In this document: positions 1 through 64,000 of the stretch, in pieces
Position numbering within the stretch: the first letter of the stretch is position 1
Layout: each line of letters starts with the position of its first letter
Assembly: GCA_002402995.1 (NCBI GenBank)
Contig: DHGX01000003.1
Location: 82,309 to 146,308 of the forward strand
Direction of reading: 5' to 3'
DNA: 64,000 nt
Source: Patescibacteria group bacterium UBA4787
GTDB taxonomy: Bacteria > Patescibacteriota > Patescibacteriia > UBA2591 > UBA4787
Position numbers and translations under genes: made by a program
The notes under the pieces: generated by a model
The model's input: the letters and a program-made list of their open reading frames with translations, nothing else
Databases searched by the model: none
What the model was told of the DNA's origin: nothing

Positions 1-426
1 TTTTCCACTACTACCGAGGAAAGATTTTTCTCGCGTGAAACAACCCATCGAACTGGGTGATTATTTTCCGCGAGCTTTTTTTTGATATTTAGGGCTACTT
101 CGGCTAAACGATTAATTTTATTATTTTCAGTATAAACACTGAAACCGAAATAAATTTTACCAGAATATTTTATTAAGTAATTAAGGACCAGTTTTTCTAA
201 TTCTGCCCGATTTTTTATTTTATCTAAAATTATCCCGACCTTAATTACGCCACCCAATTGTTTTATATGTTCGTCTAAATTTAAGATTTGATCGTCCGCA
301 TCAACAATTAAAAAATTTTCATCGGCCGATACCAGATTAAAATTTATTTTGTTTTTGATGAGATAGGCGTCCAGTTCGGCTATTGACAAACTTGGATTAC
401 GGCCTAAAATAAAAAAATATTTCATG
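1..426 (-). CDS. Partial CDS: N-terminal part of a hypothetical protein that runs off the window edge; possibly a THUMP/RNA-methyltransferase-like protein. Start codon is the reverse complement of cat at 424-426.
   Basis: Open minus-strand frame from an ATG at 426 to the window edge, translating as MKYFFILGRNPSLSIAELDAYL... Absent from the ORF track because no stop lies in the window. Product guess is weak. Confidence 0.45.
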
Positions 427-603
427 TCCTTTATTATACCTGAATTTAACATCTTGCTCAAATTCTTAGTTTTTGGTATAATTGGTAGCGAGGAGTTCAA
501 ATAAATCCGCCAGCTGGCGGATTTGATTTGACTCCGAGCGCCCCAATTTCACGAGCGAAGCGAGTTTAATTAAATTCTTAAATTAAAATTACTTAAATTA
601 ATT

Positions 604-1074
604 ATGTACGACCTACTCTATATTATTCCCACGCCTTATACGGAAACAGACCTTCCGGCCATACAAAAAGGAATCGTTGCGGCGATTGAAAATTTGGGCG
701 GCAAAATTGTTAAAGAAGAAAATCTTGGCAGCAAGAAATTGGCTTATCCTATAAAGCTCGTGCGCCGAGGATTTTATATTTTAGTCGTTTTTGAAGTAGC
801 CAAAGATAAATTAGCTGAACTTAATAAGCAATTTATGTTAATGCCGGAAATTTTGCGTTTTCAAATAACCATCAAACTTAAGGAACAATTGAGAAAAAGG
901 AGAACACCCCGTCCAAAAATAAAAATCGACGAAGAGATAATAATTGAAGAGAAACACGAGACCGAAGATAAAAAAGAACCATCAGCTCCCAAAGAACGGA
1001 AAGAGCATATAAAATTAGAGGATCTGGACGACAAAGACTTGGATCAAAAAATCGACGATTTATTAAAAATCTAA
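604..1074 (+). CDS. rpsF: 30S ribosomal protein S6 with an acidic/lysine-rich C-terminal extension.
   Basis: Translation YIIPTPYTETDLPAIQKGIVAAIENLGGKI... is typical S6. It opens the conserved rpsF-ssb-rpsR order. Confidence 0.9.
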   Translation: MYDLLYIIPTPYTETDLPAIQKGIVAAIENLGGKIVKEENLGSKKLAYPIKLVRRGFYILVVFEVAKDKLAELNKQFMLMPEILRFQITIKLKEQLRKRRTPRPKIKIDEEIIIEEKHETEDKKEPSAPKERKEHIKLEDLDDKDLDQKIDDLLKI

Positions 1075-1093
1075 ATTTAATAATTTATTTTTT

Positions 1094-1528
1094 ATGAATA
1101 TAAATAGAGCATTGATTTGCGGGAATACGACAAGAGATCCAGAGGTAAAGACTATCCCCAGCGGACAAAATGTCGCGACTTTTTCCGTGGCCACCAACCG
1201 CACTTGGACTAATAAAAGCGGGCAAAAACAGGAAGAAGTTGATTTTCATAATATCGTTGCGTGGGGAAGGCTCGCGGAAATTGTTGGCCAATATTTAAAA
1301 AAAGGACAGATAGTTTTTGTGGAAGGCCGGATTCATACTCGAAGTTGGGAAGATCAAAGCGGTAACAAAAAATATCGTACAGAAATTATTGCTGAAAAAG
1401 TTCAGCTGGGGCCTCGATCGGGCATGGCAAGAAATGAATCAGCCGAAGAACGTTCCACGGAAATTCACGAAGAGGTTGAACCAAGCAAAACTGAAGAAGA
1501 AATTAACGTTGACGAAATTCCATTCTAA
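1094..1528 (+). CDS. ssb: Single-stranded DNA-binding protein.
   Basis: OB-fold SSB sequence (HNIVAWGRLAEIVGQYLKKGQIVFVEGRIHTRSWED) with an acidic tail ending in the DEIPF motif. Position between rpsF and rpsR fits. Confidence 0.9.
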   Translation: MNINRALICGNTTRDPEVKTIPSGQNVATFSVATNRTWTNKSGQKQEEVDFHNIVAWGRLAEIVGQYLKKGQIVFVEGRIHTRSWEDQSGNKKYRTEIIAEKVQLGPRSGMARNESAEERSTEIHEEVEPSKTEEEINVDEIPF

Positions 1529-1552
1529 AATAAATTAAGATAATAATATTCT

Positions 1553-1825
1553 ATGTTTAATAAAAATAGTCCAACCAGAACTAACAGAACTAATAGAACC
1601 AACAGGAACGTTCAACAGATCCAACAAAAACATTGTTATTTTTGTGTAAACAGCATCAATGATATAGATTATAAAAACATTGAGTTGCTAAGACGTTTTT
1701 TATCTTCTTATTATAAAATATTGCCACGACGCAAAAGAGGCACTTGCGCCAAACATCAGAGAAGATTGGCCGATGCTATAAAAAGAGCAAGATTTATGGC
1801 TTTGGTTCCTTTCATTAAACAATAG
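1553..1825 (+). CDS. rpsR: 30S ribosomal protein S18.
   Basis: Conserved S18 core CYFC...[48 protein letters not shown]. The N-terminus carries a tandem NRT repeat ([10 protein letters not shown]) encoded by 9-nt DNA repeats. Confidence 0.9.
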
Positions 1826-1888
1826 GAACGAATTATGAATTAGGAATATAGAATTAGGAATATGGAAGTTTTTAAATTCTATATTCTA

Positions 1889-1942
1889 CCCCGAACCACG
1901 CCGGGTTCGGGGTAGCCCAGCACCCTACGTGGTGCTGGGCTA
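1889..1942. repeat. REP-like GC-rich double-hairpin element, copy 1 (ccccgaaccacgccgggttcgggg + tagcccagcaccctacgtggtgctgggcta).
   Basis: Two perfect hairpins read directly from the sequence. Near-identical copies lie at 48258-48311 (same orientation) and 60227-60280 (inverted). Confidence 0.8.
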
Positions 1943-1982
1943 AATTCTAGATTCTACTTTCTATTTTCTAACTTCTAATTTC

Positions 1983-2543
1983 ATGTTAGACATTAACGAC
2001 TTAAAAAAAATTGGCACCATTATTCAAATTGAAGATCAGCCATATTCGGTGGTTGAAGCTCAGCATGCGCGAGCCGCTCGAGGGAGGGCGTTTGTCCGCA
2101 CCAAACTTAAAAATTTAATTACCGGATCGACACTGGAGAAAACATTTAACGCTTCGGATAAAGTCAAAGAAGCAGATGTCGAAAGGATAAGGGCTAATTT
2201 TTTATATCGAGACGGAGAAGCCTTTGTTTTTATGGAGAATAAAAACTATGAGCAATTTTTTCTATCACAGCAAATTTTAGGAGGCCAGGAAATTTTTTTA
2301 AAAGATAATACAGAAGTGATGCTGGTTTTATTTAATAAGCAACCGATAAACATCGAATTACCCAAAAAGATAGAGTTAAAAGTTGTTTCCGCGCCGCCCG
2401 GAGTTAAAGGGAACACTGCTTCCGGCGCCAGCAAGGTTGCTACATTAGAAACCGGCCTGGATATTTTGGTTCCGCTTTTTATTAATGAGGGCGATATTGT
2501 AAGAATCAACACCGAAAAAGGCGAATATTTAGAAAGAGTTTAA
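1983..2543 (+). CDS. efp: Translation elongation factor P.
   Basis: Matches EF-P over its full length (KKIGTIIQIEDQPYSVVEAQHARAARGRAFVRTKLKNLITG...). Confidence 0.9.
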   Translation: MLDINDLKKIGTIIQIEDQPYSVVEAQHARAARGRAFVRTKLKNLITGSTLEKTFNASDKVKEADVERIRANFLYRDGEAFVFMENKNYEQFFLSQQILGGQEIFLKDNTEVMLVLFNKQPINIELPKKIELKVVSAPPGVKGNTASGASKVATLETGLDILVPLFINEGDIVRINTEKGEYLERV

Positions 2544-2593
2544 TCTGCTTAACAAAATATTTTTTAATATAATTGAAATGGCAAGTAGTTAGC

Positions 2594-2813
2594 GCCTCTA
2601 TAGCTCAATGGATAGAGCGCCGGTCTCCTGCCCGCCACTGCTATTGCCCCCATAGCTCATTGGATAGAGCACTAGTCTTCGGAACTAGGGATGGCGGTTC
2701 GAATCCGTCTGGGGGCAGTGGCAATGGCAGGCGGGCCTTCGCCTCGCCGAAGTGGCTTCGACCACGCAGGCGGGTCGGAACCGGTGATGGGGGTCCGATT
2801 CCCTCTGGATGCA
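2594..2813 (+). other. Split tRNA-Arg(CCT)-like gene. A 5' half (2594-2630, through the anticodon-loop bases CTCCT) and a 3' half (2779-2813) flank the intact tRNA-Arg(TCG). It is either a disrupted gene or an intron-containing one.
   Basis: The 5' half has acceptor GCCTCTA, TA, D-arm GCTC-AATGGATA-GAGC and anticodon stem CCGGT with loop start CTCCT. The 3' half has AACCGG, TGAT, T-arm GGGGG-TCCGATT-CCCTC, acceptor strand TGGATGC and discriminator A. Joined, they give a perfect anticodon arm CCGGT-CUCCUAA-ACCGG (anticodon CCU, U33, A37) and an acceptor stem with 5 Watson-Crick pairs, 1 GU and 1 mismatch. Confidence 0.4.
2646..2717 (+). tRNA. tRNA-Arg, anticodon TCG.
   Basis: Hand-folded cloverleaf. 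Acceptor GCCCCCA/TGGGGGC; D-arm GCTC-ATTGGATA-GAGC; anticodon stem CTAGT/ACTAG with loop CTTCGGA; T-arm GGCGG-TTCGAAT-CCGTC; discriminator A. No encoded CCA. Confidence 0.85.
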
Positions 2814-2825
2814 TTTTTTAAATTA

Positions 2826-2860
2826 AAAAGCGGTATGATATTTTCATACCGCTTTATTAT
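2826..2860. terminator. Bidirectional intrinsic terminator hairpin (agcggtatga-tatt-ttcataccgct) followed by a T-run.
   Basis: Perfect 10-bp stem plus U-tract, lying between the tRNA region and the 3' end of the minus-strand peptidase gene. Confidence 0.6.
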
Positions 2861-2940
2861 TAAGTGAGCGAGTGAAGTGAAAAATGAAGTTTTTCATTTC
2901 CGAGCGAGTGCTGATAACACAGGGTAACGCCCTTTATTTT

Positions 2941-4197
2941 TCACTCGATTTCGGTTTTTAGGTGTTCGATGGCCTTTTCGACGACTGCATCGCCCTTGTC
3001 CAAATAGTCGTCAATGATCATCTTCACCTCGATGTCCGGTTTTAATCCGACGCCGCTGATATTGACTTTCTTGGGTGTGTACCACAGAAAGGATGTAACC
3101 TTGACCGCAGAGCCATCCCTGAGATCAAAGACACTTTGACCACAGCCCTTGCCGTAGGTCGTTTCGCCGATCAATTTGGCTGAAACAATGTCGCGTAAGA
3201 TGCCGGACAAGATCTCACTGGCTGAAGCAGTGTTCTTGTTTACCAGAACTACGATCGGTAGACCCATTAAGGTCTTTCTCGTATAGGCTGTGGTAAACTT
3301 CATTTTGTTTTTGGAGAGCTGTTCGTAGTAAATATCCAGGCTATCTCCTAAGAATAAACCGCTGATTAAAAGGGTTTGTGTCACCAGCCCGCCACCATTG
3401 TTGCGTAGGTCAAGAATAACGCCTTCGGCTTTGTTGGCGATCAGACTGTCAGCGGCTTCGCGCATTTGGTTGAAAGCCAATTCGTTGAATATTGTTAACT
3501 TGATGTAGCCGAGATTGCGCGCGCCACTCTTGACGATTGACCATTCAACGGCTTTAAAGACGATTTTGGCTCTCTTGACTTTCAGGGTAACGACCTCTGA
3601 AGATCCCTTGCGTCGAATAGTGAGATTGACGGTAGTGCCCTCCGGTCCCTTGATTAGAGAAATGATCTTGTTTGTGGTCAGCCCGCGGCAGTTATGCTCA
3701 TTAACTTTGAGCAGGTAATCGCCTACGTTGATGCCGGCATTTTTCGCTGGACCGTCGTAAAGTTCAATGAAGCGGGGCGTGATCGTATCTTTTTTGCCGT
3801 AACCTATCGCCGCTCCAATGCCGTAGAAGCTTGTTTCTTCTTTCATTTCGAGACGAAATTTTTTAGCTTCTTCGGGTTCGTAGAAGCAGGTATAGCGATC
3901 AAAAAGCTGGGCGACTTTTTCGAGACCGTCATAGATTAGGCTTTCTTGGCTGGCGGGGTTTGTTTTTATTTCCCGACTGACTCTTTGCCAGATTGCCTTT
4001 GCTGAATCATTGGGCGTTGAATCCGGCTTAACATAGTTGGTTCTTAACAGAGCGTAAACGCCCCAATAATAACAGGAATCTATAGCGATGGAATTGGTTT
4101 TGGCAGTAGTATCTTTCGGCGCTGTCTGCGCGATTAAGCTGGGGGCAGCGACCGTCATAAACACGGCCGCTAAAACCAGGTAAACCAACTTCTTCAT
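2941..4197 (-). CDS. ctpA: S41 family C-terminal processing peptidase (Ctp/Prc-like) with a signal peptide and a PDZ domain.
   Basis: N-terminal signal/TM segment MKKLVYLVLAAVFMTVAAPSLIA. PDZ-like segment GINVGDYLLKVNEH. S41 catalytic region VVLVNKNTASASEILSGILRD with a downstream K. Confidence 0.8.
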   Translation of the reverse strand: MKKLVYLVLAAVFMTVAAPSLIAQTAPKDTTAKTNSIAIDSCYYWGVYALLRTNYVKPDSTPNDSAKAIWQRVSREIKTNPASQESLIYDGLEKVAQLFDRYTCFYEPEEAKKFRLEMKEETSFYGIGAAIGYGKKDTITPRFIELYDGPAKNAGINVGDYLLKVNEHNCRGLTTNKIISLIKGPEGTTVNLTIRRKGSSEVVTLKVKRAKIVFKAVEWSIVKSGARNLGYIKLTIFNELAFNQMREAADSLIANKAEGVILDLRNNGGGLVTQTLLISGLFLGDSLDIYYEQLSKNKMKFTTAYTRKTLMGLPIVVLVNKNTASASEILSGILRDIVSAKLIGETTYGKGCGQSVFDLRDGSAVKVTSFLWYTPKKVNISGVGLKPDIEVKMIIDDYLDKGDAVVEKAIEHLKTEIE

Positions 4198-4534
4198 AGG
4201 TCTATCTCCTTTTGTATTTTTTGATTTTTAATGATCTAATAATTTAATTTTAGCAGAAAATTAGCATTTTGTCAACCCCGCCTAAATTTTAAATAACCGT
4301 TTTTAAATAAATTTCATAGCGTGTTTTGTGAATACCAGCCCTTGTTTCTAATAGAAATACTATATTAAAATTTGGGCGGGTAGGGAGGAAAAGTTGCGTG
4401 AATTTTTGACGAAAAGGTTATTTTTAGTAGTATTATTAATACTAATCATAACTATATTCTCTTTGAGTTTTAGGTTTTAGGCTTTAAGTTTTATATTTCA
4501 AGTTTTGACTTCTATTTTCTACTTTCTATTTTCC

Positions 4535-4600
4535 CCCGACGCTTTGGTCGGGATCCTCGATTTCTTTATCAAATCAAAAGATTTGGAAGAAATCGGGATA
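4535..4600 (+). promoter_or_regulatory. Conserved 65-nt two-hairpin leader element, copy 1 (cccgacgctttggtcggg + cgatttctttatcaaatcaaaagatttggaagaaatcg). It ends about 12 nt before the rarA ATG.
   Basis: A near-identical copy sits at 48318-48383, directly upstream of the radical-SAM activase start. Both hairpins are perfect or near-perfect. Confidence 0.6.
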
Positions 4601-4612
4601 AATTCTAAGCGT

Positions 4613-5923
4613 ATGGAAACTTTATTTAATCATAATCAGGAATTAGAGCATCCATTGGCCGATCGGATGAGGCCGAAGGATTTTGATGAATTTTTCGGTC
4701 AAGAAAAATTAGTAGGCGAGGGGCAAATTTTGAAGGAATTGATCAAGAAAGACCAGATTCCTTCTATGGTTTTTTGGGGACCGCCCGGTTCGGGTAAAAC
4801 CACGCTGGCGTATTTAATCGCCGAAAAAACCAAATCGCGCTTTATCAAATATTCAGCCGTTACTAATACCAGCGTGGAGGCGAAGAAAATTATGACCGAG
4901 GCAATTGACGAACAAAAAATGTATGGCCGGCGCACGATTTTATTTATTGATGAAATCCATCGTTTTAACAAAGCGCAACAAGCGGTTTTCTTGCCGTTTG
5001 TGGAAAGTGGAGCAGTTATTTTAATTGGCGCCACCACTGAGAACCCTTCTTTAGAAATTATTTCACCCCTTTTGTCGCGCGTCCGAGTTTTTGCTTTAGG
5101 GGCATTGCCGCCGGAAGCCATTGGAAAGATAATTAAACGCGCTTTAACTGACAAAAAAAACGGATTGGGAAAATATAAAATTAAACTTGATAAAAAAGCC
5201 GTAGAGATTTTAATCCAGAGCTCTAACGGCGATGCTCGCGTTCCTTTGAACGCTTTGGAAATCGCCATCAAAATTGTTAAACCGGACAAACAGCGCGTTT
5301 ATCATCTAAGCGCAGAGTTGATTAAAGAGGCCTTACAGTATCGGAATATCAGTTACGATAAGTTGGGTGATGAACATTACAATGTTGTTTCGGCCTTTAT
5401 TAAATCTATGCGAGGCGGCGATCCAAGCGCCGCGGTTTATTATTTGGCGAGAATGATTGTTGCCGGCGAAAATCCGAGATTTATCGTCCGCCGGATGATT
5501 ATTTTTGCTTCTGAAGATATCGGCGATGCTGATCCCAAGGCTTTGTTGTTGGCGATCAGCGCGGCTCAGGCCGTGGAGTTCGTGGGCCTACCGGAAGTAG
5601 AAATTGTTTTGTCCCATGTAGCTATTTATTTGGCCACAACCGCGAAGAGCAATCGTACTTATCAAGCGCTTTTGGCCGCCAAAGAAGATGTGGAGAAATA
5701 TCTGAATCTACCTGTGCCGCTTCATTTGCGTAACGCCGTGACTCCTTTACTTGAAAAAATAGGCTATGGCAAAGATTATCTCTATCCGCACAATTTCCCC
5801 GACGGAAAAGTTGAACAAGTTTACCTGCCCGCTAGCCTGCGCAACAAAGAATATTACCGACCTGAACATTTATTAAAAAATAATAAAAAAGAAAAGGATA
5901 TTAAGGGTCAAGTGGTAAGCTAG
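4613..5923 (+). CDS. rarA: Replication-associated recombination protein A (RarA/MgsA AAA+ ATPase).
   Basis: Walker A GPPGSGKTTLA and Walker B ILFIDEIHRFNK. C-terminal MgsA helical domain (HYNVVSAFIKSMRGGDPSAAVYYLARM). I moved the start to the in-frame ATG at 4613, because the track start at 4505 would translate repeat elements. Confidence 0.85.
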   Translation: METLFNHNQELEHPLADRMRPKDFDEFFGQEKLVGEGQILKELIKKDQIPSMVFWGPPGSGKTTLAYLIAEKTKSRFIKYSAVTNTSVEAKKIMTEAIDEQKMYGRRTILFIDEIHRFNKAQQAVFLPFVESGAVILIGATTENPSLEIISPLLSRVRVFALGALPPEAIGKIIKRALTDKKNGLGKYKIKLDKKAVEILIQSSNGDARVPLNALEIAIKIVKPDKQRVYHLSAELIKEALQYRNISYDKLGDEHYNVVSAFIKSMRGGDPSAAVYYLARMIVAGENPRFIVRRMIIFASEDIGDADPKALLLAISAAQAVEFVGLPEVEIVLSHVAIYLATTAKSNRTYQALLAAKEDVEKYLNLPVPLHLRNAVTPLLEKIGYGKDYLYPHNFPDGKVEQVYLPASLRNKEYYRPEHLLKNNKKEKDIKGQVVS

Positions 5924-6012
5924 GCAGGCGGGCCTGCCGGATAAATTGCGAGACCGCAAATATTATCAACCCAAAATTAAGAGTTTAAAATCATAAACCA
6001 TATTTTTAATTT

Positions 6013-6666
6013 ATGAGATTGCTTTTACATACGTGTTGCGCCACCTGCGGTTCTTATGTGGCCAAATTATTGCAAAATGACTTTTCGGTTGATGTGTTTT
6101 TCTATAATCCAAATATTTACCCGCGCGAAGAACATGAAAGAAGACTAACAGACGTCAAAAAGTTTTGCGATGCTTACGATATTAAATTAATTGAAGGCGA
6201 ATATAATCATCAAAGCTGGCTTGATTATATTAAGGGCTTTGAGGCTTCGCCTGAACAAGGAGAGCGTTGTTTCCGCTGTTATGAATTTCGTTTAAGAAAA
6301 ACAGCCGAATACGCTAAAAATAATAGTTATGATTTTTTTACCACCACGCTTTCCGTTAGTCCTCATAAAAAAGTCGACATTATTAATAAATTAGGGATTG
6401 ATTTGGCCGTAGAAGCGAATGTAAACCCCGTTAGAGATTCAGCCAAACTTATGTTTTTTGAGAAGTACGGAGGCGAAGCCGCCTTACGGCTACCATTTAA
6501 CTATCATTACGTTCAATCCCAAATCTCTAACGGGGTAAAATTTTACGAGGCGGATTTTAAGAAAAAGGACGGCTTTAAAAAGAGTATTGAACGCGCCAAG
6601 GAATTTGATTTTTATCGTCAAAATTATTGCGGTTGCGAATTTTCCAACCCCCGTGGAAAACAATAA
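6013..6666 (+). CDS. queH: Epoxyqueuosine reductase QueH (DUF208 family).
   Basis: LLLHTCCATCGSY N-terminal cysteine motif and C-terminal YCGCEFS motif, at the length typical of QueH. Confidence 0.65.
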   Translation: MRLLLHTCCATCGSYVAKLLQNDFSVDVFFYNPNIYPREEHERRLTDVKKFCDAYDIKLIEGEYNHQSWLDYIKGFEASPEQGERCFRCYEFRLRKTAEYAKNNSYDFFTTTLSVSPHKKVDIINKLGIDLAVEANVNPVRDSAKLMFFEKYGGEAALRLPFNYHYVQSQISNGVKFYEADFKKKDGFKKSIERAKEFDFYRQNYCGCEFSNPRGKQ

Positions 6667-6755
6667 AAACTTTTCAATTTTTGTTTTTATGATATACTTA
6701 ATCTTTAATTCGTAATTTATTTGTTTTCTAGCTTCTACTTACTATTTTCTAACTC

Positions 6756-7106
6756 ATGAACCCCGAACATTGGGAAGATATAATTGGAAAAATAAAAGAC
6801 AAATTTAACGATGCTGTCCACGTTAAAGAAGATTTTGTGATTGAAGAAAATAATATGGGGGAAAAAATTATGGGCGAGATGGAAAGGATTGAATTTACGT
6901 CGCCTGTCGGTAAAATTCGTCTGGAAAAAATTAAAAAACCAGCGATTTTGGGTAAACGCCTTTTATATTCTAACCGGATAGGCAGTGAGACAAAAGTCGA
7001 CCGCGTTTACTCTAATGAAGACATGGTTGAGCATATAAATATCTATCGTTTGAATGAAACAGAGAACGAGTGGATTAAATTAGACGAGCACAATTTGTCT
7101 CTTTAA
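6756..7106 (+). CDS. Hypothetical protein.
   Basis: 116-aa ORF preceded by the TTCTA-type upstream motif. No recognisable domain. Confidence 0.5.
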   Translation: MNPEHWEDIIGKIKDKFNDAVHVKEDFVIEENNMGEKIMGEMERIEFTSPVGKIRLEKIKKPAILGKRLLYSNRIGSETKVDRVYSNEDMVEHINIYRLNETENEWIKLDEHNLSL

Positions 7107-7150
7107 ATTTTGTTTCTTAGTTCGTAATTCTACTTTCTACTTTCTAACCT

Positions 7151-7891
7151 ATGCTTCGTTGGATAAAAAACCCGCCATTTATTTTTCCGATTGTTATCGG
7201 CTCGATTCTATTTTTGGTTTTCAATATATGGCTTTTTAGCCAGTATTATAAGTATATTTTATTTGTCGGCTTAATTGTTTTATTTGTCTTTTTTATTTTA
7301 ATATTTATTCTTTTTTTAGATAATAAATTAAAAAAATATTGGCCGATATTCCTTCAGCTTATATTATTCGTTTTAATGGCTTATTTTTTCACATTTTTTA
7401 TCTCACGGATACGCGAACATTTAATTTTTTCTATTGTTGTCACTTTTTTATTTTGGATTCTCTTGGAAAATTTGCGCAGATTTTTTTATCAGCCACGGCT
7501 TTATCGTTTTGAGTTTCTTAGAAATTTAACTCCTTGGTTAAATTTTGTTATCGGATTTTGCGGTTTCTCTATTTTAAACGGCCTAGCCTTGCTTTATCGG
7601 ATTCCGCAATTATTTCTTCTACCTTTTGTTTTTTTATTAAGCTTTTGGTTGTATTATTTTTTCATATATCTTGAACGACTGGCTCCAGAAAATGAGCCCA
7701 ACCTAACGATCCCTAAATATGATTGGCAATCGATTCTAGTTTTTTGTCTGGCTATTTCGGAAATATATATTGTTCTGAATTTTTTGCCCACCACTTTTCA
7801 CTTGAACGGTTTAATAGAAATCACATTTTTAAATTTAATCTATTATTTATGGAAAAACCATCAAAAAAAATATCCATCGCCAACGATTTAG
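7151..7891 (+). CDS. Hypothetical polytopic membrane protein.
   Basis: Several hydrophobic F/L/I-rich predicted TM segments. Preceded by the ttctactttctactttcta motif. Confidence 0.55.
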   Translation: MLRWIKNPPFIFPIVIGSILFLVFNIWLFSQYYKYILFVGLIVLFVFFILIFILFLDNKLKKYWPIFLQLILFVLMAYFFTFFISRIREHLIFSIVVTFLFWILLENLRRFFYQPRLYRFEFLRNLTPWLNFVIGFCGFSILNGLALLYRIPQLFLLPFVFLLSFWLYYFFIYLERLAPENEPNLTIPKYDWQSILVFCLAISEIYIVLNFLPTTFHLNGLIEITFLNLIYYLWKNHQKKYPSPTI

Positions 7892-9186
7892 ACAGCGGAG
7901 ATAATTTAGAGATTAAAAAACTTAAAAGGTCAGAAGATAACGCCGAAGAACGGATGAAAATTGATAAAGAAGTGGAAGATTTTTATCAAGAAACAATAAT
8001 TTCTCCGCCTGCTTCGCCTCTGCTAACTGGCGGAACTCGACGAGGCGAGCCCGCTTTTTCTCGAGAATCGAAGCGCTTCGGTTTTGGTTATTTTATTTTA
8101 TTCGTTTTATTAAGTCTTATTTTCGGCGCCATAGGCGCTATTTTCATTCTGACCCGTCAAAGTATTTATTTGCCTTTTGCCGGCGAGATAAGTCTGCAAA
8201 AATATTTTCCCACGCGCGAGGTTAATTTAACCACTGAGAAAAAAGTAACCGTTACTCAAGACGTCAGGATCGCCGAATTAATTAAAAATATTAAATCGCA
8301 GGTTGTCCGTCTTTTCGAATCTAAATCGCAAGCTGGTTCTAAGAATTTAAATTTTTTAGATCAAATTTATACTCCGAACCAGAGTAAGGGTTTAGCCGTT
8401 GTTTTAAGTAATGACGGATGGTTATTAACAAGCAATTCTCTCGACCCCAAGACTACTTTCAGCGTTATTATTAATAGTGAAAATAAAATTTTCCCGCTTG
8501 AAAAAATTATTCAAGACATTCCTTCCGGCTTCGCTTTTTTAAAGATTAAAGCCGACAATTTACCGGTCGCGAAGTTAGTTAATAGAGATGATTTGGCAGT
8601 CGGTCAGCAGATATTAATTTTTGATCAACAGAATAATGTATATCTTGGCCAGATTCGGAGAATAAATTACCGATTGGTTAAAAAGAATGAAGATCTAATA
8701 CGCTCTACGGACTACTTTTCTGATTTTTTATTGGTTGATCGAGACTTGAGCGCTGATTATTTTTCTGGCGCAACCGTTTTCGGTTTAGACGGTTCGTTGA
8801 TAGGTTTGGTTTCCCAAAACAAAATTATTCCCGTTTGGCATTTTCAAGATATTCTACCCAAGGTTTTGCAAGGAAAAAAAATTGTTAGAAATTATTTGGG
8901 CATTGATTATTTAAGAATCGAAGAGGCGCCGGGCTTGATTTCTGAGCGTTTTCGCGATTTAGAGAATGGCGCTATTGTTTACGGCAATCCGTTAAAGGGC
9001 AGCCCGTCGGATTTAGCCGGCATAAAAAACGGCGACGTGATTATTAAGGCAGACGGCCTTCCATTAACATATAGTCAAGATTTGACCTATTTGGTTCAAA
9101 ATAAAAAATCCAGCGACCCCCTTGAATTAGTTATTTTGCGCGACGGCAAAGAACAATCAATTACAACAAGTTTGGTCCAAAAATAG
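7849..9186 (+). CDS. Membrane-anchored trypsin-like/PDZ protein. HtrA/DegP-like architecture, but the catalytic serine motif is not evident, so it may be inactive.
   Basis: TM segment FGYFILFVLLSLIFGAIGAIFIL, then a trypsin-like fold region. C-terminal PDZ (IVYGNPLKGSPSDLAGIKNGDVIIKADGLPLTYSQDLTYLV). No GNSGG around the expected active-site Ser (FGLDGSLIGL instead). Start set to the in-frame ATG at 7849 to avoid overlap with the previous gene. Confidence 0.6.
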   Translation: MEKPSKKISIANDLDSGDNLEIKKLKRSEDNAEERMKIDKEVEDFYQETIISPPASPLLTGGTRRGEPAFSRESKRFGFGYFILFVLLSLIFGAIGAIFILTRQSIYLPFAGEISLQKYFPTREVNLTTEKKVTVTQDVRIAELIKNIKSQVVRLFESKSQAGSKNLNFLDQIYTPNQSKGLAVVLSNDGWLLTSNSLDPKTTFSVIINSENKIFPLEKIIQDIPSGFAFLKIKADNLPVAKLVNRDDLAVGQQILIFDQQNNVYLGQIRRINYRLVKKNEDLIRSTDYFSDFLLVDRDLSADYFSGATVFGLDGSLIGLVSQNKIIPVWHFQDILPKVLQGKKIVRNYLGIDYLRIEEAPGLISERFRDLENGAIVYGNPLKGSPSDLAGIKNGDVIIKADGLPLTYSQDLTYLVQNKKSSDPLELVILRDGKEQSITTSLVQK

Positions 9187-9237
9187 CGTAGTTCCGCGGC
9201 TTGACCAGGTCAGACCTTGTCAACTTGTCTTGTCATT

Positions 9238-9295
9238 TCGCTTTACGCTTTACGCTTTACGCTTTTCGCTTTTCGCTTTACGCTTCGCGCTTCGT
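9238..9295. repeat. Tandem heptamer repeats (CGCTTTA/CGCTTTT/CGCTTCG), about 8 units.
   Basis: Read directly from the sequence. Similar TTTACGCTTT-type tracts recur at 16421-16470, 18320-18360, 50850-50880 and 63481-63540, always in intergenic spacers. Confidence 0.8.
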
Positions 9296-9316
9296 TAAAA
9301 AGTTATCCACCCCCCC

Positions 9317-9345
9317 TTGTCATTGGTTGATATATAAATTATAAT
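9317..9345 (+). promoter_or_regulatory. Sigma70-like promoter for the giant protein gene: TTGTCA, 17-nt spacer, TATAAT.
   Basis: -35 TTGTCA at 9317-9322, 17-nt spacer, -10 TATAAT at 9340-9345. About 120 nt upstream of the ATG at 9465. Confidence 0.55.
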
Positions 9346-9464
9346 ATAATTGAAATTTTAATTTTATTTATTTGAAAACGGAAAACAACACACAAGCGCG
9401 AATTTTTTAGGGGGGATATTTTTTATATTTAAAAAAAACAATTAATTAAGTTTTAAATTTAACT

Positions 9465-12400
9465 ATGTCAAAAACAAAAAAGTTTTTCTCGGTGATTATA
9501 ATGACGACTACTATTTTGTGGTCGATGGGTATGCCATCATTAGTTACTGCTTTGTCGGTAACCAGTGTCGTCGTTTCAACTACTTCGGCGGAAATCGCTT
9601 TTGATGGATCTGTCTTGGAAGAAACTTCTCCGTCTTCGGCCATCGAATTGGGTAGCGCCACTAATTATGCCACCGATTTGCGCAATTATATTTTGAAAAC
9701 AGGGGATTCGTTAACTGCTCGTAATTTGAGCAGGTTCGATCCTTATAATATGACCACTCAATATTTACAGGCTGGTGAGAATGATTATCGCATGCGAATT
9801 TATGGCCTGAAGAATCTACGTTTAACAGAAGGACAGGCTTGGGATACAACAGTTCAAGATATTAAAAATAGCGGCGAAACACAAACTGTTACTACCTATA
9901 ATACCAATAGCACGGTTGCCGCTTCAACCGATCCAATTATTGATTATATAACCAACACTCAAACGGGCGATGATTGCAACGGCTGGCCATGCGGTAATAT
10001 CGGCGACGAGGTTACTATCTCTGGTTCAAATTTTGCCACTTCCACAGACGTGGTTCAAGTTTTATGGAGATACGGAGAGGGCAGTAGCGTCACCTCAACT
10101 GTTTCCTCGGTTGATGCCACTACTTTAGTCACTACGATTCCATCAGGAGTCAACAGCGAAGTCACAGTCAATGTCACTAATCTTACGCCCAACCGTTCTT
10201 CAGATTTCCGTTCGTTTGTCGTTTGGAACTCAAGTACTCAAGCGGTGGTGGTTGGCAGTGTCACTTCAACGACCGCTACAGATATAGACGTGGTTAATGT
10301 CCGCGCTTTTCAGCCGGGGCAAATGGGGGCGCCTCTACAATTCGAAACGCACTCAAACGGTAAATACGCGCTCATTTCTCCCGTAACCAGTAGTTATAAT
10401 ATTGAATTTATCACGCCAACTGGCGCGACCAAATCTGCTCCTGCTAAAGTTTCTGGTCAAGTCGCGACCATCGGTTTGATGACAACCGTCTCCGAACAAT
10501 CTTTCCTGTCCGCTACTTTGGGCGGTACCGTCAAAGATCCCAGCGGCGCGACCTTGATGGAGGGCGTGGAGGTTGTAGCTCATAACGCTGATTGGACTAT
10601 AGCTCAAAGAGCTAAGACTGATTTGAACGGTGTTTGGAAGGTTTATGTTCCAAATACTTCTACTAATCAATGTTATACTATTGAAGCCGAACCAAAACTC
10701 TATCATCAGCAAAAACTAGGTTATCAAAAAGGCGCAAGTAGCAGATGTTTGACCTTAGATGAAACCAGCACTAATAATACTATTAATTTAACAACCGCTA
10801 ATGTTACGGGCACAATTAAAACACCGTCTGCCGCCTCCGAAGCCAATCCTTTTCCCGATACGGTTGTGCCGAATGCGGGCGTTGGTTTGCACACATCGGA
10901 TTGGTCATATCAGCAATGGGCCAATACTGATTCAAGCGGCAATTTCTCTTTTGGCGGCGCTTCTGCTGGCACTAATTATGTTTTAGAAATTGAATCGCCA
11001 TCTTCCGGTAATTTTGCCGGTTATGCGAGAACCACTATCCAGGGTTTAACCGTTAACGCGAGCGGAGTGACCAATCTCAATAATGACGCTAAAGCGGTTA
11101 GCGGAGCTTTACGTTTTTCTTTGCCCAATGTTTTTGGAAGCGTGCAATGCGGCGGCGTTAATGAGGCTAATGCTTGGGTGGAATTGCAAAAAGATGGCGC
11201 TTGGTATGGCTCTAACAGCGACAGCTCCGGTAAATTTAAATTCGGTGGCGTATCAATTGGTACATATACTTTACGTATTCAGCCGGTGGTTGGTTCAAGT
11301 TGCGCCACCACCACTTTCTCGGCTTCTATCACCTCGGCGACCAGCAACGACTTAGGAATCAAATCATTATCAACCCCGAACATAAGCGGATCAATAAAGG
11401 ATCCGACTGGCGCGACCGGTCAGGCGAATGTTTGGCTTGATTTGTGTCCTTATCAAAATCCGGGTCAATGTTATGGTGGTCAGACTCAACAGAATGGCTC
11501 GTTTAGTCTTAATGTTCCGGATGGCACTTGGCGTTTAGAAGTTCATCAAGCCTGGGGTAGTATTTATGCTGCTCCGGCGGGGCTTGTTGTCACGGTGTCA
11601 GGCACAACAATATCTGAATATGCTGATCCGAGTAGCGCTTTGAGCATAGCCAATAATCAATTAACTATTTTAATGTCAGATCCGAGCGTGAATGGTTTGA
11701 CTGGTCGTGTTTGTCTTCCGGGAACTAGTGATGTCAACTGCGCTGACGCAAATGAAGCGGTGGGTGTTTCAAATATAGGTGTTAATTTAAGAATAGCCGG
11801 TCAGATGGGCGGAGGTCAGCAATGGACACAAACCGACCAGAATGGTTATTATGCTCTTGGTAGCGTTGCCGAGGGTTCTTATGAGGTGGAAGCCAATCCG
11901 TATAGCGGCTGCGGCGAAACGCAATGCGCTCGAAAAGTGGCTTCTGTGACTGTCACCAGCTCTCAATCGTCAAGAACAAAAAATATAATTCTAACCAGTC
12001 CTAATATCACCGGCACGGTTTATAGATCAGCTACTGATTTGACGCCGGTTCCCAATGCTTGGATTAATATGCATATTGAAGGTCCAATGCAGGGTCCGGG
12101 CGGTTGGTATGGATCTAATACTAATCAAAATGGTCAATTTTCTTTTGGCGGCGTGGTAGCCGGTAATTATGTTCTGGAAATTGAACCGCCGCGCTGGGGA
12201 TCAGAGGAAGAGCAAGCCGCGTATCGTCAATATGCTACGAGAAAATACACGGGCATTGAAATTACAGAAGCAATAGCCGGAGGAGACGCGCTGGATATCG
12301 GAGCGACTTATGGCGCAGGCGGCAAGCTTTATCTTGGCGTGCCTCAAGTTATAGGTCGGGTAATGAATCCCGGTCCGGATGGCATAGCTGGTAATGCTGA

Positions 12401-15400
12401 TGACGCGGCCGTGGCTTGGTCTTGGATTATGGTTCATGACCAAATGTGGCAAAATCAGGGCGGTGGTTCAACCGATGATCAGGGCTATTTTCGTATCGGC
12501 GGTCTTGAGGTCAATAGCACTGGCTTGTCTATTGAAATTAATCTGCCTTGGGGCGGCACACAAGCTTATGTCCAGCCGTCTGGGTTAACGGTTGATATCG
12601 CTAATAACATAGGCGCAATTAAACAAAACAGCAATACTCTAAATAATAATTTAATTACATTAACTTCACCCACCAAAACCTTAACCGGAACTGTTACCAA
12701 AAAGACTGGTGGCGCCGCGATAGCCAATGCTAAAGTTGAAGCTAATCGCGAAATGGGCGGCGGACACTTCGAAACTACTACCGACGCTAATGGCGCTTAT
12801 ACTTTAAAATTATCCGGCGGCGGTTGGTGGGTAATGGTGCGTCCGGATTGGAATTTAACCCAGCCAGACTGGGTTTATGCCGATTCGCCCAAAAGAGTAA
12901 GTTTCGTTGAAGATGATAGTGTTGAATCTTCATCGCAAAATTTTGAAGTAGAAACTTGCGACGCCATTATCACGGGTTTAGTGAAAGATCCGACTGGCGC
13001 TACCGCTATTGCTAATGCTTGGGTTAACGCTAACCGCGGTATGGGTATGGGTAATGGCGGTAATACTGATTCTAATGGCCGCTTTAACTTTAAGGTGCCG
13101 GCTGGTGTTTATGAGTTGGTGGCTAATCCAAATTGGGGTGAGCAGGGCGCTAATTACGCCGCCGCCACTCCGATTAAAATTAAAGCCATTGCCGAACAAA
13201 CAACAGACGCGGGAACTTTAAATCTTAAGAGTAAAAGTTCTCATATTAAAGGCACCATTACGGATACCGCCGGCAATCCGGTTGGCAACGTAATGATTAA
13301 TGCCTGGCAAATGACCGGCTTCGGTTGGGCTTCGGCTTTAAGTAATTCCAGCACTGGCCGTTTTGATTTACAGGTTAGTTCCGGAAACTGGGGTCTAATG
13401 GCAATGCCAATGTCTTCTCAATATGTTTATCAGGGCGGTCCGCAGCAAATCACTATAGCCGACAGCCAAACTTCAGATAATAACGACTTCTTGCTAAAAT
13501 TAGCAGAAGGTTTGTTAAAAGTTAAGATAAAAGACGCTGCTGGCAATAAGATCAGCGATATCTGGGGCGGTGTTTGGGTGCGTGACACTTCAGTTGGCGG
13601 TGATTTTCTGGATTTTGGCAAACCGGAAATGATGGATGGGATGCAGAGCGCCGGTGGTGGCACTGGCGGCGGTTCTGGCGGTATGGCTGGCGGACCAATG
13701 GGTGGAGGTATGGATAAGGGCGGTTTTGCCGGCGGCGGCTTAATGAATGGTTATACAGAGATTAAAGTTCCTTTGGGTAGCTATGAGTTGGGTATTCATT
13801 CCCCGCCTGGTTCAAAATATACATTAGTTGCGACGCAAACTATAACCCTGGGTTCTTCTGACTCTTGCGGCACAACTACGAAATGTAAGGAGCTTGATTT
13901 GGTGGTGGCCCCTAATAATGCTACAATTAAAGGCAAATTTTATTTAGATATTAACGATAATGATGCTTATGATGCCGGAACAGATACGGTGGTTACGGGT
14001 GTCAGAGCGTTTATTAACGGCACCAAAGATGGCGGCGGCTGGGCCATGACCGAATTTGCTCCGTCGTCTAATAGCGATCAATATGAATTGAAAGTAGCTC
14101 CTGGCAGTTGGTATGTTAATGCTTTTATTGATCCCATGATGTCTTTCAGTTCTAATAAATATAAAGTAGTGGCAGCGGACGTGGAAACATCGCCGGCGGC
14201 TAATGGCATAGAAACGCGTAATTTTAAACTCAAAAAACTTGACAAAACTATTAGCGGAACAGTTAAAGATCCGGATGGTGCCGGTATGGGTGGTGTTTGG
14301 GTGTTCGTTGACTACGGCAATTCCGCGACTATGAATCAATTCAAGGGTCCCGGAGGTTTGGGTGTAGGCACCTTCACTGATTCTAATGGCGCTTATACTT
14401 TGAATGTTACGGCTGGTTCTTATAAAATCGGCGTTGGTATTCCGCCTTGGGATGCCAGAGATTTGATTAATCCCGATATGCAAAGCGTAACCGTTGCTGA
14501 TGTTAATATGACTGGTGTTAATATGCAATTTACTGAATCAGATGCTACGATTACCGGTTCAATTTTGTTGAGCGGTAGCAAGAATAAAGCTATGGTTAAC
14601 GCTTGGAGCGACAGTAAAGGAACTGGCACGTTTTCAACTAATGGAGATTATACTTTAAAAGTTAAGTCTGGTGAGACTTGGCATATTCAAGCTTCGGCTT
14701 CTATTAATAATACTCTATATCAGAGCGTGGTCACCGATTTAGTGACAGTTGCTGGCGCTAATAGCAATAATAATTTAACCTTGTTGTCTACAAGTGTTGT
14801 TGTGCCGAATGCAAAAACCACTACGTTCAGCGCCTCGGACAGCAAAACAATAGAATTAAGTAATGGTCTAAAATTAGAAATACCATCAGGCGCTTTAGCC
14901 TCGAGCGGTACGGTAACAGTTACCATTACCCCCACAGTTGACATAGAAGAAACAAAGGTGAAAGCAGACGCTAAAGACAAACCGATCGGCGTTAGCTATG
15001 ATTTTGTGGCTAAAGATTCCACAGGACAAGAAATTACCAGCTTTAATAATGACGTTAAAATAGTTTTTCCTTACACCGAGTCTTTGATTTCCGCGGCTGG
15101 TTATACCGAAAACGACGTAATGCCGAAATATTTTGACGATACCACTAATACTTGGGAAACTTATAAATCTGCTGTCGTTGATACTGTCAATAATACCATT
15201 ACGACAACCAGCAATCACTTTACGGCTGGCGGTTTAACCGGCGGTCAATTTACTATGAGCGGCACTCCCAGCGGCAGTACCGGGGGCAGTGGCAGCGCCG
15301 GTTTAGTCGGACCAACCAATATTTCTGTTAACATTAACAGCGGAGCCGTGAAAACTTCTACGCGAAGCGTTACTTTGAATTTGGCGGCCAGCGGAGCAAT

Positions 15401-16235
15401 GGAAATGATAATCAGCAACCATTCAGATTTCTCTGGCGCGAATTGGGAGTCCTTTGTTTTCACTAAAACTTGGTTATTAGGTTCTGGCAATGGCGAAAAG
15501 AGTGTTTATGTTAAATTCCGCGATGCTCTTAATAATAGTTCTTCCATTGTTTCAGATATTATTAATCTAGAAGAAGCAAGTAGCCCGACCGAAACTCTAG
15601 AAGTTCTAAAAGAAAAGAGTTTGGTCAAGACTGCTGATTCTCCCGCTCTTTATCTTATCTTAAACGGCAAGAGACATGTCTTCCCGCATAGCGTTGTTTA
15701 TAAGTCTTGGGGCTATCCGTCTAATTTCTCAACGGTTAAGACCGTAGCTAAAGATGTTTTAGAGCAATACGCCGAGGGTGATCCGGTTCCATTCCGCGAC
15801 GGCTCATTATTCCGCGGCACCAAACAGTCTTTATACGGCAAGAGCGCTTCCGCTGTGTATGTTGTTTCGGACGGCAAACTAATGCCCATTAAATCATCCG
15901 CCGTCTACCAGACTTTATTCAAGGATCCAAAATGGAAATTGGTAACTTGGGTTCCGGATGATTTATTGAACAAGTTCGCTTATCCTCTGGGTGAAATAAT
16001 AGAATCAACTAATGTCCATCCTAACGGCGTCTTAGTTAAATATGCCGACTCCGCGACAACTTATTTGATTGTGGGCGGCAAGAAAAGAGGATTCACCTCT
16101 AATAGCGCTTTGGCGACCAATGGTTATAAGGATAGGACGGTTATTACTATTCCTAAAACGGAAATTTACGAGAGCGCGGAAAGTATTAGCGCCTTAGTCG
16201 ATGAATTAACCACTCCGCTCTTAGCTGTGAAATAG
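9465..16235 (+). CDS. Giant secreted/cell-surface protein (2256 aa) with a signal peptide, multiple carboxypeptidase-regulatory-like beta-sandwich repeats, a Gly/Met-rich low-complexity segment, and a C-terminal ~190-aa tandem-duplicated domain shared with the next giant protein.
   Basis: N-terminal TM/signal segment FSVIIMTTTILWSMGMPSLVTA. Recurrent G(T/S)(V/I)KDP(T/S)GAT...A.V repeat units. Glycine-rich segment SAGGGTGGGSGGMAGGPMGGGMDKGG. C-terminus VKTADSPALYLILNGKRHVFPHSVVYKSWGYP...VPFRDGSLFRGT...WVPDDLLNKF is about 55% identical by eye to residues ~35-220 of the 18657 protein. Confidence 0.8.
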   Translation: MSKTKKFFSVIIMTTTILWSMGMPSLVTALSVTSVVVSTTSAEIAFDGSVLEETSPSSAIELGSATNYATDLRNYILKTGDSLTARNLSRFDPYNMTTQYLQAGENDYRMRIYGLKNLRLTEGQAWDTTVQDIKNSGETQTVTTYNTNSTVAASTDPIIDYITNTQTGDDCNGWPCGNIGDEVTISGSNFATSTDVVQVLWRYGEGSSVTSTVSSVDATTLVTTIPSGVNSEVTVNVTNLTPNRSSDFRSFVVWNSSTQAVVVGSVTSTTATDIDVVNVRAFQPGQMGAPLQFETHSNGKYALISPVTSSYNIEFITPTGATKSAPAKVSGQVATIGLMTTVSEQSFLSATLGGTVKDPSGATLMEGVEVVAHNADWTIAQRAKTDLNGVWKVYVPNTSTNQCYTIEAEPKLYHQQKLGYQKGASSRCLTLDETSTNNTINLTTANVTGTIKTPSAASEANPFPDTVVPNAGVGLHTSDWSYQQWANTDSSGNFSFGGASAGTNYVLEIESPSSGNFAGYARTTIQGLTVNASGVTNLNNDAKAVSGALRFSLPNVFGSVQCGGVNEANAWVELQKDGAWYGSNSDSSGKFKFGGVSIGTYTLRIQPVVGSSCATTTFSASITSATSNDLGIKSLSTPNISGSIKDPTGATGQANVWLDLCPYQNPGQCYGGQTQQNGSFSLNVPDGTWRLEVHQAWGSIYAAPAGLVVTVSGTTISEYADPSSALSIANNQLTILMSDPSVNGLTGRVCLPGTSDVNCADANEAVGVSNIGVNLRIAGQMGGGQQWTQTDQNGYYALGSVAEGSYEVEANPYSGCGETQCARKVASVTVTSSQSSRTKNIILTSPNITGTVYRSATDLTPVPNAWINMHIEGPMQGPGGWYGSNTNQNGQFSFGGVVAGNYVLEIEPPRWGSEEEQAAYRQYATRKYTGIEITEAIAGGDALDIGATYGAGGKLYLGVPQVIGRVMNPGPDGIAGNADDAAVAWSWIMVHDQMWQNQGGGSTDDQGYFRIGGLEVNSTGLSIEINLPWGGTQAYVQPSGLTVDIANNIGAIKQNSNTLNNNLITLTSPTKTLTGTVTKKTGGAAIANAKVEANREMGGGHFETTTDANGAYTLKLSGGGWWVMVRPDWNLTQPDWVYADSPKRVSFVEDDSVESSSQNFEVETCDAIITGLVKDPTGATAIANAWVNANRGMGMGNGGNTDSNGRFNFKVPAGVYELVANPNWGEQGANYAAATPIKIKAIAEQTTDAGTLNLKSKSSHIKGTITDTAGNPVGNVMINAWQMTGFGWASALSNSSTGRFDLQVSSGNWGLMAMPMSSQYVYQGGPQQITIADSQTSDNNDFLLKLAEGLLKVKIKDAAGNKISDIWGGVWVRDTSVGGDFLDFGKPEMMDGMQSAGGGTGGGSGGMAGGPMGGGMDKGGFAGGGLMNGYTEIKVPLGSYELGIHSPPGSKYTLVATQTITLGSSDSCGTTTKCKELDLVVAPNNATIKGKFYLDINDNDAYDAGTDTVVTGVRAFINGTKDGGGWAMTEFAPSSNSDQYELKVAPGSWYVNAFIDPMMSFSSNKYKVVAADVETSPAANGIETRNFKLKKLDKTISGTVKDPDGAGMGGVWVFVDYGNSATMNQFKGPGGLGVGTFTDSNGAYTLNVTAGSYKIGVGIPPWDARDLINPDMQSVTVADVNMTGVNMQFTESDATITGSILLSGSKNKAMVNAWSDSKGTGTFSTNGDYTLKVKSGETWHIQASASINNTLYQSVVTDLVTVAGANSNNNLTLLSTSVVVPNAKTTTFSASDSKTIELSNGLKLEIPSGALASSGTVTVTITPTVDIEETKVKADAKDKPIGVSYDFVAKDSTGQEITSFNNDVKIVFPYTESLISAAGYTENDVMPKYFDDTTNTWETYKSAVVDTVNNTITTTSNHFTAGGLTGGQFTMSGTPSGSTGGSGSAGLVGPTNISVNINSGAVKTSTRSVTLNLAASGAMEMIISNHSDFSGANWESFVFTKTWLLGSGNGEKSVYVKFRDALNNSSSIVSDIINLEEASSPTETLEVLKEKSLVKTADSPALYLILNGKRHVFPHSVVYKSWGYPSNFSTVKTVAKDVLEQYAEGDPVPFRDGSLFRGTKQSLYGKSASAVYVVSDGKLMPIKSSAVYQTLFKDPKWKLVTWVPDDLLNKFAYPLGEIIESTNVHPNGVLVKYADSATTYLIVGGKKRGFTSNSALATNGYKDRTVITIPKTEIYESAESISALVDELTTPLLAVK

Positions 16236-16261
16236 GAAACATACTTATTCACCGATATGGT

Positions 16262-16292
16262 AAGGGGGCTCGTCTTTCGGACGAGCCCCCTT
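16262..16292 (+). terminator. Intrinsic terminator hairpin after the giant gene (aagggggctcgtc-tttcg-gacgagccccctt).
   Basis: Perfect 13-bp GC-rich stem immediately after the stop codon. Confidence 0.65.
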
Positions 16293-16535
16293 GAATTAAT
16301 ATCAAAAAGCGAGTATAATTTAAAAATGCAAAACCAATAAGCATAAAACTAAAAGCGAAAAATGCAAAACAATAGTCCAAAACCTAAAATAGAATTAATA
16401 AGGGGAAAGAAAAAGTTTTAAATTTTACGCTGTTATTTTGAGCTTTACGTTTTACGCTTTGCGCTTTCTAATAAATTGTAATTCATACGGTTTTGTTCTG
16501 AAAGTTTTAAGCTCCAAGCTTCATGTTCCAAGTTT

Positions 16536-17084
16536 ATGTTCAAGTTTCAGGAGAAAATTTTATTAAACGAAATTAAAAGAGGCGATCAAGCGGCGTTGGG
16601 GAAATTATATAATGAATATGCTGACAAGATTTATCGCTTTATTTATTTTAACGTTTCCAGTATCGATAACGCGCAAGATTTAACCAGCCAACTTTTTATT
16701 CGTTTATTAAATTATTTGGCGAATAATCAAAAAGCGGAAATAGAAAATCTGCAGGCTTTTTTATTCGCCATGGCGCGCAATCTTCTTACTGATTTTTATC
16801 GTTCCAATTCAAATAGATTAGAAACGCCGATCGATGAATTTATTGAAGAGAATATTTCGGACAGGCATAATTTCGAAGATCTGCTAAATGATAAATTAGA
16901 GATAGAAGCTTTGGACGAGAAATTAAAATTTTTGCCAGACGACTATAGGGAGATTATAGTTTTGCGTTTTATCAATGAGTTTAGTTTTAAAGAAATTGCC
17001 AATATTATTAATTCTTCCGAAGGAAACGCCAGAATTAAGGCCTTTCGCGGTCTTAAAATGCTTAAAAATAGCTTCAAATCATAA
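16536..17084 (+). CDS. ECF-type RNA polymerase sigma factor (sigma-70 family, regions 2 and 4).
   Basis: Region-2-like YNEYADKIYRFIYFNVSS...AQDLTSQLFIRLL. Region-4 HTH LPDDYREIIVLRFINEFSFKEIANIINSSEGNARIKAFRGLKMLK. Confidence 0.8.
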   Translation: MFKFQEKILLNEIKRGDQAALGKLYNEYADKIYRFIYFNVSSIDNAQDLTSQLFIRLLNYLANNQKAEIENLQAFLFAMARNLLTDFYRSNSNRLETPIDEFIEENISDRHNFEDLLNDKLEIEALDEKLKFLPDDYREIIVLRFINEFSFKEIANIINSSEGNARIKAFRGLKMLKNSFKS

Positions 17085-17184
17085 AAAGCCTTTGTCTGTG
17101 CGGATTTTCACTTCTATTCTCTACTTGCTATTTTCTACTTTCTAAATTTCTTGTAACGTTTCTGTTTTTATATCGTCTTAATAT

Positions 17185-17324
17185 ATACCAGGCAGTGAAA
17201 ATTCGATGAGGTTCTGGCGCGACCATAACAACAGGCTAGTTCAATAAAATTGAGCATATAAGTTGTTTAAGTAAGTTCGCCGGAATTATAAATAATTAAT
17301 TATCGAATTTCTACTGCCCGGTAT
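17185..17324 (+). repeat. Inverted-repeat bracket element, copy 1. Left end ATACCAGGCAGTGAAAATTCGAT, right end ATCGAATTTCTACTGCCCGGTAT, about 95 nt of unique sequence between.
   Basis: One of four copies (others at 27783-27925 inverted, about 42885-43217, and 55786-55927) that share about 23-nt termini but differ internally. Each lies directly 5' of a gene, in that gene's orientation. Confidence 0.75.
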
Positions 17325-17356
17325 AGAACTTAAGAAGATTATGAATAAGATCTTTT

Positions 17357-18247
17357 ATGAGTAATCCTCGAACCAGCCTTTCGCAAGGCTTCAAAAAATT
17401 ACAAGCTATCCAGCCGAATTATAACTGGCGGAAGCAATTTGAAGACAACCTTAAAGAGAGGCTGGTTTTTGTTTTTCCTAAACAGGAGGGCGGTTTTATC
17501 CGCCAGTTGGCGGACTTTTTCAAATTTGACTTCGCCCTTAAACAAGGAGTTGTTTCTCTTATGGTTTTAGTTCTATTCTCTTCTTGCGGTTTAATTTACG
17601 CGTCGCAGAATTCTATACCCGGTGGCCGCCTTTATGCTTTAAAGCGGTCGACCGAGAAAGCCAGAATGTCTTTAGTCTTGAATCAAAAGCAAAAAATAGC
17701 ATTGCGCGCCGAAATTATTTCTAATCGTCTTGGTGAAATGAAAGAATTATCTAAGCAGGGTGAGTTGAGTGACGCGCGGGCTAAAAATGACCAGGCTCAA
17801 TATTTGGCTACTGCTCAATCCGACATTAAAAAAGAATTTAAAGCGTTAAAAAAAGATTTGTTAGCCGAGCAATCGGTTGGCTCTTTGGAACCAACGGTAA
17901 TTGATGAAATTTCTTCTCCGATTAATGACGACAAGCAAATCGTGAACGATTCGACCATTTCAGACTTAGAGCAAACCATGAAAGAAACCAAACGATCGCT
18001 CAAAGAAAATGATTTAGTCAGCGCTTTGCAAAAAACATTGGCCGCGGAAAATAAATTGTCTAATGCTTCTCAGGCGACCTCAACCGCGGAGCAAATTAAT
18101 TCTCCCGAGCTCGACAAAACAATGGCGCCGACTAATTTGAATAATCAGAAAAGATACAATAAAGAAATTAAGTCTAATGATTTCCGCATTGATAATTTTC
18201 AGAGGGAATCAGAAATCCAGAGCGGCATAATGATCAGAGAAAAATAA
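17357..18247 (+). CDS. Putative membrane-anchored anti-sigma factor-like protein (DUF5667-like, coiled-coil).
   Basis: Directly downstream of the ECF sigma factor. Single TM segment GVVSLMVLVLFSSCGLIYA, followed by a long charged/coiled-coil periplasmic region. Function inferred from context only. Confidence 0.4.
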   Translation: MSNPRTSLSQGFKKLQAIQPNYNWRKQFEDNLKERLVFVFPKQEGGFIRQLADFFKFDFALKQGVVSLMVLVLFSSCGLIYASQNSIPGGRLYALKRSTEKARMSLVLNQKQKIALRAEIISNRLGEMKELSKQGELSDARAKNDQAQYLATAQSDIKKEFKALKKDLLAEQSVGSLEPTVIDEISSPINDDKQIVNDSTISDLEQTMKETKRSLKENDLVSALQKTLAAENKLSNASQATSTAEQINSPELDKTMAPTNLNNQKRYNKEIKSNDFRIDNFQRESEIQSGIMIREK

Positions 18248-18394
18248 TATTTATCAGAATTAGTAAATATATATAAATAAGTATTTTTGTTCTTTTTAAT
18301 CTTCATGTTTCATGCTTTTCTGTTTTACGCTTTTCGCTTTACGCTTTTCGCTTCATGTGCTAACTAATTAATTAACCCCCGCGGATAAAATTAA

Positions 18395-18515
18395 TGATAG
18401 CGACTGATCATTGCTGCCATTGATAAAGTCCGTTCAACTTAGCCTCGCCGAAGCTTTAGCGGAGGCGGGACAAAAGGTTGAAGTAAAGGTCGAATCAGAA
18501 TTTGAAGGTTTTTAA
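18395..18515 (+). pseudogene. Possible remnant of a ribosomal protein L7/L12 (rplL) C-terminal domain, frameshifted and internally deleted.
   Basis: Two adjacent frames read IAAIDKVRST and SLAEALAEAGQKVEVK. These resemble the L7/L12 C-terminal segments IAVIKAVRxxTGLGLKEAK and LEEAGAKVEVK. No intact ORF. Confidence 0.3.
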
Positions 18516-18656
18516 GCGGGATATCCCTAAAAATCTTTTTAATTTTAAGGTGGGGTTAGAATATATAATATATAATTTCATTTTTCTTTTTTCTGGCTAA
18601 TAATTAATTTAATTAATTTGGTCAGAGAGAAAGATGATTAAGAGGTTTAATTTATT

Positions 18657-21600
18657 ATGTCAGGTTTAAAGAAATTCGTTGTCGTGAGCGTTACTCTCGC
18701 TTTTGTTCTCGTGCCGCTGTTAGGACCTGCCAGTTTCGCTAATGCCGTCACAATCGTGGATGGCGATTTAGTCAAGACTGCCAGTTCTTCAGCTGTTTAT
18801 TTGATTCAGGGAACCACCAAGAGAGTTATGCCTCACGCTAATGTCTATGCTTCTTGGGGTTTTCCGGCTGATTATTCAACCGTGAAAACCGTTTCCGCTT
18901 CTGACTTAGCCGCTTATACTGATGGCAACGCGGTTCCATTCCGCGATGGTTCATTGTTCCGCGGCACAGCCACTAGCTTAGGAGGCAAAGACAAAACCGC
19001 TGTTTTTTATGTTGAAGGTGCAACATTAAAACCGGTCGTTTCAGAAGCTGTTTATCAGGCTTTATTCAAAGATGCGAATTGGGCGAAAGTCACCTGGGTT
19101 CCAGATGATTTATTGACCAAATTCAGCTACCCAATGGGCGCGGATCTTACTTCCGCGACTACGCACCCGAATGGTGTTTTGATTAAATATAGTAATGATC
19201 CGTCAAAGATTTATTTAATCTCCGGCGGTTCAAAAAGATTATTTTCTTCAACCGCTGCTATAACTGCCAATCGATATAGCCTTTCTAGTGTCATTTCTAT
19301 TGACGCTAACGAAGTTTATGCCGACGGCGAACCGATTACTGGCGTCGAAACCGCGCTTTTAACTGCTGGCTGGGCTGGTGTAACCACCCCTGTTACCGGC
19401 GGTTTAACCGTCAGTTTAGATTCCTCTAATCCAGTTGGCGCCACTCTTCCTCCGACTGCGGCCAACGTTGAACTTTTAAAGGTTCGTTTAACCGCCGGTT
19501 CTACGGCTGTTAATGTTACTGGTATGACCTTTAAGAGAAATGGTATGGGCGCGACTGGCGACTGGACTTCTCTGGCCGTTTATGAAGGTGGCACTCGCTT
19601 GGTTTCTACTGGCAGAGCCATCAGCTCCGATAACCACGAAGTTGAGTTCCCGGTTTTGGCTGTTGCCATTCCGGCTAATTCTTCTAAGGTTGTCGTGTTG
19701 CGCGGTACTGTCAGCAATCCGGGCACAACCGGTGGTCGTCACTATTTCTCCGTGAAAGCAGTGGCTACGACCGCTACCGTTGCCGGTTTACCGGTTAATG
19801 GTAATGAATTTGTTATCGGTGTTACCGGTGGCAGCACTGTGACCGTGGCCGCTGGCTCCTCTCCTTCAAACCCAAATATCGGCGCTCAAGCCGCGGAAAT
19901 TGCCAACTTTAAATTAACCGCTGGCACCAATGATATTGAAGCCAAAGAAGTAGTTTTGACCTTAAGCGGTTCTTTGGCCAGGGCTTCTGTTACCAATCTT
20001 AAGTTATATCAAGAGGCGACTTTGTTGGCTTCGGCCGCGAGCGTTAATTCTAATGATACCGCTACCTTTACTTTGGCCGCGCCTTTCACTATTTTAAAGG
20101 GCGCTAACCGTATTTTCACGGTTAAGGCTGATTTAGGTGGACGCGTCGCCGAAACTTTAACCATTAAAATCGACGATGTTGATCATGTCACCGCCGTTGA
20201 TAAAGTTTCTCTTTATGGCGCCGCGATAACCGGCCCGTCTGTTACTTTGGCTACTGTCATTATGCAAGGCGGCACAGTCACTTTGGCTGATAACGGCCCG
20301 TCTGCCGGCACTATCATCAAGAACAGCCAGGATGTTGTTTTAACCAAATTCTCCATAACCTCAGCCAGACAGGTTGAAGTTAAGAAGTTGAATGTTACTT
20401 TGGTTAGCGACGGCACCAATCTCTTGGATATCGCTGGTAACGCCGTATTAGATACTGATACTATCGCGGATTTAAGAATTAAAGATTTGGACACCGGCGC
20501 GACCGTTGCTTCAAAACCTTTAACTCTTTCTAACTGTGTGGCTGCCACTGGTTGTAAAACCGAAGATGACGCGACCGATACCGCTGGCAATAACACTTGG
20601 CAGTTAACCGATTCTTTCTACTTAACTCCTAATGTTACCCGCCACTTGGCTGTGACTGTTGATATCGGCACTGCCACTCTCTTGGCTAACGAGTATCTTC
20701 GCGCTGATGTTAAATCGGTTGTCCATACTGCTGCCACCGATTACGAATATCGCGATGTCGCTACCGGAGATTACATCAAATTAGCCGACGTTATTCCTGT
20801 TAGCATCTCTGGCGATAACCAAACCATTAAAGCTTCGGCTTTAACTATGAGTTTGGCTTCTACTCCGGTTTCTTCAACCGTGGTTAAGGGCGCTACTGGT
20901 GTTGACGCTCTCGGCGTTGTTTTCACCGCCGGCGATTCCTCCGATATTAGATTAACTTCGCTTCAAGCTCGTGTTTATGTTTCTACGGTTGCTGCTCCTC
21001 GCGCTGACGGCGCTACTACCGGCACCGAAGTTACTACTCCAAACGCCAACATCCTTTCAGCTAAATTGTATGATGGCGACATATTGCTTTCTACGAAGAC
21101 CTTGTCTAATACTAGTGGCAATGCCACTATTGCCCATGATTATGGTAAAGTGACCTTCGATGGTTTGAATGTCATTGTTCCTAAATCCTCCAACAAGAAA
21201 TTAACGATTAAGCTTGATACCAATCAAACTCAATCCGCGGAAATTTTTGTGGCGGTTTCTATTTTGGGCGATGAAGAAGTTACCGATCCCGCTACTGCTG
21301 ACGGCAATATTACTGCTTATGATTCCGATTCTAATACTGTTGACGTTACTTCAAACGTTAATATATTGCACGCTACCAATGCCCCGTCAATTTATATTAA
21401 CGTCAAGTCTGTTGGCACCTTGAATATGGCTACTGACGCGGAAACCCCGATTTCCGACATAGTCTTGAGTGGCGCTACTGGCGTTGCTATCTCCAAGATT
21501 AAATTCACCGCGACCAACGAAACTTGGACCGTGAATAAATTGAGAATTAAGTTAAACACCGCTGCTGCTGAAGGTAGTATTAGTAAAGTTATAATTTCAC

Positions 21601-22544
21601 CTGAAGGCGGTACTGCTGTTGACGGCTATCTTACTACGGTTAGCAGTGTTTCTTACGTCCAATTCTCTAATCTTGGCTGGGTGATTCCGGCTGGCACATC
21701 TAAAGTTTTGACTATCAAGGCTGATCTTAAGGCCATTGATCAAAACTACGCTGAAACCGGCCGCGAAATTAAGCTCGGTGTAATTGATGGCACTGGTACT
21801 ACTGACCAATTTGAGGCTGTGGGTACTTCTCAAACCACTTTATCCGAAGCTAGTTCTACCGGCGACAAATACGGCAATCCGATGTATTTAAGAAAGTCAA
21901 AACCCACAGTTACTAGGACCGCTTTAGACAGCGCCATTTTAGCTGAAGGCACGATGACTCTCTTCAAATTCAACGTGGCCGCTGATGCCGCTGGCGCTGT
22001 TACTCTTAAGAAAGTTGCCTTTGATGTCATTCCGAGCGATGCTTCTTCTGACACTTTGCAGGCCACTACTTGGGCTCTTTATGATTCGGTTGATATGAAT
22101 ACCGCCATAGCTGGTGTTTGGTCCAATGGTTCTGCTTCCAGCACTTCCGGCGCTTGTGCAATCACAGCCGCCGCTCCTGGAACAGTGAGTCTTGAGATGA
22201 CTAATGAGAAAGAAATTGCCGCTGGTTCTTCTAAGACTTTTGTCTTAAAGGGCGTAGTTAGCAATTCTGCTCAATATGATTCAATCATCACTAGATTAAG
22301 CTCTACCAATGACACTGCCGCAAACTTTGTCACTGGTGGCTTGGTTCAAGACACTACTGGCCAAGAGTTGGTGAAGCTTGATACTGGCGCAACTACCAAA
22401 TCCGTTTCGTTCTTATGGTCTGATAAGGCCAGAGGCGTCTACCATGCTTATGGTGATGGCACTTATGGCAGCACTTACTTAGACTGGACAAGCGGTTACC
22501 TGGTTAAGACTTTACCGACCGAGTATAGCGCGCTTTCTAGGTAG
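18657..22544 (+). CDS. Giant secreted/cell-surface protein (1295 aa). N-terminal signal peptide, then the shared ~190-aa tandem-duplicated domain, then Thr/Ala/Val-rich Ig-like repeats.
   Basis: Signal FVVVSVTLAFVLVPLLGPASFANA. N-terminal VKTASSSAVYLIQGTTKRVMPHANVYASWGFP...VPFRDGSLFRGT...WVPDDLLTKF matches the C-terminus of the 9465 protein. The remainder is low-complexity beta-rich repeats. Confidence 0.8.
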   Translation: MSGLKKFVVVSVTLAFVLVPLLGPASFANAVTIVDGDLVKTASSSAVYLIQGTTKRVMPHANVYASWGFPADYSTVKTVSASDLAAYTDGNAVPFRDGSLFRGTATSLGGKDKTAVFYVEGATLKPVVSEAVYQALFKDANWAKVTWVPDDLLTKFSYPMGADLTSATTHPNGVLIKYSNDPSKIYLISGGSKRLFSSTAAITANRYSLSSVISIDANEVYADGEPITGVETALLTAGWAGVTTPVTGGLTVSLDSSNPVGATLPPTAANVELLKVRLTAGSTAVNVTGMTFKRNGMGATGDWTSLAVYEGGTRLVSTGRAISSDNHEVEFPVLAVAIPANSSKVVVLRGTVSNPGTTGGRHYFSVKAVATTATVAGLPVNGNEFVIGVTGGSTVTVAAGSSPSNPNIGAQAAEIANFKLTAGTNDIEAKEVVLTLSGSLARASVTNLKLYQEATLLASAASVNSNDTATFTLAAPFTILKGANRIFTVKADLGGRVAETLTIKIDDVDHVTAVDKVSLYGAAITGPSVTLATVIMQGGTVTLADNGPSAGTIIKNSQDVVLTKFSITSARQVEVKKLNVTLVSDGTNLLDIAGNAVLDTDTIADLRIKDLDTGATVASKPLTLSNCVAATGCKTEDDATDTAGNNTWQLTDSFYLTPNVTRHLAVTVDIGTATLLANEYLRADVKSVVHTAATDYEYRDVATGDYIKLADVIPVSISGDNQTIKASALTMSLASTPVSSTVVKGATGVDALGVVFTAGDSSDIRLTSLQARVYVSTVAAPRADGATTGTEVTTPNANILSAKLYDGDILLSTKTLSNTSGNATIAHDYGKVTFDGLNVIVPKSSNKKLTIKLDTNQTQSAEIFVAVSILGDEEVTDPATADGNITAYDSDSNTVDVTSNVNILHATNAPSIYINVKSVGTLNMATDAETPISDIVLSGATGVAISKIKFTATNETWTVNKLRIKLNTAAAEGSISKVIISPEGGTAVDGYLTTVSSVSYVQFSNLGWVIPAGTSKVLTIKADLKAIDQNYAETGREIKLGVIDGTGTTDQFEAVGTSQTTLSEASSTGDKYGNPMYLRKSKPTVTRTALDSAILAEGTMTLFKFNVAADAAGAVTLKKVAFDVIPSDASSDTLQATTWALYDSVDMNTAIAGVWSNGSASSTSGACAITAAAPGTVSLEMTNEKEIAAGSSKTFVLKGVVSNSAQYDSIITRLSSTNDTAANFVTGGLVQDTTGQELVKLDTGATTKSVSFLWSDKARGVYHAYGDGTYGSTYLDWTSGYLVKTLPTEYSALSR

Positions 22545-22637
22545 TTTATTTATAGTTCTTTCAAGGTTCGTCGGATCCTTTTTACCAGTCCGTAGTTCCG
22601 ATTCGTTGGAACGAAGGATGGTCTAAAACCGACACCA

Positions 22638-22665
22638 GAGCCCTCCGATATTTATCGGAGGGCTC
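22638..22665 (+). terminator. Intrinsic terminator (gagccctccgata-ttt-atcggagggctc) followed by ttggttt.
   Basis: Perfect 12-bp stem downstream of the 18657 gene. Confidence 0.6.
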
Positions 22666-22674
22666 TTGGTTTAC

Positions 22675-22801
22675 CCCGTTAGAAGTCTGTTATTTTTTTA
22701 ATCGTCTATCTTCAAAATTTAATCTGGGCATTGCTGGAATACTTTGTTTATTTCATAGCAGAAAAAATTTATTGAAAATTTTTTCTGCCAAAGACTTCTA
22801 A
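22675..22801. repeat. Inverted-repeat element with 15-bp arms ccccgttagaagtct / agacttctaacgggg. It encloses about 97 nt that contain a nested perfect 11-bp inverted repeat (gcagaaaaaat...attttttctgc).
   Basis: Read directly. A partial arm (ccccgttagaa) recurs at 55667. Analogous elements with ccccgtagaa arms lie at 40903-40978 and with cccctcacatgggaa arms at 48073-48204. Confidence 0.7.
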
Positions 22802-22807
22802 CGGGGT

Positions 22808-22835
22808 TTGACTAAATTCTAAAAATATCTAAAAT
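22808..22835 (+). promoter_or_regulatory. Sigma70-like promoter upstream of ileS: TTGACT, 16-nt spacer, TAAAAT.
   Basis: TTGACT at 22808-22813 and TAAAAT at 22830-22835, about 30 nt upstream of the ileS ATG. Confidence 0.5.
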
Positions 22836-22866
22836 TAATTAGTTAAATAAACTAAGAACGTTATTT

Positions 22867-25713
22867 ATGGAAGAGCAGAAAGGAAAATTCGCGGTCATTG
22901 AGGAAAAGATATTATCTTTTTGGAAAGAAAAAGATATTTTCGCCAAATCTTTAGCGAAAGAATCGCCTAAGGGAAATTTTGTTTTTTTTGAAGGACCGCC
23001 AACCGCCAACGGTAAACCGGGGATTCATCATGTTTTAGCCCGTGTTTTTAAGGATTGTGTTTTGCGTTATAAAACGATGCAGGGCTATCATGTTGAGCGC
23101 AAGGCCGGTTGGGATACGCACGGCTTGCCGGTAGAGCTCCAGGTAGAGAAGGAGATAGGTATTTCTTCCAAACCGGAAATTGAAAAATACGGAATTGATA
23201 AGTTCAACCAAAAGTGCAAAGAAAGCGTTTGGCGTTATAAAGAAGATTGGGAAAAAATGACCGAGCGTATCGCTTATTGGTTGGATATGGAACACCCCTA
23301 CATCACTTACGAAAATTATTATATTGAAACGCTCTGGTGGATAATGAAGCGGATATATGATCAAGGATTGTTGTACCAATCCTATAAAGTTGTTCCTTAT
23401 TGTCCGCGTTGCGGCAGCACTCTTTCTTCGCACGAAGTCGCGCAGGGCTATAAAAACATTAAAGAAGAATCGATTTATTTGAAGTTTAAAGTTAAAGGGC
23501 AAGATAATGCTTATTTATTAGTTTGGACTACCACGCCTTGGACTTTGCCGGGTAATTTAGCCGTGGCTGTCGGGAAGAATATTGATTACGCAGAAGTTAA
23601 TATGGGAGGAGAATTTTATATTTTGGCGAAAAATTTATTAAACAAACTAAAAAACGAATTCGAAATTATCAAAGAATTCAAGGGAGACGAATTAGTCGGC
23701 ATGGAATATGAACCGCTTTACAATATTTATCAAGGCGAACAATATTTTAAAATTTATTCGGCTGATTTTGTTTCTGTGGAAGACGGCACTGGCTTGGTGC
23801 ACATTGCTCCGCATTACGGCGAAGATGATTATAATTTATTTATTGAAAATCATTTGGTTATCCCCGAATTTTTAACCGTGGATAGCCAGGGCAATTTAAT
23901 CGTTGACGCGCCGGGCAAGAATAAATTTGTTAAAGACGCGGATAAAGACATCAAAGACGATCTTGAAAAACGCGGTATTTTGTACGCGGTTGAAGAATAC
24001 AGTCACGACTATCCTTTTTGTTGGCGCTGCGATTCGCCGCTTTTATATTATTCCAAGAAGTCTTGGTTCATCAAAATGACCGCTGTCCAAAACGAGCTTT
24101 TGAAAAACGCCGACGAAATTCATTGGATCCCAGGCCACATTAAAGATGGCCGCTTTGGCGAATGGTTAAGAGGCATTAAAGATTGGGCCATTTCCCGCGA
24201 GAGATATTGGGGCACGCCTTTGCCGATTTGGCGCTGTCAGAAATGCAACGCGTTAAAATGCGTCGGTTCGCAACAAGAGTTGGAAGAAGCGGGTTTTAAA
24301 TTAAGTGATTTGCATCGGCCGCATATTGACGAGGTTAAATTTGCGTGCGACTGCGGCGGAGAAATGATCCGCGAATCCGATGTTTTGGATTGTTGGTTTG
24401 ATGCCGGTTCAATGCCTTTTGCGCAATATCATTATCCTTTTGAAAATAAAAATTTGATAGATGAGGGTGTCACTTATCCGGCTGAATATATTTGCGAGGC
24501 GATTGATCAAACGAGAGGCTGGTTTTATACGCTTTTGGCCATATCCACGCTTTTGGATAAAGGAACTTCTTATAAAAATGTTATTTGTTTGGGCCATATT
24601 AATGACGCGCAAGGAATAAAAATGTCTAAACATTTGGGCAATGTTGTTGATCCGTGGCTGAATATTAATAGATACGGAGTTGATGCTTTGCGTTATCATC
24701 TTTTTACTATGAACCAGCCGGGCGAAAGCAAAAGTTTTGACGAGAAAGACGTGAATGAGGTTGTTAAAAAATTATTATTGATTTTGAGCAATGTAGTTTC
24801 GTTTTATAAGCTTTACGAAGATAAAAATATAATTGACAGAGATTTCCAGCCGCGAAATATTTTAGACCAATGGCTTTATAGCCGTGTTTACGAATTAATC
24901 GACAATATAACTTCAGAAATGGATAAATATGAAATTACCAATGCCGCGCGCAAAATTTCCGAATTTGTTAATGATTTGTCAATTTGGTATGTGCGACGTA
25001 GCCGCGAACGCTTCAAGAACCAAAACCAAAAAGAAAAAACAGAAGCTCTGAATACGTTATATTTTGTTTTAAATTCTCTAACTAAATTAATGGCGCCCTT
25101 TATGCCGCTTATGGCTGAATATTATTATAAAGAATTGGGCGGTGAAAAAGAATCAGTCCACTTAGAAGATTGGCCCACCAAAGAAAAAGTTTTCTTTAAT
25201 CAACAAGTATTAGATGTTATGGATTTGGCCAGAAAAATTGTAGAAGCCGGTTTGGCTAAAAGAGCAGAGGCTGGCATTAAAGTCCGCCAGCCGTTGTTAA
25301 GCTATACCACCAATCTGCCGGTCTTAAGGGGCGTGAAGCAGGAGAAATTTATTCCGCAATTAATTGAAGTTATTAAATCAGAATTAAATATTAAAGAATT
25401 AAAATTTGACAAAGACGAGGCGCTGGATATAACCATTAATGAAGATTTGCGCCTCGAGGGCTTAGCCAGAGATCTAAAAAGGCAAATTAATAATCTTCGC
25501 AAGGAATTGGGTTTAACGGTTAACGATAAAGCAGAAATTCAATATTCTAAGGGCGTAGATATCTTAGAAACTTTACTCGGAGAAAAAAGTTTATATCGCG
25601 CGGAAATAACGAAAGGCACCGGCACCGAAATTAAAATCGCGGAAATTTTGGAAAATCAAGAAGAAGTTGAATTGGAAGGACAAAAATATTTTATTTCGAT
25701 TAATAAGATATAA
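22867..25713 (+). CDS. ileS: Isoleucine--tRNA ligase (type 2, no C-terminal zinc finger).
   Basis: Class I aminoacyl-tRNA synthetase HIGH-region PPTANGKPGIHHV and KMSKS motif KMSKHLGN. IleRS-specific WTTTPWTLPGNLA. CP1 editing region present. Confidence 0.9.
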   Translation: MEEQKGKFAVIEEKILSFWKEKDIFAKSLAKESPKGNFVFFEGPPTANGKPGIHHVLARVFKDCVLRYKTMQGYHVERKAGWDTHGLPVELQVEKEIGISSKPEIEKYGIDKFNQKCKESVWRYKEDWEKMTERIAYWLDMEHPYITYENYYIETLWWIMKRIYDQGLLYQSYKVVPYCPRCGSTLSSHEVAQGYKNIKEESIYLKFKVKGQDNAYLLVWTTTPWTLPGNLAVAVGKNIDYAEVNMGGEFYILAKNLLNKLKNEFEIIKEFKGDELVGMEYEPLYNIYQGEQYFKIYSADFVSVEDGTGLVHIAPHYGEDDYNLFIENHLVIPEFLTVDSQGNLIVDAPGKNKFVKDADKDIKDDLEKRGILYAVEEYSHDYPFCWRCDSPLLYYSKKSWFIKMTAVQNELLKNADEIHWIPGHIKDGRFGEWLRGIKDWAISRERYWGTPLPIWRCQKCNALKCVGSQQELEEAGFKLSDLHRPHIDEVKFACDCGGEMIRESDVLDCWFDAGSMPFAQYHYPFENKNLIDEGVTYPAEYICEAIDQTRGWFYTLLAISTLLDKGTSYKNVICLGHINDAQGIKMSKHLGNVVDPWLNINRYGVDALRYHLFTMNQPGESKSFDEKDVNEVVKKLLLILSNVVSFYKLYEDKNIIDRDFQPRNILDQWLYSRVYELIDNITSEMDKYEITNAARKISEFVNDLSIWYVRRSRERFKNQNQKEKTEALNTLYFVLNSLTKLMAPFMPLMAEYYYKELGGEKESVHLEDWPTKEKVFFNQQVLDVMDLARKIVEAGLAKRAEAGIKVRQPLLSYTTNLPVLRGVKQEKFIPQLIEVIKSELNIKELKFDKDEALDITINEDLRLEGLARDLKRQINNLRKELGLTVNDKAEIQYSKGVDILETLLGEKSLYRAEITKGTGTEIKIAEILENQEEVELEGQKYFISINKI

Positions 25714-25740
25714 AATTTATTTTTTAAATTAAAAATGGGG

Positions 25741-25769
25741 TTGACAAAAGACGATTTTTATGCTATATT
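25741..25769 (+). promoter_or_regulatory. Consensus sigma70 promoter: TTGACA, 17-nt spacer, TATATT.
   Basis: Perfect -35 hexamer with ideal spacing, about 50 nt upstream of the 25822 ORF. Confidence 0.6.
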
Positions 25770-25821
25770 TTTAGGTAGAACACAATAGTTCATTAAATAT
25801 TTCATAAAGAAAGGAAATGCC

Positions 25822-26340
25822 ATGAGTGTCAGATTTTGGATAAATCAGATGATCAACAAAGGCGCGAGTATCGCAGAGATCGCTCGCGAATATCCCGGCC
25901 CCATTCATCTCAAAGAAACCGCTTTGGCTCTTGCCATCACGCAGCAGCGCAACAGCGTCGTTAGTGAGGCAGAGAGAATCAAAGAACTGACCATGGGTGA
26001 ATCCGATCCTTGGGCTATTCCAGCCAAACAGGCCAGGATGATTTTAGCCATAGCCAAGGGAAGCGTCCAAAGAATCGTCGCTTTGCTCAAGGAGTTAACA
26101 GTCAGCGGTGACGACGTCGAGGAAGTAGCCCAGCTAATCAGCCTGATAACCGGAGATTGGACGGAACAAGCCGTCTTGATTTACAACTTCACTACAAACG
26201 ACGAGACGCGCAACGCTTTAATCGTTCAGGGCGATGAATCTGATCTCATGAATTTCTTGAGGCGCGAGCACATCAAGAAAATTCTGGCCCAGAATCCCAC
26301 CGAGCAAGTCATCTGCGAATCAGAAATAGCGATCCTATAA
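25822..26340 (+). CDS. Hypothetical protein encoded in a GC-rich island (roughly 50% GC by eye against a roughly 38% background).
   Basis: 172-aa ORF with its own consensus promoter and a downstream hairpin terminator. Composition is visibly G+C-richer than flanking genes. No recognisable domain. Confidence 0.55.
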   Translation: MSVRFWINQMINKGASIAEIAREYPGPIHLKETALALAITQQRNSVVSEAERIKELTMGESDPWAIPAKQARMILAIAKGSVQRIVALLKELTVSGDDVEEVAQLISLITGDWTEQAVLIYNFTTNDETRNALIVQGDESDLMNFLRREHIKKILAQNPTEQVICESEIAIL

Positions 26341-26356
26341 AAAGGAAAAAATTTAA

Positions 26357-26387
26357 ATCCCCGCTTAAAATAAGCGGGGATTTTTTA
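26357..26387. terminator. Bidirectional intrinsic terminator (atccccgctta-aaa-taagcggggat) with U-tracts on both strands.
   Basis: Sits between the convergent 25822 (+) and RuBisCO-like (-) genes. Confidence 0.65.
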
Positions 26388-26410
26388 TTGATTTTTTCTG
26401 TTATTTTATT

Positions 26411-27784
26411 TTATGCGCCAAAAAATTTAATTGCTCTGGCTAATTCTTCGTGATCTTTGGCGTATTCGTTAATATCTATCTTTTTCTGATATGCTTCGCA
26501 GGCCTGCAAAACGGCCATGGCGCCGGCCCTGGTGCCATCTGGATGCGCGTGTACGCCCGCGCCCATCGTGGTTATGAAATCAACCGTGCCCATGATATCA
26601 ATAATCGCTTTTAATTTTGTCGGATTAAGCCCGCCGGAAAGAATAGGTGTAGATTTTTGAATGCCACGCCATAATTCATCGTTTAAATTTAAAGAGTTTG
26701 TTTCGTCCTCGGCTTCTATACGAGCTAAATCTTTATCGGCGTGGGAAATTTTTCCCCATTTTTGGGAAAAGAAATATCCCTCGGACTTGAATTTTAAAAG
26801 CGCGTGCGAGGCGACTAAATCTTCGTCCGGACTGCCAGCCATTTTGCCGATCCCTGACGTCCCTACATGAATACCCGAAGCTCCGGCTAATCTGGCGAAT
26901 TTAGCCAAAACTAAATTAGTGAAACCAATCGGATTTTCTTCTCGGGTGAAAGCGCCGTGCATGGCGCGATGGAAGTGCAGAAACACGTCGGGATAGCGCC
27001 GTCTGATGGTTTGAACTGCCGTCCAACCAGCCGTAATTCCATCAACCAAAAAAGCATAACTGCCCGGCTCAAAAGTGTCTTTAATTAAGTCGGCTCTTTT
27101 AATCATTGCGTCAAAATCAGCAGCCGAGATATTGAAGGAATGTATTTTTTTACGTCCGGTTTCTTGGACTGCTTTATCCATTGCTTGTTTGACGTATTTA
27201 ACCATGTGTTCATAGGGGCAAAAATCTTGATCAGCTTGCGGCTCGTCGTTTTTAACGAAGTCGCCACCACCCGACCAAAAATCATAACAGACTTCCGCGT
27301 ATTGAGAAGCGGTTAAGCCCATTTTGGGTTTAATAATTGCGCCCAAGATCGGTCGATCATAAACATCTAAATATTTTCTTAAATTATCAATATTGCGGGC
27401 TGGGCCGTCGTATTGTTCTAACATTTCCGCAGGAAACCACACGTCTAAAAGTTTTAACGCCTTAGCTTCTTTCATGCCGAAAACATTGCCGACGATAAAA
27501 GTTAAGATGTTTTGAATGTTTCCGCCTCGGTCAAATAAACGCCACGGATAGGCGATCCAAACCAAATTCTTTTGTTCATCAACTTTGTAAACTAAGGCGT
27601 CTAAGGAATGGGAAAAATCAGTGGCCGTGCCTACTTCTATGTTCGAGCCGGTTGATGATTCGGCTGCCACTTCGGTGGCCGCGGATAAAAGATCGCCACT
27701 CTCCGGAACTAAGTGAAAAACGGCTAACATATATTGGCCGTTCTGCGGATTATTTAGATCTAATTTAAGATAAGCTTTTTGCAT
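26411..27784 (-). CDS. rbcL: Ribulose-1,5-bisphosphate carboxylase/oxygenase large subunit, form II/III-like (CPR/archaeal type).
   Basis: RuBisCO large-subunit motifs IKPKMGLTASQYAEVCYDFWSGGGDFVKNDEPQ (carbamylated Lys and Mg ligands present), HFHRAMHGAF, GGLNPTK. Length 457 aa. No small-subunit gene adjacent. Confidence 0.85.
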   Translation of the reverse strand: MQKAYLKLDLNNPQNGQYMLAVFHLVPESGDLLSAATEVAAESSTGSNIEVGTATDFSHSLDALVYKVDEQKNLVWIAYPWRLFDRGGNIQNILTFIVGNVFGMKEAKALKLLDVWFPAEMLEQYDGPARNIDNLRKYLDVYDRPILGAIIKPKMGLTASQYAEVCYDFWSGGGDFVKNDEPQADQDFCPYEHMVKYVKQAMDKAVQETGRKKIHSFNISAADFDAMIKRADLIKDTFEPGSYAFLVDGITAGWTAVQTIRRRYPDVFLHFHRAMHGAFTREENPIGFTNLVLAKFARLAGASGIHVGTSGIGKMAGSPDEDLVASHALLKFKSEGYFFSQKWGKISHADKDLARIEAEDETNSLNLNDELWRGIQKSTPILSGGLNPTKLKAIIDIMGTVDFITTMGAGVHAHPDGTRAGAMAVLQACEAYQKKIDINEYAKDHEELARAIKFFGA

Positions 27785-27925
27785 ACCAGGTAGTAGAAAT
27801 TTGATTAGTTTTATTATTTAATTTCATAACAAAAATAAATATTGGATTATTCATGGTCAGTATAACGTAAATTACACTTCCTTACCAGTAGAAATAAATA
27901 TATCAAATTTTCACTACCTGGCATA
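27783..27925 (-). repeat. Inverted-repeat bracket element, copy 2 (inverted). Its right-end repeat terminates in the RuBisCO start codon (ggtATG).
   Basis: On the minus strand it reads ATGCCAGGTAGTGAAAATTT...ATCAAATTTCTACTACCTGGTATG, followed by caaaaagc. The terminal ATG is the rbcL start at 27782-27784. Confidence 0.7.
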
Positions 27926-28053
27926 AATTTTATTTTTAGATTAATTTTAAGCTAATTACATTATATTATTTTTCTCAATAATATTCAACCTTGTTTTAAG
28001 TTGGCAAAAAGAGATTTCCATTGTTTAGTTTATTAAAAAATACGAAAAAATCA

Positions 28054-28108
28054 AACACCTAGAATCAAAAAAGCCAGCTAAAAGCTGACTTTTTTCTGCA
28101 AAAGGGTC
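28054..28108. repeat. Repeated terminator-like module, copy 1 (aatcaaaaaagccagc-N-gctgacttttttctgcaaaagggtcg). On the minus strand it is a stem-loop plus T-run.
   Basis: Copies also lie at 28992-29040, 29384-29445 and 39140-39208. The last abuts the 3' end of tRNA-His. Confidence 0.7.
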
Positions 28109-28117
28109 GACAAGAGA

Positions 28118-28175
28118 AATTTATTAGAACCTGTTTAAGGGGGTTGGGGGAGTGTTCGGTGGGGGAGATATGCCG
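28118..28175. repeat. About 55-nt repeat (ttattagaacctgtttaagggggttgggggagtgttcggtgggggagatat), copy 1. Copy 2 is at 37926-37978.
   Basis: Read directly. Both copies sit immediately 3' of minus-strand gene stops (doc at 28192; CYTH at 37995). Confidence 0.7.
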
Positions 28176-28191
28176 TTAAAACGCGTCCCTC

Positions 28192-28632
28192 TTAATTTTT
28201 GACCTTCCGGTCCTGCTGAAGATTAATCAGGTGAGATTTTAAAAAACGCTCAATACTCTTGATTGCCTGGTCTTTCACTTCAGATGGGCTTTGCGCTATC
28301 CAAATGGCAAAATTATAAAGCTCCTGATTGTCAACTTTCAGCCATTTTTTATTTTTATAAAGAAAATAGAACAAAGTGGTTATGGCGATTCGCTTATTGC
28401 CATTCTGAAAAGGGTGATTTTTATTTAGTAAATAAAAAAGAATAGCCGCCTTGCCGAGCAGTCCTTTATAAAGCGGCTTCTTTTGAAAGGTTTGAAAAGG
28501 CACGGCAACGCAACTCTCTAAAATATTAGGATAACGAGTCTCAAAATCGGGAATTGGCTCGTTGAAGCTCATTGATTCTCGAGCTAATTGAAAGGCAACT
28601 AATTTTATTTGTACCACATTAACGGTTTTCAT
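28192..28632 (-). CDS. doc: Doc (death-on-curing)/Fic-fold toxin of a type II toxin-antitoxin pair.
   Basis: Fic/Doc active-site motif HPFQNGNKRIA. Gene overlaps the upstream small HTH gene by 1 nt, a typical TA arrangement. Confidence 0.75.
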   Translation of the reverse strand: MKTVNVVQIKLVAFQLARESMSFNEPIPDFETRYPNILESCVAVPFQTFQKKPLYKGLLGKAAILFYLLNKNHPFQNGNKRIAITTLFYFLYKNKKWLKVDNQELYNFAIWIAQSPSEVKDQAIKSIERFLKSHLINLQQDRKVKN

Positions 28633-28889
28633 TATTCTCGGCCTAATAATTTAAGAGCTTCTCCATATTCTTTGACGGTTTTTTTGACCGCTGCGTTAAT
28701 AGTTTTTTTGTTTTCCTCGGTTAAATTTTGTCCTAAAATATGGCCCAAGTCTTTACGGTGGATAACAAAATTTCGGCCAACTTTCATGGCCTTAATTTCA
28801 CCTTTTTTTATTTTTTTAAAAACCGCCACATGGCTAACGCCTAAAATCTTGGCCAGTTCGGTCGCAGAAAAGAAGTTTTTATTTTCCAT
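28632..28889 (-). CDS. Helix-turn-helix (AlpA/excisionase-MerR-like) DNA-binding protein, the putative antitoxin/regulator for Doc.
   Basis: HTH segment SATELAKILGVSHVAVFKKIKKGEIKAMKVGRNFVI. Sits upstream of and overlapping doc. A perfect 20-bp palindrome (aggttaatatatattaacct, 28917-28936) in its promoter region is a likely autoregulatory operator. Confidence 0.65.
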   Translation of the reverse strand: MENKNFFSATELAKILGVSHVAVFKKIKKGEIKAMKVGRNFVIHRKDLGHILGQNLTEENKKTINAAVKKTVKEYGEALKLLGRE

Positions 28890-29106
28890 AAATTTCTATA
28901 TTAACTGACTAAAGATAGGTTAATATATATTAACCTATTAGTCAATGGTTAATATGTGGATAAATAAACGTAAATTCACTATCGACCGCCAATACGTCAA
29001 AATCAAAAAAGCCAGCCATGGGCTGACTCTTCTGTAAAAAAATGGCAAGAAAACTGATATGAAAAAAGACGAGCTTATTATCGCTCGTCTTCAATTTTTG
29101 ACGCAC

Positions 29107-29307
29107 TTACAAGAGGAATTTTTCCAGGTTAACTTTTTCGACTATTTTCCCGTTCTTGTCGATTGTGGCCAGTTTTCCCTGAGAGGCCAGTTGTACGAAA
29201 GCGAGTGCGGTCACGAAAATGGCTTTTTCCGTAAACCCCTTTTTCTTCAGCTCGTTGATGAACTCTTGTGCTCCATCATCGAACGTCATGGTAATGGTGG
29301 GCGGCAT
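29107..29307 (-). CDS. Small hypothetical protein (66 aa).
   Basis: More protein-like than the overlapping 100-aa + strand ORF. Function unknown. Confidence 0.35.
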   Translation of the reverse strand: MPPTITMTFDDGAQEFINELKKKGFTEKAIFVTALAFVQLASQGKLATIDKNGKIVEKVNLEKFLL

Positions 29308-29460
29308 TTGGGAACTCCTTTGTTTTATTTGTTGTTCAATGAACTTAATTCGGTTAAATAAATCTTAATAAAAAAATCGTTTTTTGTCAAGATGATAAAA
29401 TCAAAAAAGCCAGCTATTAGCTGACTCTTCTGTAAAAGGGTCGTATCGCTGCCGAGATGT

Positions 29461-29652
29461 ATGAATTTCACAGATCAAAAAATAAAAGAATTTAATGCGG
29501 CAACAACCGAGGTAGCCCGGCAGAACGACCTCATTTTAGTTGATTTGTATAAAGTGCTTAGTTCAGAAGAAACAAGCGATTATGATTGTCTCCACCCCAA
29601 TATTGCCGGCCAAGAGAAAATAGCGCAAGAATTTATAGAGAATTTGCGATAA
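29461..29652 (+). pseudogene. C-terminal fragment of an SGNH/GDSL-hydrolase (catalytic Asp-x-x-His block DCLHPN).
   Basis: The 63-aa ORF carries only the C-terminal SGNH block V (YDCLHPNIAGQEKIAQEF). No N-terminal GDS(L) block is present, so this is probably a gene remnant in an accessory patch. Confidence 0.45.
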
Positions 29653-29738
29653 AAATACAAAATTTATTTTATTTTTTACTTGATAAATTCTCATTATAGA
29701 CTATAATAATTATTAATTGAAAGAATAAAAATTTAATC

Positions 29739-31403
29739 ATGGAACTCGAAGAGCTAAAAAAATTGTTGAATAAAGAGAAGGGCATTGAAAAGCTTGATTT
29801 TATCGCCATTCAAGAAGAGGCAGAATATAAAGGCGAGAGTATTGAAGATTTACTGATAGAAAAAAATTTAATTTCTTCTAGACAATTAGGAGGGTTAATC
29901 GCTCAAAAATTTAAAGTCCCTTTTGTTGATTTAAAAACCGAACCTATTTCCGAAGAAGTTCTTCGGATTATTCCTGAGGTCGTGGCCAGAAATCGACAAA
30001 TTGTCGCTTTTGCTCGAGATAAAAATGGCTTGAAAGTGGCCATGGCTCATCCGGACGATTTAGAAATGATTCAATGGCTTGAGAAAAAAACTGGCGAGAA
30101 AATTATGCCTTTTTATAGTTATTTGGGTCAGATTAAAGAAGCGCTAGATTATTATAAAAAAGAATTAAAAGTTGCTTTTGAAGAAATTATTAAGAATCAG
30201 ATTGAAGAAGCTAAAGATAAGGCGCCCGAAAGCCCCCCTATCATAAAACTAGTGGATACTTTACTCGAATACGGTTATATAAACCGGGCTTCGGATATTC
30301 ATATTGAACCAGAAGAAACAAAAACAGATGTCCGATTTAGAATAGACGGAGTTTTACATCAAGTGCTTACGTTCGATAAAGATATCCACCGATTAGTAAT
30401 CGCCAGAATAAAAATATTGTCTAATCTCCATACCGACGAACATTTTATCCCCCAAGACGGTAAATTCGGAGTTAAATATGATGGGGAAAAATTTGGAATC
30501 AGAGTTTCTGTTATCCCTGTTACTCATGGAGAAAAAGTAGTTATGCGACTTTTAGCAGAAAGGACTAGGCAATTCAACTTAGGTAACTTAGGACTCTCTC
30601 CGGCAGATTTTAAAATTGTTGAAACTAACATCAAGAAACCCTGGGGCATGATTTTATCAACTGGCCCTACGGGTTGTGGAAAAACCACCACTTTATACAC
30701 TATTTTAAAACTACTTAACAAATCAGGAGTTAACATCACTACCATTGAAGACCCTATAGAATATGATATGGCCGGGATTAATCAAATACAGGTCAACCCT
30801 AAAGCAGGGCTCACTTTCGCTGCCGGTTTGCGTTCTATCGTTCGACAGGATCCGAACATTATCATGGTTGGAGAAATCAGAGACACAGAAACCGCCTCTA
30901 TCGCTGTAAACTCGGCCATGACTGGTCATTTAGTGCTCTCTACCCTCCACACCAATAATGCCGCTACTACTTTGCCCAGGCTTATAGACATGGGAATCGA
31001 ACCATTTTTAGTTGCTTCCTCGACTAATATTATTATCGGCCAGCGATTGGTGCGAAAAATTTGTCCAAAATGCAGCCAAACATATTCTATCAAGCTAACA
31101 GAACTCGGCGAACTCCAGGACATAATGACCCAAAAAGCGAAAGGAAAAACAGAAATCATGCTCTCTCGGGGTCATGGTTGTCCGCTTTGTGGACACACTG
31201 GATATATAGGAAGAATCGGTATTTTCGAAATACTGCAAGTTGAAAAAAATATTCAAAATTTAATTACCAAACAAGCCGACGCAGGAGAAATTCAAGCCGC
31301 AGCTATAAAAAACGGAATGACGACTATGCTTGAAGATGGTATTTCGAAAATGCTCGCAGGCATTACCACGTTAGAAGAAATTTTAAGAGTGATTAGAGAG
31401 TAA
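29739..31403 (+). CDS. pilB: Type IV pilus assembly ATPase PilB (GspE family).
   Basis: N-terminal GSPII_E_N-like domain. Walker A GPTGCGKTTTLY. Asp/His boxes. Tetracysteine motif CPKC...CPLCGHTGYIGRIG. Confidence 0.9.
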   Translation: MELEELKKLLNKEKGIEKLDFIAIQEEAEYKGESIEDLLIEKNLISSRQLGGLIAQKFKVPFVDLKTEPISEEVLRIIPEVVARNRQIVAFARDKNGLKVAMAHPDDLEMIQWLEKKTGEKIMPFYSYLGQIKEALDYYKKELKVAFEEIIKNQIEEAKDKAPESPPIIKLVDTLLEYGYINRASDIHIEPEETKTDVRFRIDGVLHQVLTFDKDIHRLVIARIKILSNLHTDEHFIPQDGKFGVKYDGEKFGIRVSVIPVTHGEKVVMRLLAERTRQFNLGNLGLSPADFKIVETNIKKPWGMILSTGPTGCGKTTTLYTILKLLNKSGVNITTIEDPIEYDMAGINQIQVNPKAGLTFAAGLRSIVRQDPNIIMVGEIRDTETASIAVNSAMTGHLVLSTLHTNNAATTLPRLIDMGIEPFLVASSTNIIIGQRLVRKICPKCSQTYSIKLTELGELQDIMTQKAKGKTEIMLSRGHGCPLCGHTGYIGRIGIFEILQVEKNIQNLITKQADAGEIQAAAIKNGMTTMLEDGISKMLAGITTLEEILRVIRE

Positions 31404-31405
31404 AT

Positions 31406-32455
31406 ATGAATATCTTCAAACGAGTAACTCTTTTAGAGAAAATTATTGCCGTTAAACACCTTTCGCTTATGATTAGGTCCGGGTTAACACTCTCGGCTGG
31501 CTTTAAAATTTTAGAGCAGCAAGCGCGAGGGTATTTTAAAGAAGTGCTTTGGGCAATTATGGCCCGCATGCAAGAAGGACAAACTTTAGCTGAAAGCTTG
31601 GCAAAATTTCCTCATATATTCCAGCCCATTTTTTTAAATTTAATTAAAGTTGGAGAAAAATCAGGTACCTTAGAAAAAACCCTTTCTTATCTATCTGAAT
31701 ATTTAGAGAAAAGTATGGTTTTACGCAGAAAAATACGCGGGGCCATGCTTTACCCAGTCTTTACTTTGATAATAGCCGTTGGAGTCGGATTATCGGTGGC
31801 TATTTTTATCTTACCGAGACTGACCCAAGTTTTTACCAGCTTAAATGTCAAACTTCCTGTTGCTACCAGAATTCTATTGTTTCTAGCCAGATTTTTTGAA
31901 AGTTATGGTCTCTGGGTATTCTTCGGCATTTTAATATTAATTGGAACACTTATCTGGCTTAGTCAACAAAAATTCGCGAAACCATATTTTCATAAATTAA
32001 TCTTACATTTGCCCCTAATAGGACGGATTTCTCGCGATCATAACTTAGCTATTTTTACCAGAATTCTAGGCACGCTTCTTAAAAGTGGATTATCTATAAA
32101 AGAGAGCCTTGAGATTACTTCTGAGAGCACTGATAATTTTGTTTATGGTAGATATGTCAAATCTCTAATCGGTCTGGTTGAGCAGGGAAAAACTTTGTCC
32201 AGCGGTCTTCAAGATAATTTTCTCTTTCCTGGAATAGCAGTTCAAATAATTGAAATTGGCGAAGAAACCGGCAGTTTGGAAGAATCTCTTTTATATTTGA
32301 CTCAATTCTATGAGGAAGAGGTCAGTTATGCCAGCGAAAATTTATCCACTGCTTTAGAGCCGATACTCCTTATTATTATTGGTATAGTTGTCGCCTTTGT
32401 GGCTTTGGCTATTATCACCCCTATTTATCAAATAACCGCTGGTATGAATATCTAG
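31406..32455 (+). CDS. pilC: Type IV pilus platform protein PilC (GspF family).
   Basis: Two GspF-type repeats and three TM segments, immediately downstream of pilB. Confidence 0.85.
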   Translation: MNIFKRVTLLEKIIAVKHLSLMIRSGLTLSAGFKILEQQARGYFKEVLWAIMARMQEGQTLAESLAKFPHIFQPIFLNLIKVGEKSGTLEKTLSYLSEYLEKSMVLRRKIRGAMLYPVFTLIIAVGVGLSVAIFILPRLTQVFTSLNVKLPVATRILLFLARFFESYGLWVFFGILILIGTLIWLSQQKFAKPYFHKLILHLPLIGRISRDHNLAIFTRILGTLLKSGLSIKESLEITSESTDNFVYGRYVKSLIGLVEQGKTLSSGLQDNFLFPGIAVQIIEIGEETGSLEESLLYLTQFYEEEVSYASENLSTALEPILLIIIGIVVAFVALAIITPIYQITAGMNI

Positions 32456-32550
32456 TAGGTGAATAAAGAGTATCAAATTTTGTATTTATTTGCTCGACCG
32501 AAAAAACAAATTTATTCGCTTCTCTTTCGCTTGTTCACAAATAAACAATT

Positions 32551-33012
32551 ATGAAAATTAGAGCTTTTACTTTAATCGAAACCCTTTTGTTCGTTGTCGG
32601 ATTTAGTATTTTAATTGTGATAGCCTTTCCTGTTTTGCGTCTTCTTTTGACGGCGAATTATCTTAACATCGCAACTACGGAAATAGTCCAAAGTTTACGC
32701 CAGGCTCAAACTAGTGCTATAAATGGCGCCGGAGACAGCAGGTGGGGCGTTTTTTTTGATACAAGCAATAATAAATTTATTTTTTTTAAGGGCGATAATT
32801 TTTTGAATCGAATTCAGTCATATGATTTGGCGACAGAATTGCCCAAATCAGTCGTATTTAAAAATATTAATTTGAATGGAGGTGGGAGCGAGATAGTGTT
32901 TGAAAAAATAAGCGGTCAAATTAATCAATATGGATCTCTGTCTATTTCGGGATTAAATCATGAAACAAAAAACATTGTCATTAATGAATATGGATCAATA
33001 GAAATAGAATGA
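32551..33012 (+). CDS. Pseudopilin/minor pilin with a class III signal (AFTLIETLL).
   Basis: N-terminal MKIRAFTLIETLLFVVGFSILI matches the prepilin cleavage/methylation motif (G/A)FTLIE. Confidence 0.7.
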   Translation: MKIRAFTLIETLLFVVGFSILIVIAFPVLRLLLTANYLNIATTEIVQSLRQAQTSAINGAGDSRWGVFFDTSNNKFIFFKGDNFLNRIQSYDLATELPKSVVFKNINLNGGGSEIVFEKISGQINQYGSLSISGLNHETKNIVINEYGSIEIE

Positions 33013-34346
33013 AGATAAACAAAAAAGCGCAAATATTAATAGAAATTTCGATTGGGATGGGGTTGTTCGCCATGATAGCCGCCGCTCTTATAACTTTGAC
33101 TATTGGCTCATACCAATCCAATATTCAAACTGCGAAAGAAACTAAGGCCAGCCATTTGGCTAGCGAAGGAATAGAGGCAGCGCAAGCTATTAAGAATTAT
33201 AATTGGGAAAATTTGGCGAATGGTTCTCATGGATTGACTTATGTCAATGGTTTTTGGGAAATTCAGGACTCTTCTCCCGAAAATATTGGCCCCTACACTA
33301 GAGAAATTATTGTCGAATCTCTGTCTCGCCAGAATAATTTTTGCGGTTCACTTCAAGGGCAAGGTGTAATTGACCCCGACATTAAGAAGGTGATTTCAAA
33401 AATAACCTGGCAATCTGCTCCGTCCAAATCTAGAACCATAGAATTGGTTTCTTATTTTAGTAATTGGGCGAATCCCGAAGAAACTAAATGTTCAAAATGC
33501 GAATTATACGAGATATCTTCTGTCGTGGAGTTTGATGCAAGCGCCGTCCTGGATTGGTCGGGCAAAGATGTCGTTATTAAACTAAACGGACACTTAAAGG
33601 CTGATTCTAAAAATAACCCCATTACTTTAACCATCAATACTGATTGCAGTTTAATTATTGAAGACGGAGGTAAAATAACAGCCGAAGGCAGTTCGTCAAA
33701 TGGTAATGGAGGAGTTATTAATATTACCGCACCCGAGGTAAATATAGCCGGAACAATTTCGACTAATGGTTATTCTTCACAGCCAACAGGATTATTAGCC
33801 AATGGCGGTTTAATTAATATAGAGACAACCGATCTGGGCATATCAATTAGCGGTAAAATGAGATCCTGGGGATATACTTTTTCATCAAATATAAATAGTC
33901 TTGGTGGAACAATTAATGTTAAGACAACAGATTTCAACCATCAAGGCGAAATTTCTGTTAATGCTTTAAATGTGCCAAATGCTAACGACAAACCAGATGC
34001 CGGAACAATTAATATTGAGTGTCAAGACTTCGTGAATAGCGGAGGAATTAGTGCAGATACTTATGGCAAGCAAGGGCACGGTGGCATTATAAATATTAAG
34101 ACTGTGAACAATAGTTCTTCCAGTAATACTAATATCACCGCTGATAGCCGGGGGACTGCCGGATCAGCGCATGGTGGCCAAATTTATTTTACGGCCAATC
34201 AGTTGAATATTTTGAACAGCAATGTTTCTGCCATGGATATAGAAAATAATAGAAAACCAGGAATCACCGCTTTAATTTATTGTCAAAAAAATTTCACCGG
34301 CACTACTTTTAATCCTCAGCCAGGAGAAACAATATTATGTCCTTAA
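33009..34346 (+). CDS. Pilus-associated protein with a pilin-like hydrophobic N-terminus and a parallel beta-helix-like repeat body; putative tip adhesin.
   Basis: N-terminal QILIEISIGMGLFAMIAAALITL. Repeats of the GG(V/L/T)INI...G(T/I)IS type. Translationally coupled to the preceding pseudopilin (4-nt overlap). Confidence 0.55.
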   Translation: MKINKKAQILIEISIGMGLFAMIAAALITLTIGSYQSNIQTAKETKASHLASEGIEAAQAIKNYNWENLANGSHGLTYVNGFWEIQDSSPENIGPYTREIIVESLSRQNNFCGSLQGQGVIDPDIKKVISKITWQSAPSKSRTIELVSYFSNWANPEETKCSKCELYEISSVVEFDASAVLDWSGKDVVIKLNGHLKADSKNNPITLTINTDCSLIIEDGGKITAEGSSSNGNGGVINITAPEVNIAGTISTNGYSSQPTGLLANGGLINIETTDLGISISGKMRSWGYTFSSNINSLGGTINVKTTDFNHQGEISVNALNVPNANDKPDAGTINIECQDFVNSGGISADTYGKQGHGGIINIKTVNNSSSSNTNITADSRGTAGSAHGGQIYFTANQLNILNSNVSAMDIENNRKPGITALIYCQKNFTGTTFNPQPGETILCP

Positions 34347-34375
34347 GCAAAAATCAACTATTCAAAATATAAAAC

Positions 34376-34969
34376 ATGGAAAATAACGATATAATAAAAT
34401 TTAAATCAATCCAAGATTCCGGGTTCAAAGTTCTAAATTTCAATAAAGGATTTACTCTTATAGAATTGATTATTTATACGGCCTTAGTAGGTTTAATAGC
34501 TGTGGCTGTTATTGGTTTTGCCTGGAATATTATCAATGCCCGAATTAAAAATGAGGCTTACCAAGAAGTAGAACAAAATCTGCGTTTTGGGATGGAGAAA
34601 ATCACTCAAGCAATTCGAGAGGCAGATGATATTTCTACTACAGATTCCGTCTTTAATGTTTCGCCGGGCAAACTTACTCTTAAATATCCAAACAAAGATA
34701 TGATTTTTGACGTATCCGCCAAGATTATTAATATCGGTGGGCAGGATGTAGAAATTCATAAACTAAGGATTAAAGACGGGAACAATGATTCTAAAGATTT
34801 AACTTCTAATAAGGTCGATATAATCAATTTCACATTGACTAATTTAACTCGCGGTTCTGAACCCAAAAATATTAAAATTGATTTAACCATAAAACATGTT
34901 AATCCTACCCAAAATCTTAAATGGGCAGCTGAAATTTTTTCCGAAACGGCTGCCTCTATTAGAAAATAG
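34376..34969 (+). CDS. Type IV pilin-like protein (prepilin motif KGFTLIELII) with a long leader.
   Basis: GFTLIELIIYTALVGLIAVAVIG prepilin N-terminal domain. Confidence 0.7.
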   Translation: MENNDIIKFKSIQDSGFKVLNFNKGFTLIELIIYTALVGLIAVAVIGFAWNIINARIKNEAYQEVEQNLRFGMEKITQAIREADDISTTDSVFNVSPGKLTLKYPNKDMIFDVSAKIINIGGQDVEIHKLRIKDGNNDSKDLTSNKVDIINFTLTNLTRGSEPKNIKIDLTIKHVNPTQNLKWAAEIFSETAASIRK

Positions 34970-34970
34970 T

Positions 34971-35375
34971 ATGCGAATAACATGCTACGAATGCGCACCG
35001 GCGAATAATTCTAAAAATAGAGCAGCCACCCTGCTGATAATGATTTTAATTATTAGCGCTATTACTCTGGCTATTACCTTGAGCGTTGCTTTAACGGGCA
35101 TAGGTCAGATGCGGATGGGCGTCGGTTATTTCCAGTCTACGAAAGCGCTGGATTGTGCTAAAGCGTGTATGGATGAGGCATTGCTCCAGCTTATTCGAAG
35201 TTCTGATTACAGTGGCGGGAACTTGATTTTAGACGACGGAGATTGTAATATTAATATAAATAGATCCGGCCCGAATCCAATTATCACCGCAATTGGCAAT
35301 TTTAAAGAATTTACTAAAAAAATAACAGTCGAACTTGATTTGACTAATAAAAAAATTTTAACTTGGCAGGAATAA
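34971..35375 (+). CDS. Minor pilin/pseudopilin-like protein (PilX/GspK-like N-terminus).
   Basis: Hydrophobic N-terminal helix RAATLLIMILIISAITLAITLSVALTGIG. Start set at the ATG at 34971 to avoid overlap. Lies inside the pilus operon. Confidence 0.5.
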   Translation: MRITCYECAPANNSKNRAATLLIMILIISAITLAITLSVALTGIGQMRMGVGYFQSTKALDCAKACMDEALLQLIRSSDYSGGNLILDDGDCNININRSGPNPIITAIGNFKEFTKKITVELDLTNKKILTWQE

Positions 35376-35387
35376 ACCCCGACGATC

Positions 35388-36659
35388 ATGGGACTCTTTA
35401 CCGGACAATCAATCTTTGGCCTAGATATCTCCGACTATTCTGTCGAGTGTCTTTTGCTTGCCAAAAAAATAGGGAAACTCGGCGTTAAATCATATTCCCG
35501 ACTTACATCGGCTGCAAATATCGTCGAAAATGGCGTGATTCTAGACAAAAAATTTTTAGCCGAAAAAATAGTTGAGACTCGGATAAAAGCTAGACCGAGA
35601 AGAATCGCTTCTAAAAAGGTAATCCTTTCTTTGCCTGAATCAAAAACCTTTATTCATCTTTTTAAGTCTACCGAGATTCCCGGTGGTCCCGAAATTAAAA
35701 AAGGGATAATCTCTGAGGCTTCCAGGATCATCCCCTTAGACTTACAAGAAACTTATAATGATTTTGTCGTTTATAAAAATGGCGATGTACTTTTCGCGGC
35801 TGTCAGTAAAAAGATTGTAGATGATTATATAGAAGTTATGAAAGAGGCCAAACTTGAGTTGGTGGCCATAGATCTGGAATCGTTAAGCATAGGAAGAGCC
35901 TTGTTTTTTGAAGGCGGAGATTTAAAGGAAAACGTCATGGTGGTCGATATCGGGAGCAGAACCACCGATATAAGCATTTTTAATAAATTAGGCGAGCTAC
36001 AAATATCAGCCACTATCAATATCGCTGGTAATAAATTTACTCAAGCCATTGCCGAAGAATTGGGAAGTGATTTTGAAGGAGCTGAAAAATTGAAAACAAC
36101 CCATGGTCTTGATGAAAACGGCGACAAACGAGTGTTCGAAGTTCTCAAAAAACAATTTTCACCAATTATAGAAAAGATTAAAGACCTTACGGAATATTAT
36201 CAGGAAAAGATTCCAGTTCAAAACGGATCAACTTCTAACATAGAAAAAATTCTGTTAGTGGGGGGGTCCGCGAAGATGCCAGAAATTGCTTCTCATTTTT
36301 CAAAAAATTTAAACATAAGGACTGAATTAGGAAGATCAAAAGTCGCCGAACAGATTAAAGAATTTGCTCCTTGCGAAAGTATTGTAGGACTGGCCCTAAG
36401 AAGCTTGCAAGATAACCCAGTCAGAGCAGGAATTAATCTCCTGCCGTCAATTTGCCAGAAAAAATCATTTTTTAGAGCATTGCTTGAAAGAAAAATAAAA
36501 CTCTGGGTTGCCCTTACCCTTTTAATCGTAGAGGCTCTTTTCCTTGTGATCGGGTTCATGGTTATAATTGACCGATTTGACAATTTAATACAAGGCATTA
36601 AAATAAGTAAATACAATGGAGTAGTAATGACTCCACAAAAGGTCGTTTTGAATAAATAA
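35388..36659 (+). CDS. pilM: Type IV pilus assembly protein PilM (actin-like ATPase fold) with a C-terminal TM tail that is PilN-like.
   Basis: PilM N-terminus FGLDISDYSVECLLL. Actin-like fold motifs DIGSRTTDISIF and LVGGSAKMPEI. C-terminal TM segment LWVALTLLIVEALFLVIGFMVII. Confidence 0.75.
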   Translation: MGLFTGQSIFGLDISDYSVECLLLAKKIGKLGVKSYSRLTSAANIVENGVILDKKFLAEKIVETRIKARPRRIASKKVILSLPESKTFIHLFKSTEIPGGPEIKKGIISEASRIIPLDLQETYNDFVVYKNGDVLFAAVSKKIVDDYIEVMKEAKLELVAIDLESLSIGRALFFEGGDLKENVMVVDIGSRTTDISIFNKLGELQISATINIAGNKFTQAIAEELGSDFEGAEKLKTTHGLDENGDKRVFEVLKKQFSPIIEKIKDLTEYYQEKIPVQNGSTSNIEKILLVGGSAKMPEIASHFSKNLNIRTELGRSKVAEQIKEFAPCESIVGLALRSLQDNPVRAGINLLPSICQKKSFFRALLERKIKLWVALTLLIVEALFLVIGFMVIIDRFDNLIQGIKISKYNGVVMTPQKVVLNK

Positions 36660-36679
36660 TATAAAAAACATTTATAACT

Positions 36680-37183
36680 ATGAATTTAAAGAAAAATAGA
36701 GCTGGCTTTACCATGGTAGAACTTATTATTGTGATAGCTATTATTGCTATTTTGGCTGGCATTGTTTTTGTGGCTATTAATCCGGCCAAGCGTTTTGGCG
36801 AAGCTCGGGATAGTAGGCGCTGGACAGATGTCTCAAATCTGCTTGACGCAATTCTCAAATATCAGGTGGATAATGGAGGCAATCTTCCCGTTGGTGTACC
36901 AGCCGCTGATGGCCTTAATTATCTAATTGGTAATGGTGACTGTGTTATTGCTGGTGTCACTTGCAACGAAGGAGCTACCATTTTGACTGGTTGTAAGAAT
37001 CTTACTGAAGTCACGGTTCCTCCTACGAGTATCGTTCCTGATTATATTGGTTCGATCCCTACGGACTTAAAAGGTGGAACAGCTGCCCAAACTCTTTATT
37101 ATATTTCTCGGAGTACCGCTGATAGAATCACTATCGGTGCCTGCACTCCAGAATATACCAAACCTATTTCTGTCACCCGTTAA
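36680..37183 (+). CDS. pilA: Type IV pilin; likely the major pilin.
   Basis: Class III signal MNLKKNRAGFTMVELIIVIAIIAILAGI (cleavage G|FTMVE). Size of 167 aa is typical of a major pilin. Confidence 0.75.
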   Translation: MNLKKNRAGFTMVELIIVIAIIAILAGIVFVAINPAKRFGEARDSRRWTDVSNLLDAILKYQVDNGGNLPVGVPAADGLNYLIGNGDCVIAGVTCNEGATILTGCKNLTEVTVPPTSIVPDYIGSIPTDLKGGTAAQTLYYISRSTADRITIGACTPEYTKPISVTR

Positions 37184-37459
37184 TCTTTTTTCGCTCCGTT
37201 ATAAAAATATTCTGCTTAAAAAATAGACAATTTTCTTAAAAAAGTTTAAGGAATATGTTCTAAATTTTGGCAAGATAAAAAAGCGAAACTTTTCCCGCGT
37301 GGGATTAAAAGTTTCGCTTTTTTGATTCGGACAGAAATATCGGACAGAAACAATAGAGACTTTTATTCTTAATAGATTTAGGCGCAATTTTCAAAAAGAC
37401 AATGATTGAAAAATTATGTTTTTGTGTTACAACAGATATAGAATTATATTTGAAATTTT

Positions 37460-37930
37460 ATGTCTCAAATGAGAAAAAATATTATTATCGCAGTTTGTAT
37501 TATCGGGATTTGCATTACCGTGATTTTAATATGCGGAATTACCACCGAGATGTATGACAGAAAGTTAAAAGAGCAAGAAGAACAAATAAGTGAAATATCG
37601 TCTAAAATGATAAAATACAATAAGGCCGACGAATCCTTTTATATAACGGCAAATCAGGTATTGAATCTCGCCCAAAGAGCAGCCGAATTGTTTGAAAGTT
37701 CTGAACCCGAAGAAAAACGCCAACTCTTGAATTTCGCATTTCAGAACTTCCGGTTAAACGGCAAAAACCTTTCATTTAAACTAAAAACACCCCTCGACGG
37801 GGTGCTTATAGGCACTACTACTAACAATTGGGGTCGTATCGTGGAGGACGTTAGAACTATATTTGCACAACAAGATGAATATATCTACATACCGGACTTG
37901 AGATCAGAGGCGACAATAGAAATTTATTAG
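37460..37930 (+). CDS. Hypothetical membrane-anchored protein.
   Basis: N-terminal TM segment IIIAVCIIGICITVILICGI. No identifiable domain. Confidence 0.45.
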   Translation: MSQMRKNIIIAVCIIGICITVILICGITTEMYDRKLKEQEEQISEISSKMIKYNKADESFYITANQVLNLAQRAAELFESSEPEEKRQLLNFAFQNFRLNGKNLSFKLKTPLDGVLIGTTTNNWGRIVEDVRTIFAQQDEYIYIPDLRSEATIEIY

Positions 37931-37994
37931 AACCTGTTTAAGGAGGTTGGGGGAGTGTTTGACGGGGGACGATATTAGGCTCTGCTTGAACGAA

Positions 37995-38582
37995 CTACTT
38001 CTTATTTCTTAAAAATGGATTTTTTTTACCAAAAACAATTTCTGGCGTTTGGTTATTTATTACATCCTTAGAAATATTGTATTTTTTGTCATAAAGAGTG
38101 TCGACGGAACAGAATAATGCATTTGTATAATTAAAGCTTAATTTTTCGGCGATTGCTTTAACCTTTTTCTCCGATTTACCTTCAATCTCAACAAACGGCT
38201 CTAAAAATGGCCATTCATCAATTGTTATCTCTACTCCGCTTAATATCCATAATTCTCTTTTATTTTCCTGATAGGCTTTCTTTCTACAACCAATTTTAAT
38301 AAGGAAATCTTTGGTTTCTTTAAAATTATTTACTTTTAAGCAAATTTCTTTTTGGTCTTTTATCTTTTTGCCATCAACTATTTTTAAACTCATCGTTATT
38401 TTATCGCCCTCATCTCTTGCTCTCACCCATCCACCCGGAACCTCATGACCTTTCGGTAAATTGAAAACTACTCTCTTTTGTAGAAACTCTGGTTTAACTA
38501 ATTTTGCCCCGATTTTCTTTAGTTTCTTGCGGATTTCGTTTTTATCAATATTAGCGAAAGTTGCTTCGTATTCTATTTTCAT
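37995..38582 (-). CDS. CYTH-domain protein (CyaB/thiamine-triphosphatase-like triphosphate tunnel metalloenzyme).
   Basis: N-terminal MKIEYEATF...IRKKL (EXE motif) is typical of CYTH. I moved the start to the internal Met (about 38582), because the track start at 38642 would run through a terminator hairpin. Confidence 0.6.
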   Translation of the reverse strand: MKIEYEATFANIDKNEIRKKLKKIGAKLVKPEFLQKRVVFNLPKGHEVPGGWVRARDEGDKITMSLKIVDGKKIKDQKEICLKVNNFKETKDFLIKIGCRKKAYQENKRELWILSGVEITIDEWPFLEPFVEIEGKSEKKVKAIAEKLSFNYTNALFCSVDTLYDKKYNISKDVINNQTPEIVFGKKNPFLRNKK

Positions 38583-38636
38583 ATATTTTATTCTACTAAA
38601 AAATTTATTTTTGCCAAGATCATGAGAAACAAGAAA

Positions 38637-38667
38637 GGACACAGATTTTTCTCTGTGTCCTTTTTTG
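38637..38667. terminator. Conserved terminator hairpin ggacacag-(loop)-ctgtgtcc plus T-run, copy 1 of 3 (others at 47722-47754 and 53031-53059).
   Basis: The same 8-bp stem sequence appears at all three sites, each immediately 3' of a minus-strand small gene. Confidence 0.7.
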
Positions 38668-38691
38668 AACTTAGCACTTTCTCGCCTTGGT

Positions 38692-39063
38692 TTATAAATT
38701 CAAGTTTTCTAGTTTCACCCAGATGATCGCTCCGGCGGGATGCTGATAGGGTATCGGCTTGGAAAATAAAACAGGATTCTTTAGAGTCCAAGCAAAGGTT
38801 TTTTTGTAGGGCAATCTCTGCTCTAACGCACTAGCCGGTATCTGGTGTTTGTCGACACTTGCCTTCATCTGCGATAGGTCTAACGGTCCCATCACATCCA
38901 CCAGCTCACAGGTACCAATAACAAGCCCTGAACCGCTACGAATCAAAGCGATTCGACCGCGGATATTCGTGCTCGAGCCACGGATCTCCCAGGTTTTGGA
39001 ACCGCTAAAGATTTTATCGATCCATGGCGTGCGAATTAATAAACCGCGCAAAATGTTTGACAT
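38692..39063 (-). CDS. ASCH (PUA-like) domain protein.
   Basis: ASCH signature SGSKTWEIRGSSTNIRGRIALI and a beta-barrel-like remainder. Confidence 0.6.
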   Translation of the reverse strand: MSNILRGLLIRTPWIDKIFSGSKTWEIRGSSTNIRGRIALIRSGSGLVIGTCELVDVMGPLDLSQMKASVDKHQIPASALEQRLPYKKTFAWTLKNPVLFSKPIPYQHPAGAIIWVKLENLNL

Positions 39064-39194
39064 GTTTATCTCCCATTATTAAATTTTATTTCAATGAACT
39101 AGGTTTAGCTATAAATAAAATATATCAAAAAATCATTTTTTGTCAAGATGATAAAATCAAAAAAGCCAGCTTTTGGCTGACTCTTCTGTAAAAG

Positions 39195-39267
39195 GGTGGC
39201 TAACGGGATTTGCACCCGTGCTGAAGGTTCCACAGACCTCCGTGCTAACTATTACACCATAGCCACC
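39195..39267 (-). tRNA. tRNA-His, anticodon GTG, with the extra 5' G(-1).
   Basis: Minus strand reads G-GTGGCTA-TG-GTGT-AATAGTTA-GCAC-G-GAGGT-CTGTGGA-ACCTT-CAGC-ACGGG-TGCAAAT-CCCGT-TAGCCAC-C. G(-1) pairs with the C73 discriminator, as characteristic of tRNA-His. The T-loop is slightly atypical. Confidence 0.7.
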
Positions 39268-39274
39268 ATAAAAA

Positions 39275-39349
39275 TGGTACCCCCAAGAGGAATCGAACCT
39301 CTATTACCAGCTTAGAAGGCTGATGCTCTATCCGTTGAGCTATGGGGGC
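39275..39349 (-). tRNA. tRNA-Arg, anticodon TCT, with encoded CCA.
   Basis: Minus strand reads GCCCCCA-TA-GCTC-AACGGATA-GAGC-A-TCAGC-CTTCTAA-GCTGG-TAAT-AGAGG-TTCGATT-CCTCT-TGGGGGT-A-CCA. Confidence 0.85.
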
Positions 39350-39350
39350 G

Positions 39351-40244
39351 TTACATCATTTTTCGAAGAGCAACAATTCTTTCTTCAATGGGTGGATGCG
39401 TGTTGAATAATTTCATCAAAGAGTTTCGCTTGGAACCGAAAGGATTACTGATATATAAATGAGCGGTCGCGTTTGAAGCTCGTTGCAAAGGCTGATTTTC
39501 CAACTTTATTTTTTCCAGGGCATTGGCTAGGCCAGTAGGGTAACGAGTTAATAGAGTGCCAGAAGCGTCAGCCAAAAATTCTCTTTTGCGGGAAATCGCC
39601 AATTTAATAAGTTGAGCGATTAACGGAGCCAGAATTATTAAAATTAAACCGATAATCATTAATATTCCGTTAACGCCGCCGTCCTTTTGGCTGCGGCTTC
39701 GTCCCCCGCCAAAAAATAATCCGCGAGAAAACCAATTGGACAGCAAGATAGCCGTGCCGACCAAAATAACGACCAATGTCATCAAGCGGATATCAAAATT
39801 TTTAATATGCGATAATTCATGAGCGATCACACCTTCTAATTCTTCGTTTTCCAATTTTTCGATCGCGCCGGTAGTAATAGCGATAGAAGCATGCTTTGGG
39901 TCGCGCCCAGCGGCAAAAGCGTTAATTGCGCCATCGTTTATAAGATAAACTTGGGGCGTGGGCAGGCCGGCAGTAATGCATAAATTTTCAATCATTCTAT
40001 AAACATACGGGTTGTCGTTTTTTTCTATTTTTTTCGCGCCAGCCGTAGTCAAGGCGATTTTATCGCCTGAATAATAACCGACCAACGACATCCCGATAGA
40101 AATAATCACAGCTATAATCAATCCATTATAACCATAATTGGTTAATTTTCCGAACAGCCAGCCCAAAAGCAAGATTATCATCACGAAAACAAAAATCAGA
40201 ATAAAACTTTTTCTTTTATTGCTATCAATTTGCGAATAAAGCAT
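39351..40244 (-). CDS. htpX: Zinc metalloprotease HtpX (M48 family).
   Basis: HEXXH motif IAHELSHIKNFD, N-terminal TM helices, and the typical pairing with lemA. Confidence 0.85.
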   Translation of the reverse strand: MLYSQIDSNKRKSFILIFVFVMIILLLGWLFGKLTNYGYNGLIIAVIISIGMSLVGYYSGDKIALTTAGAKKIEKNDNPYVYRMIENLCITAGLPTPQVYLINDGAINAFAAGRDPKHASIAITTGAIEKLENEELEGVIAHELSHIKNFDIRLMTLVVILVGTAILLSNWFSRGLFFGGGRSRSQKDGGVNGILMIIGLILIILAPLIAQLIKLAISRKREFLADASGTLLTRYPTGLANALEKIKLENQPLQRASNATAHLYISNPFGSKRNSLMKLFNTHPPIEERIVALRKMM

Positions 40245-40285
40245 ATATTAGAAAATAGAAAGTAGAAAGTAGAAAATAGAATAGG

Positions 40286-40903
40286 TTAAAATTTGACTTG
40301 CGGGACGCCTTTTTCTTCTTCTTCGGCTTGAAAGAATTCTTTTTTAACGAAATTAAGCATTTTAGCGAATATATTAGTGGGAAAAACGCTAATTTTTATG
40401 TTTAGATCACGGACATTACTGTTGTAAAATCGTCTGGCTGCTTGAATCTTATTTTCTGTATCAGACAGCTCGTCTTGGAGCTTCAAGAAATTTTGGCTGG
40501 CCTTTAAGTCAGGGTAATTTTCGCTTACAGCGAACAGGGATTTTAAGGTGCTAGTTAAAATATTTTCCGCTTGAGATTTGTCCTGGATTGTTTGCGCTTG
40601 CATAGCTTGGCTGCGAGCCAAGGTCACTTTTTCAAAAACATCTTTTTCGTGTTGGGCATAACCTTTGACTGTTTCAATTAAATTAGGGATTAGATCATAC
40701 CTTCTTTTTAATTGAACATCAATATCGGACCAGGATTCTTCGGTTCTAATTTTTGACCTCACCAGACTATTATAAATGGAAATAACCCACAAAAGAAATA
40801 GAACAATAACACTTAGCACAACATAAAGCACGGTAGACATAGATTTTACAATTAATAAATTAAACACAATTTTAAATTTTATCCCAAAAAACCGATTTGT
40901 CAA
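40286..40903 (-). CDS. lemA: LemA family protein. The start is probably the internal Met near 40840.
   Basis: LemA signature: N-terminal TM helix then SWSDIDVQLKRRYDLIPNLIETVKGYAQHEKDVFEKV. Confidence 0.8.
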   Translation of the reverse strand: MTNRFFGIKFKIVFNLLIVKSMSTVLYVVLSVIVLFLLWVISIYNSLVRSKIRTEESWSDIDVQLKRRYDLIPNLIETVKGYAQHEKDVFEKVTLARSQAMQAQTIQDKSQAENILTSTLKSLFAVSENYPDLKASQNFLKLQDELSDTENKIQAARRFYNSNVRDLNIKISVFPTNIFAKMLNFVKKEFFQAEEEEKGVPQVKF

Positions 40904-40979
40904 CCCCGTAGAATAATTTTGAGTTTAAGGCAAAGCCTTAAAAAGATATTTTCTCAAAATTCTCTACGGGGCTTCGTCC

Positions 40980-41903
40980 CTATTTTCTTTTTTTGTCGTG
41001 AAACTTCCCGTAGATTTCTCTTAAGTGTTGATCGGTAATGTGCGTATAGATCTGGGTAGTGGTGATTGAGGCGTGCCCCAACATACTTTGAACCGATCTC
41101 AGGTCAGCTCCGCCGGCCAGCAAGTCCGTGGCAAAAGTGTGGCGCAAGGTATGCGTGGTGATTTTTTTGGTAATACCGGCGATGCGGCTATATCTTTTTA
41201 CTAGTCTTTGGATGCTACGCGGAGTTAAGCCTTTTTCTTGGTCTTTTTTCCCGGCGCGGTCGTGGCGGACAAAAAGATAGGGACAGGTATCGCTTCGTCC
41301 GTCTAAATATTTTTTAAGCCAATACTTGGCTTGATTAGAAAGAAAAACCACGCGCCACTTACTGCCCTTGCCAAGCACAGCGAATTCGTCTTTTTGTAAA
41401 TTAACGTCGTCAATTTTTAGGCTAGCTATTTCAGAGACGCGCGTACCGGTAGAAAACAGCAATTCAATAAGAGCTTTATCGCGAGTTTTGATAATTTCCG
41501 GCTCCTTGCTGTCCAAAGGAGCTTGGAGGAAATTTTCTAACTCTTTGCCTTCTAAGAAGAAAATTTGTCGTTCGCCGGTTTTGGCTAGTTCAATTTTTTC
41601 CGGCGCGAGAGACGGCACATCGTTTTTTGCCAGCCAACGCAAAAAGGTGCGCATGGCGATAAGGTGGTAATTCTGGGTGGATGGGCTGATAAACCCGCCA
41701 CGCGGATTATTTTGACGCGAAAGCCAAAGGCGAAATTGGCGAATTTTATCCAAAGTAATTTCTTGGGGCTTATCTATTCGCGCCCAAGCAAAAAATCTTT
41801 TCAGATAAAAACTATAATTGCGGCTGGTTAGGGGAGAACGGCCTTTTTCAATTTCTACATACTCAAGAAATTCCGTGAGTAATTGTGATAGATCTTTAGC
41901 CAT
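40980..41903 (-). CDS. xerC: Site-specific tyrosine recombinase XerC/XerD.
   Basis: C-terminal catalytic region TTHTLRHTFATDLLAGGADLRSVQSMLGHASITTTQIYTH (R-H-R-Y residues). N-terminal SAM-like domain. Start set at the internal MAKDLSQ (41903) rather than the track start at 41960. Confidence 0.8.
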   Translation of the reverse strand: MAKDLSQLLTEFLEYVEIEKGRSPLTSRNYSFYLKRFFAWARIDKPQEITLDKIRQFRLWLSRQNNPRGGFISPSTQNYHLIAMRTFLRWLAKNDVPSLAPEKIELAKTGERQIFFLEGKELENFLQAPLDSKEPEIIKTRDKALIELLFSTGTRVSEIASLKIDDVNLQKDEFAVLGKGSKWRVVFLSNQAKYWLKKYLDGRSDTCPYLFVRHDRAGKKDQEKGLTPRSIQRLVKRYSRIAGITKKITTHTLRHTFATDLLAGGADLRSVQSMLGHASITTTQIYTHITDQHLREIYGKFHDKKRK

Positions 41904-42030
41904 AATTATTTCATTATACGACACATAGCTTGAATAGTCAATTAAATTAGATCTTGACAAAACTTCAAAGATCTGCTATAATCTACATAATGATTCAGTT
42001 CTTTAATATAATTTCTATAAGGAAAAAAGA

Positions 42031-42504
42031 ATGATAATCCAGCTAGACCCGACCGCCATACTCTACGACAAGAAATTCCAGCTCATGTGTCGATGCCCAT
42101 ATTATAAGCATCCGCATGGTTGTCCGAATTACGGAAAAAAGGCCGGATGTCCTCCGAATCAGCCGCTGATCAACGAGGTTTTTGATTTCGATCGAAGAAT
42201 CTACGTGATTTACACCGAGTTCGACATTGGCGCGCATGCCGATCGAATGCAGAGGCTTCATCCGCAATGGAGCGATCACCAAACCTACTGCGTGCTTTAT
42301 TGGCAGCCAAGAGCCAGGATTTTCCAGCGGCAAGAGGAAGCGAGGGCGCTCAAAGAGTATAATTTAGATTATATTTGTCGTTCGCCTGAAGCGCACGGTA
42401 TCAACATTACTGCATTGATGGCTCGTCTGGGTGTTGTGTTAGAATGGCCGCCCAGGAAAATCACCCGTCTCGTATCTTTGGGGGGTTGTAAAATACACAA
42501 TTGA
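42031..42504 (+). CDS. Hypothetical Cys/His-rich protein (CRCPYYKHPHGCPNYGKKAGCPP) in a GC-rich island.
   Basis: 157-aa ORF, clearly more G+C-rich than its neighbours. Followed by a hairpin terminator at 42505-42536. Confidence 0.5.
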   Translation: MIIQLDPTAILYDKKFQLMCRCPYYKHPHGCPNYGKKAGCPPNQPLINEVFDFDRRIYVIYTEFDIGAHADRMQRLHPQWSDHQTYCVLYWQPRARIFQRQEEARALKEYNLDYICRSPEAHGINITALMARLGVVLEWPPRKITRLVSLGGCKIHN

Positions 42505-42614
42505 AAGCCGTCACTAAAATAAGTGGCGGCTTTTTATAATTATCCCTTGCTATTATTTTTTATTTATGTTAATATGATTTAATCTTGCTTACAGTAATAA
42601 AATAAAAGTAAATT

Positions 42615-42875
42615 ATGTTGAAGAAGGACGATAAAAATAAAATTTTAAACGAATTTAAAATTCATCCCACTGATACCGGTTCAACCGAAGTCCAAGTCGG
42701 TCTTTTGACTAAAGAAATCAAGGAGCTAACCAAGCATCTGCAAACCCATAAACACGATTTTTCTTCTCGCCGAGGATTGCTAAGGAAAGTGGGGAAACGA
42801 AGACAACTGCTTCGCTATATACAGCAAGTAAATCCCAAAAGGTACGAGAAAGTAGCCAGCAAGCTAAAAGTATAA
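42615..42875 (+). CDS. rpsO: 30S ribosomal protein S15.
   Basis: S15 motifs TGSTEVQVGLLTKEIKELTKHLQTHKHDFSSRRGLLRKVGKRRQLL. Confidence 0.9.
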   Translation: MLKKDDKNKILNEFKIHPTDTGSTEVQVGLLTKEIKELTKHLQTHKHDFSSRRGLLRKVGKRRQLLRYIQQVNPKRYEKVASKLKV

Positions 42876-42884
42876 ATTTATATA

Positions 42885-43217
42885 TGCCGGGTAGTGAAAA
42901 TTCGATAGCTTGACGATTATGTTCTATTATGTTTATGTTTTGCAAAGTTTAAAAAATGATACATTATATATAGGCTTTACTGAAAATCTCAAAAAGAGAT
43001 TTCAAGAACATAATCGTGGCCTTAATTTTTCCACCAAAACGTTCAAGCCATGGAAATTGATTCATTACGAGGCTTATCTCAATGAAAAAGACGCCCGCCG
43101 CAGAGAAAAATATCTAAAAACCAGCCAAGGTTCACGCCTGTTGAAACGCATGCTCAAAGAATATTTTTACAACAATAAATTAAAATATATTTAATCGAAT
43201 TTCTACTACCCGGTATG
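42885..43217 (+). mobile_element. Inverted-repeat bracket element, copy 3. It carries a GIY-YIG nuclease-family ORF, and its right-end repeat supplies the start codon of the downstream NYN gene.
   Basis: Left end TGCCGGGTAGTGAAAATCGAT, right end ATCGAATTTCTACTACCCGGTATG. The GIY-YIG ORF fills the interior exactly. Confidence 0.55.
42910..43194 (+). CDS. GIY-YIG nuclease superfamily protein (small URI-domain protein).
   Basis: YYVYVLQSLKNDTLYIGFTENLKKRFQEHN contains the GIY...YIG motifs plus conserved Arg/Glu. About 91-94 aa. The true start is probably MFYYV, 9 nt inside the track start. Confidence 0.75.
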   Translation: MTIMFYYVYVLQSLKNDTLYIGFTENLKKRFQEHNRGLNFSTKTFKPWKLIHYEAYLNEKDARRREKYLKTSQGSRLLKRMLKEYFYNNKLKYI

Positions 43218-43724
43218 AGTGTTTACCAAAATCAGCGTGTCGGACTCTTCGTAGATGTCCAGAACATGTATCATTCGGCGAAAAATCTTTATCGCGCCAA
43301 TGTCAATTTCAGAAAAATTTTAGAAGAGGCGGTCGGCGATCGCCAACTTATTCGAGCGATTGCTTATGTTATACATTCGCCCAGCGAAGAAGAACAAACT
43401 TTTTTCGAGTCTTTGGAGCGACAAGGTTTTGAATTAAAGATAAAAGATCTGCAAATTTTCTCCGGTGGCATGAAAAAGGCCGATTGGGATGTGGGTTTGG
43501 CGGTTGATGCCATTAAATTGGCTGATAAGCTGGACGCGGTTGTTCTTATCTCCGGCGATGGTGATTATGTGCCCTTGGTCAATTACCTTAAAGAGAATAA
43601 AGGATGTTTTGTTAAGGTAATGGCTTTTGGCAAAACTACTTCGGCTAAGCTTATTGAAGCAGCTGACGATTTTGTTGATCTGGGCCAAGAAAAAAGGAAA
43701 TTTCTATTTATTAGTAGAAAATAA
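43215..43724 (+). CDS. NYN-domain (LabA/DUF88-like) protein.
   Basis: NYN/PIN-like core VGLFVDVQNMYHSAKNL...AVVLISGDGDYVPLV. Confidence 0.7.
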   Translation: MSVYQNQRVGLFVDVQNMYHSAKNLYRANVNFRKILEEAVGDRQLIRAIAYVIHSPSEEEQTFFESLERQGFELKIKDLQIFSGGMKKADWDVGLAVDAIKLADKLDAVVLISGDGDYVPLVNYLKENKGCFVKVMAFGKTTSAKLIEAADDFVDLGQEKRKFLFISRK

Positions 43725-43958
43725 TTATGCCCCGTAATACAACTTCGATGGGGCCGACTCTGGTCGGCCCAGAAAAATCTGGGAAAATTTTGTTGGTTAG
43801 ATTTATAAACATAAATATTTACTAAGATCCAAAAGGTTATTAAAATATCGAAGATGATATACGGGGTATGCCCCGTAATACAACTTCCAGCGCATTTTTA
43901 GAGAGTTATTTTTTCCCCACCACATTTTATCGCTATTCCAGTTTATCTATTTCGTAGG

Positions 43959-44879
43959 TTGCCTTGCTGGGTAAATGCCAAACGCCAAAAACGTTATTTA
44001 AACAATATTAAGGAATACCAATTCCTTGATCTAAACTTCCAAGATACAAATGTCATTAAAAGGCGTTTGGCTCTGGAAGATGATATACGGGGTATGTCCG
44101 AAAAAGAGAAGGTTGTCTTTTCTCCTGAAAAAGAAGGTAAAAAAGAATTAATTTTCGACCAAAAGGAAACAATTCTAAAGAGCGCGGAGATTGACGGCGA
44201 ACCCAGGCGAGTGCAGGGAAGCAACGAAGTTTTTTATATAAAACTGGCTTCGCCGGAAGTGGCCGGCGCTATTTTTAAACCAGCGAGTGGCGAAGTAGAT
44301 TTTCCGGAGCTCGGTTATTGGTACGGCGATTATTATAAAAGAGAGCGCGCCGCTTATTTAGTGGATCGCTTTTTTAGTTTTAATTTAATTCCGCCTACGG
44401 TGATTCGTGAGATTAGCGGCGAAATCGGCTCTTTGCAAGAATATATTCCTATTCACCGAGCTGGGTGGCAGATTGAGAGCTTGTCCGACTTGGTCGCCAT
44501 AAATGAACAAGACTTCACTAAAATGGCAGTTTTAGATTTTATTATCTGGAATACAGGCCGGTCTTTGCCGAATATATTTATAGTGGATCAAAATAAACAA
44601 GAAAGATTAATCTGCATAGATAATAGTTTAAGTTTTCGCAAAGGTACGGTTCTGCGGGCCGAAGGCACAGACAAACTCCTTTCTTTAAAAGAAATACCCG
44701 AAGAAATTATTAATAACATAGAGAAGGCCTTTTCCAACAGAGAAAATTTAGAAATTTTGAGAAATATGTTAAATGAATTGCTCAAGTCGGAAGAAATAGA
44801 TAATTTTTTCGACCGCATAGAACGAGTAATGTATAAAAAAAGAATCACCGACGAAGATATCGCGGATTTTAGTTATTAA
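43959..44879 (+). CDS. PI3/PI4-kinase-family protein (type II PI4-kinase-like atypical kinase fold). The start is possibly the internal Met at about 44094.
   Basis: Lys-containing AIFKP segment. Catalytic-loop-like LDFIIWNTGRSLPN and LICIDNSLSF resemble the DxxxxN / IDNGLAF motifs of type II PI4-kinases. Assignment is from motif memory only. Confidence 0.4.
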   Translation: MPCWVNAKRQKRYLNNIKEYQFLDLNFQDTNVIKRRLALEDDIRGMSEKEKVVFSPEKEGKKELIFDQKETILKSAEIDGEPRRVQGSNEVFYIKLASPEVAGAIFKPASGEVDFPELGYWYGDYYKRERAAYLVDRFFSFNLIPPTVIREISGEIGSLQEYIPIHRAGWQIESLSDLVAINEQDFTKMAVLDFIIWNTGRSLPNIFIVDQNKQERLICIDNSLSFRKGTVLRAEGTDKLLSLKEIPEEIINNIEKAFSNRENLEILRNMLNELLKSEEIDNFFDRIERVMYKKRITDEDIADFSY

Positions 44880-44899
44880 TTAAAATAATTCACGAAAAG

Positions 44900-45157
44900 A
44901 TGTATTTTGTTGAAATTTTCAAATTAGAAAGCAACGCCTCGCAATCATTGCTGGCCAATTGTTTTTTGGAAAACGGGTCGATTAACTTTAAGGGCGATGA
45001 AAAATTTATTGAGTCTTTGAGGCAAAACGGGATTACTGATTATTCTTCAGTTGATAAGAATAAATTATTTCCTATAGATGGTTTAAAATTTTTAGAACAA
45101 TTAAAGTATAATTTTCGTTCGGGCTATTTGAACGCCACGGACATTAAAGAGATATAA
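44900..45157 (+). CDS. Hypothetical small protein.
   Basis: 85-aa ORF between the kinase-like gene and pnp. No identifiable domain. Confidence 0.35.
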   Translation: MYFVEIFKLESNASQSLLANCFLENGSINFKGDEKFIESLRQNGITDYSSVDKNKLFPIDGLKFLEQLKYNFRSGYLNATDIKEI

Positions 45158-45161
45158 ATCT

Positions 45162-47435
45162 ATGTTAAAACAATTTGAGACAGAATTTAATGGCAGGAAG
45201 TTAATCGTTAAAACCGGCGAATGGGTTGGCCAAGCTAATGGCGCTTGCACGGTCCAATACGGCGAAACGGTTGTTTTAGCCACGGCCGTGATGGGGAAAG
45301 AAGATCGCGAAGGCGTAGACTTTCTTCCTTTAACCGTAGAATATGAAGAGCGTTTTTACGCAGCCGGAAAAATAAAAGGTTCAAAGTTTATTAAACGCGA
45401 AACTCGGCCGCCAGACGAAGCTATTTTAGCTGGTCGTTTAATCGACAGGCCTATCCGTCCTTTATTCAATCAAGAAACGCGCCGCGAGATTCAGGTTGTC
45501 AATACCGTTCTTTCTTTGGATCAGGAGAACGATCCTGATATTATTGCTTTATACGCGACGAGTTGCGCTTTAGCGATCTCTGATATCCCTTGGGAAGGGC
45601 CGGTGGTCGGCGTGCGCGTTGGCCGCGTTGACGGGCAATTAATTATTAATCCGACTTATGCCCAGCGCCTTACCAGCGATTTAGATTTGGTGGTGGCCGG
45701 AACCGGCGATAGGATTTTAATGCTTGAAGCCGGCGCCAAGGAAATTCCCGAAGATCAAATGTACGAGGCGATGGACGCAACTAGGAAAGAAATAAAACAA
45801 TTAATGGAATTCTTTAATAAAATACGAAAAGAAATAGGAAAAACTAAAGCCGTGATAGAGAAAAAAACAGATGAATCTTCGCCAACTGACGAGGAATTAA
45901 AAAAGTTGGCGGAAGATTTTGTGGAAGAGCGCGGAGACGATTATTTATTTAAGACATTCTTAAAAGTAAAAGAGCAGCGGACTGGCGCGGCCGAGGCCTT
46001 AAGCCACAAGATAGACGAGATGTTGTTAGAAAAAGGTGTTGGCAAAGATCGCCGCGGCAAAATTTATAACTATGTTCATAGTCTTATTTATAAAGCGGTT
46101 GGCCGGAAAATTCTAGAGAAAGGCCAGCGCATCGACGGCCGCGCCTTAGACGAGATTAGGCCTTTGGCTACAGCGGTTCATGTTTTACCGCGTCCGCACG
46201 GTTCAGCGGTATTTTCCCGCGGCGAAACGCAAGTTCTGGCAACTGTTACCTTGGGCGCGCCCGGTATGGAGCAATATTTAGACACTATGGAAGAAAGCGG
46301 CCGCAAGCGTTTTATGCATCATTATAATTTTCCGCCTTATTGCAGCGGAGAAGTTAAACCATTAAGGCAAACCGGCAGGCGAGAAACAGGCCACGGCGCT
46401 TTGGTGGAAAGGGGTATCGCCGCCATTATTCCGGACCAAGACATTTTTCCTTATACTATTAGAGTCGTATCCGAAGTTTTATCTTCAAACGGTTCGACTT
46501 CAATGGCTTCTTGTTGCGCTTCGATGCTATCTTTGATGGACGCGGGCGTGCCGGTTAAAAATATCGTAGCCGGCGTGGCCATCGGTTTAGCTTCGGAAGA
46601 AGTAGACAAGGAAATGAAGCGTTATAAAGTTTTTACCGACTTGCAAGACCTGGAAGACGGTCCGGGCGGTATGGACTTTAAGGTAATCGGTTCCAATAAA
46701 GGCATTACCGCGATTCAAATGGATACTAAAACTTACGGCCTGACTTTTGATATTATCCGCGACGCGTTATCAGCGGCTAAAAAAGGCAGAGAAGATATTT
46801 TAGGAATTATTACCGCCGAATTAGCGGCTCCGCGAGCGGAACTGTCTACTTATGCGCCGAGAATCATTTCCTTTAAAATTGATATTGAAAAAATTCGCGA
46901 AGTTATCGGTCCGGGCGGTAAGGTTATTAATGGTATTATCGCTAAAACCGGCGCCACGATTGATATTGCTCAAGACGGCACGGTGGCAGTAACTTCTACG
47001 AATGGCGAGGGTATGGAAAAAGCCATTAATATGATTAAAGATATCGTGCGGGAAGTTGAAGTAGGGGAAGAATTTGAAGGCACGGTTACGAGAATACTTG
47101 ATTTCGGCGCTTTTGTGGAATTGATTCCCGGCACCGAAGGTATGGTTCATGTTTCGCAAATGGCCGCTGGCCGCACCGAACACCCGTCAGATGTTATGAA
47201 AATAGGCGACAAGGTCAAAGTCAAAGTTATTGAAAAAGACGAGAAGGGCAGAATCAATCTTTCAATGCGCGCTTTAATGAAAGACGAAAGCGGCAATCCT
47301 TTGCCGGAATTGCCGGCTCGCCCCGCAAGATCAAGTTTCGGCGGCGGGAGACCCCGTTTTGGCAGCCGAGGCGGCGATGATCGTGGCGGTAGTCGTGGCG
47401 GATTTCGGCCGCACCGAAAATCTTTTAATGACTAA
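45162..47435 (+). CDS. pnp: Polyribonucleotide nucleotidyltransferase (PNPase) with KH and S1 domains and an RGG-rich tail.
   Basis: Two RNase PH-like domains, a KH domain (GPGGKVINGI) and an S1 domain. The C-terminal Gly/Arg-rich tail is RPRFGSRGGDDRGGSRGGFRP. Confidence 0.92.
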   Translation: MLKQFETEFNGRKLIVKTGEWVGQANGACTVQYGETVVLATAVMGKEDREGVDFLPLTVEYEERFYAAGKIKGSKFIKRETRPPDEAILAGRLIDRPIRPLFNQETRREIQVVNTVLSLDQENDPDIIALYATSCALAISDIPWEGPVVGVRVGRVDGQLIINPTYAQRLTSDLDLVVAGTGDRILMLEAGAKEIPEDQMYEAMDATRKEIKQLMEFFNKIRKEIGKTKAVIEKKTDESSPTDEELKKLAEDFVEERGDDYLFKTFLKVKEQRTGAAEALSHKIDEMLLEKGVGKDRRGKIYNYVHSLIYKAVGRKILEKGQRIDGRALDEIRPLATAVHVLPRPHGSAVFSRGETQVLATVTLGAPGMEQYLDTMEESGRKRFMHHYNFPPYCSGEVKPLRQTGRRETGHGALVERGIAAIIPDQDIFPYTIRVVSEVLSSNGSTSMASCCASMLSLMDAGVPVKNIVAGVAIGLASEEVDKEMKRYKVFTDLQDLEDGPGGMDFKVIGSNKGITAIQMDTKTYGLTFDIIRDALSAAKKGREDILGIITAELAAPRAELSTYAPRIISFKIDIEKIREVIGPGGKVINGIIAKTGATIDIAQDGTVAVTSTNGEGMEKAINMIKDIVREVEVGEEFEGTVTRILDFGAFVELIPGTEGMVHVSQMAAGRTEHPSDVMKIGDKVKVKVIEKDEKGRINLSMRALMKDESGNPLPELPARPARSSFGGGRPRFGSRGGDDRGGSRGGFRPHRKSFND

Positions 47436-47453
47436 ATCTCGAAGCGAGAAGCA

Positions 47454-47580
47454 TGAATTACGAGAAAATAGTCCCGATTAGTACAAAAACTAAAAGTTTT
47501 TGTTTACTAATCGAGGATCCACGATTTTGGAGCCATCGCAAAGCGATGGACAAAATCGGGAAAAGTAGTAAGTAGAAAGT
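47454..47580 (+). repeat. 127-bp perfect direct repeat, copy 1 (copy 2 at 52793-52919). It contains two perfect hairpins and a 40-codon ORF (MNYEKIVPISTKTKSFCLLIEDPRFWSHRKAMDKIGKSSK).
   Basis: I read the two copies as identical over about 127 nt. They lie 3' of pnp and glmS respectively. The unit begins at an ATG and ends just after an in-frame TAG. Confidence 0.85.
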
Positions 47581-47766
47581 AGAATCCGCTCAGTTTACCC
47601 CGTAGCGACGCGTAGTGTCTGCTATTCGGGGCTGGCGGAGTAGGCGAGTAATTCCAAAATTCCCAGCCCAAGGCTGGTCCGCCTCTGGCGGAAAAAATAA
47701 ATTTTTACTGCAGGGATAGAAAAAGGACACAGATTTTTTCTGTGCCCTTTTTTGTTTTGGCGATTA

Positions 47767-47979
47767 TTAACGACTATTCCGACTCCCGATGATGAAGTAG
47801 ATGATACCGACGATAATACCACCGACAATACCGCCAACAACATTACCGACAATACCGCCAACAACATTACCAACAACACTACAGGCGATGATGCCGATGA
47901 TGCCGAGGATGATGCCGATGATGCCGCCACGGACGATCTGGACGAATAAGACCAGGGTGATGTAGTCGATAAGGTTCAT
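47767..47979 (-). CDS. Small Gly/Ile/Val-rich hydrophobic membrane protein (70 aa) encoded partly by tandem 24-nt repeats.
   Basis: GGAG-type RBS about 8 nt upstream of the ATG, and a conserved terminator immediately downstream. The repeated peptide unit is GNVVGGIV. The overlapping + strand acidic ORF was rejected. Confidence 0.5.
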   Translation of the reverse strand: MNLIDYITLVLFVQIVRGGIIGIILGIIGIIACSVVGNVVGGIVGNVVGGIVGGIIVGIIYFIIGSRNSR

Positions 47980-48257
47980 GGAAGTTTTCTCCGTTTGTTG
48001 TTATTTAAAGAACTGTTAATGCTTGATTTGATTTAAGATAATTGTAATAAATTTTGACGATTTTGTCAACCCCTCACATGGGAATGATTAAGGAATTTAA
48101 TATATTTTTCCTTTGATATATAAAACAAAAACCAAGAATCTATTTAAAATAAAAAGCGTCTTTCTCTACAAAGACAAAACATATCGTTCCCATGTGAGGG
48201 GCTTCGTTCATTTGCCATCGATGATTTTTCTTATTATAATTATTTTTCATTATTCTA

Positions 48258-48311
48258 CTCCGAACCACGTCGGGTTCGGGGTAGCCCAGCACCCTACGTG
48301 GCGCAGGGCTA
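48258..48311. repeat. REP-like double-hairpin element, copy 2.
   Basis: Reads ctccgaaccacgtcgggttcgggg + tagcccagcaccctacgtggcgcagggcta, directly followed by leader-element copy 2. Confidence 0.8.
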
Positions 48312-48317
48312 ACTTCT

Positions 48318-48383
48318 CCCGACGCCTTGGTCGGGATCCTCGATTTCTTTACCAAATCAAAAGATTTGGAAGAAATCGGGATA
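48318..48383 (+). promoter_or_regulatory. Conserved two-hairpin leader element, copy 2, ending about 12 nt before the radical-SAM gene ATG.
   Basis: Near-identical to 4535-4600. Confidence 0.6.
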
Positions 48384-48394
48384 TATTCTATTTT

Positions 48395-49099
48395 ATGTTT
48401 TTCCGCGGTTGGCAAAAACAATCTTTAATTGAATGGCCGGGTAAAATTTCAACGGTTGTTTTTATGGGTGGATGTAATTTTTCATGTCCTTGGTGTTATA
48501 ACCGAGACTTAGTTTTAAACAGCGAATATCTGCCCAAAATTTTCGAAGAAGAAATTTTAGAATATTTGAATAAAAATAAAGATTTTTTGGACGCCTTGGT
48601 GGTGACCGGCGGAGAACCGACGCTTTGCGGCGACAGCGGTGATTTGTGGCTGTTTTTTGAAAAAATTAAAAAAGCGGGATTTTTGGTTGGGTTGGAGACA
48701 AACGGCACTTATCCGAAGATTATTGAAAAATTATTAAAAAATAAATTAATAGATTATTTAGCTATGGATATAAAGGCGCCGTTAAATCATGAAAAATATG
48801 ATCAACTCGCCGGCGCGGAAATTAATTTAGAGGACATTAAGAAATCAATTAGTTTGATCAAAGGATCTGATATTGATTATGAGTTTCGCACGACCGTTGT
48901 CCCCGGACTGTTAACTGTTGACGATATTAAAAAAATAGCGCAGGAAATAAAAGGAGCTAATCGTTATGTTCTGCAAAAATTTCGTTCCGAAAACAGCTTG
49001 TTAGCCGGAGATAGAACACCCGAAAATGCTCAAGAATTAGACCTTAACGCGTTAGCGAAAAAAATTGATCCACTTGTCAAATGTCTAATTCGGGCTTAA
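48395..49099 (+). CDS. Radical SAM activating enzyme, anaerobic ribonucleotide reductase activase (NrdG)-like.
   Basis: Cysteine motif GGCNFSCPWCYN and a glycine-rich SAM-binding segment VVTGGEPTL. Start set to the ATG at 48395, because the upstream part of the track ORF translates repeat elements. Confidence 0.65.
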   Translation: MFFRGWQKQSLIEWPGKISTVVFMGGCNFSCPWCYNRDLVLNSEYLPKIFEEEILEYLNKNKDFLDALVVTGGEPTLCGDSGDLWLFFEKIKKAGFLVGLETNGTYPKIIEKLLKNKLIDYLAMDIKAPLNHEKYDQLAGAEINLEDIKKSISLIKGSDIDYEFRTTVVPGLLTVDDIKKIAQEIKGANRYVLQKFRSENSLLAGDRTPENAQELDLNALAKKIDPLVKCLIRA

Positions 49100-49107
49100 A
49101 ATTATTA

Positions 49108-49160
49108 TCAAGCGAGCGAGCGAAATAAAAATTTTATTTTTATTTCCGAGCAAGCGCAGA
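49108..49160. repeat. GAGCGAG-flanked AT-palindrome element (aagcgagcgagcg-aaataaaaattttatttttattt-ccgagcaagcgc), copy 2 of 3 (others at 2866-2915 and 57885-57940 inverted).
   Basis: Read directly. All copies lie just past the 3' ends of genes. Confidence 0.7.
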
Positions 49161-49229
49161 TATCAAAAGGTTTAATACCTTTTATCTTAAGAGTTCATTA
49201 AAACAATCAACAGAAAGGGGGTGGCGATC

Positions 49230-49658
49230 ATGTCTCGAGGTCTTTATTATCAGACATACGGTAAAAGACTGGATAAGATGGAGCTGTATCGGTGGCTGGC
49301 CAAAATTTTTAAGCTTCTGAGAAGCGGCAAGCTTGTGGTCATTTTCCCTGATCGCCGGACTATCGCTGCCAATGAACGCATACTTCCGGGCAGCAAAAGA
49401 AAGAAGCCGCCACATTTCTTCGGTGATGCCACAGACAAAGAGACGAGCAAGAAAATTATTCGTCTCAATCCTTATCGGCGCGGATTCTTCAATAGCTTGC
49501 TTCACGAATGTCTTCATCTGGTCGCGCCCGACATGCCGCACGCGTTAATTTATCGGCTTCCCGAAATGATGGTTAGGCAAATGACTTCGAGTCATTACGC
49601 CCGTTTACTAAAACTCTTGGCTCGCAATATCCGCTACCAGCCCAAAGTCAAAAAATAA
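49230..49658 (+). CDS. Hypothetical protein with an HExxH motif (HECLHLVAPDMPH), a possible small metallopeptidase-like protein, in a GC-rich island.
   Basis: Strong RBS aaagggggtg about 7 nt upstream of the ATG at 49230. Followed by a strong terminator at 49659-49694. G+C visibly elevated. Confidence 0.55.
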   Translation: MSRGLYYQTYGKRLDKMELYRWLAKIFKLLRSGKLVVIFPDRRTIAANERILPGSKRKKPPHFFGDATDKETSKKIIRLNPYRRGFFNSLLHECLHLVAPDMPHALIYRLPEMMVRQMTSSHYARLLKLLARNIRYQPKVKK

Positions 49659-49762
49659 AAGGCGGTTCAAGGAAATACTTGACCGCCTTTTCATTTATTG
49701 TATTTTTTAAAAAAACTGGCATAATATTATCATAGAGAAAGGAAAAATTAATATTATAAAAA

Positions 49763-50858
49763 ATGCTTAAAGACTTAATCAACAAATTGGAAATTCTAAA
49801 AGAACGTTTTTCCAAGACACAGGGGTTTCTTTGACTTCTCTAAAATCAGAAAAGAAATTATTGATTTAGAAGAAAAGTCGGCCGAAATCAATTTTTGGCA
49901 AAATCCACCCGAAGCAGAGAAAATAATGAAACGACTAGGCGGTCTTAGAGAGAGTCTGGCCAAATGGGAATCATTAGAGAAGAACATCAACGATCTTTTA
50001 GAGGTTGCTCATTTAGATAACGAAGATGCCAGTGTTTCTTTGCGTCCGGAAATAGAAACAAAAATTATTGAATTAGAGAAAGAATTGGTTAAAATGGAGC
50101 TCCTGATTTTTTTGGGAAAGAAATACGATAAAAGCGACGCGATTTTATCAATTCATGCCGGTACCGGCGGGGTGGATGCTCAAGATTGGGCGGAAATGCT
50201 TTTGCGCATGTATCTTAGATTCGCGGAAAAACGAGATTGGCAAGTCAAGATTGTAGAAATCAGCGCTGCTTCGGAAGCAGGCATTAAAAGCGTTACACTT
50301 GAAATATCAGGCGATTACGCTTATGGAAATTTGAAAGGCGAGGCAGGAGTTCACCGCTTAGTGCGCATTTCACCTTTTGACTCGGAAAAGATGCGACACA
50401 CTTCATTCGTCTTAGTGGAAGTGATTCCGGAGATAGAAGACGCGAAAATAGAGATTAAACCGGATGATATAAAAATTGACACATATTTATCTTCCGGCGC
50501 GGGTGGACAAAATGTTCAAAAAGTGGAAACTGCCGTCAGGATTACTCATTTGCCGAGCAGGATTTCGGTAAGTTGCCAAAGCGAACGTTCGCAACATCAA
50601 AATCGTGAACGCGCCATGAAAATTTTGCAGGCCAAACTTTATCAATATTATGAAGCGAAAGTAGAGGCCGAGAGGGAAAGATTGCGCGGCGAATATAAAA
50701 GCGCTTCATGGGGCAATCAGATTCGTTCTTATGTTTTGCAGCCGTATAAAATGGTTAAAGATCATCGGACGAATTACGAAACCAGCGATATTCAAAAAGT
50801 TTTAGACGGATATTTAGATGAATTTATAGAAAGTTATCTTAGGGAGCGTAAAGCGTAA
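49763..50858 (+). CDS. prfB: Peptide chain release factor 2, with a programmed +1 ribosomal frameshift at CTT TGA C (49829-49835).
   Basis: ORF1 MLKDLINKLEILKERFSKTQGFL ends at TGA 49832-49834. It is preceded by the internal SD-like AGGGG and followed by C, the canonical RF2 autoregulatory site. The +1 frame continues into the RF2 body (SPFDSEK..., GGQNVQKVETAV). Confidence 0.9.
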
Positions 50859-50937
50859 AATGCAAAGCGTAAAACAACAGCGTAAAATTTAAAATTTATT
50901 TTTTACTTTTAACCTTTAATTTTTAACTTTTAAAAAT

Positions 50938-52776
50938 ATGTGCGGAATAGTTGGTTATATCGGCAAAGATGATGGCACAGAAATCTGCCTTAAAGGATTA
51001 AAAAGGTTAGAATATCGCGGTTATGATTCGGCTGGTATGGCGGTTGTTGATAATCAAGAAATTAAATCTATAAAGGTTAAGGGCAGGGTGGCGGCTTTAG
51101 AAGAGAAACAAAAAAATAATCCGCTTAAGGGATCGCTTGTTATTGCTCATACGCGTTGGGCAACGCATGGCGTGCCTTCAGAGGAAAACGCGCACCCGCA
51201 TTTCGATTGTCATAAACAGTTCGCGATTGTCCATAACGGCATCATTGAAAATTACGCGAGCTTAAAAAGGTGGTTAGAAGAAAAAGGCCATAAATTTACT
51301 TCTCAAACCGACACAGAAGTTATCCCGCATTTGATCGAAGATTATTACGAAGGGGATTTGGTCGCTACTGTGCAAAAAGTTTTGTCTTTAGTGGAAGGAA
51401 CTTATGGATTGGCGATTATTTCCGCGAAAGAACCCGACAAAATGGTGGCGGCGCGCTGCGGCAGTCCTTTAATTCTCGGCATTTGCGATAACGGCGATTA
51501 TATTGTGGCTTCTGACCCCACAGCCGTGGTTGAATACACGCGCAAGGTCGTTTATTTAAATGACCGCGAAGTGGTTGTTTTAAATCATGGGAGTTATCAA
51601 ATTTTTACTTTAGACAACAAAGAAGTGGAGCGCGAGACAAGTGAGATCGCCTGGGATCTGGCGCAGATTGAAAAAGGCGGTTTTCCTCATTTTATGTTGA
51701 AAGAAATTTTTAATCAGCCGGATACTGTAAGCAACGCGATGCGCGGCAGAATTATTTTAAGCGAGAATAGGGTGAAGCTCGGCGGTTTGATTGATTATCT
51801 GGATTCTCTGGCGAAATCAGAAAGAATAGTTTTTGTGGCTTGCGGCACAAGCTGGCACGCCGGTTTAATCGCAGAATACCTTTTTGAAAATTTAGCCAGT
51901 TTGCCGACCGAAGTAGAATACGCTTCGGAATTTCGTTATAAGGGCTCAATCGTCAACACCGACACGCCCTATTTTGTAATCAGTCAATCAGGCGAGACAG
52001 CCGATACTTTGGAATCTCTACGTAAGGTTAAAAGCGCGGGCGGAAAAGTTTTCGGTATTGTGAACGTGGTGGGTTCAACTATTGCCCGCGAAACCGACGC
52101 AGGCATTTATTTGCACGCCGGACCGGAAATCGGCGTGGCTTCAACTAAGGCCTTTACTTCACAGGTGACGGTTTTATCCTTGCTGGCTTTGTATTTAGCG
52201 AAAGCGCGAGGAAAAATGTCTGATGAAGATATGCAGGCCAGGCTTAATTCGGTTTTAGCTTTGCCTAAAATTATTGAAAAGATTTTGAAAAACGCCGATT
52301 CCATTAAAAATATCGCGGAAAGATACATCAAATATAATAATTTTCTTTATTTGGGACGAGGCTATAATTTCCCGGTGGCTTTAGAGGGCGCCTTGAAGCT
52401 TAAAGAAATTTCCTATATCCACGCCGAAGGCTATCCGGCCGCGGAAATGAAACACGGCCCGATTGCCTTAATTGATCAAAATATGCCGGTTGTGGTTGTC
52501 GCCACGGACACCGAAGATATAATTTATCAGAAAGTGATGAGTAATATTGAAGAGGTCAGGGCGCGCGGCGGAAATATTATCGCCATCGCCACCGAAGGGA
52601 ATGAAGACATTAAAAATTTCGCCACCGAAGTTATTTATGTTCCCAAAACCGCCGGTTTTATTTCGCCGATTGTTAATGTTATCCCGCTTCAACTGTTATC
52701 TTATTATATGGCCGCGGCCAGAGGATGCGACATTGATAAGCCGAGAAATTTGGCCAAATCAGTTACTGTGGAGTAG
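50938..52776 (+). CDS. glmS: Glutamine--fructose-6-phosphate aminotransferase.
   Basis: N-terminal MCGIVGYIG glutaminase nucleophile and two SIS domains. Confidence 0.92.
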   Translation: MCGIVGYIGKDDGTEICLKGLKRLEYRGYDSAGMAVVDNQEIKSIKVKGRVAALEEKQKNNPLKGSLVIAHTRWATHGVPSEENAHPHFDCHKQFAIVHNGIIENYASLKRWLEEKGHKFTSQTDTEVIPHLIEDYYEGDLVATVQKVLSLVEGTYGLAIISAKEPDKMVAARCGSPLILGICDNGDYIVASDPTAVVEYTRKVVYLNDREVVVLNHGSYQIFTLDNKEVERETSEIAWDLAQIEKGGFPHFMLKEIFNQPDTVSNAMRGRIILSENRVKLGGLIDYLDSLAKSERIVFVACGTSWHAGLIAEYLFENLASLPTEVEYASEFRYKGSIVNTDTPYFVISQSGETADTLESLRKVKSAGGKVFGIVNVVGSTIARETDAGIYLHAGPEIGVASTKAFTSQVTVLSLLALYLAKARGKMSDEDMQARLNSVLALPKIIEKILKNADSIKNIAERYIKYNNFLYLGRGYNFPVALEGALKLKEISYIHAEGYPAAEMKHGPIALIDQNMPVVVVATDTEDIIYQKVMSNIEEVRARGGNIIAIATEGNEDIKNFATEVIYVPKTAGFISPIVNVIPLQLLSYYMAAARGCDIDKPRNLAKSVTVE

Positions 52777-52792
52777 GACGGAAGCATGGAGC

Positions 52793-52919
52793 ATGAATTA
52801 CGAGAAAATAGTCCCGATTAGTACAAAAACTAAAAGTTTTTGTTTACTAATCGAGGATCCACGATTTTGGAGCCATCGCAAAGCGATGGACAAAATCGGG
52901 AAAAGTAGTAAGTAGAAAG
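52793..52919 (+). repeat. 127-bp perfect direct repeat, copy 2.
   Basis: Identical to 47454-47580. Confidence 0.85.
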
Positions 52920-53057
52920 TAAAATAAAGCGTGAAGTTTGTTTCTGGGAGGTCGCACTCTCTGAGGGTGCGACCTCTAAAAAATAAATCTTTATATCAAA
53001 TTTTTACTATGGTAATAGAAAAAGGACACAGATTTTTTCTGTGTCCTTTGAGCGATC

Positions 53058-53429
53058 TTACGCTTTCCAGGCCCATTTGAAGGCCCGGCCGATGAATTTG
53101 AGGATGAATTTGAGGATGATCCACGCCATTTTGGCGATTCCGACGATGACCAGTATCGCGGATGCGACCACAGTAGCTGCCAATACGATTGGCCAAAGAG
53201 CCCTGAGGGGCATATTGTCGAAGTCTTTTGTTCCGCCGTTTTTGTAGACGTTTAATTTGACGTTTTCGTAGGTGTTTAAAAATTTCTCGCGATCCCACTC
53301 CAATTTTTCTACTACTTCGGTCGCAGCCAAGAGTAGGGCACCCAGTCTTTTAGCGATGCTGCCCAATATCACATAAAGGAACAGGGCAACTAGACCGAGC
53401 AAGATGTACAGGGCGATCGTGGCGATCAT
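53058..53429 (-). CDS. Hypothetical small membrane protein (123 aa).
   Basis: Two hydrophobic segments. Followed on its own strand by the conserved ggacacag terminator. Confidence 0.45.
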   Translation of the reverse strand: MIATIALYILLGLVALFLYVILGSIAKRLGALLLAATEVVEKLEWDREKFLNTYENVKLNVYKNGGTKDFDNMPLRALWPIVLAATVVASAILVIVGIAKMAWIILKFILKFIGRAFKWAWKA

Positions 53430-53464
53430 AGAGGTATCTCCTTTGATAATTATTAATGTTGATA

Positions 53465-53695
53465 TTACTTTCGAACCGGTTCGATTTTGCGACGAATGGC
53501 GGTAAATATGGATTTTACTTTTCGCGGGATCGCCAGGAAGAGATTAGCTACAATGACGATTCCAACGGCAATGCCACCCATGATATAAATGGAAACCACG
53601 GCGCATATAATCACGAGAACGGCGAACAGTATGAAGAAAAAAACGAGGGTAATAACGCCAATGACAGAAATGAAAGCCGCTATGACATCCAACAT
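53465..53695 (-). CDS. Hypothetical small membrane protein (76 aa).
   Basis: Two predicted TM helices, in tandem with the previous gene. Confidence 0.4.
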   Translation of the reverse strand: MLDVIAAFISVIGVITLVFFFILFAVLVIICAVVSIYIMGGIAVGIVIVANLFLAIPRKVKSIFTAIRRKIEPVRK

Positions 53696-53799
53696 AGAAT
53701 TTCTCCTTTTGTCTTTTTGTTATTAAAGATCAATTTGATATGGTAAACTTTATAGGTTTTTGGTGAAAAAGTCAAGGCTTTAAACTTTTCCACAAGCAA

Positions 53800-53826
53800 T
53801 TAGCACTCGCACTTGACGAGTGCTAA
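53800..53826 (+). promoter_or_regulatory. CIRCE operator (TTAGCACTC-N9-GAGTGCTAA), the HrcA binding site.
   Basis: Exact match to the CIRCE consensus inverted repeat with a 9-nt spacer, upstream of hrcA. Confidence 0.9.
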
Positions 53827-53969
53827 TTATTGTTTTACAATTATATATCGTATGAAGCGCGCGCGTAGCTTGTAGTATTGACGAGGTTTTGGTTTGCGAG
53901 TTTTACGCTTCAAGAATTTAATAACTTTATTCTTAACTCTAAATTTTACTTTCTACTTTCTAAATTCTA

Positions 53970-54674
53970 ATGTTGACTCAACGACAAGAAAAGATTTTAA
54001 ATTTAATTATTGAAGAATATATTCGGACCAGCCAGCCGGTTGGCTCGGAGTTTTTGGCTAAACGCTTAGGCAAGATTTCGCCGGCCACTATTAGAAATGA
54101 AATGACGGCTTTAACTCAAGATAATTTTTTAGTTCAGCCCCATACTTCGGCCGGACGCGTTCCTTCAGAATCGGCCTATCGCTATTATTTAGATCATTTG
54201 AAAATCAAAGAGAGGCCGTCGCCGGAAATTAATTTTTGGAAAAATCTTTTATCAAAAAACAAACACGAATCAAAAGATTTAGTTTTAAAAAAAATAGCCA
54301 AAGAAATGGCGAACGCGACCGAAGAGGCAATTTTGCTCGCTTTTGACAAAAATGATTATTATTATACCGGATTCACCTTTCTTTTCGGCCAGCCGGAATT
54401 CGCCGATCTTAAATTAATCCATCGGTTTTCCGAAGTCATTGATCGAGCTGATGAAGTTTGGGGAGAATTTTTGCCTTCCATAAACCGCAAAGAACTGCAG
54501 ATATTTTTGGGAGAAGCCTGTCCTTTCGGCCGGGCATGCAGTTTAATTACTGTTCCCACGGATTTCATTGGCAATCGGCAGACAGTTATTAGTTTATTAG
54601 GTCCGATGCGAATGAATTACAATAAGAATATTGCCTTGATGAGAAATTTGAAGGAAATGTTAAATAAAATATAA
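53970..54674 (+). CDS. hrcA: Heat-inducible transcription repressor HrcA.
   Basis: N-terminal winged-helix region LTQRQEKILNLIIEEYIRTSQPVGSEFLAKRLGKISPATIRNEM, adjacent to CIRCE and grpE. Confidence 0.85.
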   Translation: MLTQRQEKILNLIIEEYIRTSQPVGSEFLAKRLGKISPATIRNEMTALTQDNFLVQPHTSAGRVPSESAYRYYLDHLKIKERPSPEINFWKNLLSKNKHESKDLVLKKIAKEMANATEEAILLAFDKNDYYYTGFTFLFGQPEFADLKLIHRFSEVIDRADEVWGEFLPSINRKELQIFLGEACPFGRACSLITVPTDFIGNRQTVISLLGPMRMNYNKNIALMRNLKEMLNKI

Positions 54675-54678
54675 ATAA

Positions 54679-55194
54679 ATGCCAGACAAAAAAAATCAAA
54701 ATCAAACAACTTCAAACGATGAAAACGAGAAAGAGCCCCTTGATTTAACAACCGAAGAATTAAAACGCCAAGCCGAAGAATATTTAAACGGATGGAAACG
54801 CGCTAAAGCCGATTATCTTAATTTGCAAAGGGAAATGGCGCGTGAAAAATTGGAATGGATTGAGTTCAGCAATTTTAATTTCGTCCAAAAATTATTGCCG
54901 GTTTTGGACAGTTTTCAAATGTTAATGCCGCACATTGACCAAGAAAGCGAGGCGGGTAAGGGTTTGTTGCTGGTCGGCCAGCAAATAAAAAATTTCTTGA
55001 AAGAAATAGGCTTAGAAAAAATAAAAACCATAGGAGAAAAATTTGATCCATCAAGACACGAGGCAATTGAAAAAAGAGTGAGCGAAGAAGGTGAAACAGA
55101 AGAAAACAACAATTCAATCGTTAAAGAAGAAATAATGGCTGGTTATTTATTGAACGGCAAATTAATCAGGCCGGCAAAAGTAATCATTGAATAA
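54679..55194 (+). CDS. grpE: Nucleotide exchange factor GrpE.
   Basis: GrpE coiled-coil and beta-domain motifs (KRAKADYLNLQREMAREK, FDPSRHEAI). Confidence 0.85.
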   Translation: MPDKKNQNQTTSNDENEKEPLDLTTEELKRQAEEYLNGWKRAKADYLNLQREMAREKLEWIEFSNFNFVQKLLPVLDSFQMLMPHIDQESEAGKGLLLVGQQIKNFLKEIGLEKIKTIGEKFDPSRHEAIEKRVSEEGETEENNNSIVKEEIMAGYLLNGKLIRPAKVIIE

Positions 55195-55216
55195 GTAATT
55201 AAGTAAATATAAAAAT

Positions 55217-55675
55217 ATGAATCCATTAATTCCTTGGCGCGGCGGATATGTTGATCCGTGGGACGAATTCCATCGTCTCATAAAATGGCCAGATATGGAG
55301 AATGAATTTAAAGAATTAAAATCAACGGATCTTATTCCGGCGCTTGATGTTTACGAAGATAAAGACAAATTAGTTATAGAAAGCCCTATTACCGGCATTG
55401 ATCCAGAGAAGGTTGATGTTTCCATCGAAAACGATGTTTTAACAATCAAAGGTGAAAGCGAAAAGAAAACCGAAGTGGACGAAAAGAATTATTATCGCAA
55501 AGAGGCCAGGTACGGCTCTTTCTATCGCGCGATGAAATTGCCGGTGCATGTCATAGGCGATAAGGCAACCGCTTCTTACGCTGATGGGCTTTTGAAGATT
55601 GAAGTTCCGAAAGCGGCTCCAAAAGTTTTACCCAAAATCAAGGTTCAAGTTAAAAAAGGGAATAAACCCCGTTAG
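55217..55675 (+). CDS. Hsp20/alpha-crystallin family small heat-shock protein.
   Basis: Alpha-crystallin domain PALDVYEDKDKLVIESPITGIDPEKVDVSIENDVLTIKGE. Confidence 0.85.
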   Translation: MNPLIPWRGGYVDPWDEFHRLIKWPDMENEFKELKSTDLIPALDVYEDKDKLVIESPITGIDPEKVDVSIENDVLTIKGESEKKTEVDEKNYYRKEARYGSFYRAMKLPVHVIGDKATASYADGLLKIEVPKAAPKVLPKIKVQVKKGNKPR

Positions 55676-55785
55676 AAACTGTTATGTGGTATGTTTATAT
55701 TTTATTTAGTAAAAAGACAACTCATTAGTATATTGGCTCGACCAAAGATTTGAGAAAAAGAATTTAAATAAAACAAAAATATATG

Positions 55786-55927
55786 CCAGGTAGTGAAAAT
55801 TCGATAGTGCTTTTGCTTCATTCCATTGCCCGGTCTCATCATTAATAAAATAACCAATTCTTTGCTTCCAGCGTGTTTCTTAATAATCACACTTTAAGAA
55901 GCATCGAATTTCTACTACCTGGTATGG
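55786..55927 (+). repeat. Inverted-repeat bracket element, copy 4, in the dnaK leader. Its right end reads ggtATGgcaaaataa, which is a 3-codon ORF.
   Basis: Left end ATGCCAGGTAGTGAAAATTCGAT, right end ATCGAATTTCTACTACCTGGTATG. Confidence 0.75.
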
Positions 55928-55991
55928 CAAAATAATAGGTATCAATAGTTTAAAGAACAATGTGTAATTAAATAATTATAATAATAAAAGT

Positions 55992-57869
55992 ATGGCAAAA
56001 ATTATAGGTATTGACCTTGGCACTTCTAATTCAGCCGCGGCTTATATGGAAGCCGGTCGGCCAAAAATGATTCCTTCGGCCGAAGGCACCACGCTTGTCG
56101 GCGGCAAAGCTTTTCCGTCTTACGTGGCTTTTACTTCGGACGGACAACTTTTGGTCGGTGAACCGGCCAGACGCCAGTTAGTGGCTAACCCACAAGGCAC
56201 GGTTTACGCGGCTAAGCGTAAAATGGGCACGGATTACAAATTTCCGGTTCTTGATAAAGAATACACGCCACAGCAAATTTCAGCTTTTATTTTGCAAAAG
56301 ATAAAAAAAGACGCTGAATTATATTTGGGCGACAAGGTTGAGAAAGCGGTTATTACCGTTCCGGCTTATTTTAACGACGCGCAGCGCCAAGCGACTAAAG
56401 ACGCGGGCGCGATTGCCGGTTTGGAAGTTATCCGCATTATCAATGAACCTACGGCCGCGGCTTTAGCTTACGGCTTGGATAAAACCAAAGACAAAGATCA
56501 GCAAGTTTTAGTTTTTGATTTGGGCGGCGGTACTCTGGACGTGACGATTATGAATTTCGGCCAGGGCGTTTTTGAAGTTATATCCACTTCTGGCGATACC
56601 CAACTCGGCGGCACGGATATGGATAATGTTTTAATTGATTATATCGCTGTTGAATTTAAAAATCAGAACGGCATCGATTTAAGAAACGACAAAATGGCTA
56701 TTCAGAGAATTAAAGAAGCCGCGGAAAAAGCCAAAATTGAATTATCATCCACTATGGAAACAGAAATTAATCTTCCTTTTGTCACGGCCGACGCGCAGGG
56801 ACCAAAACATCTTTTATTGAAAATCACCCGCGCTAAATTAGAAGAATTGGTTCAACCGATAGTTAATCGCTGCCGCGGTCCTTTGGATCAAGCTTTAACC
56901 GACGCTAAAATTACGCCAAAGGATATTGAAAAAGCAATTTTAGTCGGCGGTCCGACGCGCATGCCTATAATTCAGAAATTTATTGAAAGTTATTTCGGTC
57001 CAAAAATTGAAAGAGGCATAGATCCGATGGAATGCGTGGCCATGGGCGCGGCCGTTCAAGGTGCGATTTTAGGCGGCGAGAGCGAAGTTAAAGATGTTTT
57101 GCTTTTGGATGTTACGCCTTTGACTTTAGGCATTGAAACTTTAGGCGGAGTAATGACGCCGTTAATTGATCGCAACGCCACTATTCCGACATCTAAATCG
57201 CAGACGTTTTCCACGGCTGCCGACAGCCAGACTTCGGTGGAAATTCATGTTTTACAGGGCGAGCGTCCGATGGCCAGCGACAACCGCACTTTGGGCAGAT
57301 TTCTTTTAGACGGCATTCCGCCGGCGCCGCGCGGCATTCCTCAAGTTGAAGTAATTTTTGACATTGACGCAAACGGCATTTTAAGCGTAACCGCTAAAGA
57401 TAAGGCCACTAACCGTTCGCAGAATATTGTGATTAAGGATTCTACGGCTTTGTCCAAAGAAGAAATTGAACAAATGAAAAAACAAGCAGAACAATTCGCT
57501 AACGAAGATCGCCAAAGACGCGAATTGATTGATTCGCGCAATCAGGCTGATACTTTAATTTATACCTGCGAGAAAACCATAAAAGATTTCGCGGATAAAA
57601 TTAAACCGGAAGATAAAAAAGCGATTGAAGACAAAGTCGCCGAACTCAAAAAATTAAAAGACGGAAACGATGGCGACGCGCTTAAGAAGGGTATGCAGGA
57701 ATTAAGCGATGTGGTTCAAAAAATCGGCGCGGAATTATATAAGGCCGCCGGTCCGACAGCCCAACCCGGACAACCGGGCCAAGCCGGTCCAGCGCAAGAA
57801 CCGCCAAAAGAAGAGAAAAAATCAGATGAAGGTCCGATAGAAGGGGAATATAAAGAAACAGAAAAATAA
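55992..57869 (+). CDS. dnaK: Molecular chaperone DnaK (Hsp70).
   Basis: Full-length Hsp70 with [21 protein letters not shown] and so on. Confidence 0.95.
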
Positions 57870-57976
57870 AGGGTATAACTCCGTGATATCCGCGCTCGCT
57901 CGGAAATAAAAAACAAAGTTTTTTACTTCTCTCGCTCGCTTGATAATAAATTTAATTTTATCGCATTGTTAATGTT

Positions 57977-59071
57977 ATGAACAAAACAGTCAAAGCTCTA
58001 ATTTTGGTCGCGGCGGGCTTAGTTGTAAGTATTTTATTTTGGCGGCAAACATTTTTACTCTTCAGTCCCCAGACCACCAACTTTCTGAATTGTTTAATCG
58101 GTTTCGGCGTTTTATTTATCATTTTCTTGGCGGTGCAAGGGTTAATAATGGTGATAGTTCGTAATCGTTTATTCGTGTATTTAGAATTTTTACTCTCAGG
58201 CGCGTCGGTAATTTTATTTTTTCATTTTTCGTTAATCTATATTTGCGCTTTAGTAATATTTTTTGTTTGTTTCGTTCTTGGTTATGAGCTGGTTAATCTG
58301 GAGGCCAAAAAATATGTCAAAGTGTTTTTTAACCGCATTATGAAAAGAGGGATGTTGTTTATGATTCTTGCTTTATCTTTATCGCTCAGCTTCGTTTTTT
58401 ATTTGAACGATCCTCTAATGAGCTCACAACAAGATCAAAAAATTGTCATACCTGACAACTTCATTAAAATTGTTCCCCCGTCTTTGCTCGGCGGTATTTT
58501 CGGCAAAATGGTTCCTTTGTATCAGCCCGGTATGACCGTGGATGAATTTATTTCCGCTTCTTTGCTTCAGCAAGGCCTTAGTTCGACTGGAAAAAATCAA
58601 ATTAATTCGCAAGCGGTTCCGCCAGAGATATTGAATCAGATTAAAAAAATAACCGGCAATGACAATTTGGACATAAATATCCTTTTGAAGAACGAACAAG
58701 TTAAAAAATTGTTGGAAGGAGAGCTTTCCAAACAACTTCAGGGTCCCGCTTCCGCTATGCTAACCGAACAGAAAAAAGCGCTGAGCAAGCAATTTGGTTT
58801 TGAAATTAACGGCCAAGACAAAATAGAAAACGTTTTGTCTAAATTTGCCGCCGCTAAATTAAACGCCATTTTGTCTCCTTTATTAGGAACGCACCAAAAA
58901 GAGCTCTCTATTCTTTTGGCTGTCATTTTCTTTTTGGTTGTTTTCAGTATTTTTGCCACAATTGCTTTTCTCGGTATTTGGGTGGCGAAGATTTTATTTT
59001 CGTTTTTGCGGTTAATCAGTTTTGTGAAAATCGAAAAAGCCCAAAAAGAAGTAGAAGAATTAAGTTTATAA
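57977..59071 (+). CDS. Hypothetical polytopic membrane protein inserted between dnaK and dnaJ.
   Basis: Multiple TM helices. No recognised domain. Confidence 0.5.
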   Translation: MNKTVKALILVAAGLVVSILFWRQTFLLFSPQTTNFLNCLIGFGVLFIIFLAVQGLIMVIVRNRLFVYLEFLLSGASVILFFHFSLIYICALVIFFVCFVLGYELVNLEAKKYVKVFFNRIMKRGMLFMILALSLSLSFVFYLNDPLMSSQQDQKIVIPDNFIKIVPPSLLGGIFGKMVPLYQPGMTVDEFISASLLQQGLSSTGKNQINSQAVPPEILNQIKKITGNDNLDINILLKNEQVKKLLEGELSKQLQGPASAMLTEQKKALSKQFGFEINGQDKIENVLSKFAAAKLNAILSPLLGTHQKELSILLAVIFFLVVFSIFATIAFLGIWVAKILFSFLRLISFVKIEKAQKEVEELSL

Positions 59072-59074
59072 TAA

Positions 59075-60211
59075 ATGGCCAAAGATTATTACCAAAGTTT
59101 GGGTGTTGATAAAAAAGCTTCCGCTGATGAAATCAAGCGGGTTTTTCGCGATTTAGCGCAAAAATATCATCCGGATAAACCTGGCGGAGACGCGCGAAAA
59201 TTTAAGGAAATTAATGAGGCCTATCAAATTCTTTCTGATCCTGCCAAGCGCGCCCAATACGATCAATACGGCAACGCTTTTGAACAAGCGCGATCGCAAG
59301 GACAATCGGGTTTTGATAATTTCAACGAATGGATGAACTATCGTTCAGCCGGAGGTTTCGGCGGCGATCAAGGATTTTCTTTTAACTTCGGCGGGGACGA
59401 ATTTGATCTCGGTGATATTTTTGGCGATATTTTCGGTTTCGGAGGCGGAGCCGCATCCAGAACCGGCAAATCTTCAAGGCGAAGAAAGGGCAGCGACTTG
59501 GAGATCGTTTTAAATTTAGAATTTAAAGAAGCAATTTTCGGCGCGGAAAAAGAAATAAGCGTTGAGCGTTATGAAAAATGCAGAAATTGCGACGGGAGCG
59601 GCGCTGATCCGCACGGTAAAATTATTACTTGCCCGACCTGTAAAGGCGCCGGCCAAGTAATGACCATTAAAAGAACTTTCTTGGGACAAATGCAAAGCGT
59701 GGCTACTTGCCCTGACTGCCATGGCGAGGGCAAAAAAGCGGAAAAGTCCTGCAAAGAGTGCCGCGGCGACGGACGGATTAAAACAAAAGAAAAATTAACG
59801 GTTAAAATTCCGGCCGGCATCGACGATAAGCAGGCGATTCGTTTAAGCGGCAAGGGCAATGTCGGTCAAAAAGGAGGCGTGAGCGGTGATTTATATGTTA
59901 TTGTGCGCGTGGCGCAAGATAAATATTTTACCCGCGAAGAAAATAATTTATATTCCGAACAAGAAATTTCTATCAGCCAGGCGGTTTTAGGCGATCAAAT
60001 TAAAGTTAAAACCATTGATGGCGAGGTCGTTTTAAAAATTCCAGCTGGCACGACATCAGGCTCAGTTTTTAAGTTGCGCGAAAAAGGCGTGCCGTATTTG
60101 GACAGCCGCGAGCGAGGCGATCATTTGGTGACCGTTAACATTAATATTCCCAAACATCTTAATCACAAACAAAAAGAATTATTGGAAGAGCTCAAGAAAA
60201 TAGGGATGTAG
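59075..60211 (+). CDS. dnaJ: Molecular chaperone DnaJ.
   Basis: J domain with HPD (KYHPDK), a G/F-rich region, and four CxxCxGxG zinc-finger repeats. Confidence 0.92.
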   Translation: MAKDYYQSLGVDKKASADEIKRVFRDLAQKYHPDKPGGDARKFKEINEAYQILSDPAKRAQYDQYGNAFEQARSQGQSGFDNFNEWMNYRSAGGFGGDQGFSFNFGGDEFDLGDIFGDIFGFGGGAASRTGKSSRRRKGSDLEIVLNLEFKEAIFGAEKEISVERYEKCRNCDGSGADPHGKIITCPTCKGAGQVMTIKRTFLGQMQSVATCPDCHGEGKKAEKSCKECRGDGRIKTKEKLTVKIPAGIDDKQAIRLSGKGNVGQKGGVSGDLYVIVRVAQDKYFTREENNLYSEQEISISQAVLGDQIKVKTIDGEVVLKIPAGTTSGSVFKLREKGVPYLDSRERGDHLVTVNINIPKHLNHKQKELLEELKKIGM

Positions 60212-60226
60212 ATTAAATATAGAATT

Positions 60227-60280
60227 TAGCCCTGCACCACGTGGGGTGCTGGGCTACCCCGAACCCGGCGTGGTTCGGGG
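60227..60280. repeat. REP-like double-hairpin element, copy 3 (inverted), acting as the dnaJ 3' hairpin region.
   Basis: Reads tagccctgcaccacgtggggtgctgggcta + ccccgaacccggcgtggttcgggg. Confidence 0.8.
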
Positions 60281-60424
60281 TAGAAAATAGAATTTTTTGA
60301 TTTGACATTTTCGTTAAAATCTATTACCGTTTAACATAGATCATTACAATTCCTGTTTAATTCTTCGCAAACAGCGAAGGATTATTTAACAGGACAAATA
60401 ACAAACCAAAAGGAGGAACTGCTC

Positions 60425-61168
60425 ATGAAAAATCATGAGACTGTCCTTATCCCGAGCGTTGGTCAGTTGCTCGAGCTTTCGGCCGCTGTGTTAAAACAGC
60501 TGCCGAAAGATTTACTCCCCGAGGAAGCGCAATACTGGATTGGCCATCAGAGCAGGTTAGGCGAAGTTTTACGGCAGGCGCTAAAAATCAGCTCGCAGGA
60601 TGATCTTTACTGGGGTGGTCTTGGTCTCTCGAACCATCGGTGGTTCCTTACCCGTGAAGTCCAGCTCTCCCGTTTAATCCAGCTCGGGTATCCCGAAGCC
60701 GCTGGCATGACCAAAGAAGCGTTCACCAAACTCATTCCGATTCCCGAGGACAAGGAGGGCGCGCTCTTGGTCGTCCCAGCCAATATCATTTCCATCGACA
60801 AGCAGATGAAACTGATCGGTGGCAGGAATAACCTTAATCTCAACAGCCTCAAGGACACCGTGTTAACACACGATACGCCTTACTGGATTTACGGCGTGGA
60901 AAACGGCAAGAAGATGTTGGGCAAATCACCCGACACCTGCGTTCAGGACTTCGCCAAACAACGTCGCGGTTTAACCGCGGTCGAAGGATCCAATCTCATC
61001 GCTCAATACCCAGACGTCTTGAAAGATCACTATATTGATCTTCCGGGCTCTCGGTCTGGTGCGGACCGCGTGCCTTGCCTCTTCCTCTACTTTGGCAGGC
61101 CCAGGCTGTGCTGCAATTTATCCGGCTATGCCAACTCCAACTATGGTTCTGCTTCCTGCCTACGCTAA
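60425..61168 (+). CDS. Hypothetical protein in a GC-rich island, possibly horizontally acquired.
   Basis: Strong RBS aaaggaggaa. Coding region visibly about 50% GC or higher. Its 3' end overlaps a 33-nt tandem repeat. A strong terminator follows at 61264-61301. Confidence 0.55.
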   Translation: MKNHETVLIPSVGQLLELSAAVLKQLPKDLLPEEAQYWIGHQSRLGEVLRQALKISSQDDLYWGGLGLSNHRWFLTREVQLSRLIQLGYPEAAGMTKEAFTKLIPIPEDKEGALLVVPANIISIDKQMKLIGGRNNLNLNSLKDTVLTHDTPYWIYGVENGKKMLGKSPDTCVQDFAKQRRGLTAVEGSNLIAQYPDVLKDHYIDLPGSRSGADRVPCLFLYFGRPRLCCNLSGYANSNYGSASCLR

Positions 61169-61651
61169 AGCTTCGGCAAGGCAAGCCTGCCTACGCTAAA
61201 GCTTCGGCAAGGCAGGCTTGTGGGAGTTAAGGAAATTTGGTTTTTGGCCTTTGGAAAATTGGAAAAGCCCCAACACAAAAAGTGTTGGGGCTTCTTTTTT
61301 TCTGAATTCGGCGTATTATGAAAATTAGGTTAATGCATCCTAAATCATAGTTTAGCCATAATTTATGAGCGAGGACGTCAAACAAAAGTCTTCTTTTGAT
61401 TTGACTCCGAACGAAGAAATTTCAAGCTTCGCTTATAATTTTGAACATGATTTGGCCTTGTTTTGAATTAAAGGTTTGCTATAATTGGTGAGCGGAGGAA
61501 CAGGCAAAAAGAATTTTTGTCTGATTCCGTAGCGAGCCAATTTCACTCGCGAAGCGAGTATAATAAAAACACCAATCTACGCTTTTATTTTTTTGTTTAT
61601 TTTTATTCGCAATTCTACATTCTATCTTCTAATTTCTAATTTCTACATGGT

Positions 61652-62206
61652 ATGCCCATTGATACTAATCTGGTAAACGAGGCTTTAAACAAGGGAACCG
61701 AGGGCATTAACACGGTTTCCCAACAGGTCAATAAAATCAATTGGTCAGCACCCACCTGGGATTTGTTTATTTTTGTTTTTTTTGTCGCCTTAGTTTTCCT
61801 TTTTATTTTTTCCCTTAATCGCGATAAAATTTTTATCACTATTTTAGGCGTTTATATTATCATCGGCTTATTGAATTTGGTGCCGATTTTGCGAGATTGG
61901 TATTTCAAAGAGGACAATGTATTTTTCGTCTGGAAAATTGTTTTATTTTTAGCATTGACCGCTTCTTTCAGCGCGCTTTTAGGCCGAGTGGTTAGTTTGC
62001 AGCTAAGAGGCGGAGTGGTGTTCTTTGTTATTCTAAGTATTCTTCAGGCGGGATTGCTTCTTAGTTTAATATTATCTTTTGTGCCCTTGGATATTGTAAA
62101 ATATTTAAGCAAATTTACTCAAAACGTATTTTTATCGGATTTCGGCAAATTAGGTTGGGATATTTTGCCGATCCTCGGTGTTTTATTTATTCGGAAAAAG
62201 ATTTAA
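61652..62206 (+). CDS. Hypothetical membrane protein.
   Basis: Four or five hydrophobic helices. Preceded by the TTCTA-type upstream motif. Confidence 0.5.
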   Translation: MPIDTNLVNEALNKGTEGINTVSQQVNKINWSAPTWDLFIFVFFVALVFLFIFSLNRDKIFITILGVYIIIGLLNLVPILRDWYFKEDNVFFVWKIVLFLALTASFSALLGRVVSLQLRGGVVFFVILSILQAGLLLSLILSFVPLDIVKYLSKFTQNVFLSDFGKLGWDILPILGVLFIRKKI

Positions 62207-62250
62207 CCAATAATTTTGATTTTTACATTTTGATTTTTTAATTTATTTTA

Positions 62251-63480
62251 ATGTCGCCTTTTAATATCAGTATTAATTTATCCGCTGTTTCCGATTTTTT
62301 TTCTACCTTATTCAACTTAAACCCCATACAGGTTGTTTTATTATTTTTGGTTTACGGCGGCTGGATAATTGTTTTGATTTTTCTGTGGCATCCACTGGAA
62401 GAATTTTGGCTTAAATATATTCAAGGAAAGTTTTCCGAGAAACAAAGATTTATCTTATTGTCTATTTCCGTGCCAAAAAATAACGAACAAGGACCGGAGG
62501 CAGTAGAAAGATTATTTTCTAATATGTCGGGAATCGGTTCCAAGCCTAATTGGTATGACAAATATGTTGAGGGGAAATTTCAGCTATCGATGTCTTTTGA
62601 ATTGATCAGCGTGGGTGGACAGATTCAATATTTGATTCATACGCCGGTTCAATGGCGGAGCATGATTGAATCAGCCATTTACGCTTCTTATCCGGACGCG
62701 GAAGTGAAAGAAATAGACGATTATACAAAAAATGGGCCAGAAGAATTTCCTTCTACCGAATGGCGGATGAAAGGCGCGGATTTAATTTTATACGCGCCTA
62801 ATCCTTATCCGATTAGGACTTATCCGGCTTTTGAACATCCTTTAACCGGCGAAATTAAAGATCCCTTGGCGCATTTATTAGAATTTTTAACCACCCTAAC
62901 CACTGGAGAGCAGTTTTGGCTTCAGATTATTGCTAAGCCAACCGGTTCTTCTTGGAAAAAAGAAGGCGAAGCGTTGGTAACCGAATTAATGGCCAAAAAA
63001 CAGGCCAAGAAAGTGACGAGCGAGGACGAAGGAGCCACTTTTATTCAGATGTCTCCTGGTCAACGCCGGATTGTTGATTCCATTGAAATGAAGATCGCCA
63101 AAACTGGTTTCGATGTCAAAATCAGATTTATTTATTTAGCCAAGGCAGAAGTTTTTAATCCGGGTAAAGGCGTAGCGGGTTTTCTGGGCGCGCTTAATCA
63201 GTTTAATACATTAGATATGAATGGGTTTAAAACGCACAATAGCTTTAAGGTAGGAACGTATTATATTTTTAAAAAACACAGGACTAATAAAATCAGTAAT
63301 AGAATTTTGAGCGCCTATCGAGAACGAAGCAGTTGGCAGGGCGGTCCAACCTGCGTTTTAAACATTGAAGAGCTGGCCAGTATTTACCATTTTCCGGTTA
63401 TCACCGTCGGAGCGCCTTTAATTAAGAAGACGAGCAGCAAAAAAGCCGAACCCCCGTTTAATTTACCGAGAGCCAGTTAA
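62251..63480 (+). CDS. Hypothetical protein with an N-terminal TM anchor.
   Basis: 409-aa ORF. No P-loop or other recognisable motif. Confidence 0.5.
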   Translation: MSPFNISINLSAVSDFFSTLFNLNPIQVVLLFLVYGGWIIVLIFLWHPLEEFWLKYIQGKFSEKQRFILLSISVPKNNEQGPEAVERLFSNMSGIGSKPNWYDKYVEGKFQLSMSFELISVGGQIQYLIHTPVQWRSMIESAIYASYPDAEVKEIDDYTKNGPEEFPSTEWRMKGADLILYAPNPYPIRTYPAFEHPLTGEIKDPLAHLLEFLTTLTTGEQFWLQIIAKPTGSSWKKEGEALVTELMAKKQAKKVTSEDEGATFIQMSPGQRRIVDSIEMKIAKTGFDVKIRFIYLAKAEVFNPGKGVAGFLGALNQFNTLDMNGFKTHNSFKVGTYYIFKKHRTNKISNRILSAYRERSSWQGGPTCVLNIEELASIYHFPVITVGAPLIKKTSSKKAEPPFNLPRAS

Positions 63481-63600
63481 AATCTTGAAACTTGAAGCGC
63501 GAAGCGCAAAGTGAAAAGTGCAAAGCGAAAACCGTAAAACTCAAAAGTTCAGGTCAATTTTCAATTTCCAATTATCAATTTGAGCTTTAAATTATTATCC

Positions 63601-64000
63601 ATGCTTTTAAATAAGCGTTTCAAAAACGGAATTAAATTATTAGCGATACCAACCAAAGGCACGGAAGCCGTCAGTGTTTTAGTTTTGGCGCGCGTTGGTT
63701 CGCGCTACGAAAAACAATCTTTAAACGGCGCTTCGCATTTCATAGAACACATGTTTTTTAAGGGCACCAAAAAGAGACCCGACAATTTATCAATCGCCCG
63801 TGTTTTAGATGGAGTCGGCGCCGAATATAACGCTTTTACCGCCAAAGATCACACGGGTTATTGGATTAAGGTTGACAAAAATAAATTAGAAATAGCCCTT
63901 GATGTTTTATCGGATATAATTTTTAATTCTGTTTTCGAAAAAAAATCTTTTGAAAAAGAGCGGAGAGTGATAATGGAAGAAATAAAAATGTACGAGGATA
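63601..64000 (+). CDS. M16 family (insulinase/pitrilysin-like) zinc peptidase, partial; the 3' end lies beyond the window.
   Basis: Inverted zinc-binding motif HFIEHMFFKGT (HxxEH), and a downstream EE(I/L) region beginning RRVIMEEI. Confidence 0.7.
   Translation, partial: MLLNKRFKNGIKLLAIPTKGTEAVSVLVLARVGSRYEKQSLNGASHFIEHMFFKGTKKRPDNLSIARVLDGVGAEYNAFTAKDHTGYWIKVDKNKLEIALDVLSDIIFNSVFEKKSFEKERRVIMEEIKMYED

Follow-up and report, generated by a model that had tools for sequence, protein, structure and literature searches.

Group I introns are found in the bacterial anticodon loop in cyanobacterial tRNA-Leu and tRNA-fMet, in Azoarcus tRNA-Ile and in Agrobacterium tRNA-Arg(CCU). Group I and II introns have been described as the only significant structural diversity in bacterial tRNA genes, which are otherwise uniform (2014 review, PMC4033280). 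Here we report an insert, denoted X, in a tRNA-Arg gene of a 64-kb stretch of DNA (the window, that is, the whole stretch analysed). The host is an uncultured member of the Patescibacteria (candidate phyla radiation), and all relatives of its EF-P come from such genomes. Like the bacterial group I introns, X lies in an anticodon loop and is present or absent between relatives. Unlike them it has neither a ribozyme core nor a match in Rfam, it is too short, it sits between positions 33 and 34 and it carries a whole tRNA; splicing is probably absent.

Archaea provide further points of comparison. An archaeal tRNA-Trp intron carries a C/D box sRNA, the tRNA introns of Thermoproteales are mobile, and the split tRNA halves of Nanoarchaeum pair through GC-rich leader sequences (PMC4033280, PMC10714607). 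A nested functional small RNA, GC-rich complementary segments and mobile-like intervening sequences are thus common to these systems and to X. The host of X is, however, bacterial by its EF-P and gene order, no bulge-helix-bulge is present and the cargo is a tRNA of the host gene's own isoacceptor.

Integrative elements that target tRNA genes (phages, islands) carry the displaced tRNA segment and restore the gene on integration. X likewise enters a tRNA gene and offsets the damage by bringing tRNA sequence. Integrative elements span kilobases and code for an integrase; by fusion they make the host gene whole again, and a repeated core marks both of their ends. X, at 109–148 nt, has no open reading frame and no repeated core, adds a whole tRNA of its own and leaves the host gene split. 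Small palindromes that invade genes include the Rickettsia palindromic elements (in frame in proteins), REP/BIME and the GC clusters of yeast mitochondria. X resembles these in being a short GC-rich imperfect palindrome in an AT-rich genome, with free-standing copies that include one in frame in rpsF. It also resembles the rRNA intervening sequences excised by RNase III, being a helix extension at the hairpin loop of a structural RNA that varies among close relatives. We know of no member of a palindromic-element or rRNA-IVS family that carries a gene in its loop or occupies a tRNA anticodon loop. X differs from the known palindromic families further in its low copy number here and in that no cognate transposase was identified. 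It has one or two features of each known system and fails a defining feature of every one. We did not find the arrangement described in the literature on nested or intron-borne tRNAs, on tRNA introns of candidate phyla or on palindromic and MITE insertions in anticodon loops. That X is something categorically new seems to us improbable.

Results

The nested locus lies just downstream of efp in an rpsF-ssb-rpsR-efp gene row. At its centre is a complete tRNA-Arg(UCG) gene (2646..2717, + strand, 72 nt), already recognised in the preliminary description of this DNA and supported by both Rfam (RF00005, 69.4 bits against a threshold of 29) and ARAGORN (score 117.5). The inner tRNA forms a canonical cloverleaf in which the conserved residues of the D and T loops are present. 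Its identity to the uninterrupted (plain) tRNA-Arg(TCG) of L068, a relative with 94% identical EF-P, is 92%, and it is presumed to be the functional copy.

The inner gene is flanked by the two parts of an outer (host) tRNA gene, and every tRNA segment named in the preliminary description is present. The 5′ part (2594..2626, + strand) comprises positions 1–33, namely the 5′ strand of the acceptor stem, the D arm, the 5′ strand of the anticodon stem, C32 and U33. The 3′ part (2775..2813, + strand) comprises positions 34–73 and contains, in order, the host anticodon TCG, GA, ACCGG, the T arm, the 3′ strand of the acceptor stem and A73. The acceptor stem (GCCTCTA/TGGATGC) has the single mismatch noted before, C3×U70, together with one G·U pair. 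The D arm is GCTC-AATGGATA-GAGC and the anticodon stem CCGGT/ACCGG; the T arm is GGGGG-TCCGATT-CCCTC (T loop UCCGAUU, with C55) and the discriminator is A. ARAGORN, run with introns and overlaps allowed, calls the outer tRNA at 2594–2813 with a score of 106.2 and an intervening segment of 148 nt, the length estimated earlier. When X is removed in silico the score of the outer gene is 116.4. Such a call does not arise by chance to any extent: with the flanks shuffled, or replaced by random genomic sequence, it was obtained in 2 of 1000 constructs each.

Relatives were gathered via EF-P and PilT. The efp-pilT-tRNA order is present in all of them; the usual order in the clade is efp-pilT-tRNA-Arg(TCG)-tRNA-Lys(CTT) with the tRNA-Arg uninterrupted, and the EF-P-anchored loci mostly show a plain tRNA-Arg(TCG)-tRNA-Lys(CTT) pair. 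In the window lineage pilT has been deleted apart from its last 19 nt. This remnant (gaaatggcaagtagttagc, 2575..2593, + strand) directly precedes the outer gene and matches the 3′ end of pilT with its stop codon (gaaatgataagaagttagc), which in L068 and L004 is directly 5′ of the tRNA. The outer gene is thus at the usual place of tRNA-Arg(TCG).

Two pairs of plain and nested alleles fix the boundaries of X unambiguously. The plain tRNA-Arg(TCG) of L068 has the same left and right flanks as the outer gene of the window, and over positions 1–25 the two differ by one mismatch. A second, distant nested lineage, a Buchananbacteria-like organism (L066/L208), can be set beside L210 and L215, whose PilT is 89% and 91% identical to that of L066; both carry a plain tRNA-Arg(TCG) that differs from the outer 5′ part of L066 at 1 of 33 bases. 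In each pair ...CT-TCGGA... becomes ...CT-X-TCGGA..., so that X separates U33 from U34. The window, L065 and L066 share the TCGGA at the 3′ junction, which equals positions 34–38 in all plain orthologues. The insertion is seamless: comparison of plain and nested alleles reveals no target-site duplication, not even of one base.

Judged by these orthologues, the split gene is tRNA-Arg(UCG), the same isoacceptor as the cargo. The preliminary description had taken it for tRNA-Arg(CCU), an assignment we rejected. The locus comparison that it proposed gave plain tRNA-Arg(UCG) in the same flanks (CT-TCG-GA), the host anticodon TCG survives at the 3′ junction and the apparent ‘CCT’ is formed by the first three bases of X. 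The CCU reading would also put G at position 37. G37 (m1G37) suits a CGN-reading Arg tRNA, while A37 (t6A37) is typical of ANN-reading tRNAs. The loop CUCCUAA proposed for splicing after U36 does not hold either, because joining to ‘AACCGG’ gives a loop of six nucleotides; the seven-nucleotide loop is CUCCUGA. With the host being tRNA-Arg(UCG), the parallel drawn with the group I introns of alpha-proteobacterial tRNA-Arg(CCU) is coincidental. The suggestion of a gene disrupted by a second Arg tRNA, or of a cargo arrangement, was essentially right in its architecture and mistaken only in the identity of the host tRNA.

X occupies 2627..2774 (+ strand, 148 nt). It begins with a 5′ arm of 19 nt (CCTGCCCGCCACTGCTATT, 2627..2645, + strand), whose boundary comes from the plain and nested alleles. 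The inner tRNA follows, and then a 3′ arm of 18 nt (GTGGCAATGGCAGGCGGG, 2718..2735, + strand) that is complementary to the 5′ arm, so that the two lengthen the acceptor stem of the inner tRNA. The flanking inverted repeats reported before are thus real, but they pair best in this longer register. The remaining 39 nt (2736..2774, + strand) are an extra segment found in the window lineage only. It consists of 30 nt (CCTTCGCCTCGCCGAAGTGGCTTCGACCAC) and then a second copy of the arm end GCAGGCGGG, whose first copy is at 2727–2735, so that the two form a direct repeat; the segment folds as a separate hairpin. The segment is absent from L065 and L066, where X measures 109 nt. X contains no open reading frame.

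Over 19 positions the arms form 13 Watson–Crick pairs, 4 G·U pairs and 2 mismatches, and the stem appears in minimum-free-energy folds. The terminal inverted repeats (CCTGCCCGCCA / TGGCAGGCGGG; 11 positions, one wobble, one mismatch) are conserved in three lineages. The window, L065 and L066 have the same sequence at arm positions 1–11 (CCUGCCCGCCA / UGGCAGGCGGG), down to a U·G wobble and a C×A mismatch; L005 has one change. Positions 12–19 vary between lineages and mostly remain paired; pair 17:2′, for example, is A-U in the window and U-A in L066. Owing to its G·U pairs the helix is better on the sense strand than on the complement, which fits a role as a helix in the transcript. Folding of the nested units of the window and L065 gives two cloverleaves connected through the arm helix (z = −3.3 and −5.0).

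X is found at 33/34 in four lineages: the window, L065, L066/L208 and L005/L063/L064/L069. A metagenome pattern scan for the nested form returned five matches, four of them real and one (L067) due to chance; the metagenomes of L065 and L066 hold Ga0265296 and Ga0265297 (the latter JGI 3300029288). The nested allele of L005 was found only by short-word BLAST of the tRNA halves against the loci of relatives. All eleven other efp-pilT lineages sampled have the plain allele, as have three of the four close relatives of L066. All four nested lineages have a 5′ exon of exactly 33 nt and an intact inner tRNA. The state of the outer gene varies. In the window it is complete, its blemishes being the C3×U70 mismatch and the C55 T loop. 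In L065, where the nested unit does not adjoin pilT, it is flawless, with an encoded CCA and an ARAGORN score of 123.1 after removal of X; plain genes score 117–123. In L066/L208 it breaks off in the T loop and ARAGORN makes no call. In L005/L063/L064/L069 the 5′ half, the 5′ arm and the inner tRNA are kept; both the 3′ arm and the 3′ half are missing, and downstream of the inner tRNA the strains differ in sequence.

The arms match free-standing GC-rich palindromes of 21–36 nt elsewhere in Patescibacteria genomes, of the general pattern CCTGCCCGC...GCAGGCGGG. Copies of 36 nt that lack a tRNA occur in L035 (CCTGCCCGCATTGCTACGCAAAGCGTTGCAGGCGGG), L047 and L048 with the same ends, register and C×A mismatch as the arms, and L044 has a 21-nt copy, likewise without a tRNA, that shares all three features. 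The L035 copy lies in frame within rpsF, in the C-terminal tail of ribosomal protein S6. A palindrome relic is located just upstream of the tRNA-Arg of L212. The window holds one X and two related hairpin sites. One is a free-standing hairpin carrying the arm motifs (GGCAGGCGGGCCTGCC, 5923..5938, + strand) immediately 3′ of mgsA, an exact match that none of 100 shuffles reproduced; the other is a pair of tandem 31-nt palindromes at 61155–61216. In view of these copies X is best regarded as one of a dispersed family of GC-rich palindromic elements, with a tRNA gene that happens to lie in its loop.

We looked for signs of a known mobility mechanism. X has terminal inverted repeats, as have MITEs and terminal-inverted-repeat transposons, but is not flanked by the target-site duplication that goes with such elements. 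Inspection of the junctions gave no shared recombinase core of at least 2 nt consistent with the plain allele, and when each end of X was searched separately neither contained subterminal hairpins of the IS200/IS605 style. Viral contigs scanned with both arm motifs yielded chance matches only and no nested tRNA. A protein database search with a spurious open reading frame through the locus gave nothing useful (P0121 covers a plain tRNA).

Sequence has been exchanged between the outer and inner copies. The 5′ parts of the two genes form a direct repeat, and so do their 3′ parts (79% identity in the window). Inner and outer D arms resemble each other within the window and again within L005, and the inner tRNA of L066 combines a foreign-type 5′ half (like the L065 inner tRNA) with a host-type 3′ half. 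The plain tRNA of L068 is a mosaic of the window copies, with 92% identity to the inner and 85% to the outer. Its flanks and D loop resemble the outer gene, while its anticodon arm is identical to that of the inner gene over 22 nt. The outer anticodon stem of the window differs from L068 by two compensatory base pairs, which suggests either selection for pairing or transfer of the stem together with X. Given this exchange, plain alleles could be ancestral or could be collapse products of the nested form, and the change between the two states may be a gain of X or its loss by recombination between outer and inner copies.

Discussion

We favour, with moderate confidence, the explanation that X is a palindromic insertion in a resident tRNA-Arg(UCG) gene that carries a replacement copy, the outer halves being redundant and not rejoined. 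X would be a non-autonomous GC-rich palindromic element with a complete tRNA-Arg(UCG) gene in its hairpin loop. Its insertion would destroy the host anticodon loop and at the same time supply a working copy of the same tRNA, with no loss to the cell; we propose the term self-compensating insertion. No mobility enzyme for X was identified. The inner tRNA is intact everywhere and the outer gene is truncated or half-missing in two lineages; the outer product is thus dispensable.

The nested unit is probably transcribed as one RNA, either from the upstream signals of the host gene or by read-through from efp; a promoter search of the interval between efp and the tRNA gave no consensus sigma-70 promoter. 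In the transcript the arms would pair irregularly over about 18 bp, and this helix, stacked on the acceptor stem of the inner tRNA, would keep the homologous tRNAs from mispairing. The inner tRNA would be freed by RNase P and by trimming at its 3′ end, perhaps once RNase III has cut the arm helix, and CCA would then be added. The outer halves would be by-products, leaving the outer gene free to be truncated, converted or lost.

The condition of the outer gene speaks against this explanation, being still that of a good tRNA in the window and of a perfect tRNA in L065. A useless outer gene in such condition would require either recent insertion or gene conversion. A further objection is the strict conservation of the arm sequence, which a splicing or processing enzyme that recognises the arms would explain equally well.

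An alternative, to which we give limited credence, is that X is a protein-dependent tRNA intron of a new bacterial kind, so that one transcript yields two tRNAs. The inner tRNA-Arg(UCG) would be cut out and the outer halves trimmed and ligated, giving either tRNA-Arg(UCG) (junction 33/34) or tRNA-Arg(CCU) (junction 36/37, including the first three bases of X). The product would read ...GCGCCGGUCU-UCGGAACCGGU... in the first case and ...CUCCU-GAACCGG... in the second. Several observations are consistent with splicing. Freed of X, the outer genes of the window and L065 score like ordinary tRNAs (116.4 and 123.1 against 117–123), and the outer acceptor and anticodon stems differ between lineages yet remain paired. 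The 11-bp invariant arm helix with its fixed mismatch is as expected of a protein recognition site, and its better pairing on the sense strand points the same way. In the CCU register only, the two cuts would lie two base pairs apart and leave 2-nt 3′ overhangs, the geometry of RNase III; this is a lead rather than evidence. An RNase III gene lies just upstream of pilT in Buchananbacteria-like loci.

Other observations tell against splicing. L066 has a truncated outer gene and the L005 lineage only half of one, yet both keep the inner tRNA and the 5′ arm. As a simple palindrome the arm motif is also present in a protein-coding gene and in spacers, where splicing would be unexpected. In the CCU reading G37 is atypical of an AGG-reading tRNA, and in the UCG reading blunt cuts at the foot of the helix match no known endonuclease. 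No ribozyme core is found in Rfam. By inspection against the fold, a bulge-helix-bulge (two 3-nt bulges, 4-bp helix) could not be drawn at 33/34, 36/37 or 37/38, nor could a kink-turn in the internal loop (CU / UCGGA). To our knowledge no bacterial enzyme system rejoins a tRNA after such cuts.

The splicing reading can be cast more specifically, with X as a new class of bacterial tRNA intervening sequence: a site-specific, homing-type GC-rich hairpin with tRNA cargo that is removed by protein-dependent cutting and ligation. We regard this proposal as doubtful. If true, tRNA splicing without a ribozyme would be known from Bacteria for the first time, and X would be a present-day analogue of the split and nested intermediates that have been proposed in the evolution of tRNA genes. 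More generally, rejoining of the outer halves would mean a bacterial RNA splicing pathway not known before.

Origin can be considered separately from function. The nested form might be old and vertically inherited, the plain alleles of L068, L210 and L215 then being secondary products of recombination between outer and inner copies. This history, which concerns origin only and fits either redundant outer halves or splicing, we consider unlikely. Recombination across the direct repeats of the two copies, which are 79% identical in the window, would delete the arms seamlessly. The mosaic tRNA of L068, with its 22-nt anticodon-arm identity to the inner gene, could have arisen in this way. The L005 lineage, with 5′ half, 5′ arm and tRNA and without the 3′ arm, resembles the product of a one-sided collapse, and the like D arms of inner and outer copies within the window and within L005 indicate gene conversion. 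Most relatives are plain, however, so many independent and precise losses would be required. The L065 unit is not beside pilT, and the membership of the arms in a dispersed palindrome family argues for a moving element.

That X is a group I intron in degenerate or minimal form, of the kind known from tRNA-Arg(CCU) of alpha-proteobacteria, is so improbable that we set it aside. The CCU reading does place the junction after the third anticodon base, with U before it and G at the 3′ end of the insert, but the actual insertion point is 33/34. A covariance-model search, as the preliminary description had proposed, was made over 2540–2880 and gave no match to Intron_gpI or to any other ribozyme, hammerhead and twister included, at E ≤ 10 in Rfam; only the inner tRNA and noise were returned. 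The first 19 nt of X pair with its 3′ arm rather than forming a P1 with the exon, and no internal guide sequence is present. The part of X that is not tRNA amounts to 37 nt (L065, L066) to 76 nt (window), well short of the roughly 100 nt of a group I catalytic core (PMC4033280).

An assembly chimera or chance resemblance has a negligible probability: the contig is metagenomic and the L004 and L005 contigs break at the tRNA locus, but 317 nt spanning the locus are 100% identical in three independently assembled contigs (a JGI metagenome, 3300002703, and two SRA runs, SRR5324156 and SRR1313283), which excludes the misassembly at the junctions that had been considered, the same architecture recurs in three other diverged lineages, and shuffled or random flanks each gave an outer call in only 2 of 1000 trials.

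Returning to the preferred explanation, if X merely replaces the gene that it breaks it would be a minimal selfish insertion that neutralises its own cost, and GC-rich palindromes in reduced genomes would be able to carry cargo.

A bidirectional terminator-like hairpin (2827..2855, either strand; 12 pairs in a terminator scan) closes both the tRNA unit and a convergent S41 peptidase gene. ARAGORN intron calls in L010, L014, L202, L206 and L207 proved to be chimeras of neighbouring tRNAs or false positives. At the nested locus standard tRNA finders report the inner gene only, and with an intron search they give the outer gene the wrong name, tRNA-Arg(CCU); tRNA inventories of candidate-phyla genomes could be distorted as a result.

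Palindromes related to the arms of X

In the window, the 148-nt insert X of the outer tRNA-Arg(UCG) itself contains, within 2736-2774, a 30-nt GC-rich insert between 9-nt direct repeats GCAGGCGGG (2727-2735 and 2766-2774). This segment is absent from X in two other lineages (L065 and L066); it looks as if X either took up a second insertion or underwent an internal duplication by slippage.

The ends of the arms of X, their pairing register and their C x A mismatch all recur in a family of free-standing GC-rich palindromes. These arm-like palindromes are 36 nt long and were located in other Patescibacteria loci at L035 1524-1559, L047 4393-4428 and L048 4030-4065; a copy of 21 nt lies at L044 5527-5547, and a further site of the family is found in the Buchananbacteria-like locus L212 (4112-4164). 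Ribosomal protein S6 holds the L035 copy in frame within its C-terminal tail, with the reading PARIATQSVAGG, a situation much like that of Rickettsia palindromic elements.

Palindromes are also present elsewhere in the window. The hairpin GGCAGGCGGGCCTGCC (5923-5938), whose first base is the final base of the mgsA stop codon, is made up of two pieces of X, the end of the 3′ arm and then the beginning of the 5′ arm; matches were obtained in 0 of 100 shuffles. A 31-nt palindrome, CCTGCCTACGCTAAAGCTTCGGCAAGGCA(A/G)G, occurs twice in tandem at 61155-61216 and overlaps the 3′ end of an open reading frame (60425-61168).

Features at and around tRNA genes

Every relative sampled has pilT located between efp and the tRNA. 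In the window lineage pilT has been deleted except for its final 19 nt (window 2544-2593 compared with 4575-5664 of the close relative L068). This lineage also lacks ORF169, which L068 has on the downstream side of its tRNA.

In the L005 lineage, which carries the outer 5′ half, the 5′ arm and the inner tRNA, the sequence abutting the 3′ end of the inner tRNA varies among strains. GC-rich hairpins between GGCTCGCC repeats occupy this position in L063 and L064; in L069 an M23 peptidase gene and ORF123 separate the inner tRNA from tRNA-Lys. The 3′ end of the tRNA looks like a hot spot for insertions.

L010 (4248-4342) shares with the L005 lineage the order 5′ fragment, hairpin element, complete tRNA: an 18-nt piece of the tRNA-Lys 5′ end comes first, then GC-rich hairpins (CGCCTGCCGGCAGGCAGGGATCC...), and directly downstream of these the complete tRNA-Lys(CTT). 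In L004 (4206-4263), a relative with 86% EF-P identity, the tRNA that follows pilT has a normal start, GCCCACATAGCTCAA; its D loop is broken by a GC-rich hairpin, CCCCGACGTAAAGTCGGGG..., different from X, and the contig stops 44 nt past this interruption.

Perfect AT-rich inverted repeats of 12-13 bp bracket an uninterrupted tRNA-Arg(TCG) in the Buchananbacteria-like loci L210 (4045-4175) and L212 (4170-4290), where the gene order is nusB-rnc-(orf)-pilT-tRNA. The repeats, TTCCCGAATTATA / TATAATTCGGGAA and CCCGTACAAATT / AATTTGTACGGG, touch the tRNA ends or lie at most 3 nt away, and leader and trailer would be predicted to pair.

We also note a tRNA-like gene with an oversized anticodon loop at L045 2968-3051 (minus strand), from a MAG labelled Saccharibacteria; ARAGORN reports it as tRNA-Asn(att) with an 11-nt intron (score 112.3).

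Follow-up and report, generated by a model that had tools for sequence, protein, structure and literature searches.

The Correia (NEMIS) elements of Neisseria, with their 26-bp repeats and TA duplication, are not known to have an autonomous partner and lack precision for start codons. As a rule, MITEs stem from insertion sequences that encode DDE transposases. The IS200/IS605 and REP/RAYT systems rely on a Y1 HUH transposase that forms a covalent intermediate, carry subterminal hairpins and generate no target duplication, and the GIY-YIG homing endonucleases (I-TevI and the free-standing Seg enzymes) possess an extra DNA-binding domain and depend on double-strand break repair into one cognate allele. 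The Ssn nucleases are specific for single-stranded DNA (ssDNA) and guided by hairpins (PMC11893778), and the NTS-ssnA-NTS layout of SsnA of Neisseria meningitidis was called ‘IS-like’ by the authors, with mobility hypothesised only (Chenal et al. 2025, PMC11893778). According to the available part of a further report, the rRNA genes of CPR bacteria hold small GIY-YIG-encoding insertions that are not group I or II introns (PMC11270868).

The element analysed here is apparently undescribed: no published description was found, and the view of an earlier note, made from the letters alone, that it is not a described element agrees with searches of the literature and of Rfam, in which none of the four loci has a match, at the gathering threshold or at E ≤ 1. 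Within the window (the whole 64-kb stretch of DNA that was analysed), the 20-nt core CCRGGYAGTGAAAATTYGAT and its partner ATYGAATTTCTACTRCCYGG have exactly eight matches, which form four inverted pairs. The expectation from shuffled sequences is 0.07 and 0.03 matches, and none of 100 shuffles reaches eight, so the shared termini that had been noticed at four loci are real. Their length is 20 nt, rather than about 23 nt; the outer AT(A/G)...TAT(G/A) bases that had been counted with them belong to a direct target-site duplication (TSD) of 4 bp, which is TATG in three of the window copies and TATA in one, not the AT/TA that the flanks had seemed to suggest. Of the two fixed differences between left and right ends, GA versus AG is present in 4 of 4 copies, and the second, G versus A, is a product of the TSD. 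The same applies to the pairing of the ends, where the outer G-U wobble is TSD and the GA/AG mismatch occurs in every copy.

Copy 1 is a 134-nt non-autonomous element on the plus strand (17188-17321), with a 5' arm of the GA type (17188-17207), a 3' arm of the AG type (17302-17321) and a TATA duplication upstream (17184-17187) that is repeated directly downstream (17322-17325). It is located between an ECF sigma-factor gene (16536-17084) and a DUF5667 gene (17357-18247), 35 nt before the latter and not at its ATG, which corrects the description of each copy as lying directly upstream of a gene. On folding, the arm stem of copy 1 has z=-8.2 as RNA and z=-4.3 as DNA. Copy 2, on the minus strand, is likewise non-autonomous and has a length of 136 nt (27786-27921; 5' arm of the GA type, 27921-27902; 3' arm of the AG type, 27805-27786). 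Its upstream TATG (27922-27925, minus strand) opens a 25-codon upstream ORF (uORF), MPGSENLIYLF..., and rbcL (26411-27784, minus strand) takes its start codon from the ATG (27784-27782) of the downstream TATG (27782-27785, minus strand).

The large copy 3 is a 327-nt element of the autonomous type on the plus strand (42887-43213; arms 42887-42906 and 43194-43213), which encloses, as had been observed, exactly one GIY-YIG nuclease ORF (42919-43194, plus strand; 91 aa from its ATG; Pfam PF01541, E=8e-17). The rpsO stop codon lies 8 nt before the upstream TATG (42883-42886), and the duplicated ATG begins a uORF of 9 codons (42884-42913, plus strand; MPGSENSIA followed by a stop) that crosses the 5' arm and terminates with a TGA 5 nt ahead of the nuclease ATG, in the frame that in most relatives is joined to that of the nuclease. 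The nuclease might alternatively start from a TTG at 42910, and its stop codon TAA shares a base with the first position of the 3' arm. The ATG of the downstream TATG (43214-43217) starts the NYN-domain gene (43215-43724), so that the terminal ATG of the element indeed supplies the start codon of both rbcL and the NYN gene, as the earlier note had stated.

Copy 4 is a 137-nt non-autonomous element on the plus strand (55786-55922; arms 55786-55805 and 55903-55922), preceded by TATG (55782-55785) and followed by a stretch (55923-55950) that consists of the downstream TATG (55923-55926) and a degenerated second version of the 5' end of dnaK, TATGGCAAAATAATAGGTATCAATAG. The short reading frame that had been noticed in this copy, ATG GCA AAA TAA, is confirmed as a 3-codon ORF upstream of dnaK; the intact dnaK start, TATGGCAAAAATTATAGGTATTGACC, is found at 55991 and the dnaK ORF extends over 55992-57869. 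The dnaK start may have been rebuilt.

The search of other genomes for the termini detected the same arms in many of the ultrasmall Patescibacteria (CPR). More than 111 loci were identified in species-representative genomes, nearly all of them from Patescibacteria and spread over many classes, along with at least 600 GIY-YIG stretches in metagenomes; the nuclease family comprises 1198 protein clusters. Matches in Paenibacillus, Salinicola, Limosilactobacillus and other non-Patescibacteria are single and unpaired hits to a degenerate pattern and were treated as chance. The arm pattern has no match in IMG/VR and hence gives no hint that phages carry the element, and the plasmid collection contains only distant homologues (~40% identity). 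The CPR rRNA insertions come from the same group of organisms and are likewise small, non-intron insertions with a GIY-YIG gene. They sit in rRNA genes, and the available part of the report describes neither arms nor target duplications for them and lacks the term ‘inverted repeat’ (PMC11270868); for comparison, none of 20 scanned GIY-YIG loci lies inside an rRNA gene, the Rfam scan of these loci giving tRNAs only.

With lengths of 60-85, 128-152 or 313-330 nt, the copies make up three size classes. Elements of the largest class are each taken up by one ORF for a single-domain GIY-YIG nuclease, and the two smaller classes, which keep the arms and have no ORF, can accordingly be regarded as MITE-like derivatives. 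Most copies belong to this ORF-less kind, including three in the 64 kb of the window. Among the 82 arm pairs from the 111 genome loci and the 68 pairs from metagenome loci, none is longer than 369 nt and none encloses a DDE, HUH or other transposase; given this size limit, no other transposase sits between such arms. The terminal inverted repeats, the TSDs with empty sites and the small, non-coding, multi-copy nature of the miniatures are all those of MITEs, and a partner with identical arms exists, the sole gene of which encodes the GIY-YIG nuclease. The earlier suggestion that a GIY-YIG-encoding mobile element gave rise to a MITE-like family is supported by the same arms around copies of 60-150 nt and of ~320 nt, by the TSDs and by the empty sites, with the difference from MITEs in general that the only associated gene is that of a GIY-YIG nuclease. 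The miniatures also resemble the Correia elements in being non-coding units of 60-150 bp with terminal inverted repeats, a TSD, many copies, frequent co-transcription immediately upstream of genes and long hairpins in the transcript; unlike in the Correia elements, the duplication is 4 bp instead of TA, and the repeats of the two families are unrelated in sequence.

The DNA of the element can be as low as 65-75% identical between copies. Copies with shared interiors occur within one genome, as same-genome families, and most of the miniature interiors are unrelated between genomes; the interiors of the four window copies had likewise been described as unrelated, which does not hold for that of copy 4, akin as it is to the interiors of loci L018, L049, L091 and L094. 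An origin of the miniatures by internal deletion of the GIY-YIG copy was rejected because no similarity of their interiors to the ORF could be detected, nor, in most cases, any between the interiors themselves. The notion that the interiors are conserved hairpins was dropped as well, the mean z being only -1.2 on either strand; a subset nevertheless contains a clear GC hairpin beside the upstream arm, and GTTCCGC-AAA-GCGGAAC, found in many miniature copies, is similar in flavour to SRM. An outward -10 box before the 3' arm (TATAAT) occurs in several copies of 62-69 nt and is not general.

That the elements are mobile DNA inserting with a 4-bp TSD, preferably into TATG at start codons, is shown by their boundaries and targets. 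An exact 4-bp TSD is present in 50 of 81 and 36 of 52 elements in two sets, and its sequence varies: TATG is the most common, and CATA, CCTC, GAGG, TGGA, TTGA, CGTA, TAAG and others are also observed. The comparison of orthologous loci with and without the element, which the earlier note had proposed, yielded three pairs of filled and empty sites (L083/L098, L089/L096 and L062/L103), and eight tandem arrays have one shared 4-nt duplication. Many different host genes are targeted, and the duplicated ATG is the start codon of the host gene in 34 of 36 cases in genomes and 35 of 36 in metagenomes. As background, start codons account for 6.5% of all TATG sites and for 23% of the sites that are non-coding or starts. 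Specificity for TATG combined with the purging of intragenic insertions would be expected to give 23% at most, compared with the observed ~95%, and was rejected as the cause of this preference. In lineages that use Shine-Dalgarno sequences, the target is GAGG. Targeting of leaderless promoters was considered too: -10-like boxes are found 5-9 nt upstream of 47% of the targeted ATGs versus 33% of comparable background ATGs, a difference that is suggestive and not significant.

Exact-protein look-ups of the NYN, rbcL, dnaK and DUF5667 genes in near-identical strains detected no empty allele; the contigs of these strains show the same spacing or end at the element. The sharing of the four window copies by near-identical strains, together with interiors of the miniatures that are mostly unrelated between genomes, suggests that most copies are old.

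The nuclease is a single-domain protein (PF01541 only; 91 aa in the window, ~90-100 aa in the family), its catalytic-type residues are invariant, and the family dN/dS of 0.11 indicates that the ORF is under purifying selection. The ORF and the host gene always point in the same direction: when the flanks of 52 unique GIY-YIG elements are read in the ORF orientation, they are of the ATG type in 44 and CATA in none. It is fused in frame to the upstream duplicated ATG in 22 of 38 unique elements; the fused ORFs read MPGSENS(I/T) across the 5' arm, and 17 of these 22 have their stop exactly 20 nt upstream of the host ATG. Among the 16 frameshifted copies, the stop of the uORF overlaps or abuts the internal ATG in 8, and among database nuclease proteins, 37 of 50 start with MP(G)SE.... 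This fit of start, arm and stop is maintained across copies only 65-75% identical in DNA, and the host ATG lies within the 20-24-bp stem.

The AlphaFold model of the window nuclease (pLDDT 89.8) is a single domain, with UPF0213 and Slx1 as the closest folds (TM 0.62-0.65, rmsd 1.4-2.1 Å; over ~71 residues in the case of Slx1), and these two are also the only PDB matches by sequence, with weak E-values and no Ssn structure to be found there; I-TevI matches the model far less well in structure (E ~0.5). Slx1 is a eukaryotic DNA repair protein with a RING domain that requires Slx4 and cuts branched DNA at junctions between duplex and single strands. It is not encoded by an element; as the best crystal-structure match to the predicted core of the nuclease, it has the activity that would be needed in the mechanism proposed below.

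By sequence, used here as a proxy for assignment to the Ssn family (CDD cd10448; SsnA of N. meningitidis, CAX49033.1), the window nuclease is 41% identical over 66 aa (E=2e-15, hhalign probability 98%) to an SRM-flanked GIY-YIG protein of Azospirillum, which has four flanking SRM/NTS hairpins and a C-terminal third unlike that of the window protein. The Ssn enzymes share with it the single GIY-YIG domain, a length of ~94 aa and the association with a short, abundant, orientation-specific hairpin repeat next to genes. The layouts differ in that an Ssn gene lies between small separate hairpins, whereas the gene here is inside one long hairpin, between 20-bp inverted arms; 4-bp TSDs, defined boundaries, empty sites, start-codon or Shine-Dalgarno targets and a borrowed ATG have not been reported for Ssn. 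The SRM motif HGTCWYN(0-2)YYVSBRHN(0-5)WNVSBRGN(0-2)RNCYNB has no match in the window and four in the positive control L194, so the window does not contain the canonical NTS/SRM system.

The 20-bp arms are complementary except for one dinucleotide, GA versus AG, and are heterotypic in 149 of 150 elements (81 of 82 from genomes and 68 of 68 from metagenomes). Relative to the internal ORF, the GA/AG order is 57:11, with both orientations occurring, and the orientation bias relative to the target is ~85:15. Because both orders are found while the ORF always follows the host gene, the arms do not have an identity of the insertion-sequence type, and the comparison with distinct left and right ends made in the earlier note fails. 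The constant is that the arms are never of the same type, which reads as a fixed tandem mismatch, G·T/A·C, in the folded stem. As DNA, the two strands both fold, and the mismatch takes the form of a 2x2 internal loop. The folding and covariation analyses that had been suggested gave RNA z-scores of -4.9 to -8.2, the TATG flanks adding G·U pairs on the sense strand, and compensatory double changes at 9 of the 20 stem pairs (73 cells versus 27±4 in shuffles, reached in 0 of 500). This covariation is not proof of a hairpin since two arms co-evolving with one DNA-binding protein would mirror each other's changes too. Outside the fixed site, there are only 0-1 G·U pairs per column in 52 sequences; with G·U so scarce and both strands folding, nothing points to a constraint on the sense RNA alone, although one may exist.

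We consider it probable that these elements are a foldback mobile family of Patescibacteria in which the nuclease moves both full and miniature copies via a folded ssDNA hairpin. The element would land on a host translation-initiation site and express the nuclease from it, the host protein then being made by termination-reinitiation. The arms would act as a folded ssDNA hairpin with the fixed G·T/A·C tandem mismatch, and the nuclease would recognise this hairpin and cut at the stem/flank junctions, mobilising full-length and miniature copies alike. The mismatch would render the hairpins of the two strands distinguishable, which would explain the ~85:15 orientation bias. GIY-YIG enzymes act by hydrolysis and are not known to carry out strand transfer, so that a step performed by a ligase or by repair must be assumed. 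With the IS200/IS605 and REP/RAYT elements, the family has in common the very small size, a presumed dependence on imperfect DNA hairpins, a tetranucleotide target, oriented insertion and miniature derivatives; it differs from them in having a GIY-YIG ORF only, terminal inverted arms and a 4-bp TSD, and the latter fits a staggered duplex cut better than ssDNA insertion in the style of IS200/IS605. The further proposition, that the family is a new class of prokaryotic DNA transposon with a GIY-YIG nuclease as the only protein, an ssDNA hairpin and a start signal as the target, is advanced tentatively, its chances being put just short of even. The transposase classes recognised to our knowledge are DDE, DEDD, HUH, serine, tyrosine and Cas1, and the GIY-YIG chemistry is not among them.

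An unlikely alternative is that ordinary MITE arms are moved by a transposase encoded elsewhere and that the GIY-YIG gene is a selfish, homing-type passenger in the loop. GIY-YIG enzymes include the classic free-standing or intron-borne homing endonucleases, the nuclease has a weak match to TIGR01453, the majority of the copies have no ORF and no transposition chemistry is known for the fold; the homing enzymes also share the selfish context and the preservation of host gene function. They have no inverted arms, target duplication or miniature derivatives, however, all three of which are found here, and they carry a separate DNA-binding domain, whereas the nuclease has a single domain. The absence of longer arm pairs and of any transposase between the arms in both the genome and the metagenome sets also speaks against a passenger, as does the fit of the ORF to the arms to the nucleotide, from a start in the duplicated ATG to a stop overlapping the 3' arm.

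We regard as quite improbable a domesticated pair of repeat and nuclease comparable to NTS/SsnA of Neisseria, with the hairpins kept by the host as ssDNA signals and the nuclease restricting or modulating incoming or replicating ssDNA, for example in natural transformation; present-day mobility would then be incidental. The relationship of the nuclease to an SRM-flanked, Ssn-type enzyme is in line with this scenario, and so are the copies that look old and are fixed in near-identical strains and the ‘solo’ GIY-YIG genes without a 3' arm that occupy a conserved context; Ssn modulates transformation in Neisseria (PMC11893778), and Saccharibacteria are naturally competent according to the available part of another report (PMC10187176). 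The varied exact TSDs, empty sites, tandem re-insertions and within-genome families are nonetheless marks of real insertion events, the nuclease gene lies within the repeat unit rather than beside it, and the canonical SRM is absent from the window.

A primary role as transcribed RNA, with a long 5' hairpin regulating or processing the mRNA, for instance through RNase III as with Correia elements, and with the tandem G·U/A·C as a feature of the RNA, is very unlikely: all copies are in the transcribed 5' region at a position fixed relative to the start codon, their RNA folds are very stable and the sense strand with its TATG flanks gains G·U pairs, but there is no Rfam match even at the relaxed threshold, G·U is nearly absent elsewhere in the stem, the mismatch is identical on the two strands, both of which fold, and such a role, which may coexist with mobility as its consequence, would leave the TSDs and the enclosed nuclease unexplained. 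The structured RNA cassette suggested in the earlier note may exist as a side effect.

If the foldback reading is correct, a mobile-element role would be assigned to the tiny Ssn-like GIY-YIG nucleases, a large family of which most members are uncharacterised, and one more nuclease fold would be added to the transposition enzymes. At ~320 bp, the element would rank with the smallest known mobile elements of the autonomous kind, with the target's own ATG serving as the start codon of the nuclease. Its small size, defined hairpin substrate and 4-nt target could also make the nuclease useful as a tool, as has been argued likewise for the Ssn enzymes. For genome annotation, it matters that genes such as rbcL and the NYN gene have their start codons in a stem that derives from the element. 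Short-read contigs break at element copies. The element would be a minimal parasite that needs neither its own promoter nor its own ribosome-binding site or start codon, translated ahead of the host protein, and landing on the host start codon and duplicating it would explain its persistence in the very compact genomes of Patescibacteria.

The four copies in the window belong to a widespread and apparently undescribed family of mobile elements that are bounded by hairpin arms and duplicate 4 bp of their target. The earlier note's repeated paired termini are real: when both end consensi are scanned over the window and the loci are read directly, exactly eight matches are found, in four inverted pairs, compared with 0.07 and 0.03 matches for the two consensi in shuffled sequence. 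The pairs lie at 17188–17321 (+), upstream of the DUF5667 gene (copy 1); 27786–27921 (−), at rbcL (copy 2); 42887–43213 (+), at the NYN gene (copy 3); and 55786–55922 (+), near dnaK (copy 4). In each pair, one arm reads ...AGTGAAAAT... and the reverse complement of its partner reads ...AGTAGAAAT..., so that, of the two positions at which the ends were said to differ, the GA versus AG dinucleotide holds in all four pairs, and the G versus A position belongs to the duplicated flank. The termini are arms of 20 nt, rather than about 23 nt, with a 4-bp duplication, because the bases beyond the CC...GG core are direct, not inverted, repeats (TATG...TATG at three copies, TATA...TATA at copy 1). The outer G-U wobble formerly assigned to the stem arises from this duplication, outside the arms. 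The terminal ATG does supply a start codon, namely that of rbcL and of the NYN gene, and the copy described as holding one GIY-YIG gene, here 327 nt instead of 333 nt, encloses a single such ORF (PF01541, E=8e-17).

The sigma-factor/DUF5667 pair with copy 1 lies between two very large predicted surface proteins of 2256 and 1295 aa (9465–16235 and 18657–22544), whose N- or C-terminal modules are related. Just upstream of the rbcL element, a Fic/DOC-family gene (28192–28632, −) overlaps by 1 base an 85-aa HTH_17 gene (28632–28889, −), a pair that looks like a toxin-antitoxin module.

The termini are also common in other genomes and metagenomes of Patescibacteria. Scanning one genome per species for exact matches to CCRGGYAGTRRAAATTYGAT yields at least 111 loci; among the matches listed, all come from Patescibacteria of many classes, bar a few unpaired ones taken as chance, and the groups represented are Paceibacteria, Doudna-, Berkel-, Komeili-, Lipton-, Yanofsky- and Portnoybacteria, and Saccharibacteria. 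Once mismatches are allowed, these genome loci contain 82 arm pairs, and many seeming orphan arms turn out to have a 1-nt bulge in one arm. The elements measure 59–97, 120–161 or 313–327 nt, with outliers of 220 and 369 nt; nothing longer than 369 nt lies between such arms among the loci listed, and the 369-nt case is a composite of several elements. All 313–327-nt copies in this set carry the same GIY-YIG ORF. Interiors are shared by copies within one genome (E14_metabat.bin.6, H32-bin107) and are mostly unrelated between genomes. A metagenome scan with an alignment of the element proteins gives at least 600 stretches, 228 of them confirmed, and a protein database holds 1198 clusters of the nuclease. 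The best 120 of these (73–100% identity; 86–104 aa, except for two calls, of 130 and 146 aa) bear only the names ‘GIY-YIG nuclease family protein' or ‘putative endonuclease'. There are zero matches in 2.9 million viral contigs, and the literature searched contains no description of a GIY-YIG transposon or of such elements in Patescibacteria. At three loci outside the window that encode its dnaK and DUF5667 proteins (L198, L199, L204), short-read contigs stop at the element, 84–95 nt upstream of the genes; assemblies thus break at these repeats, and MAGs will under-represent them. A lone GA-type arm lies within a stretch of at least 200 nt that is identical in three MAGs assigned to different groups, Kaiserbacteria, Peribacteraceae and Paceibacterota (L023 ~974, L054 ~2378, L055 ~6312); the sharing could be due to recent transfer, or to an artefact of binning or assembly.

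Insertion is evident from the flanks. Both 4-nt flanks are identical in 50 of the 81 oriented elements among the genome loci listed (TATG 31, CATA 5, CCTC 4, and singletons such as TTGA, TCAT, TCAA, TAAG, CGTA, AATG, CATG, TATA and GAGG) and in 36 of 52 elements of an independent set anchored on the GIY-YIG ORF (TATG 30, TGGA 3 to 5). Comparison of filled with element-free orthologous loci shows the expected insertion pattern in three pairs: filled L083 reads ...TCTTATG[element]TATGATATTA..., against ...CTATATGATAATT... in empty L098, and L089/L096 and L062/L103 behave alike. Eight tandem arrays consist of two elements with one TATG, TGGA or TTGA between them, which is what re-insertion into the regenerated target would give. 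More complex arrangements include a second small palindromic insert within an element (L088 ~3750–3910), an element that occupies another's loop and has a TTGA duplication (L097 647–792), and several arms stacked upstream of one sigma-factor-like gene (L078 6072–6440).

The covarying arms contain a conserved tandem mismatch. A GA-type arm is paired with an AG-type arm in 81 of 82 genome pairs among the loci listed and in 68/68 ORF-anchored pairs; a homotypic pair, that is, a perfect palindrome, was never found among them. The two forms do not mark fixed left and right ends, one of the readings suggested earlier: because both orders occur (57 GA-first and 11 AG-first relative to the ORF, with a similar ratio, 31 TATG to 5 CATA, for the ORF-less miniature copies relative to the target), the dinucleotide is not a left/right mark. 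It ensures instead that stem positions 10 and 11 form a tandem G·T/A·C mismatch whichever strand folds. With arms taken from the ORF-anchored set by position, not by complementarity, compensatory double changes are found at 9 of 20 stem pairs (for example, TTCGAT/ATCGAA, TTCGAC/GTCGAA, CTCGAC/GTCGAG, TGCGAC/GTCGCA and CCCAGT/ACTGGG), with 73 covarying cells versus 27±4 in shuffles (0/500); 94% of the cells are paired, and G·U is almost absent outside the fixed site. Mirror changes in both arms would also be expected if both tracked a single DNA-binding protein; stronger evidence for folding comes from the obligatory heterotypy. The termini fold as RNA in the sense strand (z −4.9 to −8.2), and as DNA in both strands, with a 2×2 internal loop at the mismatch (z −3.4 to −4.8). 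A regulatory RNA hairpin is less well supported than a mobile DNA hairpin, although such a role could coexist with mobility. The 3' arm of all copies (e.g. window 43198–43207) includes AATTTCTACT, which is identical to the conserved 10-mer of Cas12a (Cpf1) CRISPR repeats. Cas12a is present in some CPR genomes; the likeness is probably a coincidence because the other parts of the Cas12a repeat hairpin are missing.

The full-length form has a single gene, which encodes a small GIY-YIG nuclease and begins at the duplicated host ATG. The ORF runs in the same direction as the downstream host gene, and in ORF orientation the flanks are of the ATG type in 44 of 52 unique GIY-YIG elements and CATA in none. 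The upstream ATG is in frame with the nuclease in 22 of the 38 unique elements that have one, giving a product of 97–101 aa whose N-terminus, MPGSENS(I/T), is the translated 5' arm; starts of this type are present in 37 of the 50 longer database proteins fetched. In 17 of these 22 elements, the stop codon overlaps the 3' arm by its first base and is exactly 20 nt away from the downstream host ATG. The remaining 16 are frameshifted between the upstream ATG and the nuclease, and in 8 of them a short upstream ORF ends on or beside the internal ATG (ATGA, TGATTATG); window copy 3 is of this kind (MPGSENSIA*, TGA, 5 nt, ATG). The reading frame, the read-through of the arm and the stop position suggest that the nuclease would be expressed from the host's own initiation site and that the host protein would be made by reinitiation 20 nt downstream of the nuclease stop. 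Solo GIY-YIG genes (L152, L162, L166, L169, L183, L184, L190) have an arm and TGGA upstream, without a 3' arm. A conserved membrane-like gene comes next, joined to them through an ATGA overlap, and the solo genes may be copies that were immobilised or domesticated.

The AlphaFold model of the nuclease (pLDDT 89.8) consists of the GIY-YIG core and a long C-terminal helix. Among solved structures, it most resembles UPF0213 and the nuclease domain of the structure-specific endonuclease Slx1 (TM 0.62–0.65, rmsd 1.4–2.1 Å); I-TevI is a far weaker match. The one closely relevant system found in the literature is the Ssn family, single-domain GIY-YIG nucleases of 94 aa whose cutting is confined to ssDNA, beside an orientation-specific hairpin repeat (NTS/SRM); Ssn genes are often flanked by these repeats, an arrangement that the authors call ‘identical to ... 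insertion sequences' (PMC11893778). A plasmid-borne Azospirillum homologue with four SRM copies around its gene shares 41% identity with the window protein (E=2e-15, hhalign 98%); the SRM motif has no match in the window. By analogy with Ssn, a small GIY-YIG enzyme that reads a DNA hairpin, the nuclease may mobilise the elements by acting on folded ssDNA. A domesticated Ssn-like system is less well supported than this model and could coexist with mobility. A passenger nuclease is likewise the less well supported reading. The ORF is under purifying selection (median dN/dS 0.11, 277 pairs) with invariant GIY-YIG motif residues. About a third of the miniature copies contain a GC-rich hairpin directly inside the arm that is upstream in host-gene direction (e.g. 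L005 6421–6549, L070 1634–1763, L032 1740–1875, L011 5593–5732), variable in stem sequence (GTTCCGC-AAA-GCGGAAC; GTTTCGCC-TAT-GGCGAAAC) and fixed in position; it resembles the hairpin core of the Neisseria and Azospirillum NTS but fails the published SRM pattern. In L062 (~3690–3750, −), the 5' arm is interrupted by an inserted 20-nt GC-rich hairpin (CCTGCCTGCCGGCGGGCAGA), which separates AGT from GAAAAT at exactly the site of the conserved mismatch dinucleotide. Some CPR rRNA-gene insertions described in a study of these (PMC11270868) encode GIY-YIG and are not introns; they may or may not be related to the hairpin elements.

The elements reside precisely at start codons or Shine-Dalgarno sites. 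In TATG/CATA duplications, the ATG opens an ORF that either has at least 40 codons or leaves the contig in 34 of 36 cases in the genome set; with a minimum of 50 codons instead, and ORFs that leave the contig again counted, the metagenome set gives 35 of 36. The dnaK copy of the window is one exception. Directly after it, at 55923–56016, come a decayed second dnaK 5' end (TATGGCAAAATAATAGGTATCAATAG), ~40 nt of AT-rich sequence with TATAAT, and the intact start (TATGGCAAAAATTATAGGTATTGACC), as if the element had landed on the original ATG and the dnaK start had been rebuilt further downstream. TATG specificity combined with loss of intragenic insertions does not explain the start-codon position because, by crude gene calls on 678 kb of element-bearing loci, start codons make up only 6.5% of all TATG sites and 23% of non-coding-or-start TATG sites, far below the share seen. 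Related targets recur: 323-nt GIY-YIG elements occupy the start codon of orthologous 846-aa genes, 67% identical, in two genomes, at L042 (1479–1801) and L053 (2170–2492), with closely related nucleases and swapped GA and AG arm types, and several lineages have elements at NYN genes (window, L015, L046) or at an MBL-fold gene (L027, L035). In the TGGA subfamily (L118, L144, L160, L177, L193), the duplication lies inside an apparent tiny ORF, M(L)YWWTG*.

Saccharibacteria and Berkelbacteria instead carry the element in GGAGG, laid out as GAGG[element]GAGG, and the downstream GAGG serves as the Shine-Dalgarno site, given that the ATG follows 4 to 7 nt further on. In the ATG-class lineages, Shine-Dalgarno motifs are rare: they precede ~11% of the genes found by crude calling, and 1 target among 43 has one. 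A −10-like box lies 5–9 nt before 47% of targeted ATGs versus 33% of background ATGs with T at −1, a non-significant excess that hints at leaderless genes; across the loci with ATG-class elements, such a box is found 5–9 nt before the ATG in about a quarter to a third of crudely called genes. The Shine-Dalgarno and box frequencies across these loci suggest that, in these Patescibacteria, many genes lack a leader or do not depend on Shine-Dalgarno sites.

Follow-up and report, generated by a model that had tools for sequence, protein, structure and literature searches.

The region from 27993 to 39197 in the 64-kb window (i.e., the whole stretch of DNA that was analyzed) is quite probably a decayed mosaic island, built by integrative elements encoding a large serine recombinase (LSR) whose attachment site, attB, lies at the boundary between the tRNA-His 3' end and its terminator. 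The locus, listed feature by feature in Table 1, is a fossil genomic island in a genome of the Patescibacteria (CPR) rather than a system of a new kind. That tRNA-His adjoins a degraded integrative-element island had already been proposed from the sequence alone, and the proposal is largely upheld by an integrase remnant, by the logic of the att junctions, and by the variable interval between the RuBisCO gene and tRNA-His.

Table 1 Features of the island and its borders, with positions counted from the start of the window
Feature	Position	Strand	Remarks
Original sequence downstream of terminator	27993..28062	-	Homologous to post-module promoter region in L052 and L054
Module copy 1 (M1), terminator hairpin	28063..28107	-	Junction GGGT/CG at 28107/28108
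Left 64-nt repeat copy/LSR tail remnant (P' arm)	28108..28166	+	Last ~8 codons, stop, ~36 nt downstream
Doc (Fic/DOC) toxin, cassette 1 cargo	28192-28632	-	Pfam Fic/Doc, E 1e-10
HTH antitoxin, cassette 1 cargo	28632-28889	-	Pfam HTH_17, E 5e-8; 85 aa
Module copy 2 (M2)	28999..29039	-	Hairpin intact, GGGT junction lost
66-aa ORF	29107..29307	-	No family match
Module copy 3 (M3), terminator and promoter part	29368..29441	-	Junction at 29441/29442
LSR-like 23 nt (CGTATCGCTGCCGAGATGTATGA) after M3	29442..29464	+	18/23 match to LSR internal codons R-I-T-T-E-M-Y-D
SGNH/GDSL hydrolase C-terminal fragment	29461..29652	+	5'-truncated; GDSL profile positions 124-177 of 178
Intact type IV pilus operon	29725..37538	+	Pfam; colinear with L062 of a relative over exactly this span
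pilB	29739-31403	+	Pfam
pilC and four pilin-like/unknown genes	Between pilB and pilM	+	PilC and N_methyl pilins by Pfam
pilM	35388-36659	+	Pfam
Pilin	36680-37183	+	Own terminator, then 26 first codons of native downstream gene
LSR C-terminal remnant	37539..37930	+	Equals residues ~383-500 of full-length enzymes
Right 64-nt repeat copy (P' arm)	37906..37969	+	LSR ORF end, stop codon, downstream flank
CYTH protein	37995-38642	-	Pfam; cargo of tRNA-proximal cassette
Terminator between CYTH and ASCH	38634-38663	-	tRNA-proximal cassette
ASCH protein	38692-39063	-	Pfam; cargo of tRNA-proximal cassette
Module copy 4 (M4), B arm of intact attB	39124..39197	-	Directly 3' of tRNA-His
tRNA-His(gtg)	39194-39266	-	3' end is B' arm of attB
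tRNA-Arg(tct)	39275-39349	-	Confirmed tRNA gene

The recombinase remnant and its family

The open reading frame (ORF) at 37460-37930, which the sequence-only reading had labeled an orphan membrane protein, is a chimera of 26 native codons, derived from the gene that follows the pilin gene in a relative, and the C-terminal ~130 residues of an LSR. Homologs numbered 41 by word index, and a search of 1.84 billion proteins returned 4980 profile matches, which fall at positions ~370 to 500 of LSRs of 492 to 539 aa (E values of 1e-33 to 1e-43); the LSR homology of the window ORF starts at HMM column 391, and the surviving part is homologous to the C-terminal coiled-coil/tail region. Full-length homologs (~500 aa) carry Resolvase, Recombinase, and Zn_ribbon_recom domains (the latter two present in P0058, P0064, P0083, P0113, and P0146). 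Three longer homologs match the PHROG "integrase" family phrog_95 at positions 428 to 580 of 651 (E values of 1e-8 to 1e-5), and the window ORF matches it only marginally (E = 0.0019). When six full-length family members were compared with the window by tblastn, only residues ~383 to 500 were found; the Resolvase catalytic domain with its active-site serine was absent from the window, as were the Recombinase and Zn-ribbon DNA-binding domains. Judged by its domains, this copy is a remnant rather than a functional family member, and the integrase class at the locus is that of the large serine recombinases, not the tyrosine type usual at tRNAs. An integrase had been expected outside the window, whereas its remnant lies within, in the very ORF taken for a membrane protein.

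Full-length homologs read antisense into tRNA genes (the LSR at L057, for instance, into tRNA-Gln), and most of those examined end in translated antisense tRNA, e.g., WLPGxDSNP. Among 172 fragment clusters, 92 share an internal start point to within about 20 HMM columns, ~30 of them with unrelated sequence fused upstream. The LSR ORF contains two related "G-R-I" sites, one internal (DG/RITTDMYD) and one in the tail (WG/RIVEDVRT). The common start point of the fragments could represent a second, internal recombination site; alternatively, free C-terminal stubs could have been kept for a function, such as blocking incoming integrases.

Terminator copies and attachment-site junctions

A pattern search for the repeated module, AATCAAAAAAGCCAGC-N5-GCTGAC, gave four matches in the 64 kb, all on the plus strand (28063, 29001, 29399, and 39155) and all within 11 kb, with no further copy in the other 53 kb; 100 shuffles of the sequence gave none (0 expected). 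While the module copies noticed earlier are thereby confirmed, the positions first assigned to them lie 9 to 15 nt upstream of the cores. The copies range in length from 45 to 74 nt, and M3 and M4, identical at 71 of 74 positions (95.8%), form a direct repeat on either side of a single 9.76-kb unit. Read from the minus strand, the module gives a 13- to 14-bp hairpin followed by U-rich sequence (dG of -15 to -19.5 kcal/mol, z of -2.7 to -5.6), the GC-containing hairpin and U tract being what defines an intrinsic (Rho-independent) terminator by sequence. The modules were flagged as terminator-like, with TTGACA promoters behind M3 and M4, and an Rfam search returned no match for them. M4 is the predicted intrinsic terminator of the tRNA-Arg/tRNA-His unit and also holds a TTGACA-N16-TATATT promoter for ASCH; for the genes on the minus strand, the copies are probably still working terminators and promoters.

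The hairpin is a lineage-wide tRNA terminator and not specific to the island: the module follows the orthologous tRNA-His in the relative L047, as well as tRNA-Asn in two other Patescibacteria genomes (L009 and L052). The original sequence to the left of M1 has counterparts after the module behind tRNA-Asn in L052 and after a tRNA fragment in L054, and homology to L047 resumes to the left of it; M1, which now lies 11.1 kb away from tRNA-His, probably represents the original attB B arm.

The repeats had been interpreted as duplicates of the tRNA 3' end. However, module and tRNA-His overlap only in GGGT (ACCC), 4 nt made up of the final two bases of the acceptor stem, the discriminator C73, and a single base of the trailer, and the "CG" that the other copies have after GGGT does not belong to the tRNA; apart from GGGT, no direct repeats duplicating the 3' part of the tRNA were found. 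What has been repeated is instead the B arm of attB, namely the terminator and promoter that lie downstream of the tRNA, with the integrase tail joined to it. The GGGT crossover is common to all four junction types. attB (module/tRNA-His) is intact at tRNA-His; attP lies inside the LSR tail, within the last ~35 codons of the gene, and its core is unrecombined in the remnant (GGGT at 37831-37834); attL (module/LSR tail) occurs at M1, at M3, and at an internal copy in L047; and attR (LSR/tRNA-His) is found in two other genomes, L058 and L066, where LSR remnants are joined to tRNA-His at TGGGGT/GGCTA. The window holds attB, attP, and two attL together, with the B arm present as the 45- to 74-nt repeats, and no attR. 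M2 has no recognizable junction, and M3 retains only 7 to 23 nt of LSR-like sequence, which is also in frame with the SGNH fragment and therefore ambiguous in origin.

The second repeat, described earlier as an element of roughly 55 nt, is real but longer: the 36-nt pattern matches twice (28121 and 37924, 0 expected), and the similar stretch is 64 nt long, with 89% identity between 28103-28166 and 37906-37969. It is the LSR 3' end plus downstream flank, the rest of the left LSR tail having been lost by internal deletion.

Contents of the island, its history, and the alternatives

Pfam backs the earlier gene calls (Doc, HTH, SGNH fragment, PilB, PilC, PilM, N_methyl pilins, CYTH, and ASCH). The HTH_17 gene lies upstream of Doc and abuts it (base 28632 belongs to both), as in a toxin-antitoxin pair, the partner being of the HTH type and not Phd/YefM. 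The 66-aa ORF has its own terminator (29065-29092) and is preceded by a promoter-like TTGACA-N17-TAAGAT (29390-29362).

In L047 (RuBisCO 93% aa identity), RuBisCO is followed by 4.3 kb of different genes, the module, tRNA-His, and tRNA-Arg, compared to 11.2 kb between RuBisCO and tRNA-His in the window; the pilus operon was not found in that interval of L047, which has its own internal module/LSR-tail junction. As in other tRNA islands, then, the site lies immediately 3' of a tRNA and its content varies between relatives; atypical base composition was not found (island GC 0.35 to 0.39, versus 0.30 to 0.48 across the window). The pilus operon of this relative (PilB 91%) lies on another contig among untruncated neighbors, with a full-length downstream gene, and is homologous to the window over the operon span only; in three genomes of the clade, the operon sits in three different contexts. 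By these comparisons it appears to be intact core DNA, better termed relocated into the island than classical cargo. Of the earlier suggestion that the pilus cluster or its flanks lie within, or were rearranged by, an integrative element, the part concerning the flanks stands; the cluster itself is better regarded as moved in than as cargo. The ancestral position was assessed by comparing two related genomes, which gives polarity without certainty.

In the proposed history, the element's LSR would cross over at GGGT between the tRNA-His 3' end and the tRNA's own terminator. Because attP lies within the last LSR codons, integration would set the LSR gene antisense against the tRNA (the attR state, seen in other genomes) and carry the terminator module, joined to the LSR tail, to the opposite end (attL, as at M1 and M3). 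Repeated rounds may have produced three extra terminator copies, two LSR tails, and small cargo units of the form LSR tail-genes-promoter-module (Doc/HTH, the 66-aa ORF, and CYTH plus ASCH), possibly helped by homologous exchange between module copies or by circles with an attL that the LSR inserted. The recombinase would then have decayed to its 130-codon C-terminal stub, and an illegitimate junction may have joined this stub to the post-pilin gene, bringing the intact pilus operon into the island. LSR activity at the locus is suggested by the other genomes, the catalytic domain being absent here, and nothing at the locus, we infer, is mobile now. Long direct repeats are not a product of canonical LSR recombination, although the module copies here measure 45 to 74 nt, and a single canonical integration cannot leave an intact attB; since attB is intact and attR is lacking in the window, the array requires additional, unobserved steps.

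That the LSR family builds integron-like cassette arrays at tRNA 3' ends, and so does more than insert prophages, seems rather unlikely, although the units of LSR tail, genes, promoter, and terminator that stand directly against the tRNA in both genomes examined would suit it; in such an array, attL-type circles would be captured on the tRNA-proximal side and host operons such as the pilus genes picked up. Slightly less likely again is homologous recombination as the main builder, with the module copies as portable homology for DNA taken up by a presumably competent bacterium and the LSR remnant only as cargo. While the near-identical direct repeats M3 and M4 around their 9.76-kb unit, the retained attB, the module trailing other tRNAs in relatives, and the fact that LSRs do not normally make long repeats would all suit this explanation, it does not predict that the module at M1, at M3, and in L047 ends at the exact base where the tRNA starts and continues into LSR sequence, and the reciprocal LSR/tRNA-His junction exists in L058 and L066. 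Homologous exchange is best seen as a complementary second step to LSR integration rather than as an alternative origin.

It is improbable that a Xer-like tyrosine recombinase, encoded 1.6 kb beyond the tRNAs (40980-41960, minus strand), was the island integrase and the repeats its att sites. The protein has a Phage_integrase domain (E = 2e-43) and SAM-like N-terminal domains, and its gene is close to tRNA-Arg/tRNA-His; however, full-length XerC/XerD/XerA models match it best (E = 1e-70, with a score above the XerA cutoff), the gene is on the 5' side of the tRNAs, behind HtpX and LemA and outside the variable interval, a tyrosine integrase typically duplicates 15 to 60 nt of the tRNA 3' end, which the repeats lack, and the junction partners are LSR sequences. 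Even less probable is a locus without any mobile-element history, with the modules as convergent generic terminators and the 64-nt repeat duplicated by chance or for regulation: the hairpin core (TCAAAAAAGCCAGC-N-GCTGACT) does recur in unrelated species (46 loci, Streptococcus, Paenibacillus, and Lachnospiraceae among them), but here identity reaches far past the stem, the four copies are clustered and run into recombinase tail sequence, an LSR ORF end accounts for the 64-nt repeat, and the interval varies between relatives. Finally, an assembly chimera at short repeats is hardly credible: short-read contigs break only inside module copies (Logan contigs in M3 and M4), but the junctions are not assembly artifacts, because the pilin-chimera-CYTH-ASCH order recurs in one ENA assembly (a 72.8-kb contig) and three independent Logan assemblies, from different runs and at 100% identity, and the repeats are below typical read length.

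Relation to known systems and significance

The full-length homologs share the Resolvase-Recombinase-Zn ribbon-coiled coil architecture of LSR prophages and elements (phiC31, Bxb1, A118, and SCCmec Ccr), which form hybrid junctions at a very short common core, as the junctions read here would also imply, and likewise have an attP that adjoins or overlaps the integrase gene; SCCmec, too, targets the very 3' end of a conserved gene (rlmH). Characterized LSRs mostly target protein-coding genes, tRNA 3' ends being the usual territory of tyrosine integrases, whereas here tRNA genes (His, Gln, and others) are targeted at their 3' terminus. A further difference is that the enzyme's own last ~35 codons contain attP, so that its C-terminal tail would be exchanged on integration; only a dead C-terminal stub survives in the window. 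With the tRNA islands of tyrosine integrases (P4-like elements, ICEs, and pathogenicity islands), the locus shares tRNA adjacency, content that varies between relatives, a toxin-antitoxin pair, gene fragments, integrase decay, and direct repeats marking successive insertions; it differs in its serine integrase, in the absence of a compositional signature, and in repeats that stem from the tRNA's downstream terminator rather than from a tRNA 3' segment. SSV1-type archaeal integrases show the same overlap of the integrase ORF with its own attachment site and tRNA-related sequence, the same alteration of the ORF on integration, and recognizable int fragments beside tRNA genes, but these are tyrosine recombinases, split near the N terminus and recombining within the tRNA body, while here only the last ~35 codons would be swapped, at the tRNA end. 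Integron cassette arrays resemble the locus in their tandem small units of unrelated genes, a repeated structured site, and growth from one fixed end; here, however, there is no IntI, attI, or attC, each unit has its own promoter, and what recurs between the units is a transcription terminator. The Xer-type protein is the sole tyrosine recombinase, and on it the integron-integrase model scored far below its cutoff.

In summary, streamlined Patescibacteria (CPR) genomes carry decayed integrative elements, and a serine integrase family widespread in metagenomes, as its thousands of profile matches indicate, uses tRNA 3' termini as landing sites. A class of small ORFs annotated as "hypothetical" or "membrane" proteins is thereby explained as integrase stubs, and the attB/attP pairs readable from the junctions could be mined as new pairs of serine integrases and att sites. 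The position of the type IV pilus operon, to which a central role in the CPR lifestyle is ascribed, is not fixed in this clade, and here the operon is found amid the debris of an island.

Repeats and tRNA terminators around the pilus operon

Pattern counts against shuffled sequence, ARAGORN and Rfam calls, and Pfam searches bore out the repeats, tRNAs, and gene calls of the sequence-only reading. The four copies of the hairpin module (M1 to M4; pattern, AATCAAAAAAGCCAGC-N5-GCTGAC) span a stretch within 11 kb, with no further copy in the 64-kb window and no match in 100 dinucleotide-preserving shuffles, and a second, 64-nt element is present twice. Doc, the HTH protein, the SGNH C-terminal fragment, the pilus genes, CYTH, and ASCH were all supported by Pfam, while Rfam (gathering threshold for the whole window, E-value mode for the patch left of the pilus operon) returned three tRNAs and chance matches but nothing else; viral-contig scans with the module and with the 64-nt element gave no match. 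An assembly artifact is contradicted by independent assemblies: since a 72.8-kb ENA contig and several Logan assemblies (runs SRR1313281-7) match the window at 100% identity, and since short-read contigs end solely inside module copies, the segment order is real.

The tRNAs and all genes flanking the module lie on the minus strand, on which it reads ACCC-UUUUACAGAAGAGUCAGC-loop-GCUGGCUUUUUUGAUUUU, folds into a 13- to 14-bp hairpin (dG of -15 to -19.5 kcal/mol; z of -2.7 to -5.6), and is scored as terminator-like by a consensus scan. The stem and flanks are conserved and the 5-nt loop is different in each copy; in copies 3 and 4, the module is followed by a promoter-like site (TTGACA-N16/17), facing a 66-aa ORF and ASCH, respectively. 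The module copies had been said to resemble the end of tRNA-His, but only GGGT is shared: the module is the trailer and terminator of tRNA-His and no piece of the tRNA itself. Its hairpin core was found at 46 loci among the 185,579 species genomes scanned and, because most of these loci are in unrelated taxa, has the shape of a generic terminator; a purely generic terminator is, nonetheless, contradicted by the junctions described below. The extended module trails tRNA-His (L047, the tRNA-His locus of a relative) and tRNA-Asn (L009) in the Patescibacteria MAG H41-bin211_1, where it also adjoins a tRNA 3' fragment (L041/L054). A metagenome scan yielded four loci only; in metagenome contig L052, the module follows tRNA-Asn, with a second copy 970 nt downstream. 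Because the extended module trails tRNA-His and tRNA-Asn in other Patescibacteria, it represents a lineage-wide tRNA terminator.

Further repeats and tRNA fragments were seen. At L054, a module copy adjoins a 26-nt tRNA 3' fragment, ttcgaatcccatccggggag, with the tRNA body absent, and a second copy of a tRNA-Leu 3' fragment lies about 80 nt away from the complete tRNA-Leu(tag), with a GC-rich insert between them, which points to further att-type scars at other tRNAs. Upstream of tRNA-Arg(tcg) lies a tRNA-like 5' half, GCGCCTCTATAGCTCAATGGATAGAGCGCCGGTCTCC, and downstream of it GC-rich palindromic sequence and a stretch resembling a T arm; a split tRNA was not supported, as the ARAGORN intron search calls one tRNA only, and the flanking sequences may represent additional scars of tRNA fragments. 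Several unrelated genes share a second terminator family, AAAGGACACAGA-loop-TCTGTGTCCTTT, which is also conserved in the relative; such near-identical terminator reuse seems to be a habit of the source genome. One copy of a MITE-like element (terminal inverted repeats, ATACCRGGTAGTAGAAATTYGAT ... ATCRAATTTTCACTACCYGGCAT) lies precisely at the start codon of RuBisCO, with CAT/ATG regenerated, and L047 reads gcat/aaattttattt at this site, without the insertion. Paired GC-rich, REP-like palindromes (CTACCCCGAACC..GGTTCGGGGTAG, then TAGCCCAGCACC..GGTGCTGGGCTA) are intergenic and also occur just upstream of the pilus operon in L062, a relative's pilus contig. Tandem heptamer tracts of the TTCTACT/TTTCTAC and TTTACGC types occupy many intergenic regions on both strands, and a 145-nt direct repeat (97% identity) follows the PNPase and GlmS genes, 5.3 kb apart. 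The remaining window is housekeeping in content (S6, SSB, EF-P, IleRS, PNPase, RF, GlmS, and HrcA-GrpE-DnaK-DnaJ).

Features of the window and of related loci (window positions unless a locus is named; a slash marks a junction)
Feature	Position	Strand	Detail
Module pattern, M1 to M4	28063, 29001, 29399, 39155	+
Module copies 3 and 4, aligned	29368-29441, 39124-39197		71/74 identical
64-nt element	28103-28166, 37906-37969		89% identity
tRNA-His	39194-39266	-	ARAGORN and Rfam
tRNA-Arg(tct)	39275-39349	-	ARAGORN and Rfam
RuBisCO large subunit	26411-27784	-	N-terminal and catalytic domains
Chimeric ORF	37460-37930
Breaks near G-R-I-T codons	window 37538; L055 4707; L056 6022; L060 8249; L066 ~8002
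attB	window copy 4 and L047		...ctgtaaaagggt/ggctaacggg (module/tRNA-His)
attP	window integrase stub		...aacaattggggt/cgtatcgtggagg
attL	copy 3		...aaaagggt/cgtatcg...
attL	copy 1		...aaaagggt/cgacaag...
attL	L047 internal copy		...gaagggt/cccttatggg...
attR	L058		...aactggggt/ggctaatggg
Xer-type recombinase	40980-41960	-
MITE-like element	27785-27925, 17181-17324, 42880-43216, 55779-55925		first copy at RuBisCO
REP-like pairs	1874-1953, 48246-48317, 60216-60295; L062 1348-1427
Second terminator family	38634-38663, 47722-47752, 53019-53049; L047 5806-5835
Heptamer tracts	4462-4529, 7114-7147, 9221-9300, 16437-16474
Heptamer tracts, further	18317-18368, 40238-40279, 53930-53963, 61599-61646
tRNA-Arg(tcg)	2645-2718		region 2595-2810
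145-nt direct repeat	47441-47585, 52781-52925		after PNPase; after GlmS
tRNA fragments of H41 relative	L054 7460-7690

An integrase remnant and its att junctions

The sequence-only reading had suggested looking for an integrase outside the window; a remnant of one lies inside it, in the ORF first described as an orphan membrane protein. Its 41 word-indexed homologs were all short, and a profile built from 18 of them matched 4980 proteins in a library of 1.84 billion. The matches of 492 to 539 aa contain Resolvase, Recombinase, and Zn_ribbon_recom domains and are therefore large serine recombinases (LSRs), with homology to the window stub at positions ~370 to 500. Three longer stub homologs match PHROG phrog_95 ("integrase") at positions 428 to 580 of 651 (E, 1e-8 to 1e-5), and the window ORF does so marginally (E, 0.0019); NCBIfam assigned no family to the stub. 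A tblastn search of the 64-kb window with full-length LSRs matched 37535-37860 only, with the catalytic domain nowhere in the 64 kb. The first 26 codons, the "membrane" part, are without LSR homology and match the start of the post-pilin gene in L062, which continues there for at least 193 codons; this homology ends at 37538, which makes the ORF chimeric, with a native signal/TM segment joined to an LSR stub. No account of serine integrases at tRNA genes in Patescibacteria turned up in literature searches.

In most of the full-length members examined, the C-terminal end beyond a conserved ...NW is translated antisense tRNA (e.g., WLPGxDSNP or RQDSNL). At L057, the LSR runs into tRNA-Gln, with TGG as the reverse complement of the encoded CCA, and at L058 and L066 an LSR remnant is fused to tRNA-His at TGGGGT/GGCTA, the latter locus sharing the tRNA-His/tRNA-Arg(tct) pair of the window. 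Proteins ending in NWGG and a stop (P0002 and P0043, database homologs of the stub) are translated LSR/tRNA-His junctions. The stub tail in the window, NWGRIVEDVRTIF...YIPDLR, is common to P0003 to P0005 and is the unrecombined state; the family member P0146 has an attP-type tail. With the sequences aligned at GGGT, the window holds attB, attP, and attL, and attR is found in other genomes; by junction logic, attB x attP would yield AAAAGGGT/CGTATCG and TTGGGGT/GGCTAAC. The 64-nt repeat consists of the LSR ORF end, the stop codon, and ~36 nt of flank. L047 retains the LSR tail in full behind its internal copy of the module (tblastn to P0016), and in L052 the 64-nt element is inverted and adjoins the second module copy. 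The module is thus the B arm of attB, and the 64-nt repeat is the P' arm of attP.

A second candidate engine, an Xer-type tyrosine recombinase, is unlikely to have driven the island, since it matches XerC/D/A models at an E value of 1e-70 (with the XerA score above the cut-off) and is located 5' of the tRNAs, 1.6 kb from the pair, with HtpX and LemA in between; its probable role is the resolution of chromosome dimers.

Recurrent fragments, relatives, and a proposed history

Among the profile hits listed (P0001 to P0186), C-terminal LSR fragments are far commoner than full-length genes. In 92 of 172 fragment proteins, each representing one 50%-identity cluster, LSR homology starts at HMM columns 380 to 399 (the motif ITTDMYD starts at column 391), and in ~30 of these 92 an unrelated N-terminal stretch, 16 to 331 residues long, is fused there. 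In the window and at L055, L056, L060, and L066, loci outside the window, the DNA breaks within ~9 nt of the G-R-I-T codons, with a different upstream partner at each. The 23 nt after copy 3 match the same internal codons at 18 positions. An 11-mer (GGGTCGTATCG) and a 13-mer (CCGAGATGTATGA) beside that copy had been read as two separate LSR-tail pieces or as a target-site duplication around the pilus segment; both readings were rejected, since the 23 nt are colinear with the internal G-R-I-T-T-E-M-Y-D codons and in the SGNH frame, leaving their origin (LSR or SGNH) ambiguous. The internal DG-RIT(T)D and the tail WG-RIV(E)D are alike; a second recombination site, deletion through microhomology, or retention of a stub the size of a domain may lie behind the shared fragment start.

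The interval between RuBisCO and tRNA-His is variable: it measures 11.2 kb in the window versus 4.3 kb in L047, from the same clade (RuBisCO, 93% amino acid identity), where the order is a 172-aa gene, RuBisCO, other genes (247 aa, a coiled-coil protein, a 68-aa Gly-zipper protein, and a 302-aa lipoprotein), module, tRNA-His, and tRNA-Arg, with no pilus operon between RuBisCO and tRNA-His. The RuBisCO gene itself, conserved in the relative, adjoins the island and presumably resembles the RuBisCO-like enzymes reported from CPR bacteria. L062, from the sampling site of the L047 relative, bears the pilus operon (PilB, 91% identical) but is colinear with the window over 29725-37538 only, with different neighbors and an untruncated downstream gene; in a more distant relative (PilB, 77%), the operon lies between cysS and uppS-tmk-rplA. 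The window operon is intact (8/8 genes match in length), bordered on the left by a 5'-truncated SGNH gene and on the right by the 3'-truncated gene fused to the LSR stub. We read this arrangement as derived, and the operon or surrounding DNA as joined to island debris by illegitimate recombination, not as classical cargo. A search in the window organism for the 3' part that the truncated pilin-downstream gene lacks, the reciprocal product to be expected if an LSR had mediated the rearrangement, found only 62 to 66% identical homologs from other samples.

The att sites, the variable interval, and the chimeric ORF are observed, and the history of the island is inferred. From RuBisCO, the window order is M1 - o - [tail (deleted), 64 nt, Doc, HTH, M2] - [66-aa ORF, promoter, M3] - o - LSR (23 nt) / SGNH', pilus operon, TM' / LSR stub - o - [tail, 64 nt, CYTH, ASCH, promoter, M4] - o - tRNA-His, and that of L047 is M - o - [tail, 64 nt, 302-aa gene, promoter, M] - o - tRNA-His. 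Units running from LSR tail to promoter-module lie directly against the tRNA in both, and M1, with downstream sequence like that of L052 and L054, looks like the original terminator, displaced by 11 kb. Since attB, attP, and attL occur together without attR, a single canonical LSR integration is insufficient and further steps are needed; homologous exchange between module copies and capture of attL-type circles at attR/attB are candidates. The island proposed in the sequence-only reading stands in substance, though not in the details of its mechanism: at tRNA-His, this Patescibacteria genome carries a fossil island of the LSR type, and the wider behavior of this LSR family is the part worth pursuing.
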